From positions 1-53,067 of IMG/VR virus record IMGVR_UViG_3300049015_000032: a stretch of 53,067 bases of DNA. The stretch is one strand, 5' to 3'. Below the pieces are notes generated by a model. The model was not told where the DNA came from. It did no database searches and saw only the letters and a program-made list of their open reading frames with translations. The translations under genes were made by a program, and so were the position numbers. This DNA comes from a virus. Its lineage: Duplodnaviria; Caudoviricetes. How positions within the stretch are numbered: position 1 is the stretch's first letter; each line of letters begins with the position of its first letter. This document shows, in pieces, positions 1 through 53,067 of the stretch.

Positions 1-19
1 GCGCTCAACAGCCAGCTGG

Positions 20-145
20 TCGGCCTGCGGAATGATCGTCTCCTCGTACAGGCTGATGCGCTGCTCGGGGGCGCTCTGATAATTGGCATCATCCCAGGCG
101 CCCGCGACCGACAGCGGCACGCCGAAGCCCGCGCAAATCTCGCGC
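20..145. repeat. 126-bp terminal direct repeat, left copy (assembly overlap of a circular genome)
   Basis: 20-145 is identical to 52942-53067, and the portal reading frame continues in phase across the join. Confidence 0.95.
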
Positions 146-1062
146 CGGATCGAGCCGCGCATCTCGACGTCATCCTTGAGGACGGCGCGCTCCAGCATCT
201 GCACGCTCTTAATCTGCGTCGGCAGAATCACGGGCTTGTTGGTATTCAGCGAGCCCTGGAAATTGGCCTTCCAGTAATCAATAAACGTCTGCGACTGCTC
301 AATCCCCAACTCTGTTTCTGGGATAAACATAATGCCAGGCCGCGCGTCGTTGGCGAAGTGCGCCTGGGCCGCGCGCGCGATCTCCTCGTGCACATTCGCC
401 TCGGCCAGCACCGCCAGAATTTTGCTGCTGCCGCGCAGGTCATCGAAGGCGTTCTCGGTGTAGATGTACGCCAGTTCATTGGCAGGCCACCAGTACGCCT
501 TGCCCCCATGCAGCGGGTTGTAGGAAATCTGATCAATGAAGCCGTTGACGATCGTGAGATTGACGCTGAGGTTATTGAGCCACCAGACATCGCTGTAATA
601 GCCATACTCGTTTTTGAGCGGCTTGAGGTACAGCTCGCCCCAGATATCGAGCGCCCGCTCGGCGCGCTGGAAGAAGTGCCGCGAGCGCTGCATGGCAATG
701 GTCAGCGGGTGATCCTCAAGCTGTTTGCCCGCCTTCTCGTCTTCCACAAACCACTTCAGGCGCTTGATATTGCTGGCGCGAATCTCGACGCAGCGCCGCA
801 CCCAGACATTGATCTCGCTGATGTAGGCATAGCCGAGCTCGCTGGGCGTGGCGCTGCCACTGCGCGTCATGCTCTGGTTGAGCGCGTTGTACTCGCCATC
901 CCAGTTGCCACTCATCATCGACTTCATGGTGATGGGGCGCACGCGGCCCGAGGGCTCAAAATACAGCGCGATGGGCTGGTTGGGATCGCCCTGCGTGCGC
1001 AGGACGGAGCGCGGCGCAAACATCTGACTGAGTCGGGTTCGGAAGCTGTTAATGTTCAACAC
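20..1062 (-). CDS. Portal protein, N-terminal 314 aa (continues across the circular join into 51015-53067); missing from the ORF track
   Basis: Manual translation from GTG 1062 (AGGG RBS): MLNINSFRTRLSQMF...WVRRCVEIRASNIKRLKW...HFANDARPGIMF...RREICAGFGVP, open with no stop; HK97-portal-like motifs; directly downstream of terL. Confidence 0.9.
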
Positions 1063-1106
1063 GCGGTTTCCCTGTCGGACCCTAGCTCGCGCTCTTTAGT
1101 CCTGCG

Positions 1107-2525
1107 TTATCTGATGAAAATCGGCATCGCCAGACGCCCTACATTAATTCCCGCATATGCCCCACTGAATGCATCAACCTGGTCATCATGTTCAGCTGAC
1201 GGGAACACAGCCAGTTCATCTAAGAGCGCCCTATTCCAGGCCCCACGCACCATCTTGACTTTGCCAGCATTGACGCGGCTGGCGATGGGCTGCGCGCGGG
1301 TAAATTTATCCCCCTCTGGCGCAGCAGTAGTCATGATATAGCCGTGCATCGACGGGTTACGCAGCAGGTAATCCAGCTGCACAATGCCTGCTTTTTCTGC
1401 TTCCAGAATGATGCGTGTGTGACGTCCGTCTATGGCCGCGGTCTGGACAATATCACGCTCGACATCGGGCATGATCTTCTGCGCGCGGTACATGTCGAGG
1501 ATAACCAGTGTTTCATCGTCGAGAATGCCAAGCTTCATGCCAGCGGTGTAATCAGAATGCTTCTTTGCTGTCACCGCGAGATCATAAAACCGCACCGTTC
1601 GCTTGCAGTCTGGCACATAGTCAATGACTTCAATTTGACTGGTGTCAAACAGGCGGCCCCCAGGCGGCAGTGGGGTTTGTTGATACAGGCTGGCAAAGGC
1701 GTACTCACCCATACGGGAGCGACGTTCTGTCAGAATGTCGACCGTGTAGCGCTCCGCCCACAGTGCCTCGCCGGGTTGCCTCCCGATGGGATCATTGCCA
1801 CCTGCAATGGCAGGAAGATTCAGAACACGCCACTGCTCATCCGATTCCAGCAGGTAACCTGCGAGATCATCGGTATGCCAGCGTGTCATCATCAGGATGA
1901 TTGCGCCGCCAGGCTCTTCAAGCCGTGTGAGCAGATCATTCTCAAACCAGTCTTTTGTCCGCTGGCGGTATGTCGGGCTTTCGGCCTCAGCGCGAGATTT
2001 AATCACATCATCGATCACAATGACGTTTGCCCCGTGACCTGTGACGCCCCCGCCAACGCCAGCCGCAATCAGTCCGCCACCATGCTCCGCAATATCCCAT
2101 TCATTGACCGATGCGGTATCCGTAGCCAATCTCACAGTGGGATAGGCCGCGCGGTAATCATCCGAGGCCACCAGGTTGCGCACGAAGCGACTGTTGCGAT
2201 ATGCCAGCGTTGCCCCATAGGAGGCCGCAATCAGACGCAGATGAGGAGCAATCGACAACAACCAGGCTGGGAACAAGTGAGAGACAGTCTTTGTTTTCCC
2301 GTGTCGAGGAGGGAGGAATATCATGACCCTCCCAATGCCCTCTTTTCCACCAGAGAGCACGTATCGCGCCACCTGTTCCATCAGGTCATCCATCGCTTGA
2401 TGATAAGGCGTGTGAATGTATGCCTTCCAGAACTGACGCTTGAAGCGCGTAAACCCCAATGATGTGACTGGGACGGACCTGTCCTCTGTTACGAACGCGA
2501 GTTCATCGTGCAGCTTCTGGAGCAT
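1107..2525 (-). CDS. terL: Terminase large subunit
   Basis: Walker A PPRHGKT, Walker B VIVIDD, coupling motif MTRWH, nuclease motifs YDLA and HDDQVDA; start chosen at MLQKLH (the ORF extends to 2576). Confidence 0.95.
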   Translation of the reverse strand: MLQKLHDELAFVTEDRSVPVTSLGFTRFKRQFWKAYIHTPYHQAMDDLMEQVARYVLSGGKEGIGRVMIFLPPRHGKTKTVSHLFPAWLLSIAPHLRLIAASYGATLAYRNSRFVRNLVASDDYRAAYPTVRLATDTASVNEWDIAEHGGGLIAAGVGGGVTGHGANVIVIDDVIKSRAEAESPTYRQRTKDWFENDLLTRLEEPGGAIILMMTRWHTDDLAGYLLESDEQWRVLNLPAIAGGNDPIGRQPGEALWAERYTVDILTERRSRMGEYAFASLYQQTPLPPGGRLFDTSQIEVIDYVPDCKRTVRFYDLAVTAKKHSDYTAGMKLGILDDETLVILDMYRAQKIMPDVERDIVQTAAIDGRHTRIILEAEKAGIVQLDYLLRNPSMHGYIMTTAAPEGDKFTRAQPIASRVNAGKVKMVRGAWNRALLDELAVFPSAEHDDQVDAFSGAYAGINVGRLAMPIFIR

Positions 2526-3195
2526 TAAGGAGGAGACTGATGTCCTGCTGGATGGTGGAAAGAGTGCTTGGGTCATGGATTCGCGTCTTTAAAATACCTG
2601 CAATCGCGCCGATGAGAAGCATGGCGCGTTCCACACTGATCGCCTGTTCGCCCGCCAGCGTAATCTTCTGTTCGGTTTCGACCAGTTTGCGCCGCTGCTC
2701 GAGCTTGCTGCGAATTTCTGCAACGGAGGCGTAATGCAGCACGCGCTTGTCAATCACATCGCGCATCTCACGCAGGGCTTTGCGGCATCCAGCATAGTCT
2801 TCTTTGTCGAAGCCAAGTTCGAGACCATCCACCGACTTGCGCATCATCGCCCAGGCGTCAGCGCTTTCGCCTGTTTCGAGGTTGTCGAAATCGTCCTTCA
2901 TCAACGTATCGATCAGGCGAATATCGGCGCGAACGCTTAAGAGTTCGGAATCATGTTCGCTCTCCGCGAAGCGAGACGCGAGACGTGTGGGGAGATCTTT
3001 CGACCAGCGACCGGTCTTGATGTGCGGACTGGCCAGCCCTGCGGGCGTCTTGCCCCCATGCATCCGGCAGCGGCCATTAGGCATCGCCGCATTCTTGCAG
3101 GGGTGACCACCGCGTGTTTTGGCTCCACAGAGTGGAGCAGTGTGATTGAGAGGCACGAGGGTTAGTCCTGTTGCATGGGGTTTATTCCTTTGCAT
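2503..3195 (-). CDS. HGGxSTG-motif protein, probable terminase small subunit
   Basis: CGAKTRGGHPCKNAAMPNGRCRMHGGKTP motif; overlaps the terL start. Confidence 0.75.
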   Translation of the reverse strand: MQRNKPHATGLTLVPLNHTAPLCGAKTRGGHPCKNAAMPNGRCRMHGGKTPAGLASPHIKTGRWSKDLPTRLASRFAESEHDSELLSVRADIRLIDTLMKDDFDNLETGESADAWAMMRKSVDGLELGFDKEDYAGCRKALREMRDVIDKRVLHYASVAEIRSKLEQRRKLVETEQKITLAGEQAISVERAMLLIGAIAGILKTRIHDPSTLSTIQQDISLLLNAPEAAR

Positions 3196-3365
3196 GGAGA
3201 TAACAGCCGCCCCATCAGAATCAAAATCGCCCCGGTGAGGGGCGGGGGCGATTGTCTGTAGGAGGACCATCAGATGTTACGCGTCGCTATATAGGACAGC
3301 TTACGCCCTATTCATCCCAAGTTTATCACAATTGTTGTCAACTCGTGATTAATTCACCTCACAAG

Positions 3366-3770
3366 TCATGACCGGATGGCAAGGCCGAAAAAGTTAAATG
3401 ACACAGTGGGTTTGCTGCCACCCCATTTTCGCATTGCCGCACGATAGTTGATGCAGCAATCCTGGAGCCCGTTCCGATTTCGCCGATTCTTATGGAAGCA
3501 ATCGACATGGTGATAGACACGGCATCCTGTGCACCAGGCTTCATCCGGACGCACGGAGTACGGAACATACTCTTTGGTTCGTCGCTTGGGCAGGGGCAGA
3601 AATTGATCCGCTCCCGGGTTATAGCCGTGATCCATCGCGTGCTCTTCGGCAGGACGCTGGATTTGCGGCTCCTCATGCAGAAGGATCATGTCGGGTGCGC
3701 CCTTCACAAACGCGCGCCGATCCTTAAAGGCGCTGTCGTTCGGGAGTCTTAAGAACGTTTGAACTTCCAT
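3366..3770 (-). CDS. Hypothetical protein with C-terminal Zn-ribbon-like motif
   Basis: WCTGC...FHKNRRNRNGLQDCC; just upstream of the terS-like gene. Confidence 0.55.
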   Translation of the reverse strand: MEVQTFLRLPNDSAFKDRRAFVKGAPDMILLHEEPQIQRPAEEHAMDHGYNPGADQFLPLPKRRTKEYVPYSVRPDEAWCTGCRVYHHVDCFHKNRRNRNGLQDCCINYRAAMRKWGGSKPTVSFNFFGLAIRS

Positions 3771-3911
3771 CCGGCTCTCTATCCCACCTTTTAGCTTTCA
3801 TTAATTTTAATTCATAACCCCAGCGATAGAACACCTGTATTTCAAATCAAACGCAAAACGCGCCTTATTCAGACGCGTTTCCGACGATGGAGAGAGGCGA
3901 CGCGGAGGATC

Positions 3912-4817
3912 TCAGACGGGGGTCTCTCGCGCGCGCAGCCGCGCAAAGTGGATATCCACCAGGCGCGCCAGATCTGATTTACGCTTCATCCAGTGATCGA
4001 GTTTGGCCTCCAGCTGATCAAGCAGGCGCTGGCCGTCCGCGACTTCGTAGAGCAGGTCGAAGAGCGTTTTCTCCTCGTGGCACTCCACGCGGATGTTTAC
4101 TTCCATTGAACTGGTCTCCACAGCTGGGGAGCTGCTCGGACAGGGCGGATTGATATAGTAGCCCGGCTCGACTCTCAGCAGCGTCACGCGAATCACGCGC
4201 ACATCGGCGCTTTCTTCCACCTCATGCAGCCCAAAGACAAGGCGTCCTGTTTCGTCCAGAAGCCTGTGGTAGACCCCACCCCCTGTTTCGCCACGCCGCC
4301 GCACGCGGGCCAGGCGCTCTTCAGTCTTGAGCCGTTTCGCCTGCTCCTCGGGCAGGGCATCGATGCGCTTGCGCGCGCTCATGACAACCGCATCGAAATA
4401 GGCCCGCGCATCCGTCACGCCGATCGTCTTTCCGTGCATCTCAAGCAGGGCTGACAAGACGGTTCGGCCATCCGGCAAAGGCGTTATCAGCACATAGGGC
4501 AGCGTCCACCGCGCAGGGCCCCATGTGAGGCTGGCTTGTATGGTTTCCGCCTGAGACAGAGTCACTCGTTCATCGTCGAATGACCCGACCATTGACATCA
4601 GATCGGATACGCCAGCGGACCAGGTGATGCGCTTCGTGACATGGATCACCCAGCCCCGGAAGGCGTGGGGGTCGATGCCCTCGTACCCTCTCCACTCATG
4701 CGGCGCTTCGTGATCCATCCAACCAAGTCGCAGCGCATAGCGATCAGGCGGGAGATGCAGGCCGAGCAGGACAGCTGCTTGCCCCCGGTAAGGGATAATC
4801 GCCTGTTCCATATCCAT
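3912..4817 (-). CDS. Hypothetical protein; C-terminal domain paralogous to 4819-5217
   Basis: Start MDMEQAII directly after the upstream stop; shared TLxDLL...RLxDxLE...LD...S..AxL...HFA motif. Confidence 0.7.
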   Translation of the reverse strand: MDMEQAIIPYRGQAAVLLGLHLPPDRYALRLGWMDHEAPHEWRGYEGIDPHAFRGWVIHVTKRITWSAGVSDLMSMVGSFDDERVTLSQAETIQASLTWGPARWTLPYVLITPLPDGRTVLSALLEMHGKTIGVTDARAYFDAVVMSARKRIDALPEEQAKRLKTEERLARVRRRGETGGGVYHRLLDETGRLVFGLHEVEESADVRVIRVTLLRVEPGYYINPPCPSSSPAVETSSMEVNIRVECHEEKTLFDLLYEVADGQRLLDQLEAKLDHWMKRKSDLARLVDIHFARLRARETPV

Positions 4818-4818
4818 C

Positions 4819-5217
4819 TCACGGCTCTTTCGCTGAACTGGAGGGGGGCGCGAAGTGCGCTTCGGCCAGCTGCGCGAAGTGGGACGGGCGACCGAGCGCC
4901 TCATCAAGTGCGACCTCAAGCGCATCGACCAGGCGCGGCTGATCCGGAACGCCAAAGAGCAGATCGCGCAGTGTCCAGTGTTCGGGTTGATCAAAGGATG
5001 CAATGAGCCCTTTGTAGTCAAAGCTGTCATAGACCAGGATAGACGGGAACCAGCGCTCTCGATGGTCGCTGTAGTCGGGGCGGGGCGTCGCGACCGGGTA
5101 GGAATCTGCGAGCAGCTGCGAACGCACTTCGACGACGTGGCGCTGATACTTCTGATCAAACACGTGGGATATCTTAAAGACGACGCGCTGGTCGTCGCGG
5201 ATGTATTCTGTGTCCAT
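4819..5217 (-). CDS. Hypothetical protein
   Basis: 132-aa ORF with GGAGG RBS, in operon. Confidence 0.7.
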   Translation of the reverse strand: MDTEYIRDDQRVVFKISHVFDQKYQRHVVEVRSQLLADSYPVATPRPDYSDHRERWFPSILVYDSFDYKGLIASFDQPEHWTLRDLLFGVPDQPRLVDALEVALDEALGRPSHFAQLAEAHFAPPSSSAKEP

Positions 5218-5314
5218 TGGTCATGCCTCCGGTCTTACGCTCTATTGCCAAAAATCGAGCAAAATTATGTCAGGCCTCATCTGAGAAGAGAGGCCTGTTG
5301 AAATGATGCTTATT

Positions 5315-5530
5315 TCAAGCGTCTTTGTTGGAGGGATTGATCGGTATTGATGCAGTCCCATATCTCACGCGATATGGCTTACCGTCGCGATCAGCCCAGT
5401 ATTGAGCCTCCTCCTTCACGAGATCCAGATGCGCAAAATCGCTAGGTGGCAGGCGGCTCAATGCGATGCTCACCCACTCGCCATCCGCATTCTGTTTTTC
5501 AATGTGATACTTCTCAGTCCGTTCGTCCAT
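5315..5530 (-). CDS. Small hypothetical protein
   Basis: ORF with AAGGA RBS, co-oriented with neighbours. Confidence 0.6.
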   Translation of the reverse strand: MDERTEKYHIEKQNADGEWVSIALSRLPPSDFAHLDLVKEEAQYWADRDGKPYRVRYGTASIPINPSNKDA

Positions 5531-5599
5531 CGTTCAATCCTTCTGCTAATGTGGGCTAATTTTAGTGCATGTCGGCAGAATGCCCTTTTCATCAAGCGT

Positions 5600-5884
5600 C
5601 TATTCGTTATCTTCGCGGGGTGTAAACGTGCCTACAAGATTTGTCAGATTCTTGAGAGCAGGTGACAGGTGATTGATCGATTCGCCCGTTTCCCCTTTAA
5701 GCCAGTCTAGCCATGCACGCCCCACAATCTCCGGCACACGCTCAGGATCAATGGTGCGAATATGTTCAAGGATGCGCCCATATGCCACGTGCATTTCAAC
5801 GAAATCCTCGTCAGAGTAGGCCGCTGCCCATGCCTCCATGAGTTCGATATGCTTCTCGCTCCACTCAGGCGTAATTCCTCTCAC
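5600..5884 (-). CDS. Hypothetical protein
   Basis: GTGA overlap with the upstream gene. Confidence 0.6.
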   Translation of the reverse strand: MRGITPEWSEKHIELMEAWAAAYSDEDFVEMHVAYGRILEHIRTIDPERVPEIVGRAWLDWLKGETGESINHLSPALKNLTNLVGTFTPREDNE

Positions 5885-6147
5885 GATTGCCCCTCTTTCA
5901 ACGTCTCAATCAATTGACGAACCTCTAGCAGCTTCTGGGTGATTTGCAGTTGCATGCGTGCGCTCTCGCGTCGACCACTGTGCAGCGTATCGCGGTATTC
6001 AGTCGGATCAAGAATCGGGCCGATGGCATCGTACATGCTGTTATTTTTGCTGATGCTGGACACGTATTCTTCAAGGTCGGCAACCTCAATCATGTGCAGC
6101 ATCTGGATTGCTTGTCTGAGCATCATCTCAATGAATTCTTGTTCCAT
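5881..6147 (-). CDS. Hypothetical protein
   Basis: ORF with GAGG RBS. Confidence 0.6.
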   Translation of the reverse strand: MEQEFIEMMLRQAIQMLHMIEVADLEEYVSSISKNNSMYDAIGPILDPTEYRDTLHSGRRESARMQLQITQKLLEVRQLIETLKEGQS

Positions 6148-6195
6148 TTCAATCCTCTTTTCTATCGAATAGTCGAAGTACAGGCATAATCCCGA

Positions 6196-6717
6196 TTATG
6201 GCTGGACTGATTCGGCGGCTTCAAGTTGGCCTACAACATCATCAGGCAGTGTCCACAAACCCTGTTGCCCGCGATACGGCATAGGCGTTTTGAGCATTCG
6301 CACGTTCTCTAAGCGCCATGCCCAACGTCCATGCCCAAAGTCCCCAAACTGTCTCACGCGGCCTGTAAGGGACTGGTGTATCAAGTGCGCCTGATACATC
6401 CCGGTCAATTCAGCAGTGCAGACAATCGCGCCAAAAGGCAGTTGACCCAAATTCCAAGAGGCCAGCCCTTCACGTTCTTTCCAAAGTTTGAAGGCGTCAT
6501 AGGCGGCGCGAGTAAAGCCTGAATCTTCTGGGAACAGTTCGGGCTTGGCTTTGAGAACAGCAATCCGATCATTCAACGCCTTCGTCTCATTCTGAGTTTT
6601 TGAGGCGTGAATGGCGATTGGTCCAGTATAAGGTGTATACCAGGAACGGGTCTCATATGTCTTCTCACCAATCGCAATCAGCGAGGCATGTGGTTGCCAG
6701 AGAGATATACATTTCAT
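6196..6717 (-). CDS. ASCH domain protein
   Basis: MKCISLWQPHASLIAIGEKTYETRSW...IAIHAS...GAIV...W.L..VR...P.RGQQGLW, a typical ASCH signature. Confidence 0.9.
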   Translation of the reverse strand: MKCISLWQPHASLIAIGEKTYETRSWYTPYTGPIAIHASKTQNETKALNDRIAVLKAKPELFPEDSGFTRAAYDAFKLWKEREGLASWNLGQLPFGAIVCTAELTGMYQAHLIHQSLTGRVRQFGDFGHGRWAWRLENVRMLKTPMPYRGQQGLWTLPDDVVGQLEAAESVQP

Positions 6718-6763
6718 GGTTAAATCCTCAGTGTCGGTAGAATGGCGGTTGTCACCGGACTGA

Positions 6764-7162
6764 TTACCAGGCAATCTTGCCCGTGTTGAATTGATCCGGG
6801 CCGCTCACTGGATAGCCAAAGGCGTCCTGCTTTTTAATGTCTGAGAGAACCTCAGTCAGGCGCTGGCGGTCTGCCTTCATGCGGTCTTTGTATTCCCGAT
6901 GTTCGCGGATTGTCTCGCGTTCCGCTTCCATCTCAGCCTCAGTCAGGCGCATCTCTCCAGATGCACCAAAGTCTTCACAGCGCCCCTTGTCTGTTTTGGC
7001 GACGCTGATTTGCGTTCCCTTTGCCTTGCACAGATGCCATGCGCGGTCACGAGGATCTTCGCGAGTGCTGGCGTGCTGGAAGAACACGCAGCCAGGGCAA
7101 AGGTTCAATTTCATGCGGGTATAGGGCGCATTGTTGAGTTTCGCCCAACCTTGATTAGCCAT
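6764..7162 (-). CDS. Hypothetical Cys-containing protein
   Basis: CPGC...C...C motif; AAGGA RBS. Confidence 0.6.
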   Translation of the reverse strand: MANQGWAKLNNAPYTRMKLNLCPGCVFFQHASTREDPRDRAWHLCKAKGTQISVAKTDKGRCEDFGASGEMRLTEAEMEAERETIREHREYKDRMKADRQRLTEVLSDIKKQDAFGYPVSGPDQFNTGKIAW

Positions 7163-7204
7163 GTTGTTTAGTCCTTTTTGTCAGTGTCGGCATAATGCCC
7201 CTTA

Positions 7205-7594
7205 TCAGAAGCCCGGCAGTCGCAGCCGCCTGTCAGCTTTAGGCGCGGGTTTGTCGTCATCGTCCGCATCGAAATCGCCTTCATCATCAGGCGAACCAAC
7301 CCCATCACGAGCGTGTAACTGCCACGTGGTCAAACCGAGTTTCCCGTAAAACCACTCTTGCCACTCTATCGCGTAAGGGTACTTGTCAGGCTCACGGGCC
7401 ATAACATCGATAATGGCGCACGCTGGAGACATCCACACGGTTTGACCATCAAAGCGGCCCCGTTCGCCATAGTCGATAGCAAACGAAAACTGATCGGATT
7501 TTTTGCCTCTGATACGGGCGTCATAGCCAGCATCCACAATCGGACCGTAGTAGGTCATCTTGCCTACGAAGTCTTCTTTTTTCAGATCGCGCAT
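7205..7594 (-). CDS. Hypothetical protein with acidic tail
   Basis: ORF with GAGG RBS. Confidence 0.6.
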   Translation of the reverse strand: MRDLKKEDFVGKMTYYGPIVDAGYDARIRGKKSDQFSFAIDYGERGRFDGQTVWMSPACAIIDVMAREPDKYPYAIEWQEWFYGKLGLTTWQLHARDGVGSPDDEGDFDADDDDKPAPKADRRLRLPGF

Positions 7595-7637
7595 GGTCTT
7601 TAACCTCTCGCTTTGCGCAATGTCATTCTCAGCAAGC

Positions 7638-7736
7638 TTAAAATCGTCCGTCCATCACGAGTACGCAGGCGATGATGGCCAGGATCAGCAGCAGCGCGAG
7701 CAATCCTTCATAGAGTCGCGACCGCTTGCGCTTCAT
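7638..7736 (-). CDS. 32-aa single-TM small protein (not in the ORF track)
   Basis: MKRKRSRLYEGLLALLLILAIIACVLVMDGRF; ATGA overlap with the upstream stop. Confidence 0.5.
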   Translation of the reverse strand: MKRKRSRLYEGLLALLLILAIIACVLVMDGRF

Positions 7737-8143
7737 TTAAACCAGCCAATGGGAAGCGGCTCCGGCATGATCCACAGGTGGCGCATATTGGCCACGTTGA
7801 CAATCTGGCTATCCTGCGGATAGATTTCGACCGCCCACCATTCGCCATAGCCGCACTGCCGCTTAATCTCTTGCAGTTCGTCCCATGTCAGACCGTCCTG
7901 CCAGCGGCCGTTCGTGCCGAGCTTGACTCGACAAATGGACAGGCGCTTCAATTCTGGGTATTTGGCGGTATATTCCTCGAAGACCTGCGCCAGGTACTTG
8001 CTGGACTGAAAGACCAGCACGGGATCATGAGCGGTGTGTGGCAAGGCATCGGCTGGCAGAAGCGTGAGAACATCGGGCAGCTTCTGATCTTTGATATAGG
8101 CGTGCTGCTCAACCTGCATAGCGCGGCGTTGTTTGCGATTCAT
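7733..8143 (-). CDS. Conserved phage protein (DUF7694-like)
   Basis: LSI.R...TWDELQEIK...G.....AVEIYP....VNVANMRHLW motif common in phage early regions. Confidence 0.7.
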   Translation of the reverse strand: MNRKQRRAMQVEQHAYIKDQKLPDVLTLLPADALPHTAHDPVLVFQSSKYLAQVFEEYTAKYPELKRLSICRVKLGTNGRWQDGLTWDELQEIKRQCGYGEWWAVEIYPQDSQIVNVANMRHLWIMPEPLPIGWFK

Positions 8144-8191
8144 CGTGATCCTTTCTTTGACTGGGGACAGCCCGAAGACTGTCCCCATGCC

Positions 8192-9262
8192 CTATCCAAA
8201 CGTCATATATTTGTCCATCGCTCGATCATGAAAGTTGGGCTTGAGGCCGATATACGCCAGCGTCACAGCGGCCAGTTTATGGCGCAGCAGCAGCTGAATA
8301 TCCGGGAGCGGCATGCCTGCGTCATAGGCCAGCGCTGCCGCCGTGCGCCGTGTGTCATGCACAGCGATGGTCTTGCCAAGCGCCGCATAGGTGCGCTTGG
8401 CAACAACATCGCGGATGGCCTGGTGACTGATGCCTTTGGCCGGGGTGTAGCGCGAGATCGCCAGATAAAAGCGATCTCGATGACGCGGCTGCCAGACAGC
8501 GGTCGACGTCTCAATGCGGCGCGGATCTTCATCAGACAGCCCCGCATTGAAGGCCTCGGTATACGCCAGCACGTCCCGGTAAGCCGTCCCACTCAGAGGA
8601 ACAGGGTCAACGTTGTTGCGTTTGCCGCGCACACGAATGATATAGCGATCCGAGCCAATGGGCGTGATAGCGGCGAGGCTGATGCGTGCCAGTTCTGCCA
8701 GGCGCAGGCCTGTTGAGAAGGCCACATGCAAAAGCGCGTAATCTCTTAAGCCGTTGATGGTGGCGCGATCAATCGCTTGCAGCACCGTGTTAACCTCAGT
8801 CAGCGTCAGACGATTAAATTCCGCACGCCACAGGGGAGGAATATTGCTGACGACCTCAGGGCGGGGGACAGGCATTGTCGCCGCCTGCCGAATCTGATCC
8901 CGACAATCCGCAACAAACTCGCGCGTGGTCCCTCTTAACCCCGTGATCGGCTGATAAGACAGGGCGCGTAGGTAGTGCCGCACGCTGGCCAGATACCGGG
9001 AATAAATGGTGCTGCTTTTCAGGCCGCGCATCACCAGGTGCGCCACATAAACACGCATCAGATCTGGCGTGGGGAGCGCATCCCCAGCCCACTGCATGAA
9101 GTATTTCAAGCCTGCCGTGTAGACAGTGGACGTGTGACCCTCCTCGGTGCGGCTACTGGGCAGACTGGCGATGTGCGCGTAGACTGCGTTCACGGCAGCG
9201 CGTGGGTCGAAGTAGTCCGACCAGACCAGCGTACTGGGGGCGACAAGCTGAATCTCCATCAT
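8192..9262 (-). CDS. Tyrosine recombinase/integrase
   Basis: RDYALL...TGLRLAEL, RGKR, HDTRR, LLRH, TLAY: complete R-K-H-R-H-Y catalytic set. Confidence 0.93.
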   Translation of the reverse strand: MMEIQLVAPSTLVWSDYFDPRAAVNAVYAHIASLPSSRTEEGHTSTVYTAGLKYFMQWAGDALPTPDLMRVYVAHLVMRGLKSSTIYSRYLASVRHYLRALSYQPITGLRGTTREFVADCRDQIRQAATMPVPRPEVVSNIPPLWRAEFNRLTLTEVNTVLQAIDRATINGLRDYALLHVAFSTGLRLAELARISLAAITPIGSDRYIIRVRGKRNNVDPVPLSGTAYRDVLAYTEAFNAGLSDEDPRRIETSTAVWQPRHRDRFYLAISRYTPAKGISHQAIRDVVAKRTYAALGKTIAVHDTRRTAAALAYDAGMPLPDIQLLLRHKLAAVTLAYIGLKPNFHDRAMDKYMTFG

Positions 9263-9531
9263 GATCGTGTATGCCCCTCGCGCCATTTGCGATCCGATTG
9301 CAGATGATCGGTTTTAGAGATTGGGTAGGGATCGTAAAGCGCCGAGTCCATCCCGCCGGGCAGTCGCTCCGCGCTCTCCAGTTCGTCCCTCTGTGTCCAT
9401 CCAGTGTCTGGATGCGGTGCAGCATCCCACCAGACAATGCACATCACGACCCCATTGACTGTTTCTTGGTGCTGGATATCCCCTGCGATATGCGTTCCCT
9501 TGAGGCGGACACGGTGTCCGAGCTTATTCAT
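9259..9531 (-). CDS. Small hypothetical protein (possibly SH3/KOW-like)
   Basis: MNKLGHRVRLKG...G.I......V.WD; overlaps both neighbours. Confidence 0.55.
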   Translation of the reverse strand: MNKLGHRVRLKGTHIAGDIQHQETVNGVVMCIVWWDAAPHPDTGWTQRDELESAERLPGGMDSALYDPYPISKTDHLQSDRKWREGHTRS

Positions 9532-10264
9532 TCCCCTGGCCTTCCTTATACTGTTGGTTTCGTGGGGATCTTTCCCCATGACTACGCGTAGCATTTTTAG
9601 GTCTGTTCCACTTTGCGCGTTGGTGATCTTCGCAGAGGCTATACACATATCGCTCAGTGACATACACGGGCTGATCGCACTGGCGGCATCGCAGCCTCTC
9701 GCCTGCATCCACCTGGGCGCGCCGCTTGGCCTGGCGCGCCGCTTCCTGTTCGCGGGTGACGATCGGCAAACAACTCACACAGTAGGCGGAGACGTGGCCG
9801 CTCGGATAGCGCTGACGGGGGGCGTCACAGCGTGAACAAGACGAGGTTTCAAGATTGTGCTTTTGCTTGTGGCGTCGTCGCCTGGCTTCATAAGCGCGCT
9901 CGCAGGCTGCGCAGTACGAGCGCGGCCGTGTCTTGCCTGGCATGCGTGGGTGTTCATGGCACTCAAGGCACATCGTTTTCGATCGCTTGGGGACGCATCG
10001 CCGCTGGATGGCGCGCAGCATCTTGATTCCATCTGGCAGGATGATCCACCACGAGCGATCTTTTGAAGGCGAATGTATCCAGCCCAGGCCCCGCATCCGC
10101 TCCAGCAGTCGCCGCGTATAGCCTGTTCCCTGGACTTCAACCGCAGGCTGCTGCGTCGGGCGCAAATCCTCATCCCACAGAAAAATGAGGATTTGCAACT
10201 GCTTGCGTGAGATGAAGGGCAGGCCATCAAGACGAATGTCTTTGGGGTAATCTTCTGCTCGCAT
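9524..10264 (-). CDS. Putative DNA-binding protein, wHTH-like N-terminus plus several CxxC Zn fingers
   Basis: LERMRGLGWI; CLEC, YCAAC, CSRC, YCVSC, CRQC, CEDH. Confidence 0.65.
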   Translation of the reverse strand: MRAEDYPKDIRLDGLPFISRKQLQILIFLWDEDLRPTQQPAVEVQGTGYTRRLLERMRGLGWIHSPSKDRSWWIILPDGIKMLRAIQRRCVPKRSKTMCLECHEHPRMPGKTRPRSYCAACERAYEARRRRHKQKHNLETSSCSRCDAPRQRYPSGHVSAYCVSCLPIVTREQEAARQAKRRAQVDAGERLRCRQCDQPVYVTERYVYSLCEDHQRAKWNRPKNATRSHGERSPRNQQYKEGQGNE

Positions 10265-10282
10265 GGCGCACCCACTTTCATC

Positions 10283-11602
10283 TTAGAACGGGGCGGTTTC
10301 AGGATCTTCGGCAGGCACTTTGGCGGCCAGCGCCTGCAAGACCTTCAGCGCATCACGGGCATCCGCATCGGCGCGATGGCGTCCCTCGCGCGCAATACCC
10401 AGCGCCTTGCAGCTCTCATCCAGGCTGGTGTATTCGTGCCCGAGATAGCGATTCGTCAGGCGCTGCACATCGGCTGTATCGGCTGCCTCCGGGAATGGCG
10501 CATCGGCGTGCGCGATCGTCCACCCTTGCATCAGAAGCCGCACATCGAAGGCCGTGTTAAATGCAGCCCAGACTTTGCCTGCCATAAAGCGTGTGATAAG
10601 ACCCATCACGGCCGGATCATTCATCGGGGGCGCATCCTTCAGCATCTCTTCATTGATGCCGTGAATGTCCTGCGCGCTCATGCCTTTGCGTCCTGGCCGC
10701 GTCAGATGGCGCATCACCTGGGGCTTGATGAGCGTCCGGTAAGCTGTCTCCCCCTTGCCATCGATGATGGCCAGTTCAACCACTTCATCGTCGCTGCCCA
10801 GCCCTGTGGTCTCCACATCGAACACGATCAGATTGTCACGCGCGAGCAGGGCTTTCGCGTCTTTGGCAGCCTCCAGCTGATAGGGCTCCAGTTCCTCGAC
10901 GGGTTCGTCGGGGCCAGCATTGGTCTCGCGGGGAGTAATGCGCTCCAGTTCCCAGAAATTGCCAACTTCTTCGATGGCGACACGAATCGGGTGCTGTTTC
11001 CAGACCGCCGTGTCACCCAGTCTCATCATCTGGAAGAAATCCAGATAACCGGCCGTCGCCAGCAGGGTCTTGTGATCTTTCAAAGGGTCGGTGTGATCGA
11101 ATAAATTGAAGGTGACGCCATCATCTGTGAAGCAGGTCCACATCGCGCGCTGGCTGCTTGTCGTCTTTGAGTAAAAGCTGCTGCGTTTGACACGGATGAC
11201 CGCGCGCAGGGCTGTCTCTGGGGATATTTCCTCACGTGGTTGGGCGGCCCGCTGCATCGCCTCGGCGGTCACCGCAGGCGTGATCACCTGCGCATGATGA
11301 GATGGCGCGCTCTGAGATTTATATTCATGCATTGCCTCGATGAGCGCAGCCCCATTCTTCTCGTCGATGATGAGTTCTCCAGACACGCACGGCGAATCAG
11401 CCAGCAGCAGCGGCTTGATGCGTTCCCAATCGGCATCCGTGATGAACTCCCGTGAGCCGCTGATGTAGCGCACCTCGACATCGCCGACAAAACCGCCTGA
11501 TCCGCGAAGACTTTGCGCGATCACATGGACAGAACCGATTGCGGCCAACCGAATATAAACAGGGCCGTAGCCATCGTCTTTCAGTAAAAACATATCGTTC
11601 AT
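10283..11602 (-). CDS. DEDDh 3'-5' exonuclease (DnaQ-like C-terminal domain)
   Basis: FDVETTG, IHGI, FNTAFD, HRADADA. Confidence 0.9.
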   Translation of the reverse strand: MNDMFLLKDDGYGPVYIRLAAIGSVHVIAQSLRGSGGFVGDVEVRYISGSREFITDADWERIKPLLLADSPCVSGELIIDEKNGAALIEAMHEYKSQSAPSHHAQVITPAVTAEAMQRAAQPREEISPETALRAVIRVKRSSFYSKTTSSQRAMWTCFTDDGVTFNLFDHTDPLKDHKTLLATAGYLDFFQMMRLGDTAVWKQHPIRVAIEEVGNFWELERITPRETNAGPDEPVEELEPYQLEAAKDAKALLARDNLIVFDVETTGLGSDDEVVELAIIDGKGETAYRTLIKPQVMRHLTRPGRKGMSAQDIHGINEEMLKDAPPMNDPAVMGLITRFMAGKVWAAFNTAFDVRLLMQGWTIAHADAPFPEAADTADVQRLTNRYLGHEYTSLDESCKALGIAREGRHRADADARDALKVLQALAAKVPAEDPETAPF

Positions 11603-11656
11603 GTTGATCCTTCCTCATCAGCTAAGGCCAGCCCTGCGCGGAACTGGCCGATTCAA

Positions 11657-11950
11657 TTAAGCAAGGTGTTGCGTGGGCTGCTGAGTCGCGCCTCGTTTGG
11701 ACGGCTTCACCCCGGTCATGGTGTCGATAAAAGCGTTGGCCTCGTCGAGTCGCCGCCGCAGTCCCTCGATCTGGCTGGCGTTCTGATCCAGCATGAGCGC
11801 CTGTTTGTCGATGGTCGCCTGCCGATTCTCCGCCACCTGATACCAGCCTTCGCGCTGGATGCGAATCTCATTCAGTTCATTCAGCAGGCCAGCGATCTTC
11901 TTCGCCGCCTCGTCAGCTGCGTCGACAGACTTCGTTTTGGACTTTGCCAT
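11657..11950 (-). CDS. Coiled-coil hypothetical protein
   Basis: AGGAG RBS; heptad pattern. Confidence 0.6.
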   Translation of the reverse strand: MAKSKTKSVDAADEAAKKIAGLLNELNEIRIQREGWYQVAENRQATIDKQALMLDQNASQIEGLRRRLDEANAFIDTMTGVKPSKRGATQQPTQHLA

Positions 11951-11959
11951 ACGATCTCC

Positions 11960-12601
11960 TTAAAACAGCGTGTTCTGAATGGCGGGCTTGGGGGCATCGG
12001 CATACATCCGCGTCAGCGTTTCCGTCGACAGGTGCGCCGCTTTGCGCAGCGCGTCCTGGTAGTAGATCAATTCCCGCTGACTGGGGATCATCGATCCAAT
12101 ATTCAGCGCTTTGAACAGGTCCGCCTCGGTCGCCAGCTTAAGTTTCTCCAGGCGATGCAGTGCCCCTTCTGTGTCATAGCGGACATGCCAGCCGTGCCCT
12201 TCAATGAAACGCATGGGCCACTTGCGGCCTTCCATCCATTTCATGACAAAGGTGTTGCTGTCCGATGGCCCTGTCCGCAGCCAGGTGATAAAGCCAAAGT
12301 TCTCAGGCGTCGTGATGAACACCTCGACTTTGATGCCATCCACCAGCAGACCGCGATACTTCTCGCCCCAGCGTGGTGTGCCATTGTCATAAATAGCCTG
12401 GCACGCTTCCCCGCGTGCGATCATGCCGTCCAGCCGCCCCAGCGCCGTTGTCAGGTCTTTGGGCTGCATGGTGATCTCGGCATCCTTCACCAGCGCTTTG
12501 CCCCGGCGCAGCGATCCGACGACCATGATCTGCTCGCTCACATCGGCCAGGACAGCCATAACGCGCCCCGCCGCCGCCTCGCCATCCTCTCGCTTAAACA
12601 T
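11960..12601 (-). CDS. Minimal X-family DNA polymerase / nucleotidyltransferase
   Basis: VGSLRRGKALVKDAEI, KVEVF, FG...WLRTGP, TEADLFKALNI; start MFKREDG overlaps the upstream stop. Confidence 0.8.
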   Translation of the reverse strand: MFKREDGEAAAGRVMAVLADVSEQIMVVGSLRRGKALVKDAEITMQPKDLTTALGRLDGMIARGEACQAIYDNGTPRWGEKYRGLLVDGIKVEVFITTPENFGFITWLRTGPSDSNTFVMKWMEGRKWPMRFIEGHGWHVRYDTEGALHRLEKLKLATEADLFKALNIGSMIPSQRELIYYQDALRKAAHLSTETLTRMYADAPKPAIQNTLF

Positions 12602-13034
12602 GTTTCCGCCCGGCATGATGCGCGCGATAATCGTGGAGCCACGACCGTCCGAGGTCCGTGATCTGGAACGCGCGGCTAAATGTATGCCCACGCGCGTCGG
12701 CCCAGAACATATCCACCAGCTTGATACGCACGGTTCGCGTGTTGCCAGGAATAGGATGCCAGCCGCCATCGGCGAGCAAGGTCAGCGCAGCAGCCCAGCG
12801 GTGCGCCTGCGCACTGTCAAAGTCTTCATTGGAAGAGGGCATGGATGGCGCTTGCGCTGCGATGTTGGTCAGCCGATTAATGCGGCATTCCGGATGCGCG
12901 GCTTCCCACGCCGCCTGATCTTCTGCTTCCCGAATGCGTCGGGTCTGTATCGCGCGCGCCGCATTTTCAAGCGCCTGCCCGTAGCGTGTGCCGCGCAGCG
13001 CAGGCTCGATTTGATTGGTGTTCGATGTCTGCAT
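12594..13034 (-). CDS. Hypothetical protein
   Basis: GAGGTG RBS; wHTH-like C-terminus (FQITDLGRSWL). Confidence 0.6.
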   Translation of the reverse strand: MQTSNTNQIEPALRGTRYGQALENAARAIQTRRIREAEDQAAWEAAHPECRINRLTNIAAQAPSMPSSNEDFDSAQAHRWAAALTLLADGGWHPIPGNTRTVRIKLVDMFWADARGHTFSRAFQITDLGRSWLHDYRAHHAGRKHV

Positions 13035-13091
13035 TCTTCACCTCTGTTGGTGATAATATTTCCTCACGAGATTGGGTATGGGGTAGGCTTT

Positions 13092-13598
13092 TTACGCCTG
13101 TTTCTTGGCGCGGATCTTGCGAACGAAGGTGTCGACGTCGACTTTATGGCTCTGTCGCTGCTCCACTAGCTTCGAGCGATGCTTGATCCGGTTATCTTTG
13201 ATCGCGAGGTAGAGCGTATTCTCACTCACGCACAGCACCTCCGCCGCCTCGCGCACCTGCATCCAGCGGCCTGTTTCAATAGGTTGCGGCATCGCTTTCA
13301 ACGCCCTGAGTTCTTCCATAAGGGCTGCTTCACGTACCTGGTGCTCACGCAGCTGCTTCTCTTGGTGGGCGATGATGGATCTGAGATCCGACATACTGCT
13401 GTTGATCGTGATGCTGGATGTGGCGGGATTGAGATTGCCCCGCACATAAAGCGTGTGCTTGATCGCATCAAAGATCTGCTGTTTGTTCACATGCGAGGGG
13501 AAAGTGATGGTCAGATCGACACTGTCTTCCTCCTTCACACGCTCAAGCGTGGCCAGCATCCCCTTGCTCATCGCTTTCGCCTGCGCTGTGGTCATCAT
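13092..13598 (-). CDS. HTH DNA-binding protein (excisionase/MerR-like C-terminus)
   Basis: WMQVREAAEVLCVSENTLYLAIKDNRI after a coiled coil. Confidence 0.75.
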   Translation of the reverse strand: MMTTAQAKAMSKGMLATLERVKEEDSVDLTITFPSHVNKQQIFDAIKHTLYVRGNLNPATSSITINSSMSDLRSIIAHQEKQLREHQVREAALMEELRALKAMPQPIETGRWMQVREAAEVLCVSENTLYLAIKDNRIKHRSKLVEQRQSHKVDVDTFVRKIRAKKQA

Positions 13599-13600
13599 GG

Positions 13601-13972
13601 CTACGCGTCTCCCTGCGAATTGTTGAGCATATCACTCAGCTCATCGAGCGCCCCATCACGCTGCGCTACCAGCTCTTCAATCGCCAGTTGCTGCATCTGA
13701 ACCAGCGTCACACTCCGCAGAAGAAGCTCCTGCGTCTCGGACCACTGACCACCGATAGCCGTCGCCGTATCCCAGGCCGCCATCAGCGCCGTCTGGGCTT
13801 CAAGACGCGCGGGTTCTGGCAGTTGATCGAGTAAAGCCCAAGCCTCATTCAACCGGGCTTGTATGTGCGCCATCCCCTGCTCACGCACCCGCGCAATATC
13901 CAGCGTCTTGTCGTCCAGTGTGGGCAGCGAGGGGAGGTCGTGCGTCGTTGTGTTGGAGAGGGTCGCGGTCAT
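13601..13972 (-). CDS. Helical hypothetical protein
   Basis: ATGA overlap; similar to the N-half of 13969-14652. Confidence 0.65.
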   Translation of the reverse strand: MTATLSNTTTHDLPSLPTLDDKTLDIARVREQGMAHIQARLNEAWALLDQLPEPARLEAQTALMAAWDTATAIGGQWSETQELLLRSVTLVQMQQLAIEELVAQRDGALDELSDMLNNSQGDA

Positions 13973-14652
13973 TCGTCTGCCTCGTCGTCTTCGGCGTTGT
14001 GTCCACCCAGATCGTGCAGGACAGGGGCCAGAGGATCGCGCCGGATAATCGATGGCTGCGTCGTTGCGAATAGCTTGCGGATCAAATCGCGCTGTTCATC
14101 GGTCGGCTCGCTGTTGCCAACCAGGAGCGCAATCACAGCATCTCCCGACACATACGGCACATCCCAGGTCTCCATGATCATGTCGTAAAGATACTCATCC
14201 GCTTGCTCCGCTGCGCCTTCGTACACCGATTCCAGCACATAGGGGTCGTTCAACACGTCTTCGCGCTCATCCGCGCGGATACTGGAGGCATACTCTGACA
14301 GCCGGGGATGCGACTCATCCCCCTTTTTGATCGACGTCAGTAGCATCTGCAATTCCGTCACCGCCTGATCGCGCTGCGAGACAGCCGCACCGATGGCGGC
14401 ATCTGCGCCCGCAATGACTGCCGCCTGCTGCGTCGTCATAGTATGGATAGCAACCGCCTGGTTGTAAGCCGTCTCGACCCTTGCGGCAGCGACGTCATTG
14501 CCGCCCTTTTTGAGCTTCTCATGAAGCGGCATCAACTCGTCGTAAATCGCGTTGATCGCGGCGTCCGCCAGCATGGGATTGGCAAGGGCTTGCGCCTGCA
14601 CAGTCCACATCTCAAGCGGCGTCTGGGTTTGTTGAGGATCTGTTGTTGTCAT
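13969..14652 (-). CDS. Helical hypothetical protein
   Basis: GGAG RBS before MTTTDP. Confidence 0.65.
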   Translation of the reverse strand: MTTTDPQQTQTPLEMWTVQAQALANPMLADAAINAIYDELMPLHEKLKKGGNDVAAARVETAYNQAVAIHTMTTQQAAVIAGADAAIGAAVSQRDQAVTELQMLLTSIKKGDESHPRLSEYASSIRADEREDVLNDPYVLESVYEGAAEQADEYLYDMIMETWDVPYVSGDAVIALLVGNSEPTDEQRDLIRKLFATTQPSIIRRDPLAPVLHDLGGHNAEDDEADE

Positions 14653-14733
14653 AAGACTGAGTCTCCGGGTCGATGCCCGTCTAAGAGGGGACGATGGGGG
14701 CATGGTATGCCATGCCCTTAAGGAGTGGTGACG

Positions 14734-16080
14734 TTACTGGCCGAGCAGCAGAGGCACAACCGCAGCGCCCTGCGGCTGTGATGCTCGCATGGCATCCATA
14801 ACCTTCGCTTTGACCTTCTCGTTCATCGCGGCGATCAGCTCATCCGCTGTGATGCCGGATGCGAGGGTTGCGGCCATCGGCATGGCCTGGGGATCAATCA
14901 GCCGATCTCCCACCCGGATCAGACCATCATCGCGCTGGCGTTTCTGACGCGCGCGCGCCTGCGCGATCATGCGCCCCGCCGCCTTCTGGCCCACAGTCGC
15001 CTTGCGCGCGGCATAGATCATGGCCTCACGCTTCACAGGGTCCATCTCGGACTTCCAGGCAGGCTCACCGTCATCCATATGGATGTAGATCTCCTCTACC
15101 TCCGGGGATGTCGGCGTCTCGTCAAGAGTCCCATCACCGATCACCTCAGCCGCGATGTCCTCATAAGACGGAAGATCTGCGGACACGTGCGCTTCCATCG
15201 GGGAATGCGCTTCGTCCTGAGCATCACGTTCAAGGCGGACCATATGGCAGACTTCCTTGTCATAGGCGGGCAGGACGTAGGCGGCCTCGAAAGCGACGCG
15301 CCAACCCTGATTGATAAAATCCGTCAGTGAGCCATCATCAATGTCAGGGTGAGTGGTCGTCTCGATCTTGCCCCGCTGGGCAGAGGCTGGCTGCATCTGA
15401 AGCACCACCCGATCCGCCATCGTGTCATACCGCGCCAGTTCGCCTTCCAGGTAGCGGATGTAGTCCGCCTTCCCTTTCAACTCATCCATCAGCCCATTGG
15501 AGATGGTGAGCTGCGCCTTGAGCTTGGCATCGTAGTCAACGGTCAGATCATGGATCTGCTTTTCAAGCGCATCATGCTGCTCACTCAGTGTCGCCGTTTC
15601 CTCACGCAGGCCTGCGATCAAGGCGTCTTTCTTGGCCGCGATATCAATCTCGCGCTGAGCAATGGTGGATGCGGGCGTAGCCGCCAATTCCTTGACATCC
15701 ACCCAGTGCAAAGGTAGCTCGGGGAAGTCGATATATTCCACGCGGCGAGAAGAGAACAGATCCGTGCCGATAATATGAACACGTTCGCCTGTGGCTTCGA
15801 GGATGGCATCCGTGTTCACGGCCCACTCCTGGAGCCGTGTTTCGGCATCCTGCGCATCACGCGAATCTCGCCATTCACCGATAAATCCGCTGCCGGACTT
15901 CACATGGCCTTTCTCTATCAGCGATTCAGCGGCCTTCGCAAAGAAGGCGTTCACATTCTGCCCAGGGATCGGGATAGGACCGAGCAAAGCGCTGTCGTCC
16001 TGTGGCATCGCCTCTAAATCGGCCATCGCTGCCGGATCGATCCGGTCAGGTGATGGCCCGAATTGTGTTGTTTCATCCAT
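14734..16080 (-). CDS. Hypothetical protein with central coiled coil
   Basis: 448-aa ORF, GAGG RBS. Confidence 0.75.
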   Translation of the reverse strand: MDETTQFGPSPDRIDPAAMADLEAMPQDDSALLGPIPIPGQNVNAFFAKAAESLIEKGHVKSGSGFIGEWRDSRDAQDAETRLQEWAVNTDAILEATGERVHIIGTDLFSSRRVEYIDFPELPLHWVDVKELAATPASTIAQREIDIAAKKDALIAGLREETATLSEQHDALEKQIHDLTVDYDAKLKAQLTISNGLMDELKGKADYIRYLEGELARYDTMADRVVLQMQPASAQRGKIETTTHPDIDDGSLTDFINQGWRVAFEAAYVLPAYDKEVCHMVRLERDAQDEAHSPMEAHVSADLPSYEDIAAEVIGDGTLDETPTSPEVEEIYIHMDDGEPAWKSEMDPVKREAMIYAARKATVGQKAAGRMIAQARARQKRQRDDGLIRVGDRLIDPQAMPMAATLASGITADELIAAMNEKVKAKVMDAMRASQPQGAAVVPLLLGQ

Positions 16081-16145
16081 CTGAAGAACCTCATAAGTGT
16101 ATGAGGGCTGCTCGGGTTCCGTCCGCCAGCCCTCGTGGACGATGG

Positions 16146-16418
16146 CTAGACAGGCTGCCCGAACTGCGCCAGGAAATCGCGCGCATGCTCGGCTTGCTTA
16201 TAGCGGGCGGGTAGCAGCTTTAGAATGTTCGCGAGGTGGGTCACAGCTTCTTCGAGCAGGTTTTCAAGGCTGGCCACGTCATCCAGGCCAACCGCAGGCT
16301 CCCACTCACGGACAAGTTGTTCAGGAGTCATCCGCTGGTCCAGGTCGGCCAGCAGCGTTTGGGGATCTAGGGCTGTATCAGTTTGCGCGGAAGACGTCAC
16401 GCGCGTGTCAGGCGTCAT
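16146..16418 (-). CDS. First gene of the leftward early operon, hypothetical
   Basis: GAGG RBS; 90 aa. Confidence 0.6.
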   Translation of the reverse strand: MTPDTRVTSSAQTDTALDPQTLLADLDQRMTPEQLVREWEPAVGLDDVASLENLLEEAVTHLANILKLLPARYKQAEHARDFLAQFGQPV

Positions 16419-16472
16419 AAGGCCTCATTTTAAGAACAGACTTACGAGGGGTTACGTCTGGTTCACAACTTT

Positions 16473-16943
16473 CTCATGTTAGGGAACCTACATGAGTGTC
16501 ATCCAATGGATGACAACGTTGAGAAGAGAGGTTACAATGCGCGGTTGAGGCGCATTCCGTCTCAGTTCCGTTGATCGTGCTCCCCTGATAAGTGAGCGAT
16601 CCTCGGAAAGATGCAAAAACGCTCGTAAGAGCGCCGATTTCAGTGGATGGAGTCAGTGTTGACGCACTGGCTTCATCTTCACATAGCGTCATATTTTTAA
16701 GATGACGTTATGTAATGATAACGCTGTTCTAATGTTTGACGCAATCGGTCTTACGTCGGGTTTCGGTTGCGTTCTCGTTACGATTAGAAACTTTGTGCGA
16801 ATTGCCTATACGATTTACCGACCATTGGCTGACCTCAAGGCGATACCAGCGTAGGGAAATCGTTGCTCAATCGGATGTTAAGGTGCGGATTAGGAGCGCA
16901 TCTTAAGGATCTTTGCGTTCCTGTAGATCGTTACTGTGATCTA
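16473..16943 (+). ncRNA. Candidate large structured non-coding RNA (about 11 adjacent stem-loops)
   Basis: Back-to-back inverted repeats whose non-canonical pairs are G-T on the + strand; no convincing ORF. Confidence 0.55.
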
Positions 16944-16948
16944 ATAAA

Positions 16949-16977
16949 AGAATAACATGGATTCTAGCTCATGTCAA
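16949..16977 (-). promoter_or_regulatory. Leftward sigma70-type promoter
   Basis: TTGACA (16977-16972), 17 bp, TATTCT (16954-16949) with an extended TGn. Confidence 0.7.
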
Positions 16978-17028
16978 TCTAGTCATACATGGGTTTATGG
17001 ATATCTTTATTATTTGTCTGACTACTGG

Positions 17029-17057
17029 TTGACACTGGTATTGAATCGGGATAGTAT
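17029..17057 (+). promoter_or_regulatory. Rightward sigma70-type promoter
   Basis: TTGACA, 17 bp, TAGTAT, upstream of the HTH gene. Confidence 0.75.
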
Positions 17058-17077
17058 TGAAAGGAAAGAATGCGAGG

Positions 17078-17341
17078 ATGGCCGTGTTAAACAGATTCCA
17101 AACCCTTCTTCGGAATAAGCGTGCCAAAGAAGATCGAGAGATCAAAATCGAGGATATCGCAGAAGAAATCAACATCTCGCGCGATACACTGTCGAGGTAT
17201 GCCAACCAGAGAATCAAGCGCTATGATTCAGCAACGGTCGAAGCCCTTTGCCGCTATTTCGGCGTTGAGGTGGGGGATTTTCTTTATCTTGAGCCAGGCA
17301 TTGAATTGGACAAAATTCGTCAAGCGGAGGCTCAACCATAA
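17078..17341 (+). CDS. XRE/Cro-C1 family HTH regulator
   Basis: IEDIAEEINISRDTLSRYAN...LCRYFGVEVGDFL. Confidence 0.88.
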   Translation: MAVLNRFQTLLRNKRAKEDREIKIEDIAEEINISRDTLSRYANQRIKRYDSATVEALCRYFGVEVGDFLYLEPGIELDKIRQAEAQP

Positions 17342-17577
17342 TGCCCGTAGCAGAACTTCGCTTGGTTGATCTCTGGGCTGACAAGATGAAGCGCGAAAAG
17401 CGTGTCATCCCTGTAACCGAGATCGCCCACGCCTGTGGTATAAAGCGCCAGAATGCCTACAAATGGTTAAACAATGAGATCAAATGCGCTCCGCTCAAAA
17501 CCATTGCGGCCCTGTGCTTGTATTTCGAGTGTACTCCCAACGATCTGATTGTAGTGAGAAGGGAGCATGCATCGTGA
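17341..17577 (+). CDS. Second XRE/Cro-C1 family HTH regulator
   Basis: VTEIAHACGIKRQNAYKWLNN...LCLYFECTPNDLI; TAATG coupling to the first. Confidence 0.88.
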   Translation: MPVAELRLVDLWADKMKREKRVIPVTEIAHACGIKRQNAYKWLNNEIKCAPLKTIAALCLYFECTPNDLIVVRREHAS

Positions 17578-17698
17578 CTGTTTCCCCCTCCCCCACCAGA
17601 TCCAGCAGGGCGGGGCAGGCAGAACAGATTATCGACTTTGGGGACTCGCATTTTTTTGCGGTTTGATGTTATAGTTGGTGAGAAGCAATATTCGTAAT

Positions 17699-17727
17699 AC
17701 TTCATGGGGATATATCCCCACGAAACA
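17699..17727. repeat. Palindromic site, consensus GTTTCGTGGGGATATATCCCCACGAAAC
   Basis: 17704-17727 is identical to 21333-21356; related copies at 9557-9581 (inverted), 17827-17854, 21263-21290, 13050-13071, 11220-11236. Confidence 0.85.
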
Positions 17728-17977
17728 AGTGGTTTATCCCATAAAAGCGAAGACCCCCACATTTAACGGATGCAGGGGTCTCAAAATTCAATTCGAAGCG
17801 CCTGACGCGCACTAACGAAAGGTTCGGTTTCGTGATGATATATTCACACGAGACATCATACCCTATTGGCCGTGCATTGGTCAACAGGTTCGCCACAATT
17901 GTGACGACTCTCCTATGCAGCGTTAAGATACAGCTGCCCCCCTCCCCTCTTGCCGCACTTCATGGGGGAATATCATC

Positions 17978-19090
17978 ATGACCACTCAGAAAGCACAACA
18001 CTCAGAGCGTATCCCAGGGCTGATGGCTGAAAAATCCATTCCAGCATATCCCCACCTTGCGTCTGTTTTGGGCGTCAACGAAGCCATTATCCTTCAGCAG
18101 GTCTATTTCTACGTAACTCTTCACAGCCGCAAGAAGAGTACTCAGCATTTTCACGATGGTAAGTTTTGGGTCTTTAACAGCTATAAACAGTGGCGGGATC
18201 AGCATTTCCCCTGGCTGACAGCGCGCGGCGTTCAAAGCATCATCCTCAGGCTGGAGACAAAAGGACTGCTCATCAGCCGACAGGGACTTGAGAATCCCCA
18301 GGATCGGCGCAAATGGTACACCATCGACCTTGAGAAGTTGGCAAAGCTCATTCCTACTTCAAAAATCAATAGTACACAGACTGCACGTCCAACAAACACT
18401 GACTGCACGTCCAACATGCATGAAATGATCGATGATTCTACAGAGAGTACTTCAGAGAATACATTCAGAGAAAAAGAACTACAGAAACAAACAACAACAG
18501 AAATCGATGTTGTTGTTGATTCGCCTGCCCTGCCCTACCGGGAACCAGAAGCGGAATCAGGAGAGCATTCCCTCGACGGAGAAGGGCACGATGCAACGGC
18601 TGTCAAAGCCTTTGTGCCGCACGAACAGCACCACGACGAACAGCCCTTTCCAAAAGTTCCGGTAAAAGGTTTTCCGGCCCTGGTTGCCGAACTCGTCAAA
18701 TTCAGAGTGCTACCTGTCACTGCACAGCGCCTCGTGGATCGGTATCCAGAAGTGGACGTGCGGTATGTCCTGGAGTATGCGCGCGGCGAATCGAGCCTGC
18801 GTAATCCCCCTGGCTTCGTCGTGGATGAATTAGACACGAGGAAACATGGCGTGTTAGCAGCACGTGATCAGAATAAATATATTCAGACGCTTTCGCCCTC
18901 TCCGCAGCCAAAAAGATTCATCCCGCCCGATGATTTCGTTTGCACCGATGAGGAGCGAGAAGAAATTGGGTTGATCGGATTTGAGCGTTTCATGGCTCTC
19001 CGACATGAGATAGAGCGATACGAAGCCGAAGATAGAGAACGTGCCACCGGGCAGACGTTGACCGTAGACCCACACATCGAATACGCTTAG
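17978..19090 (+). CDS. Phage replication initiator (wHTH)
   Basis: LGVNEAIILQQVYFY...GKFWVFNSYKQW...FPWL...LETKGLL...DRRKWYTID; C-terminal RNPPGFVV. Confidence 0.8.
   Translation: MTTQKAQHSERIPGLMAEKSIPAYPHLASVLGVNEAIILQQVYFYVTLHSRKKSTQHFHDGKFWVFNSYKQWRDQHFPWLTARGVQSIILRLETKGLLISRQGLENPQDRRKWYTIDLEKLAKLIPTSKINSTQTARPTNTDCTSNMHEMIDDSTESTSENTFREKELQKQTTTEIDVVVDSPALPYREPEAESGEHSLDGEGHDATAVKAFVPHEQHHDEQPFPKVPVKGFPALVAELVKFRVLPVTAQRLVDRYPEVDVRYVLEYARGESSLRNPPGFVVDELDTRKHGVLAARDQNKYIQTLSPSPQPKRFIPPDDFVCTDEEREEIGLIGFERFMALRHEIERYEAEDRERATGQTLTVDPHIEYA
18374..18520. other. Candidate replication origin inside the rep gene
   Basis: Two 21-bp repeats ACAC(A/T)GACTGCACGTCCAACA at a 22-bp period, then an A-rich CAGAGA/CAGAAA tract and the inverted repeat CAACAACA..TGTTGTTG. 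Confidence 0.5.
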
Positions 19091-19121
19091 AGTGCCCAGA
19101 AGGGCAGAGGACTTAAAGACC

Positions 19122-19913
19122 ATGAAGACGATTACACTCTTGAACGAAAAGGGAGGCGTGGGTAAGACGACCCTGGCACAGACATTAGCATCGGGTTTGG
19201 CGCGTGATGGATATACCGTCATGGCGATTGACAGCGATCCCCAGGGGACGCTGACGTATGGCATGGGCCAGCAGCGTGCGCCGCATTTCTACAATCTCAT
19301 CCAGCGCAAAGAACCCTGGGCCAACCTGGCTCGCCAGATCGCGCCGGATCGGATTGCGTCTGACACAAGGGGCCGTCTCTTTTTGCTCCCTGGGGACCGC
19401 GAGACTCGTAACCTCAATGTTGAGGATGCCGCCCTACTGCTCAAGCGCCTGAATGAGATCAAGCAAAGTTTTGATTACGTCATCATCGACACAGCGCCCA
19501 GCGCCAGCTTGCTCCATATCCTGGTGTATCTGGCCAGCGATTATATTCTTTACCCTACGCAGCTGGAGATGTTCTCGATGCAGGGCTTGAAGCAGTCAAT
19601 TCAGGTGATGGCTGAATACACGGAATTTCGCGCCGCCCGCCGCCTGCCGCCGATTGAGCTGCTCGGCATTGCCCCAACCATGACGCGCCTCAATACAGGC
19701 GGTCACACGGCAAACATGGCAGATCTGCAAAAGACGCCGTATAAGGTTTTGCGCCCGATTCACAATCGCATCGCCTGGTCCGACGCAGCCGCGACTCGGC
19801 GCAGCATCTTCGCCTATGATCCAACCTGTGAGGCTGCCAAAGATGCTGATACGTTTATCAACCAGGTGAAGCAGGTTCTGGGTATTGATGTGGCGGGGGT
19901 GCAGGATGGCTAA
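19122..19913 (+). CDS. parA: ParA family partition ATPase
   Basis: Deviant Walker A KGGVGKTT, IDSDPQG, DYVIIDTAP. Confidence 0.93.
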   Translation: MKTITLLNEKGGVGKTTLAQTLASGLARDGYTVMAIDSDPQGTLTYGMGQQRAPHFYNLIQRKEPWANLARQIAPDRIASDTRGRLFLLPGDRETRNLNVEDAALLLKRLNEIKQSFDYVIIDTAPSASLLHILVYLASDYILYPTQLEMFSMQGLKQSIQVMAEYTEFRAARRLPPIELLGIAPTMTRLNTGGHTANMADLQKTPYKVLRPIHNRIAWSDAAATRRSIFAYDPTCEAAKDADTFINQVKQVLGIDVAGVQDG

Positions 19914-20712
19914 GCCAAGACCTGCTCGTGAGAGTGCGTTTGAGGAAGAGGAATCTCCCATCCCTTTTATCTCTGCCACTGGAGTCAACGAGATCTACGA
20001 AAAGGGCTTTTCTGGATTGCCCGACAGCGTCTATGAAGACCCCTCCCAGAAGCGTATCGAGGAGCTGGAAGATCAACTCGCAAACATACTGCAAGGACAG
20101 TCTAACGGGCTTGTTGTGCAAGATGGCGCTCTTATGGTGCAGGGCTTTCAATTCTCGCCTACAGGCCTTGTGGCTCATGGCGAGATTGATAAGGAAAGCT
20201 GGACATCCATTGGAGGTCTGATTCACAGACTTCAGGGATCTATTCAATGGCTTATTGGCGATTGGATCGTGTATGGCCAAACTCTTAAGTATGGTGAACT
20301 GGAAGACATTGCCGAGTCGGTGGGCTATAAGCCGCAAAGTGTTTACAAATACAGCTACGTTTCGCGGAATGTTGAATTTTGCATACGTATGCAAAATCTA
20401 TCCTGGGCGCATCACCAGTTGGTTGCTCCTCTGACGCCAGAACAGCAAAAGTTTGCGCTGGAACATGCCACTACACAGAAGCTCTCTGTGGCGAAATTCA
20501 GAGATTGGATCAACGAACAAACCGGGCAACCTGCTGCTCCCGCCCTCCCCCACTCGGTAGGGCAGGGCGCTAAATCTGCGTTCAGTAGTTTAGAGAAATT
20601 GGCCCAGCGCGATCCTTCTACGTATAAACCAAAGGATAAAGTAGCCATTTTAGGGTATGCGGCACAGATGCAAGCATGGATCGACGATCTTGTAGCGAAG
20701 GCGAAATCATAA
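19906..20712 (+). CDS. LmbU-like DNA-binding protein (putative ParA partner)
   Basis: QWLIGDWIVYG...YG...IAESVGY..QSVYKYSYVSR...R..NLSWAHHQLVA...LSVAKFR; overlaps the parA stop. Confidence 0.7.
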   Translation: MAKPRPARESAFEEEESPIPFISATGVNEIYEKGFSGLPDSVYEDPSQKRIEELEDQLANILQGQSNGLVVQDGALMVQGFQFSPTGLVAHGEIDKESWTSIGGLIHRLQGSIQWLIGDWIVYGQTLKYGELEDIAESVGYKPQSVYKYSYVSRNVEFCIRMQNLSWAHHQLVAPLTPEQQKFALEHATTQKLSVAKFRDWINEQTGQPAAPALPHSVGQGAKSAFSSLEKLAQRDPSTYKPKDKVAILGYAAQMQAWIDDLVAKAKS

Positions 20713-21215
20713 TGGTTAAAGAGATTTTGCTCACTCAGGGGGCGATCTCTCTGGTGTCTGATGAGGATGCGGATTTGGCGGCCTACTCTTGGTATGTGCA
20801 GCGCTTAAAGTATGCCTTAAGACTCAGCCACAAGGATGATCGCGGGATTTGGGTGCGTCAATATCTTCATCGCGCAGTCATGGAAAAGGTGATAGGTCGT
20901 GCATTGCAACGCTATGAGTCTGTTGATCATATTGATCGGAACGGCCTTAATAACACACGCGAAAACCTACGCATCGTCAATCAAAGTCAAAATTGTGCCA
21001 ATCGCAGTCTTGGCATCAATAGTAAGAGTGGATATAAAGGCGTGTCGTGGAACGCGCAACTGCAGAAGTGGTGTGCATACATATCCTTCCATCGCAAGAA
21101 AATGCATTTAGGATACTTCACGAGTAAGCACGATGCTGCGCGTGCTTATAACGCAAAAGCAATTGAACTGCAAGGAATTTACGCCAACGTTAACGACGTT
21201 GATGAACGGTTGTAG
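20712..21215 (+). CDS. HNH endonuclease with AP2 domain
   Basis: LHRAVM...VDHIDRNGLNNTRENLR; SGYKGVSW...HLGYF...AARAYN. Confidence 0.92.
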   Translation: MVKEILLTQGAISLVSDEDADLAAYSWYVQRLKYALRLSHKDDRGIWVRQYLHRAVMEKVIGRALQRYESVDHIDRNGLNNTRENLRIVNQSQNCANRSLGINSKSGYKGVSWNAQLQKWCAYISFHRKKMHLGYFTSKHDAARAYNAKAIELQGIYANVNDVDERL

Positions 21216-21262
21216 CGCTTGGTACGGTGATCCACAGCATTCGCTGCCACATCTAACAATGT

Positions 21263-21356
21263 ATCTCGCGTTGATATATCCCCACGAAACGCATAACGCC
21301 CCAGATGATGGGGCGTTACGATTCTTATAGTTATGGGGATATATCCCCACGAAACA
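21263..21356. repeat. Two copies of the palindromic site separated by a hairpin
   Basis: GATATATCCCCACGAAAC at 21273 and 21338; TAACGCCCCA/TGGGGCGTTA stem at 21294-21318. Confidence 0.85.
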
Positions 21357-21524
21357 CGACCCTACCCTGTTGTCAATCTATTCTAATTGGTGATGTCGTA
21401 TAACATCCCTTACACGGCTCTATCAATGTGTCCTATATGCAACATACAAACCAAACTGTATCCTTCCCCAATCCCTTCCTGAACAAAATGGCATCATAAT
21501 AATCTCAAAACATGGGAGGGGTTT

Positions 21525-22196
21525 ATGCCTGGCATGACAAGAGCGGATATGGAGCAGGTAGATCAACTTATAGGCGCAGGCAACATCGGAGCCGCGCGCA
21601 ACCTGCTCCGGTCGCTGGATGACCCACGCGCCGTTAAGGCCCTTGAGAAGCTCAATCGAAAGTATCCGCCTGAGACAGCAGCGGCTCCGCTGCCTCCTCT
21701 TAAACCGAAGTCACCGCCCGCCACAGCACCCGCCCGCGTGGAGCTGCCGCCTGCGCTACGCCAGGATGAGATGGAAGAGATTAAAGAGGCGATTCGGGAG
21801 AAGCGTTATGACGATGCTGAAGCCCTGCTCGTCTTGAGTGATCATCCGGATGCTGAAAAATTGCGCGATCGATTGACTGCGATTCGCGGTGGCGGTGGTG
21901 GTGGCAAAGTGAAACATGTCCATGGAGGCCCCGAAAAAGACTTTACCAATCGACTTGTGATTTGCATTGTCTTGTTATTTTTTGCCTTTGTCCCAGGACT
22001 TATTGCTCTTGAAATCTTCGTGGGGGAAGCAAGACAATTCCCCGATGCGCCAGGCGCAAAAGGGCTGATCCGCACGCGTCGAATTGTCATGGGCTTGATG
22101 CTGGTTGGGGTGGTGTTGTTTGTGCTGTGCGGCCTGATGATGGTTATGGTTAATCAGGTGTCAGAGAATGCCTATGCGACAGTAATGGCGCGGTAG
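21525..22196 (+). CDS. Membrane protein with a duplicated N-terminal helical module and two TM helices
   Basis: GGGAGG RBS; repeats ...ARNLLRSLDDPRA... and ...AEALLVLSDHPDA...; two hydrophobic segments. Confidence 0.75.
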   Translation: MPGMTRADMEQVDQLIGAGNIGAARNLLRSLDDPRAVKALEKLNRKYPPETAAAPLPPLKPKSPPATAPARVELPPALRQDEMEEIKEAIREKRYDDAEALLVLSDHPDAEKLRDRLTAIRGGGGGGKVKHVHGGPEKDFTNRLVICIVLLFFAFVPGLIALEIFVGEARQFPDAPGAKGLIRTRRIVMGLMLVGVVLFVLCGLMMVMVNQVSENAYATVMAR

Positions 22197-22217
22197 CATC
22201 TCGCACGTGGATATAAG

Positions 22218-22254
22218 ACTCAAAAACGCTCCAGGATCTGGAGCGTTTTTGAGT
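22218..22254. terminator. Bidirectional intrinsic terminator
   Basis: ACTCAAAAACGCTCCAG-GAT-CTGGAGCGTTTTTGAGT between convergent genes. Confidence 0.85.
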
Positions 22255-22279
22255 TGAATAAACTGCAAAACCTTGTGCA

Positions 22280-22498
22280 TCAACCAGGCACTTTGTCCTT
22301 TTCCTCAACCTCGCCAGCCGCCAGCATCAAAGCAAACAAGATCGCCCCACTTCGATTGAATCCCATTTCGCCGCCTGGTCTAACCTTTGACCGGGTTGCG
22401 ATTCCCAATTCACCCATACGACCCGCGTGACGCTTGATAATTTTTTCCAGCAGTAGCTCGTGTTCGTCGGACCACATGATGTTAACGCGCTCACCCAT
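22280..22498 (-). CDS. Small regulator, ribbon-helix-helix-like
   Basis: RVNIMWSDEHELLLEKI...NRSGAILFAL; divergent from a consensus promoter. Confidence 0.6.
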   Translation of the reverse strand: MGERVNIMWSDEHELLLEKIIKRHAGRMGELGIATRSKVRPGGEMGFNRSGAILFALMLAAGEVEEKDKVPG

Positions 22499-22574
22499 CG
22501 AATAACCCTTCCACTATCAATCGAAGCATATTTAGAGAATATACACTAAATGTATATTTGTCTAGTCCCCACGC

Positions 22575-22602
22575 TTGACAATATACACACTCGATGTATA
22601 AT
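22575..22602 (+). promoter_or_regulatory. Consensus sigma70 promoter overlapped by an operator-like inverted repeat
   Basis: TTGACA, 16 bp, TATAAT; AATATACA-N7-TGTATAAT here and AATATACA-N5-TGTATATT at 22538-22558. Confidence 0.8.
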
Positions 22603-22639
22603 TAGGTTATCGAATAAGTGATTTTGAAAGGTCACAGCG

Positions 22640-22903
22640 ATGCAAGACACCCTCGTTATCACCCCTCTTGGAAAGCTGGTCAATCTGGACGCACTCATTG
22701 GCGCGACCGTGCAGGCCAAGCCGTTTGATGATCCAGTCTTCAAGCATGAGACATACATCGGCACGATTGACGAGGTGAAGCTGAATCGCGCTGGCACATG
22801 GATTCACTTCAAGACAGGAGATCTTGTCGGCGCGAAATGGGTCAAACTCAATAAAGTCGTCGGCTTCGCTCATTTTGCACAAAACGCAAAAGCGACAGCC
22901 TAA
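22640..22903 (+). CDS. Hypothetical protein
   Basis: First ORF after the promoter. Confidence 0.65.
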   Translation: MQDTLVITPLGKLVNLDALIGATVQAKPFDDPVFKHETYIGTIDEVKLNRAGTWIHFKTGDLVGAKWVKLNKVVGFAHFAQNAKATA

Positions 22904-22983
22904 GCCATCGCTTTCACTTCAGAGCATTTTATTCAACCGAGGGTGGTGTTTCAGCCACTGCCCTCAATCATGGAGATTATAAC

Positions 22984-23289
22984 ATGACAACTGTTACCCG
23001 CAATCTAATTACCCCGTCCTATTCAGACATTCTGCGCGCGCTCGTCGCCGCGACAACCCCATCGACCCCTTCAATCGGTGTCTGCGCGTGCTGTGACGAG
23101 CAGTGGGCGATGCGTAGCCTCGCTCCTGTCGACACGGATTACACCTATGAGAAGGCCGTTCGTCAGGTTTCGTTCGAGCGCGATGACCTTGTGTGCGAAG
23201 ACTGTCGGGCGGATTTTGAGCATACCTATGGCCGCGACGCCGACGATTGCTTTGACCTTTACTGCCTGGGCCATGACAGCGCGGACTAG
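22984..23289 (+). CDS. Zn-finger-like hypothetical protein
   Basis: CACC...CEDC; GGAG RBS. Confidence 0.65.
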   Translation: MTTVTRNLITPSYSDILRALVAATTPSTPSIGVCACCDEQWAMRSLAPVDTDYTYEKAVRQVSFERDDLVCEDCRADFEHTYGRDADDCFDLYCLGHDSAD

Positions 23290-23348
23290 ACCGCAGGGGC
23301 GACCCGTAAGTCGCCCCTCCCATCGCATACCCTGACCTGATAACGAGG

Positions 23349-23702
23349 ATGATCATGACCACATCACAAACCATTACCCTGACCATCGCAGGCATCACCG
23401 TCACCGTGACCGTTGCGACCGATGGCATCACTGTCGTGCCCGATGCGCCTGTTGCTGCTAACGCGCCATCTGTTGCGACTGCCACAACACGCACACCGAT
23501 TGCCGATTCAAGCGTCATCGCCTCCGTTGGCTACAACGTCATCCATCGGACGCTGGAAATCGAGTTTCGCAGCGGCAAGGTTTACCAGTATGACCAGGTT
23601 CCGGCCTATGTCTATGACGAGCTGATGGAAACCCGTTCCAAAGGGCAGTACTTCAGCTACTACATTCGCGGGCAATACCGGACGCATGAAATCAGCCGCT
23701 AA
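23349..23702 (+). CDS. KTSC domain protein
   Basis: SSVIASVGYN...LEIEFRSGKVYQYDQVP..VYDELM...SKGQYF...IRGQY. Confidence 0.9.
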   Translation: MIMTTSQTITLTIAGITVTVTVATDGITVVPDAPVAANAPSVATATTRTPIADSSVIASVGYNVIHRTLEIEFRSGKVYQYDQVPAYVYDELMETRSKGQYFSYYIRGQYRTHEISR

Positions 23703-23768
23703 TCCGTTTGATGTTTAATTGAGATAGACAGGGGCGGCGCAATACCGCCCCAATGGAGAGACAACACA

Positions 23769-24464
23769 ATGGCTAATCCTCAGATCGACACCGACAAGCT
23801 TCTGCAGGCGTGCGAGCGACCGTTCGCCTACGAAGAGCACGCATACATCAAGAAGAAAGACAGTGAAGACATCGAGAGTGTCTACATTCTGAAAGACGCG
23901 ATTCGCCGCCGTCTCATGCAGATCGATCCGCACTGGACCACCGGCGCGCCTGACCTGATGGGCATCCAGGGCGATGTCGTGATTATGCGCGGGGTAATGA
24001 CGTTCCTCGGGGCGCAGCGCACCGCCGTTGGCACGGGGAAGATTACCCGCACGCGATGGGATAAAAAGCAAAACAAACGCGTTGAGATTGAAGGCTATGA
24101 CCTGGCGCGTGAAGAGAGCAAGGCGATGAAGACAGCGGTCAGCGATCTGCTGCCCCGCCTGGCGACAGAGTGGAACATCGGCGGCTACCTGCGCCAGATG
24201 CCCAGAAACATCACCACCGAAGCCACCTTCAAGATGTGGTTAGAGACTCAGGTGAAAGCCTGGGAGGGTCGTTATCACTGGGCCAGCAACGGCAAAGGGC
24301 AGCTGTTCTGGCAGCTGATCAAAGCGCACGGTCTCACCTGGGAGATTGTGAAGAAGGAACTCGAACCAGGACGCGAGCTGAGCGGCCTGCGCGACATCGG
24401 CCTGACTGATGTTGAGGCGTTTACGCGGCTCGTGGGGATCAGCCTGGAACACGCCAAATCGTAA
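23769..24464 (+). CDS. Rad52/Rad22-like (Sak-type) single-strand annealing protein
   Basis: YI...AIRRRL...W; KAMKTAVSDLLPRLATEWNIGGYL resembles the Rad52 K.A.SDA.KRA...GIG.YL motif. Confidence 0.65.
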   Translation: MANPQIDTDKLLQACERPFAYEEHAYIKKKDSEDIESVYILKDAIRRRLMQIDPHWTTGAPDLMGIQGDVVIMRGVMTFLGAQRTAVGTGKITRTRWDKKQNKRVEIEGYDLAREESKAMKTAVSDLLPRLATEWNIGGYLRQMPRNITTEATFKMWLETQVKAWEGRYHWASNGKGQLFWQLIKAHGLTWEIVKKELEPGRELSGLRDIGLTDVEAFTRLVGISLEHAKS

Positions 24465-24538
24465 TTTGCGCAGGGGCAAGCCGCGCCTTGCCCCTCCTTA
24501 ATCATCGACCACGCATTTTCTGATTTTCAGCGGAATCG

Positions 24539-24573
24539 AAAAACGCCCCTCCAATCGGAGAGGCGCTTTTCTT
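24539..24573. terminator. Probable bidirectional terminator between the early and late arms
   Basis: A-tract, CGCC-CTCC..GGAG-GGCG stem, T-tract. Confidence 0.6.
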
Positions 24574-24736
24574 GTGGCTTGGCAGATCGAGTGCAGCTCT
24601 TCACCAAGCCGGGCAACCCTGCACGCCCAATTAATAGAGTGTCGAGGGCGATGGTATAGGATTAATGGTTCCGCATTTGCTCTTCGCCTTCACTAATCAC
24701 ACGGCCTGAAGCCGAATTTTGCCATCGCTGTGTTGA

Positions 24737-25783
24737 TTATAGCATAAATTCATTTTGCATTGTCACCGCCGGGTGAGGCCTCGAAGCGCCTTTATGCCGC
24801 GACAACGATCCCCGCTCCCGCAGCGGTCGTTCGATGATCTCATACGAGATCCAGGCCACGAGCAGCGACACGACGACGGTCGCCAGCAGCAGCGGAATTC
24901 CGTCCATGATCTGCCAGAGACAGGCGAAGACCGGGACATGCCACAGATAGAGGCCGTAGGAGAGATGGCCAGCGGCTCTGGACCAGCGCCACTCCAGGCG
25001 CAGCTGCGGCTGCGGATGGGTTGACAGGTTCACCAGGAACACGGCGATGATGACAGAGAGGATGAGATCGGCGAGCGGAACGGCGAACGGAACCACCGAC
25101 CCGACCAGGGCGAGCGCAATCGCCGTGATTTCCGCTGCGCGATGATAGACGAGGCGCAGCCAGCGGGAACGATTGACAACGAGCCAGGCCGCCAGGCCGC
25201 CAACCGCCATACACTCAAAGCGCATGACGCGCAGCAGGGGCAGGAGCGGACTGTTGAGCGCAAAGGCGAGGGCGGAGAGCAGAGTCCATCCCGCAATCAC
25301 GCCCAGGCAGACCCGGACCAGCGGCACGCGGCGCAGCAGCAGCGGAAAGACGGCATAAAACATCTGCTCGACTCCGATGCTCCAGAGGGGAAACAGCACC
25401 CCGGCAGGCCAGTGATAGGCGTGCAGGAGCTGCGGCGCCAGCAGCAGAATGCTCAGCAGCGCGGGCGGCGAGGGCGCAGTCACACCACACAGGGGCAGGA
25501 TCACCGCGCCCACGAACACCACCGCATAGTAGGACGGCAGCAGACGCCACGCACGCCGCCTGTAAAACGCGCGCAGGTTGATCGCGCCTGTGGTCTGAGT
25601 CTCGAGGAGCAGGCGGTACGACACCACATAGCCCGACAGCACAAAAAAGGCAGTGGGGCGAAAGCCGGGATTAAACAGCGCGTCCGATGTGGTATGCACC
25701 AGGAGCACATTGATCGCCAGCAAAAAGCGCACGGTGTCGAGGCCGGGCAGAGCGCCCGCTCTCACGGACGGAGCGCCTTCCAT
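24737..25783 (-). CDS. Acyltransferase-3 family (OafA-like) membrane O-acyltransferase
   Basis: GLDTVR...VH, FFVLSGY, FYRRRAWRLLP.Y, WSIGVEQMFY, SYGLYLWH, SYEIIERP; multiple TM helices. Confidence 0.9.
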   Translation of the reverse strand: MEGAPSVRAGALPGLDTVRFLLAINVLLVHTTSDALFNPGFRPTAFFVLSGYVVSYRLLLETQTTGAINLRAFYRRRAWRLLPSYYAVVFVGAVILPLCGVTAPSPPALLSILLLAPQLLHAYHWPAGVLFPLWSIGVEQMFYAVFPLLLRRVPLVRVCLGVIAGWTLLSALAFALNSPLLPLLRVMRFECMAVGGLAAWLVVNRSRWLRLVYHRAAEITAIALALVGSVVPFAVPLADLILSVIIAVFLVNLSTHPQPQLRLEWRWSRAAGHLSYGLYLWHVPVFACLWQIMDGIPLLLATVVVSLLVAWISYEIIERPLRERGSLSRHKGASRPHPAVTMQNEFML

Positions 25784-26772
25784 TTGGCGATCATGCTCCG
25801 GATGGTCCCCTGTTTGTCGAGCGGCATATTCAGCCAGTCTGCTGTCGTGTCCGCGTAGTAAAAGAAGGCCTTCGGGTTGGCGGCCAGGACAATCGCGGCG
25901 CGCACCGTCAGATCGGTGGCGCTGATGCCCTTGCGCGCATCCAGGCAGAAGATGTTAAAGGCGCGCTCCAGGAAGCGGCTCAACTCATCGCGCGTCCCAA
26001 AGGTCTGTGCCTCAAGATAGTCAAACATCGGATAGGACGTGATGTTGGCCGTCCCGGTCAGGCTGGCAATGATGGGCATATTCGGCAGGACGGTGCGCAC
26101 GCACTGAGTCCATTCCACCAGATCCAGGGTTTCCTCGTTGTTGGCGTCATTAAAGACGACGGCGAGCGCGCCCAGCGCCTCCAGGCCTTTGAGATATTCC
26201 CGCTGCCCGCCGCTGTCCAGTTTCTTGAGCGCCGTGCCGACGGTATCGGCGATGAAGCCGAGGCCGTGTTGTCGCCCGAACGCGGGTAGATGCTTCGGGT
26301 CGGCGTCTTTTAGTCGGAGGTGCTGGCGCACCTCGTCGGCGTTGAAGAAGCCGCGCCAGGTGTTGAAGCCGCGCCCTGCCGCCCATGTCAGAACCTCGCG
26401 CACCTGAGCATACATGGCATCGTCTGGTGTCTTCAGGCTCTTCTCGATCGTGAGCCCGGCCACCCCGGAGAATTCTGTTTTGCTGATGAGGGGGGAAGGG
26501 GGAGCAGCGGGGGGCACCACAGGCGGCTGGGCTGCCTCCTGCAATTGCGCCGTGAGAGTCTCAACCCGTCTTGACAGCTCTGTGATGCGATCGGTTGCCA
26601 GCCTCAGCTGTGTGTTCAGGGTTTTCACCTGTCCATCGGCGGACTCTGCGGTCAGCTTGTAGGTGTCGCGCTGGCTGGTCGCCTCGGCGCGCTCCTCGAT
26701 GAGCTTTACGATGGTGGGTCCGGGCAGGGTGATCAGGGTGTTCGGATCGGCAATCAGCGCGGCAATGTCCAT
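25762..26772 (-). CDS. Coiled coil + Pro linker + glycoside-hydrolase-like domain; candidate lysin
   Basis: GFNTWR and VFNDAN resemble clan GH-A barrel strands; sits at the lysis position. Confidence 0.45.
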   Translation of the reverse strand: MDIAALIADPNTLITLPGPTIVKLIEERAEATSQRDTYKLTAESADGQVKTLNTQLRLATDRITELSRRVETLTAQLQEAAQPPVVPPAAPPSPLISKTEFSGVAGLTIEKSLKTPDDAMYAQVREVLTWAAGRGFNTWRGFFNADEVRQHLRLKDADPKHLPAFGRQHGLGFIADTVGTALKKLDSGGQREYLKGLEALGALAVVFNDANNEETLDLVEWTQCVRTVLPNMPIIASLTGTANITSYPMFDYLEAQTFGTRDELSRFLERAFNIFCLDARKGISATDLTVRAAIVLAANPKAFFYYADTTADWLNMPLDKQGTIRSMIAKWKALRP

Positions 26773-26849
26773 AGGCGTCCTTCCTTAATACATGAAAATA
26801 TGGAAAAACAGCCAGGCATCAGGCCTGGCTGCGGGGCGTATGGGGGTGT

Positions 26850-27398
26850 CTACAGGGGTGTCAGGCCACCTGTATCAACGGGCTTTGCAAAACTGTTTGG
26901 CGCCTGCGCGTCGTAGAGCGGCACGTCTGGCCCGGGCTTCTGCACATCTCTTAGCAGTTTCAGTGCCTCATCATCCACCGCCAGCCCTGTCAGCGGGGCA
27001 ATGTTACTCAATACCCCCGCCAGCGCATCGATGGCTGTTTTGGCCTGCAATCCGCCCAATGCATACGCCTTCTCCAATCGCTCAATCCATTCACGGTCTT
27101 CGTGCGCGGCGCGAACCTGTGTCGTCAGCCGCGCGTCCAGGCTCGGCCCACCGGGGTTCTGGTTGGCATCCCACAGGATCTTGCCAAACGCCACAAACAG
27201 CGCGACGATCCCCATCACAATGCCGATGGTTTCCGCGAGTGTCAGCGAGAGGATGTTAGGCGATTGCGCCGCTGCTGATCCCGCTGCTGTCGTCTGCTGT
27301 GCCACTGCTGTCGCCTCCTGCGCTCCCACTGGCACTGCCAGCAGAAACATCGCCAGAGCCAACATCAGCACCACCATTCTCATGCGTTGTGTCTTCAC
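26850..27398 (-). CDS. Secreted/membrane protein (signal peptide + TM), lysis-module candidate
   Basis: MKTQRMRMVVLMLALAMFLLAVPVGA/Q; TM IGIVMGIVALFVAFG; AGGAG RBS. Confidence 0.65.
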   Translation of the reverse strand: MKTQRMRMVVLMLALAMFLLAVPVGAQEATAVAQQTTAAGSAAAQSPNILSLTLAETIGIVMGIVALFVAFGKILWDANQNPGGPSLDARLTTQVRAAHEDREWIERLEKAYALGGLQAKTAIDALAGVLSNIAPLTGLAVDDEALKLLRDVQKPGPDVPLYDAQAPNSFAKPVDTGGLTPL

Positions 27399-28044
27399 GA
27401 TTGCTTTCTCCTATGGCTTGAATCACATCGATCACTTGTTCACTGACGAGGCCCAGTTTGTCCTCGATGGCGTCGAGCGCGCGTGTCTGCGTCTCCCGTT
27501 GCGTGGCCTGCTGCGTCCGCGCCTCATCCACGCTGTTCTTGACTGCGCTCATGGAATCCAGCAGTTGGCGCAGGATGGCGGCGACTTTGTCGGTCCCTTC
27601 GGCGGCCTGCTTGCCTGTCTGCTCGATCAGGTTTGTGATCTCCCCGGCCATCGTGTCGATGCGGGTCATCAGCTGCTGGCTGCGGGTCACATTGTTCCCT
27701 TCATGCGTCTCGGCTGTTTCTTGCAGCTGTCGGCCCTGCGCCTGCCCCGCCTCCATCACGCGGATCATGCTTTCCAGCTGCTCCCCGTGCCGGTTGATCT
27801 GCTGTCCCTGTGTGACGAGCTGATTGCCCTGCGTCACCAGCGCGCCGAGCAGCTTGTCCGCGTTGTCCAGGGCCGCCTTGAGCGTATTGGAGGACTGGCG
27901 ACTTGTGAGCACATAGAGCAGTGTCATCAACACCACTGCAATCAGCGCCACCACCACCGCCGCAATCGCGAGGTTGACCACCGGAGCGGTCAATGCGCTG
28001 ATAAATCCTTCTTCGCCTGGCATATGTATCTCCAATCGGTGCAT
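27256..28044 (-). CDS. N-terminal TM + long coiled coil (holin/spanin-like)
   Basis: VVNLAIAAVVVALIAVVLMTLLYVL then heptads; AAGGAGG RBS. Confidence 0.65.
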   Translation of the reverse strand: MHRLEIHMPGEEGFISALTAPVVNLAIAAVVVALIAVVLMTLLYVLTSRQSSNTLKAALDNADKLLGALVTQGNQLVTQGQQINRHGEQLESMIRVMEAGQAQGRQLQETAETHEGNNVTRSQQLMTRIDTMAGEITNLIEQTGKQAAEGTDKVAAILRQLLDSMSAVKNSVDEARTQQATQRETQTRALDAIEDKLGLVSEQVIDVIQAIGESNREDTTHENGGADVGSGDVSAGSASGSAGGDSSGTADDSSGISSGAIA

Positions 28045-28188
28045 TTGTAGACCCTCCTTTCGAGGGTCATGGGGTTGTCTGATCGTGGGGGTGAGTCTGG
28101 GCTGCCTTAGCGCAGCGCTGCATCCTTCTGGGTGTGGTCGAGGGGCTTAACGCGGGCCGACGTCGTCAGCGCTGCGCCAGCATGGCGA

Positions 28189-28680
28189 TCAGGCGAATAT
28201 CGCGACAATCGACTTCGCCGCTTCCACGTACTGCGCCTTCAGCGGATTGGTCGAGGCGGCAGTGGCGTTCTTCACATTGGCCGCACTCCAGCCATACGCC
28301 AGAGCCATCACGTCAATGTTGTTGTTCAGCGCCACAAGCAGCTGCGGATTGCCATCGACAAAGGCTTTAATCGTGCTGAAGATGGTGCCCAGATTCGGAT
28401 TGGCGCTGCGCAGCTGGTCACGGAGATAGCGCCGCGCCGTTCGCGCCAGATCGGACGAGGTTGACACGCTTGCGTCATCGGTCACGTTCGTATTGGCCGT
28501 GTCCAGCGCCGCCTCCAATGTGGCGTTACTCGGCGTGACGTCGACAGGGGCGGGGCGCTCATCATAGATTTTGCGCCCTGCCGCATCAATGAACGGCGTG
28601 CCTTGAAACGCGCCGGGATTGGCGGGTATCCAGACACCCGCCGCTAATCGGAACTTTTCGTCACTATCAATGACCGCCAT
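28189..28680 (-). CDS. Tail-fibre-associated protein
   Basis: TGATG-coupled to the fibre gene. Confidence 0.6.
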   Translation of the reverse strand: MAVIDSDEKFRLAAGVWIPANPGAFQGTPFIDAAGRKIYDERPAPVDVTPSNATLEAALDTANTNVTDDASVSTSSDLARTARRYLRDQLRSANPNLGTIFSTIKAFVDGNPQLLVALNNNIDVMALAYGWSAANVKNATAASTNPLKAQYVEAAKSIVAIFA

Positions 28681-30857
28681 CAGGACACCTTTCGCAGGAT
28701 AAGACTGGTATAGACTTCCGCGCTGCCATCGCCAACCTGCGCGCCTAAACCGTTGGTGGCGCGGCCCACGCTGGTATAGGTGTCTACGCGAAAGGCATCT
28801 GTGCCGTTGGCCGTGAATTTGCAGTTGAGGATGGCCGTCGCCGCGCCATTGGTCAGGCCAAACGTATTGACCCCCTCTTCCATTGCCGCTGCGCCTGTCA
28901 CGTTATATAGGCGGCAGCGACCGAGTGACGACGCCGCGCCGCCGCCCACGAACGGCGCAAAGACCAGAATTTCATAATCGCCTGCGATGGGCGTAAATTG
29001 ATTGGAGGAGATGGACACAATGCCGCCCGGATCATACAACTCCGTATTCAGATCGCGCGCGTTCCACGTGGTGGACGCGCTTGTGCCGCCATTTGTGCCG
29101 GTCGTCTTTTCGTCGCGCAAAATGGCGATGAGATTCGGCGCAAGGCCGCTTGACGCCGCTGTGAGACGCCCCTTCTGATCAACAGTGAGTGACGCATTCG
29201 TATAGCTTCCAGGCGTCACAGCGGTGTCATTGAGACTGATAGAGGGCGTTGCGCCGCCGCTTGACGCAATGGGTGACGTTCCTCCAACACTTGTGACGGG
29301 GGTTGCGCCACTAGAGGCCGCCGTGAGCCGTCCTTTTTGATCGACTGTAATCGAGGCGTTTGTGTAACTGGCGGGCGTGACGGCTGTGTTCGGCAGATCC
29401 GCGCTCACAAGGGCGCGCAAATCAACCGCGCCCGATGATCCATCAGGCGTCGCGAGAACTTGATTCTGTGTCAGCCCTGTTGTGGCGGCAATCGTGACCG
29501 CGCCGAGGCTGCTCGTGGTCGTCGTCAGCCATGCGATCGAGTCGGCAACGGACATGATCTTGCCCATCAACTGCCATGTGGCGACCGGGCCAACCTTTTT
29601 GATCATCTCCCAGATGCGATTGCCCGTCTGATTGATCCATTTCGACCCGCGCTCATAATCCGCCGCGTCTGCCGAAGTCGGGTCAACGGTGTCGGTGTAA
29701 ATAATCGAGGCATCGAGATAGCCGATGCTGATCGGCGGCAAATCGACGGTCTCAATCTCGCGAAAGGACGGTTGTCCATCCGTGCCAATCCCGCTGCTGG
29801 GGGCTGCCAGGAACGTGTTATAGAGCTGATCCTTCCACGTGGTCGTAACCGTATCTGTGCCGTTGCCGCTGACATCAAATTCAGCGCTGGGCATGACGAG
29901 GTTTTCGACTGTGCCACCCCCGCCCGACTCCTCTTCTTCCGTCTCACTGAGCAGATACAGCAGCGCATTGTCCTGGATCGTGATGACGCCGCCCTCCTCA
30001 ACCACGATGGCCGAGGGCGCGACGACACTGAAGTCCTCGTGAATGCGGTAGGCGCGCGCGATCGTGTTGGGGAAGCCGTACACCTGCGGCATGTTCATGA
30101 ACTGGCGCAGGTCCAGATCGGTGCTGTCATCGAGCGTCAGGGTGGTCTGGGCATCGGCGAGGCGAAAGGCCTGAATCGGGATGGTATCCGCGTCGGCGGC
30201 ATCCGCGCACTGCTGCAGCTCGGTGAAGGACAGCGCGCCATCGATGCTGTCGATGTGATCGCTGTAGGTGACCTGAATGTCGGGCAGCCCATTGGGGTTG
30301 TAGGTCCGCAGCCAGAGCACGACATAACACTGGAAGCCCTCAGCGGGCACATAATTCGTCAGATCGATGTGCGTGTCGGCATTGGTGCCGTTCCAGCGCA
30401 CCAGATCGCCGGTGACGGTGTAATAGAACAGCTGGCGCACCTGCGCCAACATCCCAGGGGTATTGCCCGTATTGATGGGTAGGGCGCGGAAGTTCTGAAT
30501 GTTCTTGAAGCGAATCCACTGGCGGTAGGGATCATTGGGCTGCACCGTCAGCGGGTCAATGCCGGCCTGGATCAGATCATCATGGTCATACGCCATCACG
30601 GTGAGGTGTTTGTCGGGACCATAGTAGATCCAGACCAGGCGCCCTTCACGCGGGACAATGAGCGCGCTGCCGGCGCGCACCCGGTAGGGCGCGCCGGGGG
30701 TGGCGTTGTTCTGCGCGTTGGCGGCATTGTAGGGGCGCACCCAATACATGCCGTCCCCCGCTTTGACCGTGCCATTTCCATCTCCCAGGAGGGCGCGATA
30801 GGGGGTCAGACGCGCCTGGACAATGCGCCGCGACCGTTGAAATCTTCCAAGCACCAT
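28680..30857 (-). CDS. Tail fibre / receptor-binding protein
   Basis: Thr/Ser-rich; two TAVTPxSYTNASxTVDQKGRLTAASSG repeats (29145-29225, 29307-29387); last large tail gene. Confidence 0.8.
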   Translation of the reverse strand: MVLGRFQRSRRIVQARLTPYRALLGDGNGTVKAGDGMYWVRPYNAANAQNNATPGAPYRVRAGSALIVPREGRLVWIYYGPDKHLTVMAYDHDDLIQAGIDPLTVQPNDPYRQWIRFKNIQNFRALPINTGNTPGMLAQVRQLFYYTVTGDLVRWNGTNADTHIDLTNYVPAEGFQCYVVLWLRTYNPNGLPDIQVTYSDHIDSIDGALSFTELQQCADAADADTIPIQAFRLADAQTTLTLDDSTDLDLRQFMNMPQVYGFPNTIARAYRIHEDFSVVAPSAIVVEEGGVITIQDNALLYLLSETEEEESGGGGTVENLVMPSAEFDVSGNGTDTVTTTWKDQLYNTFLAAPSSGIGTDGQPSFREIETVDLPPISIGYLDASIIYTDTVDPTSADAADYERGSKWINQTGNRIWEMIKKVGPVATWQLMGKIMSVADSIAWLTTTTSSLGAVTIAATTGLTQNQVLATPDGSSGAVDLRALVSADLPNTAVTPASYTNASITVDQKGRLTAASSGATPVTSVGGTSPIASSGGATPSISLNDTAVTPGSYTNASLTVDQKGRLTAASSGLAPNLIAILRDEKTTGTNGGTSASTTWNARDLNTELYDPGGIVSISSNQFTPIAGDYEILVFAPFVGGGAASSLGRCRLYNVTGAAAMEEGVNTFGLTNGAATAILNCKFTANGTDAFRVDTYTSVGRATNGLGAQVGDGSAEVYTSLILRKVS

Positions 30858-30859
30858 CG

Positions 30860-33712
30860 TTATGATCCCATATTGGGTCCACAGACCCTGATCGGCAGCG
30901 GAACATTCTGATTGTCACCATAGCTGGTGTCATAAAAGACGAAGGGGATCGGATTCCCATCTCCAATGTACTCGAACGTGTATTCGTTGTTGTCGTTGTA
31001 CACCAGACCCTCGATCGGCAGGCCGTTCACCAGAAGACCGCCGTTGGGATTGAGCGCGACGTTGGTCGGCTTGCCGTCCTCATCGCGATTGAAGATGTAG
31101 CGGGGATCGGCATACAGCGGCTCAATCGCCCCGCCCGCGTCATAACAGAACTCCGTCACGCGGAAGGTGGTCGTCACAGCCAGGTTCGTCGAGGTCGTGA
31201 TGTAAGACGCCAGACTCAGATCAAAGGGAAAGAAGCCCGGGTCGGTCGTGGCATCGAAGGTCACCGTCGTGGTCGCTGCGCCGGAATAATCGACCGCCGC
31301 GCCACCCTGCCGCCCAAAGCGGAAGTCCGTCACCGCCTCATTGAAGGTGAAGGTCACGCTGTCGGCGCTCACCCCCGCTGTGCCCGCGCGGATGAAATAA
31401 AACGCCTTGTCGGGACTGTGCGGCGCAAGGCCGGACCCCGAATCCCAGAAGCCAAAATTGGGATTCGGATTGCCTCCGGCGTCGGAGGCCTCCCACCCGC
31501 CATCCGAAATCGTGAGGTTGACGCAGCTTTCCGATCCCTGATTGATTTGCCCCACGCCTTTGGCCATGATGGTGTATCGCTGCCCGGGCACAGTGGCTTT
31601 GGGCGTGGAACGTGTGACATTCGACCGAAACGTGACGGACGGGACGATCGGGATGCAGTTGCCGGAGGGCGTGTTGTCCGCCACATTCGCCGCGTCTTCC
31701 GTCGTCATCGGCTCATATTGTGAGAGGTCAAACGGGTCGAAGGGCTGCAGGTCCGCATCAAGCGGATCGGTGCTGGTGTAGTTGAGAGACCCATCCGGCG
31801 GGAAGGCATCATAATCGCTCAGCCCGGGCAGCACGGGCAGAGAGGTGTCAATGGTATTCGGGCTGATGGTGGCGGACGTCTGGGCCAGGCCGCCCTGCGT
31901 TTCTTTCCGCACCGTGCCGCTGACATCCCAGTAGCCATTGTCAACGTTCCACTTCAGGGCGACCGTTTGCAGCAGCCAGCGCTCTGTTGGTTCCACAGGC
32001 AGGCCGCGCGTGCTGTCGGTGGCCGGCAGGTCATAGGTCAGCCAGACGCGGGTGGAGGGCGTCAGAATGCGCCAGCCATCCTTGAATGTGGTGGGAATAT
32101 TGGTCGGTGGATTGAGATACTCCAGCAAATCGCCGATTCGCTGTTTGGCCGCCGTCTCGGCAGCGGCCTGCGAGAGATCCGCCTGCAGCAGCTGCGCCAG
32201 AACAACGGGTTTTTCGTTGCCCTCCTGCCGCGCAGTGGCGGGCGCAAGGGCGTCTAATTTAAACGGCGTTGATCCGTCAGCATAAAAGGTGGCGCATCCC
32301 GCGCGCACCTGTCCGACGGTCTTGTAATAGGGCACGGGCAGGCTGTAACCGAACAGATCCTGCGGTTCCAGATTGCCGCTGGCGATCAGGGTGGGCAGGG
32401 CGTCCCGCTCATCATCCGACAGGAAATTGGCATTGATCTCAAACGTCGCATCGCCCTGCGGCCAGAAGACCAGGCGCGCCTGGATCTCCTCGCCGATCCG
32501 ATTGACGGAATCCAGCAGTGTGCCTTCTTCCAGGTCCATCTCCCCGGCAAACCAGGTCGAATCGGTGTAGAGCATGTCAATCGCGCACAGGCTGGCCAGC
32601 GTCGAATAGCGGGTCAGGAGATAGGCGATCGTGCGCTGGGGCGTGGGCAGATGGATGTCGCCCCAGGCGTCCGGCGTGGCGTCATTGCGCACGGGCAGCG
32701 ACGGCACGGGCAGCTGGCCCGCAATCGCGGCGAATGACTGCAATTCAAACCGTGTCTGCGCCAGCGTGCTGCTCTGGGCATCGCCCGTGATGCCCGTATC
32801 TTCCTGCACGATATACCCGACAAACATGACGTTGTTGAACAGGTCCGGATCGCCCACCTTTGGCAGGTCGAAGGCGACAATGGCGCAGCGCGTGCGGTTT
32901 AAGAGGCTCGACACCCCGGCAAAGAAGGTGGTGGTGACGTTCCACCCCAATTCGACGCCGCCGTTAATGTCCACATTGTCATGCGCGGTAAACATGTAGG
33001 CGGGGTCATCGCGCAGACAGACGAGAATCTCAAAGATGAAACGAAAGACGCGGTCGCCGCTGTCGGTCACATCCAGGAAGCACCAGTGGTGGCCATCGGG
33101 GATCGTCGCGCTGATGTTTTGCGTGTCGGCATCGCCTGTGTCGTAGACCGTGCCGCTTGGCAGCGTCCAGTGATAGGAGGCAATCGTGGCGCCCTCGGCC
33201 ATCGCCTGGCCGATGGGAGCGAACGAGAACTGGAATTCGGTGTCGGATTCGCCGTAATAAAACGACTGCATGGCCTTAACCAGCGGGAGCAGGTCTTCAA
33301 AGGCCTGATAGCCGTCGACCAGGTCGCCGATGCGATCCCTCTGCAGGACCTCAAAGAGCGCGATCACGGTGACAATCATGCCGTCGGTGAGGTTGATGGC
33401 GCTTTCGTTGCAGTAAAAGGCGCTCCCGGTCGGATCGCGCGACACCCGCCCGCGCAGCAGGGGGCTGCGCAATTCAATCGGGTCATCGGTCGCTGTGATG
33501 AAGAAGGTCATGCCTGCGACCACATCCTGATAATCCCCCGCCAGCAGACCATCCCAGGCGAACTCGATGAAGCTGCTGCCGGTGATGGTCTGATTCACGG
33601 TCGCCTGAAAGACAACCGTGTTGGGATTCACGGCGAAGCGCATTTCGCCTGCGAATCCGCCAGAGCGGAGCGCCGCCAGCAGATCCGCGTTGATGTCGTA
33701 GGTTGCAGGCAT
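30860..33712 (-). CDS. Large tail tip / hub protein
   Basis: 950 aa; position after the tape measure and Dit-like genes. Confidence 0.7.
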   Translation of the reverse strand: MPATYDINADLLAALRSGGFAGEMRFAVNPNTVVFQATVNQTITGSSFIEFAWDGLLAGDYQDVVAGMTFFITATDDPIELRSPLLRGRVSRDPTGSAFYCNESAINLTDGMIVTVIALFEVLQRDRIGDLVDGYQAFEDLLPLVKAMQSFYYGESDTEFQFSFAPIGQAMAEGATIASYHWTLPSGTVYDTGDADTQNISATIPDGHHWCFLDVTDSGDRVFRFIFEILVCLRDDPAYMFTAHDNVDINGGVELGWNVTTTFFAGVSSLLNRTRCAIVAFDLPKVGDPDLFNNVMFVGYIVQEDTGITGDAQSSTLAQTRFELQSFAAIAGQLPVPSLPVRNDATPDAWGDIHLPTPQRTIAYLLTRYSTLASLCAIDMLYTDSTWFAGEMDLEEGTLLDSVNRIGEEIQARLVFWPQGDATFEINANFLSDDERDALPTLIASGNLEPQDLFGYSLPVPYYKTVGQVRAGCATFYADGSTPFKLDALAPATARQEGNEKPVVLAQLLQADLSQAAAETAAKQRIGDLLEYLNPPTNIPTTFKDGWRILTPSTRVWLTYDLPATDSTRGLPVEPTERWLLQTVALKWNVDNGYWDVSGTVRKETQGGLAQTSATISPNTIDTSLPVLPGLSDYDAFPPDGSLNYTSTDPLDADLQPFDPFDLSQYEPMTTEDAANVADNTPSGNCIPIVPSVTFRSNVTRSTPKATVPGQRYTIMAKGVGQINQGSESCVNLTISDGGWEASDAGGNPNPNFGFWDSGSGLAPHSPDKAFYFIRAGTAGVSADSVTFTFNEAVTDFRFGRQGGAAVDYSGAATTTVTFDATTDPGFFPFDLSLASYITTSTNLAVTTTFRVTEFCYDAGGAIEPLYADPRYIFNRDEDGKPTNVALNPNGGLLVNGLPIEGLVYNDNNEYTFEYIGDGNPIPFVFYDTSYGDNQNVPLPIRVCGPNMGS

Positions 33713-33715
33713 GGG

Positions 33716-34129
33716 TTAACTCACAAATACGCAGCGGGTGAAAACAAGGGGCACTTTTTGGTACTGTCGATAATTGCGCTGGAAGGCGTTAAAGCGCGGC
33801 AGCTGCAGCTTCCCGGTCCAGATCTGGTAGGTGCTGGCCAGCTGCAGGCGCTGGGTCTGGAACACAACCGCATTCATAAAGCGGTTGCCCAGGAGGGTCG
33901 TATAGAGGTAGTCATACTGCTCGCGCCAGAGATCGATCTCCCAGACGAACTTCTGATACCCGCGCTCGAAGTCCAGGCCATCGGAGCCGATCTGCTCCAG
34001 GATAAAATCCTCAATCAGGACGGGGGCATAGAAGTAGCGGCCCCCTGCGCTCATCGCCTCGACGTTGACCAGGTTCATAGGGTCGCTGCCAGCGGCCAGC
34101 TTGAATTGATACTGCGTGGGAAGCCCCAT
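33716..34129 (-). CDS. Minor tail protein (distal-tail-like)
   Basis: Directly after the tape measure gene. Confidence 0.6.
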   Translation of the reverse strand: MGLPTQYQFKLAAGSDPMNLVNVEAMSAGGRYFYAPVLIEDFILEQIGSDGLDFERGYQKFVWEIDLWREQYDYLYTTLLGNRFMNAVVFQTQRLQLASTYQIWTGKLQLPRFNAFQRNYRQYQKVPLVFTRCVFVS

Positions 34130-35910
34130 TATCGTGTCACTCCTAGCCAGCCCAGCGCGTTTTCGACTTCATTCCGAATGGCTGTTCCGGACATGCCACT
34201 GGCGCCACCGCTGATGTTGAAATAGTTGTTGCCGTTCATGGTGTTGCCATTGTTGTTGGTGACGTTGCCCATGCCGCGCAGCTGATTCAAGGTCGATGAG
34301 GCGATCTGCAGCTGGGCCTGGGCGGACTGCTGCTGAATGCCCAGCAGGGCCCGCGCGGTGTCGGAGGCCATGCGCAGCTCGCGGTTGCGCGCCAGCGCCG
34401 CGTCCCGTTCGGCGATTCGTTTGGCCTCGCGTCCGGCCTGAAGATCGCGCTGGTAGGCCAGGCGCGCATCCTCGTTCTGCTGGCGAAATTGGGCGAGGCG
34501 CTTCTGGCGCGCATCCTGGAATTCGCGCAGCTCTCTGGCGTCGGCCGCCTGCTGCGCGCGCAGCTTCTCCTGCTGCCCCTCCAGAAGCGCAGCGTTTTCC
34601 TGCTCGATCTCGGCATTGGCGCGCTCGCGAACCCGCGTCGCGCCCAGAAAATCACGCTGGCGCAGCAGATCGGTTTCTTCGGCCTCGGCATCATCGCGAA
34701 TTTGATTGAGTTTGCTCGCGTGCTGGCGCAGATCGGCAGCCTCCTGCTCCATGCGCGCGATGCGCTGCTCGCGCTCCTCGGCCTGGAAGTCATCCGTGAG
34801 AGAGACGAGATCACGCTCGAAGCTCGTCTTCGCATCGGCCTGTGTCTGCTTGTATTCTTCGAGGGCGGCTCTGGCGCTGTCGGCGGCTTTGTTGGCCACA
34901 TCGACCATTGCGTCGCCGTATTTCTGCGCGGCCTGATAGCGCTTCTCTTCGACCTGCTGCATTTTCTGCGCCTGCTGTTCGGCGGCGCGGGTGGCATCCG
35001 CAGCAGCTTTCTCCTGTGTGGCCTGTGCTTTTTCAGCCGTTTTCGCCGTGTCGCCGCGCGATTTTTCGAGATCCTCCTCGGCCTTTTTCGCGTCGGCCTT
35101 CGAGGTCAGCCCTTTGTCGAGCGCATCGTTATAGGCGCGTTCTTTGGCCTCGGACTGCTGGATGGCCTTTTCGCTCTCCGCCTTCTGAGAGGCCAGGGCT
35201 TCTTCGCGCGGGTCAATGATGCGCAGGATGCCCAGAATAATGTCGCCGAACGCGCCGAAGGTCGTTCTAATCTGCTGTTCATAATTGGCGTAGGCTTCGG
35301 TCGCATCCTGCAGCGTGCTTTTCTCCAGCTCGCGCCGGAACTGCAGCAGCTCAATCTGCTCCTGGATATCGTCCGATGTGGCCCCGCCAGCGATCTCGTC
35401 GAAGACGCTGCGCTGCGCGTCAAAGATCTCGTTGATCTTGTCCGCCTGTTCCTGCGCGCCTTTCGCAAAATCCGCGATCACCGCGCCCAAAACCACCAGC
35501 GCCACCCCGGCAGCGGCGCCGACCGGCCCCAGCTGGGCGATCGTGCCGCCCAGCTCCTGCACGCCTTCAACGGCATCGCCAATGTCATTGATGATGCCCA
35601 GGCCTTCGCCGCCGCCGACCAGATCGCCGAGGCCGCGCAGCTTGCCCGCCGCGCCGCCGACCTTCCCGGCGGCATCGCCTGCGCCAATGCCGGACGTGGC
35701 CTCTCCGGTTTTTCTGGCCTGTTCTTCCTGCTCTTTGAGCGCCTCGGTCTGGTCCTTGATGGCCTCGGTCGTGTTGTCGATGGCCTTTTTGCTGTCCCCG
35801 CCCAGTTTGTCCTTGAGGAGGCGCGCCAGGCGTTGAATCGTGCTCTCGCCTTCGCGCGCCTCCTTTTCATCCAGGATCAGCTTCCAGACGGTTTCAACTG
35901 TGTTAGCCAT
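34129..35910 (-). CDS. Tape measure protein
   Basis: Ala/Gln/Glu-rich helical 593 aa with hydrophobic patches, after the tail chaperones. Confidence 0.8.
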   Translation of the reverse strand: MANTVETVWKLILDEKEAREGESTIQRLARLLKDKLGGDSKKAIDNTTEAIKDQTEALKEQEEQARKTGEATSGIGAGDAAGKVGGAAGKLRGLGDLVGGGEGLGIINDIGDAVEGVQELGGTIAQLGPVGAAAGVALVVLGAVIADFAKGAQEQADKINEIFDAQRSVFDEIAGGATSDDIQEQIELLQFRRELEKSTLQDATEAYANYEQQIRTTFGAFGDIILGILRIIDPREEALASQKAESEKAIQQSEAKERAYNDALDKGLTSKADAKKAEEDLEKSRGDTAKTAEKAQATQEKAAADATRAAEQQAQKMQQVEEKRYQAAQKYGDAMVDVANKAADSARAALEEYKQTQADAKTSFERDLVSLTDDFQAEEREQRIARMEQEAADLRQHASKLNQIRDDAEAEETDLLRQRDFLGATRVRERANAEIEQENAALLEGQQEKLRAQQAADARELREFQDARQKRLAQFRQQNEDARLAYQRDLQAGREAKRIAERDAALARNRELRMASDTARALLGIQQQSAQAQLQIASSTLNQLRGMGNVTNNNGNTMNGNNYFNISGGASGMSGTAIRNEVENALGWLGVTR

Positions 35911-36214
35911 TGCTCTGTGCCTTCATCTGCGCTTTGACGAGTTCAACCTGCCACACGCATGTGTCAATATCTCGGGACAGCTCCGGGAACATGTCTTCGA
36001 GGGCCAGCAGGTCCAAAATGGTGAGCTTCAGCAGGCCGCTTTGCACCCAGCTGGTCAGCCAGAAAACAGTCTGCAGCGCGGCTGCATGATGGATCTCCCA
36101 GGCGTCATCGTCGTCTTTCAGGGAGCCTTCGGCGCGTTCGGCGGCCCACTGGCGGACAGCCGTTCGAGTGTCTTCTGCCCACTCGTCGCGAGCACCCGCG
36201 TCGCGGCTAAAAAA
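35903..36214 (-). CDS. -1 frameshift extension of the tail assembly chaperone (gpT-like)
   Basis: Slippery T TTT TTA at 36214-36208; the -1 frame is open (SRDAGARDEWAED...KAQSNG) to a TAA overlapping the tape measure start. Confidence 0.8.
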   Translation of the reverse strand, partial: FFSRDAGARDEWAEDTRTAVRQWAAERAEGSLKDDDDAWEIHHAAALQTVFWLTSWVQSGLLKLTILDLLALEDMFPELSRDIDTCVWQVELVKAQMKAQSNG

Positions 36215-36558
36215 GTTCCCAGGATGAGCGGGTTCTCCTTCCCGGCGGCGTCAATCAGCCAGGCCACCAGCGACGCGGGCAGGTCATTGAGGCTGTCTTC
36301 GGTGAGAGGCAGTGTGACCGTCACCCCGTCTTCCAGCGCATACGTCCCCTCCGGCAGTTTCTCGCCATTCCGATGCAGCGCGATCCGCGAGTGCAGGATC
36401 ACCTGCGTGCTGATGGCGCTGACCGTCTTGAGTTTGTCGGGGGTGTCGCCGCTGCCTGTCAGCCAGTCGTTAAACCAGGACGAGATCGTCAGCTGCGACC
36501 GACGGCTCATCTCGGCGACGGTGATGCGGAAGCCGTCGCCATAGTCGAGGGCCTGCAT
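36118..36558 (-). CDS. Tail assembly chaperone (gpG-like)
   Basis: Start MQALDYG coupled to the major tail stop; contains the slippery site. Confidence 0.8.
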   Translation of the reverse strand: MQALDYGDGFRITVAEMSRRSQLTISSWFNDWLTGSGDTPDKLKTVSAISTQVILHSRIALHRNGEKLPEGTYALEDGVTVTLPLTEDSLNDLPASLVAWLIDAAGKENPLILGTFLAATRVLATSGQKTLERLSASGPPNAPKAP

Positions 36559-37403
36559 TAGCTGATCCCTGGACGGTCGGTGAAGATCATGGCGATGATC
36601 TTCTTGGCGTTGGTGCCGGACGCGCTGCTGAGCGTATAGGCCGGGTTGCTGGTCGAAATGTTGACCGCGCTCGGCACGGTGAGCGTGCCATCGACCCACA
36701 CGAGCAGCTCATCCGTAGAGGCCGGGGGGTGCGACAGCTGGAAGGCCGTGAGCGTGCCATTGCCGAGCCAGGCGTTGATGCGCGGCTGATAATTGGCGTT
36801 GCCCTCGGTGTATTCGGCGTAGCTGTTGCCCCAGCTGGTCTCGTCGTAGTTCTCGCCCCACAGCGTCTGTCCGGTCGGCGTGGGGGTGCCGTTGATCGTC
36901 TTGACGGTCGCGCCCGCTTCATAGGAGGCGGTCGACGGGCTCCAGCGCGCCGCCGCATAGGCGCGGATGTTCCACTGGCGCAGCTTGCCGAAGGTCGGTG
37001 ATCCGGGCTGGGTGTCAAGCGACTGGCGGTAGAACATGGCGGCCAGGATCGGCTCATTGCCGCGTTTGTCGGTGTTGCCGCCGCGCCATTCCGAGTTGCC
37101 GATGGTGCGGACCTTGTTGCCCTCGGCCAGCGCATCGACGATCAGGTTGCCATCGGCGCTGGTGACGGTCACGGTGCCCACCTCAGTGGGGGGCAGGCTG
37201 TCCTGCGCATAGGGCCGGTCCTGGCCGTAGTGGGTGATGCGCTGCGGCGCGGGATCGCTGGTGGTGGCCGTCTTGATGCCCGTGATGAGGGTGCCTTGAA
37301 CAGGCACGGCGGAGGTTGAGGCGACGGAGATCAAACCGTCTTCATCCAATGGAAAGAGGACGCCATACCGTGTGCCGACGCCTGCGGTAACTTCGTTTGC
37401 CAT
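36558..37403 (-). CDS. Major tail (tube) protein
   Basis: 281 aa, Thr/Gly-rich beta protein, canonical position. Confidence 0.75.
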   Translation of the reverse strand: MANEVTAGVGTRYGVLFPLDEDGLISVASTSAVPVQGTLITGIKTATTSDPAPQRITHYGQDRPYAQDSLPPTEVGTVTVTSADGNLIVDALAEGNKVRTIGNSEWRGGNTDKRGNEPILAAMFYRQSLDTQPGSPTFGKLRQWNIRAYAAARWSPSTASYEAGATVKTINGTPTPTGQTLWGENYDETSWGNSYAEYTEGNANYQPRINAWLGNGTLTAFQLSHPPASTDELLVWVDGTLTVPSAVNISTSNPAYTLSSASGTNAKKIIAMIFTDRPGIS

Positions 37404-37405
37404 GT

Positions 37406-37864
37406 TTATGCTCCTGGTTCATAGATGACTGGTTTAACGATGGTGAAGCGGTGCTTGAACGTGATCGTCCAGAAATCGCCGAGCGTGGTCCCGCCCGTCG
37501 GATAGGGCGTCAGGCTTTCGCCGTCATCCCCCATGTATTCATGATTGAGCGTGGTCGTGCCCGCCTGAAGCGCCAGCGTGGGCCGCGCCTCGAAGTAGGT
37601 GTCGACACTGTCGAAAAAGGGATCGGTCTTCTCATACGGCCCGTTTTCCGACCCCATGCCCAGCAAATCGACAAAGATCACCGCGCGCAAATCGCGCGTC
37701 TTCACGGTCATGCCACCGGGCCGATCGACGGTGGTGAGCGCGTCGGCAAACAGCACGATGCAGGGCAGCATGGCGGTGGTGAGGACGCGCGGCGCGAATT
37801 TCTTGACCCCCTGGATGCCCGTGATGAGCGGGTAGTGATACGCGAGAATATTTTTTTCGAGCAT
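37406..37864 (-). CDS. Tail terminator-like protein
   Basis: Position and size; PCIVL motif. Confidence 0.6.
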   Translation of the reverse strand: MLEKNILAYHYPLITGIQGVKKFAPRVLTTAMLPCIVLFADALTTVDRPGGMTVKTRDLRAVIFVDLLGMGSENGPYEKTDPFFDSVDTYFEARPTLALQAGTTTLNHEYMGDDGESLTPYPTGGTTLGDFWTITFKHRFTIVKPVIYEPGA

Positions 37865-37872
37865 CCGGCCTC

Positions 37873-38451
37873 CTAGGCAAAGATCAGATTCTGCTTGTAC
37901 TTGGAGAGGATTGTCTTCACCATTGGCGGCGCCTGCGCCGGGATTTGCTTCACATCGCCCACCACCTCGATATTGCCCTCGCTGTCGCGCGTCTGATACA
38001 TCCAGGCCGCCAATCTAGTGGCCGCAAAATTCACGTCCGAGGGGATGCTGCCATAGCCGAGCGTGCCCGTGATCGTGAGCGTCCCGGCGGGGTTGCTAAC
38101 CGCTGTGGCATCCCAGTTGATGAGCAGCGCGCTCGTCTTCGGATTGAAGTTGAGCGGCTGCAGGACGTAATCGACCTCGGCGGTCAGTGTGCCGCTGTCG
38201 GTCGAGAAGCGGTCGATGGCGGTCACGGCGTTGTCGCGGAAATACAGCGTGTTGCCCTTCAGGTAGGGATGCCGCGCGTACAGCTTCAAGTCTCCCTGAA
38301 GCGTGCCAAACGTGAACTGCGCCTCGTTGTTGATCATGGCGGTGGCGGCGGGGATCAGCACCGATTCGATGAGCGTGTCGTCCCCCGTGTCTGCCGCGCC
38401 AAAGTGCAGCATCGACCGCACTTGCGCCAGGGTGCAGAGCAGCTGTGTCAT
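37873..38451 (-). CDS. Head-tail connector (gp6/gp15-like)
   Basis: LCTLAQVRSML...DDTLI...GYGSIPSDVNFAATRLAAWMYQ...P.VKTILSKYK. Confidence 0.85.
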   Translation of the reverse strand: MTQLLCTLAQVRSMLHFGAADTGDDTLIESVLIPAATAMINNEAQFTFGTLQGDLKLYARHPYLKGNTLYFRDNAVTAIDRFSTDSGTLTAEVDYVLQPLNFNPKTSALLINWDATAVSNPAGTLTITGTLGYGSIPSDVNFAATRLAAWMYQTRDSEGNIEVVGDVKQIPAQAPPMVKTILSKYKQNLIFA

Positions 38452-38885
38452 AGGATGACTCCCCACAACTGGCCGTGCGTGTCGAGATTGCCCGTGCCTG
38501 CGCCCGCATACACCGTCATCGTGCCGCCTGTCACTTTCGCCTGCAGCGTCACGGTGTTGAGTGTGCCGACGGTCAGCCCGGTCACGAGCCGGGTAAACGA
38601 CACGCCCAGGGTGCCTTCCGGCGAGAAGATGATGCCGTCGTTGGCCGCGTGCAGCGTGCCATTCACGGACAGGTTGAAGTAGCCCTTCTGACCGCTCGGC
38701 ACGGCGACATTGCCATGCCAGCCGACGAGCGCCTGCCCGGTGTTGGCACGGCTGTCGATGGTCAGCTGCAGGGCCAGACTGCCATCCACCGCTGTGAAGC
38801 TGGTGGCCGAGACGCCGATGTCGCTGGCCTCGTCGAGCGTGTACTGGTCATAATTGAGCACGGTGCCGTGCAAGAATGCGGTCAT
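38448..38885 (-). CDS. Putative virion beta-sandwich protein
   Basis: Beta-rich; coupled to the connector gene. Confidence 0.55.
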   Translation of the reverse strand: MTAFLHGTVLNYDQYTLDEASDIGVSATSFTAVDGSLALQLTIDSRANTGQALVGWHGNVAVPSGQKGYFNLSVNGTLHAANDGIIFSPEGTLGVSFTRLVTGLTVGTLNTVTLQAKVTGGTMTVYAGAGTGNLDTHGQLWGVIL

Positions 38886-39037
38886 GCTGTGTCCTTCTTC
38901 TGGGCCGTGTCGCGGGGCGGCGGCTTGGGCGGCTCTTTTTTGGGGGTCGTTCTGGTGACTTCAATGACTGCGTCGAGCAGGCTGCCAAAGAAATCCCCCG
39001 CATAGGGCGGGTCGAACCAATGGGGTTGTCTGGCCAT
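38882..39037 (-). CDS. 51-aa Pro/Lys-rich protein (not in the ORF track)
   Basis: MARQPHWFDPPYAGDFFGSLLDAV...KKDTA; GGAG RBS; ATGA overlap. Confidence 0.5.
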   Translation of the reverse strand: MARQPHWFDPPYAGDFFGSLLDAVIEVTRTTPKKEPPKPPPRDTAQKKDTA

Positions 39038-39101
39038 ACAAACTCCAGGAACGCAAAGGGCCCCATGAAAGGGGCCCCGATAGTCGATGATATTGAATGG
39101 G

Positions 39102-39314
39102 TTAGGCGTCGTCTGAAGGCGGCGTGTCTTTGCCCTCGGTCCAGATCTCGCCCGGTGGCGTCAGGATGTTATCGCGGCTGGGTTCGTCTTCTGGTGGTGG
39201 GGCCTCCGGATCAACGCTGCTGATCAGCCGTCCGTCTTCATCCCAGGGCACGGGAAGAAACAGGCCGATCCGCTTGCCTTTGGGCGTCTGGGGTTTCTCA
39301 GGGTCATCTGACAT
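39102..39314 (-). CDS. Small acidic Pro-rich protein
   Basis: GAGGTG RBS before MSDDPE. Confidence 0.55.
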   Translation of the reverse strand: MSDDPEKPQTPKGKRIGLFLPVPWDEDGRLISSVDPEAPPPEDEPSRDNILTPPGEIWTEGKDTPPSDDA

Positions 39315-39335
39315 GTCACACCTCATCGTGATCGA

Positions 39336-40088
39336 TCAGGTCATGATAGCCTGAATCTGCGCCTTCCACCGTAAGACCGCGCGCCGCGACTCATACGCGC
39401 TCTGATCCGCGTAGGCCCTTCCTTGCGTCGAAGGATGGAAATAAAACAGCCCCAGGACGCTCGGAATCCACGCAATCGCGCGCGCGTGGGCTTCGAGGCG
39501 CAGCGCCCACTCATAATCCCCGGCGATGAGATAGGACGGATCAAAATAGCCAATCTCGTCATGCAGGGCCTTGCGCCACATCGGCGTGTTGCCGATCCGG
39601 CACTGCTGAATCTGCGGATAGGGGCTATTGACGAAGTCGAGGCGGCCCGTCGTGTAGGGCGGCTCCTCGCTGAGCGCCAGCGCGCCGTCCACCCAGGTGG
39701 TGTCGGCGACGGCTGTCACATAGCTGTCGGGACACACCATGTCAACGTCAATGTGCCCGTCCAGATATTCCGCCATCACCTCGCACGCATCTGAGCGCAG
39801 GCGATCGTCGACATTGGCCGGGATAATAGTATCGCCTTTGGCCAGCTTGATCGCCCGATTCCAGGCCGCATACATCGACTCGCGAAACGGCGTCTGAATG
39901 AGCGTGATCGCCGAGAGATATTCCCGCTCCAGGATGGCGCTCGTGGTGTCGGTCGAGGCGCTGTTGACGACGACGATCTCCAGTTCGCCGCGCTTGTAGA
40001 GCGTCTGCTGCATGAGATCATCCAGGCGACCGCGCAGGAATTTTTGCGCGTTAAAAGCGGAGACGATCGCGCTTACTCGGACAGCCAT
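39336..40088 (-). CDS. Glycosyltransferase family 2
   Basis: VSAIVSAFNA..FL...EIVVVNSASTD, AWNRAI..AKG, NVDD, GYFD..Y.IAGDYEW. Confidence 0.9.
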   Translation of the reverse strand: MAVRVSAIVSAFNAQKFLRGRLDDLMQQTLYKRGELEIVVVNSASTDTTSAILEREYLSAITLIQTPFRESMYAAWNRAIKLAKGDTIIPANVDDRLRSDACEVMAEYLDGHIDVDMVCPDSYVTAVADTTWVDGALALSEEPPYTTGRLDFVNSPYPQIQQCRIGNTPMWRKALHDEIGYFDPSYLIAGDYEWALRLEAHARAIAWIPSVLGLFYFHPSTQGRAYADQSAYESRRAVLRWKAQIQAIMT

Positions 40089-40837
40089 GTTTTCACCTGC
40101 TCGGCTCGATGCCAATACTCATGGCGCGCTGAAACGAGCTTGTATCCTGCCTCGCCAATCTCGGGAGACGCTCGCGCAATTCTCACGGCTTCTATCGCTG
40201 TTCGATGCGCTCCATATGTGACGCATGTCTCACCGTCGATAAGTCCTAATTCCTCTAACTCCGGCAGATCATTTGTCACAAGCGGAATCGCGCACGCCGC
40301 AATCTCATAAGGACGCATCGGAATATCATAAGCGTTCGGATGTCCATAGCGCGTCGGCACATGAATGCCGCATTTTGAACTGCAATAGGTGTCTGATGCC
40401 TGTCTGCCAAATACGTTTTGGGCAAGGTTCAACGTAAAATGCCTACCAATATCAGCAAGAATTCTCGCTCTTCCTTCATCTCTCACATAGCCCACATGAC
40501 TGCAATCAGCGACCTTTTCCAGATAGGTCGGGGTGAAACCAGGGGTCACAGCAAGAGGAAGGTATTGCCCGCCAACACGCTGCATATCACGACGCTGCGC
40601 ATGAGCTACGATAGCGCCCCTCGCAAGCAGCTCTTTGGCGGCAGGATCTTCCTTCTTGGCTTCGTGTTCCCATCGATTGTCAATCAGCCACACCAGGACG
40701 CGATTGTCGAAGTCTGGGAAGACCATGCCCCAGCAGCCTTGCGTGCGCTCATCTTTGGCGAACTCTGCCTTGATGCCGATCACGTTGAGCGCATCCAGCA
40801 GGAAGAACACGGGATGGTGACGATCCGGATACATCAT
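40073..40837 (-). CDS. Glycosyltransferase, CgeB/YkvP-like
   Basis: YLPLA, MRPYEIAAC...VTN, IGEAGY..V...HEY.HRA. Confidence 0.8.
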   Translation of the reverse strand: MMYPDRHHPVFFLLDALNVIGIKAEFAKDERTQGCWGMVFPDFDNRVLVWLIDNRWEHEAKKEDPAAKELLARGAIVAHAQRRDMQRVGGQYLPLAVTPGFTPTYLEKVADCSHVGYVRDEGRARILADIGRHFTLNLAQNVFGRQASDTYCSSKCGIHVPTRYGHPNAYDIPMRPYEIAACAIPLVTNDLPELEELGLIDGETCVTYGAHRTAIEAVRIARASPEIGEAGYKLVSARHEYWHRAEQVKTWLSE

Positions 40838-41571
40838 TTCTTCGTCCCGATAAAATAGTTGTCGTTGCGAAATTTGGGCTTGAAGCCTGCGAGAAAGTCG
40901 TCGATCACCGACTGATTAAAAGAAATCGGATGCCCGACATCGTAGAGGCGCATCGGATCGATATCGCGCACCGGTTCGGCGAAGACCAGGTGACCGCCTT
41001 TCTTCAGATGCGCGCCAATCCAGCTGAAGACCTTTTCGACATCCAACACGTGGGTCAGCACATTGATCAGGATCACCGTGTCAAATTTGCTGTCTGTCTC
41101 AAAGTCTTCGATGGCACTGGCGACAAGATTGACCGGATACCAGTGCCATCTGTTATCCATATCGCCGCCATCGCGATAGGCGCAGTGGGGGTGATTCTCG
41201 CGGTAGGCCTCTGCGAGCGGATCGAGCAGCGTCACATCGTCCGCCGTGTGATCACGCATGATGATGCGCCAGTTGGTGAATGGTCCGCACCCCAGCTCAA
41301 TCACGCGCCCCAGCTTCTCCGGCAGCGCCTTGTAACCGCCAAACATGTCAGCATGTTCGAGGTTGCGATCATCAGTGGAATTGATCGCGTGCGTGAGCCA
41401 TGTCTCGCGCTCATACGCCTGCGCCTGATTCCATCGATCGAGAGGCACAGACAGAACGCCTTTGCCTTCGGTGAGATAGGCGGCATCGTTGGTGCGCTCA
41501 AGCTCGACGCGCGCCGCATCCCCACGCAGGACGCTGACCGGACTGGAGATGAATAGAAAATCGTCAGTCAT
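40834..41571 (-). CDS. Class I SAM-dependent methyltransferase
   Basis: VIELGCGP, FDTVILINVLTHV, LKKGG. Confidence 0.9.
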   Translation of the reverse strand: MTDDFLFISSPVSVLRGDAARVELERTNDAAYLTEGKGVLSVPLDRWNQAQAYERETWLTHAINSTDDRNLEHADMFGGYKALPEKLGRVIELGCGPFTNWRIIMRDHTADDVTLLDPLAEAYRENHPHCAYRDGGDMDNRWHWYPVNLVASAIEDFETDSKFDTVILINVLTHVLDVEKVFSWIGAHLKKGGHLVFAEPVRDIDPMRLYDVGHPISFNQSVIDDFLAGFKPKFRNDNYFIGTKK

Positions 41572-41580
41572 GATCGATCC

Positions 41581-41802
41581 TCAGTAGCGATAATCATCTG
41601 CATACTCCCAGAATGGACCGTCGTTATCACCTTCTTTGATGAAGCACCACGCGGCTGAAAACGGATCATCGTCTTCATGCAGGCTATAAGCCCCCACCCC
41701 TAACCCAAGCGCATTCACTTGAGAAGTGGCGTCGTACGATGTTTCCGCTGAGATGGTGATGCCACTTTCAAGGTCATCTTTGAAGAGTTTGTATGTTTTC
41801 AA
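41581..41802 (-). CDS. Small hypothetical protein
   Basis: GGAGG RBS before a TTG start. Confidence 0.5.
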   Translation of the reverse strand: MKTYKLFKDDLESGITISAETSYDATSQVNALGLGVGAYSLHEDDDPFSAAWCFIKEGDNDGPFWEYADDYRY

Positions 41803-41803
41803 T

Positions 41804-42727
41804 TTATACCTCCACCCTCTCCGCCACATCCCGGATCACCGTCGCGATCCGCTCAGCCATCGAGGCCCAGCTGAAGCGCTGCGCGATCTCGTAGCCCTTT
41901 AAAATATGCGCAATCCGCACGCCGGGATCGACCATCGTTGCCAGCGCCTGCGCGATCTGGGCCGGACGGGTCACATCGACCACGCGCGCGGCCTGGTTGA
42001 TTTCACTCAGCGCGCCCCCGTCCCCGCAGATGACCGGGCAGCCGCAGGCATATGCCTCCAGCACAGGCAGGCCGAAGCCCTCATACAGGGAGGGATAGAC
42101 CAGGCACAGCGCACCCGTGTAGGCCGCCGCCAGCTCGTCCGCCTCAAGATGAACGCGCTTGCCCGACGGGAAAGACATCATCGGTTCGCCGCCCACGCAC
42201 AGCGTAAAGGGCTGCGGTTGCATCATATTGATCGCCTGCCAGTAGGTCGGCCCATTCTTATACAGATCGCGGCGGCCCACCATCAGAACATAGCTGTCGG
42301 GCAGCTGGTATTTGGCCTTGAACGCCTGCACGGTCGCGTGATCCGCGCGGGTGAGCGACGTCGCGGGATAGGCGACGGTGGCCTGTTTGCCATCGAAGCG
42401 CATCACATCGCGGGTCGTCCACTCGGAGATGGCAATCACCGCGCTTGCTGATGCCACAGCGGCGTGTTTCCACAGCACATCGGGCGCATGTTTGAGCAGC
42501 AACGGGTAGCGGTCGGCGATGTAGTCATAGACAACCACAATCGACTTCGCTCCGGCAGGAGAGGGCTGGTAGTAGGTCGAGAGAAAAATATCAGCAGGTC
42601 GCGTCGGATCAAAGGCGCATTCGGGCAGCGCCTGGTGCAGGAGCGGCGTGAGCGCGCGCCAGAGCGTCGAGATGCCCCCCGCTTGCTGCAGCTGGTAGAT
42701 CGCGTCATCGATGACGATGTTGGTCAT
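41804..42727 (-). CDS. Glycosyltransferase family 4 (GT-B)
   Basis: GGIS, VGRR.LYKN, YPSLYEGFGLPVLEAYACGCPVI. Confidence 0.92.
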   Translation of the reverse strand: MTNIVIDDAIYQLQQAGGISTLWRALTPLLHQALPECAFDPTRPADIFLSTYYQPSPAGAKSIVVVYDYIADRYPLLLKHAPDVLWKHAAVASASAVIAISEWTTRDVMRFDGKQATVAYPATSLTRADHATVQAFKAKYQLPDSYVLMVGRRDLYKNGPTYWQAINMMQPQPFTLCVGGEPMMSFPSGKRVHLEADELAAAYTGALCLVYPSLYEGFGLPVLEAYACGCPVICGDGGALSEINQAARVVDVTRPAQIAQALATMVDPGVRIAHILKGYEIAQRFSWASMAERIATVIRDVAERVEV

Positions 42728-43191
42728 TGTTCAGCACCGCTCTGCTTATCCTCGTCGTCAATCTTGATAACGATGCTGATCCCTTCATCGGTCACTGTTA
42801 CATCTATCCCGTCCGAGCGCATGGCCTCCGCTAAGCCATCAATAAACTCTTGCCGTTCAGCCATCTCTGCCGGTGACATAGATGACTCGGCGTCCGGATC
42901 TGGCGGAAATGGTAGCAGTGGAAACGGCGGTAAAGGCGGCATGATCCGAAGTTCGTGCCACATCTTGACGCCTTTAATCTCCATCAAACTGCGGCCCTTC
43001 GCCTCATCCCCATCTTGATAAAGGGTGAGTTCCCACAGGCCGCCATCGTCGATCATGCCTGACAGATGGCCATAGGTCTTCAAGTGCTTAAGCAGCTTGT
43101 CGTCTGGATCACCCCATTCTTCTTCTGCGTCTCTAAACATCACAGTCCTCTCCGCAGCCTCAATCAAAACTTGGCTTGCTGTTTTGCCCAC
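42724..43191 (-). CDS. Hypothetical protein
   Basis: ORF overlapping both neighbours. Confidence 0.55.
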   Translation of the reverse strand: MGKTASQVLIEAAERTVMFRDAEEEWGDPDDKLLKHLKTYGHLSGMIDDGGLWELTLYQDGDEAKGRSLMEIKGVKMWHELRIMPPLPPFPLLPFPPDPDAESSMSPAEMAERQEFIDGLAEAMRSDGIDVTVTDEGISIVIKIDDEDKQSGAEQ

Positions 43192-43472
43192 AGTATCAAA
43201 TCAGACAGATGAGTGAGAAGTTCCCATAACTCTTGAGCGTCCGCATTCTTCACAGCGTCAAATTTTACAACCTTGTCGCCAATGACCATCTGAACTGTCA
43301 CAAGTTCATCGGGATGAGGGCCACCCACCATGCCTTCAAGCCAGATATTGTTTAATGATAGATTGTTGGCCATTTCCCACAGCGCATCTAATTCGTCACG
43401 CGTAAACTCGTGATCAACGTTTTCATCGTCATCCCATCGCTTATTCTGTAGCCTATCCGTTAGTTTTGTCAT
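43164..43472 (-). CDS. Hypothetical protein
   Basis: ATGA-coupled ORF. Confidence 0.55.
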   Translation of the reverse strand: MTKLTDRLQNKRWDDDENVDHEFTRDELDALWEMANNLSLNNIWLEGMVGGPHPDELVTVQMVIGDKVVKFDAVKNADAQELWELLTHLSDLILWAKQQAKF

Positions 43473-44461
43473 AGATACTCGCTCACCTTATCCCACACCG
43501 TGCCTGTAAATTTCTGCCAGGTGTAATCGCGCGCAATGATCGAGCGCATCGCTTGACTGACCTGTCTCAATTCGTACTCGTCCATCTGCTGCCATTGGCG
43601 CATATAAGAGACGTTATAGATCATGTCGCCCTTGCGCAGCCCTCGGAACGGTTGTCCTGGGAGATACCCCGCCTCTCGTGAACAGAACACGTCTAGCCCC
43701 CAGGCTGCCGCCTCGAGGAGAACGGTCGGATTCGCATCCGCTTCGGGCAGGGCAATGATGGCATCATAGGTGTCGCACAGCCGAGCAATATTCTCCGGCG
43801 TGAAGAGCATCCCGCCGTGCAGGGTCATGCAGGGCACGTGCGCGAAGGTCTCCGGTCGCGCGCTGCCAAAATGGCCGTAGCGCAGGCCTGCCACCCGCGC
43901 CAGCTCGGCGACGTGCCGATAGCCCTTCGTCGGGACATCCGCGCCGATCGTGCAGATCGCGCGCTCGCCGGGTTTGTTCCAGCGCGTTTTGCTGTAGGGG
44001 TGCAGCGTGGGATTGATCGCCATATCGAGACGTGTGGCGCGCGACTTCAGTGCCGCATAGGGGCTGGCGTCCATTGTTTGCCACCAGTGCTCCCCCGTAA
44101 TAAGGAAGAGGTGATCGGCTTTACTGAACAGCGCCTGCGCCATCGGCACATCACCCGCCGAGACCATCGCATGACTGTAGGGCTGGAGGATGAATTTATG
44201 TCTGGCGACGCTGTCCAGCGCCTGATGCATGAAACCCCCATCCCACCAAGTATGGCCAATCACAATATCGTCAGGGCCAAAGGCGCAGGGCGTCGTGTCA
44301 TCCAGATTCTGATAGTGATAGGCGTAGCCCATCTCAGCAGCCTTCTGACGCAGGAAGCGGTTCATGTGCCAGCTGATGGTATAGGGCGACATGCGCGGCT
44401 CGTCGCAGGTGTCCAGGTCACTGCCGCCGGATGAATAGCTAAAGTGGAGGGTGGGCATCAT
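43469..44461 (-). CDS. Glycosyltransferase (GT-B, family 4-like)
   Basis: IG...TKG, DANPTVLLEAAAWG, YTW. Confidence 0.75.
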   Translation of the reverse strand: MMPTLHFSYSSGGSDLDTCDEPRMSPYTISWHMNRFLRQKAAEMGYAYHYQNLDDTTPCAFGPDDIVIGHTWWDGGFMHQALDSVARHKFILQPYSHAMVSAGDVPMAQALFSKADHLFLITGEHWWQTMDASPYAALKSRATRLDMAINPTLHPYSKTRWNKPGERAICTIGADVPTKGYRHVAELARVAGLRYGHFGSARPETFAHVPCMTLHGGMLFTPENIARLCDTYDAIIALPEADANPTVLLEAAAWGLDVFCSREAGYLPGQPFRGLRKGDMIYNVSYMRQWQQMDEYELRQVSQAMRSIIARDYTWQKFTGTVWDKVSEYL

Positions 44462-44706
44462 TTCCCCTTCACGCCTTTTGTGTTGTACGAACCATCACAA
44501 AGGCTATCCAGTGATTCGGCTTCAGGGGGCGCGTCCTTCATGCGAAGTAGATGCAATCGGCTATGCACAGGCAGGTAGTCATCTATATCAACGGCAAACC
44601 AGCGCCCACAATGAGGACACATCAACGCAATTTCACCGTTTTGGTTTGAGAAATATATGCCGCCTGATCCGACACTGAGAAATTTCTTGTCAATTTTTAC
44701 CACCAT
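44458..44706 (-). CDS. Small Zn-binding hypothetical protein
   Basis: CPHC, H, C; overlaps both neighbours. Confidence 0.5.
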   Translation of the reverse strand: MVVKIDKKFLSVGSGGIYFSNQNGEIALMCPHCGRWFAVDIDDYLPVHSRLHLLRMKDAPPEAESLDSLCDGSYNTKGVKGK

Positions 44707-45665
44707 ACACCTCGCATACAGTCGGCCAGCGCATCTTCATAGGCCGTGATCTGCGTCTCGACACATCCAAAGCGTTCGCCGCTCTTGCGGACGTCCGAGC
44801 GATTGAGCCACCAAGCGGCGCGTATAGCATCGCAGACCGCGCCGACCATATCGCCGGAGGGCTGGACCAGAATGCCCGATACCCCGTATTCGACCAGGTC
44901 AACGCTGCCGCCGCCGGGCAAGGCCACAACAGGCGTGCCGCACAGCATCGCTTCCAGCGTGGTCAGGCCGAACGATTCAACGCCCGACAGCTGCAGCAGC
45001 ACGCGCGCCCCGCGAATGAGATCGAACTTGGCGGGACCGGACACAGGGCCGAGGTAGCGCGCATTGTTCATGCGCGTCAACGCAAGCCCAAAATTGTTGA
45101 CGGTCATGCCTGCCAAAACGAGCGGGATGCCCATTCTGGCGCACGCTTCGAGGGCGAGCAGCGGCTGCTTGAGATCCGAGACTGCCCCCAGGAACAGCGC
45201 GTAAGACCCTGGCAAATTGGACCAGGTGATATGTTCTTTCGGCAAAGCGTTCGGGATCACACGCGCCATCTCAAAGGCAGGCGGCAGCATGGCGCGCTGG
45301 CCTTCACTGAGCACGACCGCGCAGCGCTGGTAGGGCTGATAGTTGTCGTGGTACACATTCACGACAGGCAGAGTCGGGAGGATCGCGGACAGACGGTGAA
45401 TATGACCGCCATCCAGGAACACATCGAAGGGCTGCTGTTTGTGCCGCTCATACGCGGCCTTTGCCAGCGCTGGCTCGCCCTCATACCCGTTGACATTCAG
45501 CGTGACCAGCGTGCCGGAGAACATGCTGCCCATCTTCGCGACGAGCGTCACGTCATGACCGTTGGCGCGCAGCCCTTCGGCAATCTGCCAGTTCATCGCG
45601 CCCAGGCCGTGCCCCATCGGGTGAGGCGTCTCAAGAGAGGCGTCTGAAATAATGCAGATCCGCAT
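44697..45665 (-). CDS. Glycosyltransferase family 4
   Basis: MRICII...GHDVTLV, FLG....K, ESFGLTTLEAMLCGTPVVA. Confidence 0.92.
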   Translation of the reverse strand: MRICIISDASLETPHPMGHGLGAMNWQIAEGLRANGHDVTLVAKMGSMFSGTLVTLNVNGYEGEPALAKAAYERHKQQPFDVFLDGGHIHRLSAILPTLPVVNVYHDNYQPYQRCAVVLSEGQRAMLPPAFEMARVIPNALPKEHITWSNLPGSYALFLGAVSDLKQPLLALEACARMGIPLVLAGMTVNNFGLALTRMNNARYLGPVSGPAKFDLIRGARVLLQLSGVESFGLTTLEAMLCGTPVVALPGGGSVDLVEYGVSGILVQPSGDMVGAVCDAIRAAWWLNRSDVRKSGERFGCVETQITAYEDALADCMRGVWW

Positions 45666-46840
45666 TAGCGCATCGCTCCCAGCGCCAGTTCCGCAATCGC
45701 CTCAAAGGTCTGCACGCCATGTTCAATGAACACACGATCAATCGCATACGCCTGCGCCCCGTTGAGAGCGGCCTGGCGTCGCGCATCCGCGTTCGGCGTG
45801 CCCCGTTCCTGGTAGGCGTTTTCAAGCGCATCCGCGATTGCGGGAATCAGCGCTTTGGCGGTCATGGCGTTCTGCCATCCCCAGTCGGGTTCGAAGCGCA
45901 GCAGCTGGCCGCCCATCTGCCCGGCGAGTTCCGCCATCGCTCCAAAATTCGTCACAATCGACGGCGTGCCGCAGGCCGCAAATTCAATGATCGGCACGCC
46001 AAAGCCCTCGCCTTTAGACGGCAGGACGAGCACATCCGCCGCTGCCGCCACCCGCGCCAGCTCTGCCGACGGAATGCTCTGGGTCCGGTAGCGAAAGACA
46101 TCTGCGAGCTTGATGCTGGGATCGTCGTGCAGCTGCAGCGTGCGCAGCATGGCGCCAATATCGATGCCGCCATGCTCACCCCGTTCCGGAATATTGCCCT
46201 CCGGATCGGTGTGCAGATACAGCAGCACGTCCTCATGCTCACGGCGGAAGGGCTGCCAGGCGAACAGCAGCTCGGCAATCCCTTTGCGGCTGGGCAGCGA
46301 GTCGTTCACGCCAATGAAGGCTGCAAAAAACACATTGGGATCGATGCCCAGCGCCTCACGCGCGGCGGCGCGGTCGGCGGGATGCCAGATGGTCGGGTCG
46401 TAGCCGTGCGGCAGATACAGCGGCGTCAGGCCTGCGTTTTGCAGCTCTCGCGCCCCGTCCTGGGTGAGGGCGATGGGACGCACGCAGCCTTTGAGCGCGT
46501 CCACGTTGCGCGGGGACACAGGCCGCGTGTCGATCGGGCAGAAGGGAAACCAGGGGATCTGCCGCATAATCGCAGGCTGCAAGCCCCAGGGATCGACCAG
46601 GCTCACGGCCGCATGGAAGCCGCCGCGCCGGAAGTGTTCGAGCACGCTGTCGCTGCCGAGAGGATCTTTCCCCACAGGCAGGATGTTGACGCCATTGACG
46701 GCGCGCGGCTTGGCGCGCCCCTGCGTCAGTTCGAGCACCTGCACGTCATGGCCGCACGCCTTCAGGCGCGGGATGAGCAGATGGCTCTGGATGGAGTACG
46801 CGCTGTCATACGAATAATTGGAGAGCCAGAGAAGTTTCAT
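45665..46840 (-). CDS. Glycosyltransferase family 4
   Basis: PHGYD, RKG, PSKGEGFGVPIIEFAACGTP. Confidence 0.92.
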   Translation of the reverse strand: MKLLWLSNYSYDSAYSIQSHLLIPRLKACGHDVQVLELTQGRAKPRAVNGVNILPVGKDPLGSDSVLEHFRRGGFHAAVSLVDPWGLQPAIMRQIPWFPFCPIDTRPVSPRNVDALKGCVRPIALTQDGARELQNAGLTPLYLPHGYDPTIWHPADRAAAREALGIDPNVFFAAFIGVNDSLPSRKGIAELLFAWQPFRREHEDVLLYLHTDPEGNIPERGEHGGIDIGAMLRTLQLHDDPSIKLADVFRYRTQSIPSAELARVAAAADVLVLPSKGEGFGVPIIEFAACGTPSIVTNFGAMAELAGQMGGQLLRFEPDWGWQNAMTAKALIPAIADALENAYQERGTPNADARRQAALNGAQAYAIDRVFIEHGVQTFEAIAELALGAMR

Positions 46841-46879
46841 AAATTCCTTTAGCCGTGAGGCTCTTTAGGAGGGGTCATT

Positions 46880-47269
46880 TTATTGGGGTATATAGACCAC
46901 ACGCGCGTCTTTGCCATTCATCAGGTCGTCAGAGAGCACCTCTACCCGATACCCATACAGGCTATACTCACAAGAGATCGCCCACTCGGGATCGGGACGC
47001 TGCCCGTGTAAGGCTCGCGCCCTTTCGAGATTGATAATCGCCTCGTTGGCAGAGGCTGACAGTTCGATCGTGACCGCTGTGCGCTTGTGATCGAACGGCA
47101 GAGCTTTCAATTCTTTCCGGATCCCGGACAGGATCGCGGTCACGTGCGGGTCTTCGGGATAGGGAGCGATTCCCAGCGCCTCACGTGAGAAAAATTTTTC
47201 AGCTTTGATCTGCGTGAGCGATTGCGGGGGCTCAAATAAATATCGAAGAAATCGGAACATCGGCGTCAT
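46880..47269 (-). CDS. Hypothetical protein
   Basis: GAGG RBS. Confidence 0.55.
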   Translation of the reverse strand: MTPMFRFLRYLFEPPQSLTQIKAEKFFSREALGIAPYPEDPHVTAILSGIRKELKALPFDHKRTAVTIELSASANEAIINLERARALHGQRPDPEWAISCEYSLYGYRVEVLSDDLMNGKDARVVYIPQ

Positions 47270-47321
47270 CCCCTCTCTAGAACAGATGACCTTATTATAA
47301 GCGGGAATGAGGTCAATCGAT

Positions 47322-47669
47322 CTATTCCGATTCCAATACCAGCATCAGCGACAGGCCGTTCGTCTGCGCCGTGCTGCTCACGCGGACATACTGATAGCCG
47401 CGTATGGTCTTGAGCGCATCGGTGTCGACCGCGCCCTGGCCGCTGTTGATCGTGATCGCCACCGCTGCGCCATTCGCGCCATACACCGGGCGATACACGC
47501 CGCCCTGGGCATCACCCTTGTTGCTGACCATAAAGCCCAGCGTGCCATTGACGCTGTTCGATAAAGCCAGAACGCCGGAGACAGAATAGCCCTGGAGCGC
47601 AAACTCGCTCGACAGCGTGCCAGCGGCCAGGATGGTGCCGTAGATCTGGTTGTACTTTGGCGTGGGCAT
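47322..47669 (-). CDS. Putative virion (head) protein
   Basis: AAGGAGG RBS; beta-rich; follows the capsid genes. Confidence 0.6.
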   Translation of the reverse strand: MPTPKYNQIYGTILAAGTLSSEFALQGYSVSGVLALSNSVNGTLGFMVSNKGDAQGGVYRPVYGANGAAVAITINSGQGAVDTDALKTIRGYQYVRVSSTAQTNGLSLMLVLESE

Positions 47670-47728
47670 AGAACCTCCTTGAGAGAGGGCGACCCGCAGG
47701 CCGCCCTCTGATCACGTGCGCATAGGGC

Positions 47729-48166
47729 TTAGTAGTGGACGTCCTCGTGGAGAACCCAGACCTCACCCGTGAGATCCAGCGTGGTCGGTTCGATCGTGCC
47801 TGTTTTGCTGTACACCAGGCCAATCGTTGATCCAGCCGGGAAGATGTAGCCGGACTTGCCGCCGTCCTGAGCGAAGTAGCCGCCGCGCTGGCTGACCATG
47901 ACCCCGACGTTTGCCGTCGGGAATGGCGACGCCGCGACGCCGTTGATCATCACCAGCGGCACGAGTGTGCCAGTGGTCAGCGTGCCGCCCACTGTGCCGG
48001 AGCCGCGAAAGGTCACGGCAATCACCGAGCCCGCATAGGGCATCGTGTAATCCACCGCGCCCGTCTGGCCCGCGATGAGCGTGCCGCTGGCGTCCGCCAC
48101 ATTGGTGGCTTGAAACGTGTATTTCTGCACGTTGTACGTGCTGCCGAGTTGCGTTTGAGCGGTCAT
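47729..48166 (-). CDS. Putative capsid decoration/cement protein
   Basis: AGGAGG RBS before MTAQTQ; Gly/Thr-rich; directly after the capsid gene. Confidence 0.65.
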   Translation of the reverse strand: MTAQTQLGSTYNVQKYTFQATNVADASGTLIAGQTGAVDYTMPYAGSVIAVTFRGSGTVGGTLTTGTLVPLVMINGVAASPFPTANVGVMVSQRGGYFAQDGGKSGYIFPAGSTIGLVYSKTGTIEPTTLDLTGEVWVLHEDVHY

Positions 48167-48213
48167 CGTGTCCCCCTCCTGTAGGTGACAATTGCGCTGC
48201 AGATGGCGAGGGA

Positions 48214-50478
48214 TTAGACGCCGATGTTGTAGATGACGGCGGCGCTGACGGTGTCCTGGTTGATCAGGGCCAGACGCACGGTGGCCGTCATCTGGTAGCT
48301 GTCGTAGTACGGCAGGAAATCGACAGACGTGTTGATCTGTCGGCGGTAGCCGAGGGTCCACCCGAGCCGCGCGGCGATGATGATCGTGCCGGTCGTGTTG
48401 TTGGCTGCCGTGTCCAGATCAATCTTGCCAGCGGTGTTGGCGAGCACCAGCTCTTCCGACGGGTAGAGTTCCACGCCGTCGATCTTGGGCACCTGCCCGG
48501 TGTTGACAGTGGCATCGCGGCCATTGTTCATCCACACGTTCAGCTCGTCGATGTTGAGCACCTTGCCGTAGGTGTACGGGTCACAGAACATGACCAGGTT
48601 CATCGGATACAGCGCGTACTTGTTGCCGGCGCTGATCATCTTGAAGCGGGCCTGACGGATCATTTGCAGGGTCGGCGAGGCGCCCCCGGCATTGGCCGCG
48701 ACAGCGGTATTCGTCACCAGCGCCAGCTTGCGCATCCCATTGAAGACGAGGAACTTGTCCGTCGCCGCCGGGGTGCCCGCGATGTCGTTGATGTTGGTCG
48801 AGGCTGTGGTCGTGGTGTCCCCGTTGAGGATGACATTGTCCACCGCATTCAGCATGGCGCGCATCGACTGCTCGCGCAGCTGCGGAATCCAGGGGATGAT
48901 GCTGTCCTCTTCCATTTCGGTCGAGAAACCCACGCGCAGACCCAGCTTGACCGCCGTCAGCGTTTTCTTGGCCGAAGCCAGAACGCTGTCAGGGATCGGG
49001 TTGCCAGAGCCCAGCGAGAGCTGCGATTCACTCATGGTCTCCGGCACCTTGCTGACAGTCGGGTCGGTCGACTCAACCGGCAGCTCGTACACCTGGGCGG
49101 GCATCTCAATCGTGCGGATCGAGGAGGCCACGTTGTTGTCCAGACGGACGCGACGCCACAGATCCGAGGTCCACAGGGTGGGCACCCAGTCAGACGCCTG
49201 GTTGGAGGTCTGCGTGTTGTCGAGTTCATTGTCCTTGATCGCCAGAATGCGATTGGCGGTCTCGGTGTCGAGCGACTTGATCGTCCCCGCCTGGAGGCCG
49301 CGCCGGGTCTTGTCCGCGATTTCACGGATAAAGGCCGGGTCCGGCGCATACGGGTAGCCCGAGCGCATACCAAGCAAACGACGGCGGTCACTCAGGAACG
49401 CCATGTCTTCTGGGGACATGTCCGCATACTTCGAGCGCACCTGCACCACAGGCGGGCGCGGCGACGGAGTGGAAGGATTCTGTCCACCGCCGCCTGGGAG
49501 CGGCGCCGCCGGCGCGGTCCGCATGTGCTGGAAGACGGCGAGGGCGATGGCTTTGGGGTCACTGCCCGCGCTGCGACCAGCCGCGATGGGCGGGTCCTGG
49601 GGCGGCAGATTGGGATCGACCGGGGGATCATCGGCGAGAGTGGCCGGGGGGTCTTCCTCCGGCATCGGTTCGCCCTGTTCGAGGGCGGCGAGTTCGCGCA
49701 TGACGGCCAATTTGGCGGCGTCATCGAGCGACCCAACATTGTCCAGCGCCGCGAGAATCTGCGCGCTGCCCATTTTTACTGCTGTGCTCATGGTGTGTGT
49801 ACCTCGTGATGGAAGTCTTACGGGAGTGCTCGATACGCGATCACGGGGTGGCTCTTTAGCCGGAGTAGGCTCTACTAGCCGTAACGTGTCAGCGGAATCT
49901 TCAGGGTTGGGGGTTTCTTCAATCAGACTTTTCATCGCGGCGCGCAGGATCGAGACCTGCGTCCGGCCTGATTGTTCGGCGGGTTTGGGCGTGAGACTGC
50001 CCTCCACAATCCACCATTGGGTGATCTCGCCATCGTCGGTGCTGCGGACGAGGTGCCCGGCGCTGCCGGAGGACCAGAACAGCTTGCCGCTGACGACCTG
50101 GTCGTAGGCCATGCGCGCATAGCGGCGAATGGCCGGGTCTTCATGGTTGATATCGAGCTGCGCTTCCGCGTACACGCCATGAGCATCCATGCGCAGCGTG
50201 TCGATGATGCCGACGGAACAGACCTTCTGGTCATTCTGGCCGTGATGCACGAGCACAGGCTGATTCTTGTACTGTTCCAGGCCGAAGTCGCAGCGCGACG
50301 TGAAGTATTCACCGTAGCTGTCGCGCTGCTCGGGATTGCCAAAGACGACCAGGTAGCCGCCCACGCGGCCATCGCCTGCCGCCTTCAGCGCGCCGCCGAC
50401 GTAGTACACCGTCTCGGCCAGGCGTGAGTCAAAAACGGGCTGTTCGCCCGTCTGTGGTGGGGTGTGTGACGTTGTCAT
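48214..50478 (-). CDS. Prohead protease / scaffold / major capsid fusion (HK97 fold)
   Basis: N-terminal GYLVVFG..RDSYGE, HHG, SSG, EGSLT..PAE; Pro-rich linker; C-terminal VPTLW..., DNVILNGD, FNG capsid motifs. Confidence 0.88.
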   Translation of the reverse strand: MTTSHTPPQTGEQPVFDSRLAETVYYVGGALKAAGDGRVGGYLVVFGNPEQRDSYGEYFTSRCDFGLEQYKNQPVLVHHGQNDQKVCSVGIIDTLRMDAHGVYAEAQLDINHEDPAIRRYARMAYDQVVSGKLFWSSGSAGHLVRSTDDGEITQWWIVEGSLTPKPAEQSGRTQVSILRAAMKSLIEETPNPEDSADTLRLVEPTPAKEPPRDRVSSTPVRLPSRGTHTMSTAVKMGSAQILAALDNVGSLDDAAKLAVMRELAALEQGEPMPEEDPPATLADDPPVDPNLPPQDPPIAAGRSAGSDPKAIALAVFQHMRTAPAAPLPGGGGQNPSTPSPRPPVVQVRSKYADMSPEDMAFLSDRRRLLGMRSGYPYAPDPAFIREIADKTRRGLQAGTIKSLDTETANRILAIKDNELDNTQTSNQASDWVPTLWTSDLWRRVRLDNNVASSIRTIEMPAQVYELPVESTDPTVSKVPETMSESQLSLGSGNPIPDSVLASAKKTLTAVKLGLRVGFSTEMEEDSIIPWIPQLREQSMRAMLNAVDNVILNGDTTTTASTNINDIAGTPAATDKFLVFNGMRKLALVTNTAVAANAGGASPTLQMIRQARFKMISAGNKYALYPMNLVMFCDPYTYGKVLNIDELNVWMNNGRDATVNTGQVPKIDGVELYPSEELVLANTAGKIDLDTAANNTTGTIIIAARLGWTLGYRRQINTSVDFLPYYDSYQMTATVRLALINQDTVSAAVIYNIGV

Positions 50479-51005
50479 CGGGAGCCTAATTCTTTCTCAA
50501 TGCCATCCGCCAGGGCCTGCTGCCCTTCCTGCTCGATGGTCGCTGTGTTGTCGGCCATGATCGCGTGCAGCTGCCACCAGTGGCCCTTGTGATAGGCCGA
50601 CTGCTGGCTGTCATCACCGATCACGCGCTCGGCATAGGCAATCGTCGTGCCGATCTTGACGGTGACAGAGGACCCGGTCAGGTTGCTGATGGCGCTGGTG
50701 ATCGAGCGGCCCAGCGTGCCGGTGCGCCTATAGGGGATATTGCCTGCTTTGAGAAGCGCGAACACCTTGCCTTGTTGCGCCTGCGATTCAAAGGCACTGT
50801 AAAACAATGATCCATCTTTGGCGCTTGTCCGCAGATAGATCTTAGGGAGCGACTTGCCGGACGGCTTCGGATACTGAGGCACGACGCTTTCCGCCGCAAC
50901 CCCCATGCGCTTGCCCGCAGCGGCCAGGATCTTTTTGCGTGTGTCCACGCTGAAGACGGTCGCCAGCTTTACAAGTTGGGACGTGTCAATCGTTGGGGTG
51001 GCCAT
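50475..51005 (-). CDS. Virion morphogenesis protein (Mu G / HK97 gp10-like)
   Basis: YRRTGTLGRSI...IGTTIAYA motif; lies between MuF and the protease as in Mu gene order. Confidence 0.7.
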   Translation of the reverse strand: MATPTIDTSQLVKLATVFSVDTRKKILAAAGKRMGVAAESVVPQYPKPSGKSLPKIYLRTSAKDGSLFYSAFESQAQQGKVFALLKAGNIPYRRTGTLGRSITSAISNLTGSSVTVKIGTTIAYAERVIGDDSQQSAYHKGHWWQLHAIMADNTATIEQEGQQALADGIEKELGSR

Positions 51006-51014
51006 TGGTTATCC

Positions 51015-53067
51015 TTACAGCACAGGCGTGCCATAACAGCGGCAGCCGGGATGCACGGGAATCGTGATGCCATCCCAACCCCCTTCGAGCGTGCCAATCT
51101 TCCCGGCCAGCGGCTTGCAGGTCGGACAGACATGCGTGTCCTGCACGGTGCGGAACTTCATCCTGGTCACCCCGGCATCCGTCCAGCGCTGGATCGCGCC
51201 TTCGTTGTAGGCGCGGTTGCTTTCGGTCTGGGCAATCAGGGCCGCCCGATCCGGATCGTTAAAGACCGGCTCCAGGAGGCGGGTTAACTCAGACAGCGGC
51301 GCGCCGCTCTCAAGCCACTCGGCGATGATGCGCTGCACGTCGGCGAGGGTTGTGGCATCGATGCCGCGGATCAGCTTGCCGACATACGTTTCGACCGCGC
51401 CAATCGCATCCGTCGGCACAAGCTCCCAGTCGATGTTTAATTCAGCCGCCTTCTGCGGATTGAGGTTGGTGCGCTTGCGGACAAGCGCCTGCTGGCCCGC
51501 GCCCATGCCTGCCATGAAGAGCTTGGCAATCACGCCGGGTTCCTCTGGCGTGCCCGTCCACTGCTGGACCAGATCCGGATGGAAGTCGGTGAGAAGGGCT
51601 TCCACGTCAGACACGCCAATGTCACGGCTGAGGCGGCTTTCGAGCCGACGCCAGACCTCGCGCATGTAATCGCGCAGCCAGTCCGTGCCGAGGGTCTTCA
51701 TGAGGCGGTCGTAATCGCCCCACCACTCCTTCGCCTGGTCCAGTGTCACGACATCCGGGTCATCCGCGACCGTCTTTTTGAGGCGCTCGCGCAGCCCCTC
51801 GAAGAGCTGCCGGACCTGGCCCTTTTCCGCGCAGGCATTGACCTGGGCCACCAGATCGCCCTGCAGCGTGCCCTCGATGACATGAAATTCAAACGCGCGT
51901 TTGGGCTTGCCCCAGCGATTGAGCGTGAATTTCTCATAGGCGGCCAGCTCATCGAGCAGCGGGTCGCCGGACGGCAGATCAGCTTTCATCGGCGCGGGCT
52001 CTTCGGCGGCGGCCTGGATGGTGGCGGGCTGCCCGCAGGACGCGCGGCCAATCACCTCATACTGGCCATTGCGCTTGACAGTCACCTGCACCTCAGACGG
52101 AGACACGCGCAGGCGGCTCTGAAAGGTCACAGGCGGGATGCGCTGTTTGGCGTAGCCGACGGTGACGTGTGGTTTCCAGTTCTGGGGGGCGCTGTGCTGC
52201 ACAGTCTGGATGCCCAGCTGCTGGCAGGCCAGGTAAATATCCTCCTGGTACTCTTCGAGGGTGGCGTCCCGACGGATGCGGAAGTGCAGCGCATGTTCGC
52301 CCACTTTGTCAAAGCTGGCCAGCGATCCGATATTCACGTTGAACTCGGGTGTCAGTATGTCTGCGACGAACTGCGCCAGCTGCTCCGCCGCCGCGTCATC
52401 CACTGCGGGGGCCGAGACCAGCGTGAGATGGAAGGTGTCGGGCGCGCTCCACTCAATCGGGATCGCGCCAAACTTGGTCTTCAGCGTGTTCTGCAGCTGC
52501 AGCAGATCAACGTTGTCACTCAGCGAGAGGATCACCGCCAGACTCTGCGCGTCTTTCTGCGGCTCGGGGGGTGGGTCGGACGGGACAGGCGCAGGCAGCG
52601 CGGGCGGCGTTTCAGGGCTGACCGTCGGCGCGCTCAGGCCAAAGGGTGAGCCGCCAGGCAGCGGCGGCGGCGGCATGGCGCCGAGTTTGTCGGCCGGGGT
52701 CACAATCACCCCGGCCGGAATGTAGAAGACATTGCCGCTGGGAATGGCCTCCATATCGAGCGCCTCGCGGTACTCGTTCACTGTCAGTCCACCGCTGACC
52801 AGCTGGCTGTTGAGCGCAGCGGCTTTGGCCTGTTTGTCTTCGGCGAGGGCCAGCAGATTCTTGGCGTCAAACCAGACCCGCAGACCGGACCGGCGATCAA
52901 AGAAGGGCAGCAGCTCACGGGTCAGATCTTCGGCCAGCTGCTCGGCCTGCGGAATGATCGTCTCCTCGTACAGGCTGATGCGCTGCTCGGGGGCGCTCTG
53001 ATAATTGGCATCATCCCAGGCGCCCGCGACCGACAGCGGCACGCCGAAGCCCGCGCAAATCTCGCGC
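51015..53067 (-). CDS. C-terminal part of the portal fusion: portal end + 2H phosphoesterase (~52030-52550) + MuF head morphogenesis domain
   Basis: LTVNEYRE.L portal end; FHLTL and PHVTVGY; IAQTESNRAYN...CPTC...HPGCRC. Confidence 0.9.
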   Translation of the reverse strand, partial: REICAGFGVPLSVAGAWDDANYQSAPEQRISLYEETIIPQAEQLAEDLTRELLPFFDRRSGLRVWFDAKNLLALAEDKQAKAAALNSQLVSGGLTVNEYREALDMEAIPSGNVFYIPAGVIVTPADKLGAMPPPPLPGGSPFGLSAPTVSPETPPALPAPVPSDPPPEPQKDAQSLAVILSLSDNVDLLQLQNTLKTKFGAIPIEWSAPDTFHLTLVSAPAVDDAAAEQLAQFVADILTPEFNVNIGSLASFDKVGEHALHFRIRRDATLEEYQEDIYLACQQLGIQTVQHSAPQNWKPHVTVGYAKQRIPPVTFQSRLRVSPSEVQVTVKRNGQYEVIGRASCGQPATIQAAAEEPAPMKADLPSGDPLLDELAAYEKFTLNRWGKPKRAFEFHVIEGTLQGDLVAQVNACAEKGQVRQLFEGLRERLKKTVADDPDVVTLDQAKEWWGDYDRLMKTLGTDWLRDYMREVWRRLESRLSRDIGVSDVEALLTDFHPDLVQQWTGTPEEPGVIAKLFMAGMGAGQQALVRKRTNLNPQKAAELNIDWELVPTDAIGAVETYVGKLIRGIDATTLADVQRIIAEWLESGAPLSELTRLLEPVFNDPDRAALIAQTESNRAYNEGAIQRWTDAGVTRMKFRTVQDTHVCPTCKPLAGKIGTLEGGWDGITIPVHPGCRCYGTPVL
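52942..53067. repeat. 126-bp terminal direct repeat, right copy
   Basis: Identical to 20-145. Confidence 0.95.

Follow-up and report, generated by a model that had tools for sequence, protein, structure and literature searches.

A compact, probably composite hairpin cluster between the leftward and rightward operons of a temperate tailed phage

Results

A non-coding gap separates two oppositely directed operons

The window (the whole stretch of DNA that was analysed, 53,067 bases) is a complete virus genome, and its source is a temperate tailed phage. The genes that orient the reader in it are as follows.

1107-2576, minus strand: large terminase
8192-9286, minus strand: integrase
10283-11602, minus strand: RNase T-type exonuclease
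13092-13598, minus strand: HTH_17 protein
14734-16080, minus strand: 448-aa protein of the leftward operon, without convincing family match
16146-16418, minus strand: 90-aa gene, first of the leftward operon, without family match, with GAGG 4 nt before its ATG
17078-17341, plus strand: HTH1, Cro/C1-type, head of the rightward operon
17341-17577, plus strand: HTH2, Cro/C1-type
17978-19090, plus strand: Rep, with DnaD-like and O-like PHROG matches
19092-19913, plus strand: ParA
28680-30857, minus strand: tail fibre
51015-53042, minus strand: portal and head morphogenesis

No gene of the leftward operon has a convincing family match. Between this operon and the rightward HTH-HTH-Rep-ParA operon lies a gap of 659 nt (16419-17077) that lacks codon periodicity and has a GC content of about 0.45 (range 0.42-0.50), as against about 0.58 in the genes. 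The longest open reading frame of the gap encodes 72 aa (16474-16692, minus strand); its GC content by codon position is unlike that of a gene, it has no Pfam match, and among 1.84 billion representative proteins it finds one marginal match (E 4e-4). The drop in GC, the loss of periodicity and the lack of convincing matches to this frame together show that the gap is non-coding, in agreement with a preliminary description that had been made by inspection of the letters. The plus strand of the region is rich in G+T, and no leftward protein repressor gene is present in the gap.

Promoter-like sites in the gap face each other

Both strands of the 53 kb were scanned for TTGACA and TATAAT separated by 16 to 18 nt, with at least 10 of 12 positions matching. 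Three of the seven sites in the genome fall within the 659-nt gap; the calls are consensus matches in an AT-richer region.

16510-16538, plus strand: Pint, sigma-70-like match ATGACA-17-TACAAT (10/12), predicted start at about 16545
16949-16977, minus strand: PL, TTGACA-17-TATTCT (10/12), with TG before the -10 hexamer, predicted start at about 16942
17029-17057, plus strand: PR, TTGACA-17-TAGTAT, just before the HTH1 gene

The preliminary description had placed the start of the leftward transcript at about 16942 and had noted that a block of hairpins, 16473-16943, is antisense to the leader of some 520 nt that would result. The consensus match of PL, ending at 16949, fits that start, and the positions of the block fit the predicted leader of about 520 nt from there to the ATG at 16418. 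As the only good match upstream of the leftward genes, PL makes the minus strand of the block the one that is most surely transcribed. The same description had seen no clear promoter on the plus strand; this does not hold, as Pint is located within the block. An RNA started there would leave out the first three hairpins or begin within them. Upstream of 16473 the consensus scan found no promoter-like site on the plus strand. Pint faces PL, and the two predicted transcripts overlap by about 400 nt, with the hairpins lying within the overlap. Intrinsic terminators are lacking within the block on either strand, none closes a plus-strand RNA, and none interrupts the predicted leader between the PL start and the 90-aa gene at 16418. 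A possible duplication between the Pint and PR regions was rejected, since their similarity score of 29 is not significantly above that of 300 shuffles, which gave 23.1 (sd 3.9).

Elsewhere in the genome, the only perfect TTGACA-16-TATAAT (22575-22602, plus strand) has palindromes around it and lies ahead of an 87-aa gene (22640-22903). The stretch 22218-22640 that precedes this gene begins with a strong bidirectional terminator (22218-22254), followed by a minus-strand 72-aa open reading frame (22280-22498). Together with the 87-aa gene it resembles another divergent module, of a switch-like or toxin-antitoxin-like kind; neither of the two reading frames matches Pfam. A terminator-like hairpin with a T run on the plus strand just after HTH2 (17646-17661) may set the transcription of the HTH genes apart from that of Rep. 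In the 400 nt that separate HTH2 from Rep there is also a candidate small RNA gene of about 105 nt (17742-17884, minus strand). It has a promoter-like TTGACC-18-TATGAT (17884 to 17855), a terminator hairpin of 13 bp with a T tail (17782 to 17750) and a folding z of only -1.94. It opposes the rightward operon in the manner of a plasmid-type countertranscript upstream of rep.

Structure above chance is confined to the left half of the block

All 11 of the stretches that had been named as hairpins do form them when folded singly (-4.9 to -21.6 kcal/mol on the plus strand), and the GTAA tetraloop reported at 16620-16633 is present. Folding energies were then expressed as z scores against dinucleotide shuffles. 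Taken as a whole, the block 16473-16943 outdoes its shuffles on either strand (plus, z -4.99; minus, z -5.19; none of 100 shuffles as good for each). This is due to its left 248 nt, 16473-16720, which carry seven hairpins and reach z -6.78 on the plus strand and -5.69 on the minus strand (none of 200 shuffles on each) and -7.48 when refolded with DNA parameters. The right part, 16721-16943, which holds the last four hairpins, is at chance on the plus strand (z +0.23, 115 of 200 shuffles as good) and on the minus strand (z -0.35, 65 of 200). The expectation of folding better than shuffled sequence on both strands is thus borne out for the block as a whole and for its left half and fails for its right half. 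Structure above chance is limited to 16473-16720, and the last four hairpins are what such a composition yields anyway.

In a genome scan with 300-nt windows, 16451-16750 ranks second in structure, the first place being taken by the ordinary bidirectional terminator at 22218-22254. Every hairpin differs in sequence from the others. Centroid folds contain no long-range helices that would close domains, so that the hairpins are arranged as beads on a string. The region does not stand out when perfect palindromes are counted in stretches of 250 nt. We conclude that a tight local cluster of seven hairpins in about 240 nt is real.

A lean towards the plus strand downstream of Pint

A fold of five consecutive hairpins on the plus strand begins at the very first nucleotide of the transcript predicted from Pint, and its minimum-energy and centroid structures are the same. 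Its components are listed here; H4 to H7 are given without strand.

16545-16713, plus strand: candidate structured RNA domain of five consecutive hairpins, from folding
16545-16565, plus strand: 5' hairpin of the candidate domain
16566-16608: H4, with a bulge and an internal loop
16620-16633: H5, with a GTAA loop on the plus strand only
16645-16678: H6, with 4 G-U pairs on the plus strand
16681-16713: H7, with 1 G-U pair on the plus strand

The stretch 16545-16720 has z -5.96 on the plus strand and -3.91 on the minus strand. When 897 windows of 176 nt across the genome were scored on both strands, its plus strand ranked first of the 1794 combinations. The difference between its strands, about 2 sd, is reached by 2.5% of windows one-sided and by 6.5% two-sided. 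Wobble pairs were counted as well. The preliminary description had counted about eight G-T pairs and no A-C pairs in favour of the plus strand; that count was inexact, the minimum-energy hairpins of all 11 stretches having 14 G-U pairs on the plus strand and 5 on the minus strand. The asymmetry is largely compositional, since the plus strand is rich in G+T and the shuffles therefore absorb most of it. Only hairpins downstream of the predicted Pint start contain wobbles, with four in H6 and one in H7 (isolated folds) and two more in the 5' hairpin, as read by eye from the fold of 16545-16720.

Individual hairpins point both ways. H6, H7 and the hairpin at 16727-16789 reach -21.6, -13.6 and -17.4 kcal/mol on the plus strand as against -11.2, -8.8 and -10.4 on the minus strand, where their stems are broken by C-A mismatches, and H4 and the 16811-16862 hairpin are slightly stabler on the minus strand. 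Folding of the plus strand, which had been put forward as favoured, is indeed mildly favoured over 16545-16720; over the whole block the two strands are equal. Given this equality and the G+T-rich plus strand, we regard the strand call as a lean and not as a result.

Perfect palindromes surround Pint

The left end of the cluster differs in kind from the domain just described. Its three palindromes contain no wobble pairs and are placed at and around Pint, and a fourth site like the first of them lies at PL; none is assigned to a strand.

16473-16496: H1, palindrome CTCATGT-N10-ACATGAG that encloses a further stem of 3 bp, with Watson-Crick pairs only, just upstream of Pint
16497-16515: H2, perfect 9-1-9 palindrome whose right arm contains the -35-like hexamer of Pint
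16536-16556: H3, perfect 7-7-7 palindrome over the -10 hexamer and predicted start of Pint
16968-16993: H1-like palindrome CTCATGT-N12-ACATGGG, overlapping the -35 hexamer of PL

The H1 heptamer occurs four times in the window, counting both strands, with three of the four copies inside the gap, and the paired H1 pattern was found three times against an expectation of none (none in shuffles). H3 is unique in the window at zero mismatches, and neither its half-site nor that of H2 shows any specific repetition. The arrangement of H1-H3 looks like operator architecture, and we treat the three as candidate operators, more likely to be DNA sites than RNA hairpins. The operator reading is unproven, since H2 and H3 lack specifically repeated half-sites and the spacers of the two H1-type sites differ (10 as against 12 nt), which is awkward for a single dimeric protein.

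Other palindromic elements were seen in the genome. A 21-nt motif, made up of a 14-bp perfect palindrome and a tail, is found at 17706-17726, 21335-21355, 21270-21290 and 9557-9577 (two exact copies and two with 2 mismatches, with a fifth, overlapping match on the opposite strand with 3; none in shuffles). One copy falls between HTH2 and Rep and two flank a terminator hairpin after an HNH gene, and the motif is a candidate repeated binding site, whether operator, iteron or parS. A perfect 22-bp palindrome (11-0-11) at 20376-20397, in a 275-aa open reading frame after ParA, may be a partition site. The stretch 8162-8479, which covers the 3' end of the integrase gene and the sequence just past it, is structured (z about -3.7 on either strand) and has three perfect palindromes whose arms measure 9 to 11 nt; they may relate to attP or to a terminator.

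Relatives are distant and few

The absence of a known Rfam family, as supposed in the preliminary description, was confirmed. Rfam 15 gave no match at gathering scores over the whole window (the models include those of the C4/P4-CI type, ROOL and GOLLD), and at E <=10 over 16300-17150 it gave only two noise matches, both far below cut-off: the model of a trypanosomatid snoRNA scored 17.1 bits where 47 are required, and PhotoRC-I 11 bits where 45 are required. A blastn search of 16100-17400 against GenBank phages and PLSDB plasmids found nothing, and a 20-mer from the core of H6 is absent from IMG/VR.

Protein searches reached somewhat further. Single-protein scans of IMG/VR found no relative of Rep or of the 448-aa protein. 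A search with an alignment of five Rep sequences found 39 viral loci (IMG/VR) and 17 genome loci (GTDB), at identities of at most 43% and in the N-terminal domain only. None of the 39 viral loci shares the gap DNA (best blastn E 0.24; nothing by nhmmer); the comparison was restricted to these, the 17 genome loci being mostly low-GC phages and genomes whose upstream gaps are not comparable. In the Rep relatives P0002-P0004 some 50 residues in the middle of the protein form an acidic segment that is conserved, though the N-terminal domains are only 46-56% identical overall. The portal protein finds four distant loci in IMG/VR. HTH1 has only six relatives among 5.8 billion proteins (P0033-P0038, 63-82% identity, on contigs of 0.5 to 33.5 kb), and scans with an alignment of these gave one distant metagenome locus (33% identity) and no viral locus. 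Against cultured phages, tblastn with HTH1 and the large terminase found distant relatives only, at no more than 41% identity.

Parts of 13000-21000 are contained in 15 DNA runs from soil or rhizosphere, and no RNA run containing them is on record. Contigs of four of the DNA runs (X2-X5) were compared with 15500-18000. X2 covers the flanks only and X5 has no matching contig. X3 contains a near-identical strain with one listed difference in the covered portion of the left half. From X4 comes one diverged contig of 151 nt at low depth, which differs from the window at 8 of the 78 nt of 16615-16692; the two differences that are listed fall in a linker (16637) and at a terminal wobble pair (16645). 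The contig matches the window at the core of H6, and its letters beyond the aligned stretch are unlike the window; in a hand alignment of the 30 loose letters the 3' arm of H7 is kept and its loop differs. The pattern fits selection on the stems, but it comes from a single low-depth contig and is silent on strand or molecule.

Discussion

The feature analysed here is smaller than had been claimed and probably composite. It most likely belongs to a known kind of phage control element, and nothing about it points to a new class. We tentatively favour a model in which the left 240 nt of the gap combine operators with a structured plus-strand RNA domain, some 170 nt long, that opposes the leftward leader as its antisense, a reading that we hold to be quite possible and still somewhat short of probable. 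We prefer it because it is the most economical account of the promoters, of the different placement of perfect palindromes and wobble-containing hairpins, and of the strand lean. The hairpins, the promoter-like matches and the placement of wobbles and palindromes are seen in the sequence; from these we infer the firing of any of the promoters, the existence of the RNA, the binding of proteins and the regulatory outcome.

According to the model, H1-H3 would be protein operators on duplex DNA around Pint, probably for one of the two adjacent Cro/C1-type HTH proteins, and a site like H1 would also lie over the -35 hexamer of PL. Transcription from Pint, starting at about 16545, would produce a plus-strand RNA whose first 170 nt or so form the five hairpins of 16545-16713. 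This RNA would run head-on into PL and would be fully complementary to the leftward leader of about 520 nt, so that the leftward operon would be damped by interference from convergent transcription, by antisense pairing, or by both. Alternatively or in addition, the Pint RNA may serve as the upstream leader of the rightward HTH-Rep-ParA operon. The more canonical antisense-type unit at 17884-17742 raises the possibility that RNA-based control is in use in this phage. A more ambitious form of the proposal is that uncultivated soil phages encode an undescribed plus-strand countertranscript of about 170 nt or more that replaces the missing leftward protein repressor in silencing the leftward operon, by RNA-based immunity or by control through convergent transcription, with its promoter gated by H1-H3, and that early control is largely RNA-based, including the second antisense unit before Rep. 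We consider this form rather unlikely.

Cis-acting leaders are known from the PL operons of lambdoid phages and from P4 and P1, and it is conceivable, if on the whole doubtful, that the hairpins act on the minus strand, as the 3' half of the PL leader of about 520 nt, in mRNA stability, processing, termination or antitermination, or in translation of the 90-aa gene. PL is a good match with a TG before its -10 hexamer, and no other such site precedes the leftward genes; no intrinsic terminator interrupts the path from PL to the ATG at 16418, and the hairpin array ends 55 nt before that ATG. The minus strand of 16473-16720 is, moreover, folded far better than shuffles (z -5.69), and H4 and the 16811-16862 hairpin are slightly stabler there. 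However, the C-A mismatches interrupt the stems of H6, H7 and 16727-16789 on just this strand, 16545-16720 is the weaker there (z -3.91 as against -5.96), the first 220 nt or so after the PL start are at chance (z -0.35), and Rfam models gave no match.

The element might instead work purely at the level of DNA, as a set of protein-binding palindromes: these could be distal operators that loop to PL and PR some 480 bp away, or a single-strand initiation or primosome-assembly site for the DnaD/O-like initiator. The two strands are nearly equally significant, as the symmetry of a duplex would give, the z score with DNA parameters is -7.48, H1, H2 and H3 are perfect palindromes, and an H1-like site recurs at PL. 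Rep, with its DnaD-like and O-like PHROG matches, is encoded 1.3 kb to the right, with ParA adjoining. Against this, the sequences of the hairpins are all different, so that at most two sites would share a protein; the bulge and internal loop of H4 and the G-T wobbles of H6 and H7 would be irrelevant or harmful to duplex sites; direct repeats of the iteron type are absent; and another palindromic motif, with 4 to 5 copies elsewhere in the genome, is a better candidate for a repeated binding site. We judge an account in terms of DNA sites throughout to be unlikely.

Phage gaps of this kind are mosaic junctions, and the hairpins might have no function, being by-products such as decayed palindromes or recombination remnants in a fast-evolving junction. 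The cluster is known from a single genome, and the right half of the block is already at chance. We nonetheless find this explanation improbable: none of 200 shuffles folds as well as 16473-16720 on either strand, the region stands near the top of the genome-wide ranking of structure, X3 has one listed difference in the covered left half, and X4 matches at the core of H6, with letters unlike the window beyond the aligned stretch. The original proposal of one large and ornate RNA, non-coding and some 470 nt long, with 11 hairpins on the plus strand, to which the z of the whole block (-4.99), the excess of G-U pairs (14 vs 5) and the novelty implied by the lack of any known family would lend themselves, is very improbable, as the right 223 nt are at chance with only 16473-16720 above it, centroid folds have no long-range closing helices, no promoter-like site precedes 16473 on the plus strand, the sole one (Pint) being internal, no terminator follows, and there is no sign that it is widely conserved (0 matches in the phage, plasmid and IMG/VR searches).

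The comparison of that proposal with ROOL and GOLLD, which like other large ornate RNAs occur in prophages, is not warranted. Large ornate RNAs of this kind are among the subjects treated in PMC12286853; the present element shares with them a phage setting, a non-coding character and many stems, and differs in that no covariance model matches, only about 240 nt are structured and long-range closing helices are lacking.

A different kind of counterpart might be sought among replication sites. The plasmid pAMbeta1 has a single-strand initiation and primosome-assembly site, ssiA, which resembles the cluster as a strand-dependent group of hairpins near a replication initiator, where G-T wobbles would be usable in single-stranded DNA; unlike ssiA, the cluster is in a promoter region and not beside a mapped origin.

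Among leaders, the put sites of HK022 are two stem-loops directly downstream of a promoter. Like these and the nut leaders of lambdoid phages, the gap would place a structured RNA in an early-left leader. In contrast to put, the first 220 nt or so after the PL start are unstructured (16943-16721, minus strand, z -0.35) and the array follows 230 to 470 nt downstream; the same value over the first 223 nt of the PL leader speaks against an antiterminator of the put type.

The small RNAs P4 CI, P1/P7 C4 and those of N15 and Gifsy-1 (IsrK) are cut from the leader of the very operon under their control. In the phage studied here, too, an early operon would begin with a long untranslated leader, the gap is devoid of a leftward protein repressor gene, and the region of the GTAA hairpin H5 is flanked left and right by short complements (16441-16453, 11/13; 16746-16755, 9/10). 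These complementarities, of 7 to 13 nt, are by our estimate of chance size for the region: about 1 to 2 of them would be expected in 900 nt, and 25 inverted pairs are listed there in all. Unlike these immunity RNAs, the gap has no Rfam match at gathering scores or at E <=10, and its hairpins fold better on the strand opposite the leader. RNA immunity of the P4/P1 type is among the subjects treated in PMC4825925.

The closest parallels to the model that we favour are the switches based on cis-antisense or convergent transcription: pR and pL of coliphage 186, PRE against cro in lambda, sar and ant in P22, and prgQ and prgX of pCF10. As in these, Pint and PL are facing matches whose predicted transcripts overlap by about 400 nt, with stable stem-loops in the overlap (z -5.96 on plus, -3.91 on minus). 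The overlap in phage 186 is reportedly 62 nt, so that the one predicted here would be longer. The hairpin domain also differs from the known examples in that it does not cover the ribosome-binding site of a target gene, in being known from sequence alone, and in having no sequence or family relationship to them. Phage 186 and convergent promoters are among the subjects treated in PMC5001618 and PMC7708051. Should the cluster be operators or a structured leader only, it would be ordinary. If the plus-strand RNA is real, it would be a new, sequence-unrelated example of antisense or convergent control at a lysis-lysogeny switch, from a soil phage lineage without cultured relatives in which both early regulators are small Cro/C1-type proteins, and would widen the known designs of phage immunity while opening no new principle.

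Follow-up and report, generated by a model that had tools for sequence, protein, structure and literature searches.

Type Ib partition systems, such as ParF-ParG of TP228 and delta-omega of pSM19035, are composed of a short ParA without an N-terminal helix-turn-helix (HTH) and a small ribbon-helix-helix partner, whose flexible basic N-terminal tail stimulates the ATPase. Canonical parS sites can lie within coding sequence, as is known for Bacillus subtilis, where a parS is found within the parB gene, spo0J. CTP binding was held to be a general ParB feature until ParT was described in 2025.

The ParA-ParT-parS (ParATS) system of the Streptomyces coelicolor plasmid SCP2 contains ParT, a CTPase-less ParB-like protein (PMC12260392, PNAS 2025). 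[quoted passage not shown] Loading of ParT takes place at an 18-bp inverted repeat within parT, its diffusion requires no NTP, and 44 of the 45 ParA-linked ParT homologues belong to Actinomycetota. Neither LmbU nor Chloroflexota is mentioned in that main text (PMC12260392). The regulator LmbU has been modelled on Spo0J templates; in its published account, it binds a palindrome through its HTH, represses its own gene, and has an N-terminal auto-inhibitory domain (PMC6510168).

A phage cassette in which parA overlaps the gene of an LmbU-like protein was analysed here. The original prediction proposed this pair as a new partition system. Newness at that level does not hold, since the coupling of ParA with a CTPase-less ParB-like protein has already been published as ParATS of SCP2 (PMC12260392). 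A search of the literature by title and abstract found no paper describing a ParA-LmbU pair. The cassette is probably a type-I-like partition cassette of the ParATS kind with an LmbU-type partner, in a phage that would persist as a plasmid; the candidate centromere lies within the partner gene.

Gene organisation and conservation of the cassette

The window, which is the whole stretch of DNA that was analysed, was a phage record of 53,067 bp with a CheckV completeness of 100%. It contained a large terminase gene (1107–2576), a portal gene (51015–53042), a tail fibre gene, and a tyrosine recombinase gene (8192–9286). No match was obtained when the INPHARED phage collection was searched at the DNA and protein levels. 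The phage infects Chloroflexota bacteria and is likely a phage-plasmid of uncultured Anaerolineae. The rep gene adjoining the cassette and the complete record with terminase, portal, and tail fibre genes are points for a partition role in this temperate phage, which probably persists as a plasmid. Given its tyrosine recombinase, the phage may instead integrate and not be maintained as a plasmid. The GC content of the cassette block was approximately 0.49–0.53, against approximately 0.58–0.62 across most of the remaining window.

Two Cro/C1-type HTH genes (17057–17341 and 17341–17577) were located upstream of a DnaD-like replication initiator gene, rep (17978–19090, + strand), which lay directly 5' of parA and forms the context of the cassette. 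The rep product matched phrog_6493 (DnaD-like helicase loader, 4e-24) and phrog_11233 (replication initiation protein, 1.9e-16) and had no match in Pfam. The parA gene (19122–19913, + strand) encoded a ParA ATPase of the short type (263 aa), with a deviant Walker A motif and no N-terminal HTH; its open reading frame covered 19092–19913, with an ATG at 19122 (MKTITLLNEKGGVGKT). The protein matched PF13614 (4.8e-32), PF01656 (3.1e-18), and phrog_164 (1.6e-44), as well as NF041546, ParA_partition, at 4.6e-28, which was under the cut-off of that family. The KGGVGKT sequence was unchanged across 27 ParA orthologues.

The partner gene (19906–20712, + strand; open reading frame 19885–20712) began with an ATG at 19906 (MAKPRPAR) and encoded a 268-aa LmbU-like protein of the ParB DNA-binding domain type, with no CTPase domain and a ParT-like architecture. 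It overlapped parA by 8 nt (GAT GGC TAA / ATG GCT AAG), downstream of a G-rich stretch, and the overlap that had been predicted between parA and a 268-aa gene was borne out. The partner gene was abutted by an HNH-AP2 endonuclease gene (20676–21215, + strand), whose product matched PF13392 (7.1e-8), PF00847 (4.8e-5), and phrog_99 (1.4e-37).

Searches with the family alignment yielded 41 loci, composed of 9 viral contigs and 32 genome contigs. The genome loci came from Anaerolineae, Phototrophicaceae, and other Chloroflexota metagenome-assembled genomes (MAGs), plus one Solirubrobacterales. The HNH-AP2 gene was absent from all 41 related loci except the window's own copy, L042, and is probably an insertion outside the cassette proper. 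In 37 of the 41 loci, the partner was immediately preceded by a ParA open reading frame, so that the survey of neighbourhoods proposed in the original prediction found the pair to be kept; the loci without an adjacent ParA were L006, L007, L009, and L038. The start codon of the partner fell between 23 nt ahead of the parA stop codon and 11 nt beyond it. When pairwise identities of ParA were compared with those of the partner, the Spearman coefficient was 0.73 across 351 pairs; a divergent subset of 16 gave 0.49, a value that none of 1000 label permutations reached. On these identities, the correlation shows co-inheritance and not contact.

At E<=0.001, the family profile matched 10,617 cluster representatives, of which 678 remained at E<=1e-30. 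At E<=1e-10, 3 of the 301 genomes sampled from the class had a match, as did 15 of 81 genomes in the family of one host-like genome. Some MAGs had up to 8 copies, mostly on numbered contigs and with the match within a few kb of the contig start. In approximately 20 Phototrophicaceae/Aggregatilineales genomes, a homologous pair lay amid conserved housekeeping synteny, with esterase, MBL-fold, nitroreductase, SDR, and amidohydrolase genes as neighbours. All five such genomes examined also held a ParA beside a protein of 364–423 aa with a weak ParB_N match (26.7–31.5 bits in the three pairs scanned). The chromosomal pair is therefore an additional system, and replacement of ParB in Phototrophicaceae was rejected, as all five genomes keep a ParA with a ParB_N-type neighbour.

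Family and predicted fold of the partner protein

The partner matched no family in Pfam or PHROG at default thresholds. ParB_N (PF02195) gave no match even at E<=10, none of 42 partner homologues carried a precomputed Pfam domain, and a phmmer search of PDB sequences returned nothing meaningful. The NCBIfam model LmbU_fam_TF (NF038070) matched residues 87–213 with an E-value of 7.8e-20 and 71.5 bits, which falls below its curated cut-off of 125 bits. The chromosomal relatives scored 81.5–82.1 bits, and one Streptomyces member scored 228.5. When plasmids were searched by tblastn, 23 actinomycete records were matched with 25.5–32.8% identity, and in 20 of the 23 an LmbU family regulator was annotated under the match. 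The LmbU homology named in the original prediction was confirmed by both searches. The absence of a ParB CTPase domain with its GxxR motif, also predicted, agrees with the lack of any Pfam match, and a protein of 268 aa with an HTH domain is unlike a ribbon-helix-helix adaptor, as had been stated. The predicted WLIGDW...LSWAHH core was recovered as well, with QWL.GDW and HH invariant among 32 homologues.

The N-terminal basic peptide of the partner (MAKPRPARESAF; 19906–19941, + strand) is presumed to be a ParA-contacting tail by analogy with the SRR of ParT. Met1 was invariant and Arg8 was present in at least 90% of the 32 homologues, and the pattern M-(P/A)-K-P...R was conserved. At least two Lys or Arg residues occurred within the first 10 residues of all 36 ParA-linked partners, and 24 of the 36 began with MS(S/R/N)(R/Q)R; these counts depend on our own choice of the start codon nearest the parA stop. 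Residues 1–18 had a pLDDT below 50 in the structure model, in keeping with the basic flexible N-terminus that had been proposed. A complex prediction of the ParA dimer with ATP and partner residues 1–45 gave a score of 0.12 and a mark of 0.32, which speak neither for nor against contact.

The partner model was built by AlphaFold2 on the 32-sequence alignment and had a pLDDT of 78.5. It consisted of the disordered tail (residues 1–18), two helices (residues 24–37 and 46–65), four short strands (residues 70–90), a long helix (residues 96–126), a helical domain (residues 132–206), a low-confidence linker (residues 214–220), and two C-terminal helices. The long helix and the HTH DNA-binding domain formed the LmbU core (residues 96–206; 20191–20523, + strand). 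In a Foldseek search of the PDB, the best matches of the partner were all DNA-binding domains of the ParB family, from Noc, Spo0J, ParB, KorB, and VirB. The top match was the Noc domain (6y93_A; TM 0.77, r.m.s.d. of 2.3 Å over 100 columns); the ParB domain 6s6h_A was matched with an r.m.s.d. of 2.5 Å, and 1vz0, 4umk, 7ol9, 1r71, and 3w2a were also among the matches. The HTH region gave a weak sequence match to PF17762 (E 0.15), and the best PDB sequence-profile match, also weak (E 0.28), was to the HTH region of Helicobacter pylori Spo0J (4umk_A) in the same region.

From the ParB-family matches of this model and the Spo0J-templated model of LmbU, the LmbU fold is predicted to be the ParB DNA-binding domain, and the partner is therefore a truncated ParB relative without the CTPase domain. 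The original prediction placed the protein "instead of ParB" and named a cryptic ParB fold as evidence against itself. The wording is right for the CTPase domain, which is absent, and wrong for the LmbU-like core, which has the HTH fold of ParB, Noc, and KorB; a cryptic ParB fold was found by Foldseek in that core, so that this evidence against the prediction is half present.

Palindromes within and around the operon

A perfect 18-bp palindrome (TTTGCATACGTATGCAAA), the candidate parS, was located within the partner gene at 20378–20395, and its centre was the codon of an invariant arginine (Arg161 in the window). TTTGCATACGTATGCAAA occurred once in the window and was absent from shuffled sequences. 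At the same codon position, a palindrome with at most one mismatch was present in 34 of 40 homologous genes, comprising 33 of the 39 genes ungapped in the codon alignment and L003, which was gapped there and had a perfect palindrome; L004 and L005 were left out of the codon alignment as duplicates of L003. Of the intragenic palindromes, 18 were perfect, and these represented 11 distinct sequences. At least two Watson-Crick types occurred at six of the nine base pairs, which are compensatory changes; the symmetry was therefore preserved through changes in both halves even as the encoded residues varied. At the other positions of the codon alignment, never more than one gene had such a palindrome. 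Two loci, L034 and L036, had an intragenic palindrome with two mismatches, and L007, L009, L020, and L039 had none.

Copies were also found outside the gene. L016 carried five downstream intergenic copies of its own palindrome with a spacing of 134–155 bp, and L020 carried four downstream intergenic copies with the same GGTACGTACC core and a spacing of about 250 bp. L015, L017, and L018 had degenerate single copies 11–49 bp downstream of the gene. Such repeated palindromes near the operon were confined to a minority of loci. From the fixed codon position, the compensatory changes, and the copies outside the gene, the intragenic palindrome is far more likely a DNA site than a coding accident. 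Recognition-helix residues showed no clear link with the half-site sequence beyond what phylogeny explains.

The cassette would work as a type-I-like pair of a short ParA ATPase and a centromere-binding partner. A partner dimer would bind the 18-bp palindrome within its own gene (20378–20395) and accumulate at this site, its N-terminal basic peptide would stimulate nucleoid-bound ParA-ATP, and the ParA gradient would carry the phage genome. We infer that the partner binds at the site and contacts ParA, that it slides or clamps as ParT does, and that the prophage lives as a plasmid. Several observations count against partition. L020 and L039 had a ParA and no intragenic palindrome, and the window had one intragenic copy only. 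Its repeated palindromes nearby differ in sequence. In L006 and L038, the adjacent ParA was absent and the perfect intragenic palindrome was kept; the site may therefore serve the DNA-binding protein generally, for example in autoregulation, rather than partition specifically.

The main rival is a chiefly regulatory role. In this alternative, which is unlikely, the partner acts above all in transcriptional control, as LmbU and KorB do, and binds its own palindrome and perhaps the flanking ones to control the rep-parA operon or lysogeny genes, and ParA is a co-regulator or an unrelated neighbour. Type I centromere-binding proteins commonly autoregulate, and a chiefly regulatory role is compatible with a dual role, so the two are not exclusive. 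Besides the relatives that keep the palindrome without ParA, it draws on the homology of the partner to LmbU regulators and on the promoter-like positions of the flanking palindromes, which are found in the gap that separates rep from the HTH genes and ahead of the next gene. Genuine LmbU relatives regulate transcription within biosynthetic clusters that have no ParA, which counts against partition, and LmbU itself has a palindrome as its binding site and acts as a repressor of its own gene (PMC6510168). However, regulation alone leaves unexplained the overlapping parA in 37 of 41 loci and the conserved basic tail, and the arrays of four to five sites downstream of the operon resemble centromeres and not operators. 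The two Streptomyces LmbU regulator genes that were sampled, both without ParA, also lacked the intragenic palindrome.

Five copies of another palindrome surrounded the rep-parA-partner module. Copy 1 (TTCATGGGGATATATCCCCACGAA; 17699–17726) lay between the HTH genes and rep, followed by a degenerate copy 2 (17827–17853) and a degenerate copy 3 (17957–17981; 80% to copy 1), which overlapped the rep start codon. Copy 4 (21263–21290) was downstream of the HNH gene and was followed by copy 5 (21328–21355). A GC-rich hairpin (17750–17782) was present between copies 1 and 2, and a further GC-rich hairpin (21294–21318) between copies 4 and 5. An idealised 22-mer with at most three mismatches had four matches in the window, one of them at 9560, against none in 100 shuffles. 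The palindrome pairs described in the original prediction as flanking the operon are real in this sense, above chance. A second palindrome pair in the window (16498 and 20202) was judged to be chance, as approximately 0.7 such pairs are expected by our estimate.

Multi-copy sites that flank the operon are known in partition loci. The centromere could accordingly be the flanking GGGGATATATCCCC palindromes, bound by the LmbU-like protein, and the intragenic palindrome could be, for example, an RNA hairpin or a recombination site. This arrangement, for which the five copies around the module and the one at 9560 speak, is improbable. The GGGGATATATCCCC sequence is unrelated to the intragenic palindrome conserved across the family, and the repeated operon-side sites of relatives copy their own intragenic type (L016) or share its core (L020). 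Furthermore, the closest syntenic phage, L001, had a palindrome of another sequence in the corresponding position ahead of rep, again with a 129-bp spacing; such sites are therefore tied to the rep or HTH genes and not to the partner. Other potential binders of the flanking palindromes are Rep and the two Cro/C1-type HTH proteins (17057–17577), for which binding is no less likely than for the partner. With no tie to the partner, the flanking palindromes do not stand as the predicted centromere, for which the intragenic palindrome is, by its pattern of conservation, the better candidate.

It is very unlikely that the pair positions some other cargo, as many ParA-like ATPases do, or interferes with a host system by hijacking or mimicking the chromosomal copy that some Anaerolineae hosts carry: the homologous pair in housekeeping synteny and the separate ParA and ParB_N pair in five of those genomes would fit, but the partner contains a DNA-binding domain and its DNA site is conserved, a phage rep gene is adjacent, and the palindrome of the phage partner differs from the chromosomal one, which argues against cross-talk.

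Comparison with known partition and regulatory systems

With partition by the ParA-partner pair as the preferred reading, a broader proposal is possible, although we hold it tentatively. ParA-coupled LmbU-type proteins may be a second family, independent of the first, of ParB-like DNA clamps that work without CTP and load at a palindrome in their own gene, with protein and site co-evolving, a shared origin with the large actinomycete family of LmbU regulators, and, for the chromosomal copy in Phototrophicaceae, a role as a second chromosome-organising system alongside a ParB_N-type pair. Co-evolution would be forced, because the site overlaps codons next to the HTH. If this is true, a second, sequence-unrelated family has reached the same solution as ParT in another phylum and in phages. 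The LmbU regulator family would be placed structurally with the ParB DNA-binding domain and would have a possible origin, and the candidate centromere would be an 18-bp intragenic palindrome kept by compensatory changes. Its versions, at least 11 of them distinct, could form a natural specificity series for protein-DNA recognition.

When the cassette was compared with type Ib systems, the short ParA without an N-terminal HTH and the flexible basic N-terminal tail of the partner were shared, whereas the partner was a 268-aa protein with a ParB-type HTH and not a small ribbon-helix-helix protein. With ParB/Spo0J, Noc, KorB, and VirB, the partner shares the HTH DNA-binding fold in its model, and it resembles canonical ParB as a ParA partner with a basic N-terminal tail. 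Canonical ParB differs in having the ParB_N/CTPase domain and GxxR, both of which the partner lacks, as well as a longer N-terminal region and a 16-bp palindrome in place of the 18-bp one. The LmbU family shares the W..DW and LSFAHH motifs with the partner. However, the context of the partner is rep-parA in a phage and not a biosynthetic gene cluster as for LmbU regulators; the two Streptomyces LmbU genes examined were in NRPS clusters, with neither a ParA nor an intragenic palindrome. The N-terminus of LmbU, in its published account, is an auto-inhibitory domain (PMC6510168), whereas the partner has a basic tail.

The closest resemblance was to ParATS of SCP2, whose gene arrangement was taken from record AL645771. 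In both, the gene after parA overlaps it and encodes a CTPase-less ParB-like protein. As far as the main text on ParT describes it (PMC12260392), the order of elements is also alike, with a basic flexible N-terminus, a low-confidence helix, a long helix, the HTH, a linker, and a C-terminal domain. The SRR of ParT is resembled by the N-termini of 24 of the 36 ParA-linked relatives. The parT gene contained one perfect 18-bp palindrome, a sequence feature, as the published site is given in figure form only; by sequence, this palindrome and that of the partner both lie in the DNA coding just after the HTH of their own gene. The partner was unlike ParT in its profile, with an hhalign probability of 0.5% when compared with ParT alone and of 0.2% when ParT was represented by a 27-sequence alignment, and ParT had no NCBIfam LmbU match. 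The partner model also has an extra helix (residues 46–65) and a four-strand beta element (residues 70–90). Because there is no profile similarity to ParT, the ParA-coupled LmbU-type partners are, on sequence comparison, a second family of the ParT kind, which occurs in phage and Chloroflexota, whereas ParA-linked ParT, according to the main text of its report (PMC12260392), belongs almost only to Actinomycetota.

Related loci and their palindromes

A conserved housekeeping synteny surrounded the homologous parA–partner pair in approximately 20 Phototrophicaceae/Aggregatilineales genomes (genome contigs L015, L017–L036, and L041). The intragenic palindrome of these chromosomal pairs, TTTCGGTACGTACCGAAA, was nearly invariant. 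In all five of the checked genomes with the housekeeping-synteny pair, a second ParA adjoined a 364–423 aa protein with a weak match to ParB_N.

Arrays of the 18-bp palindrome were located immediately 3′ of the partner gene in two loci with partner homologues, with five copies in L016 (3795–4393) and four copies in L020 (6676–7438). The array of L020 was followed by an AT-rich repeat region (7500–7960), which might be an origin. Perfect intragenic palindromes sharing the CCCGACGTCGGG core were also found without an adjacent ParA, at position 6254 of a viral contig (L006) and at position 6224 of a Solirubrobacterales chromosome (L038). The intragenic site may be older than, or outlive, the association with ParA.

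Three MAGs, G356, G322, and G348, each contained 3–8 different copies of the partner gene, and the matches were mostly on high-numbered contigs, no more than a few kb from the contig start. This pattern would be consistent with numerous phages or plasmids residing together, each with a distinct cassette.

Surroundings of the module in the phage genome

Two pairs of GGGGATATATCCCC-type palindromes flanked the module, the first (within 17699–17853) enclosing a GC-rich hairpin at 17750–17782 and the second (within 21263–21355) enclosing another at 21294–21318. A sixth, weaker copy was located close to a recombinase gene (9560–9581). These palindromes could be operators of Cro/C1-type helix-turn-helix proteins.

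The HNH-AP2 endonuclease gene (20676–21215), which abutted the partner gene, was not found in any of the 41 related loci, and is probably a homing-endonuclease insertion that separates the cassette from the palindromes on its downstream side. Further downstream of the module, the gene at 23349–23702 encoded a protein with a KTSC domain (PF13619, 2.2e-21). The terminase (1107–2576) and portal (51015–53042) genes were located at opposite ends of the window, both on the minus strand, an arrangement that fits a complete genome, either permuted or closed into a circle.

A possible link to HetZ

When compared with NCBIfam, the L016 partner protein weakly matched HetZ, a protein of heterocysts (E 0.013). 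A link between the two is possible, because cyanobacterial structural homologues are reported (PMC12260392) for ParT, the CTPase-less ParB-like partner of ParA from the Streptomyces plasmid SCP2.
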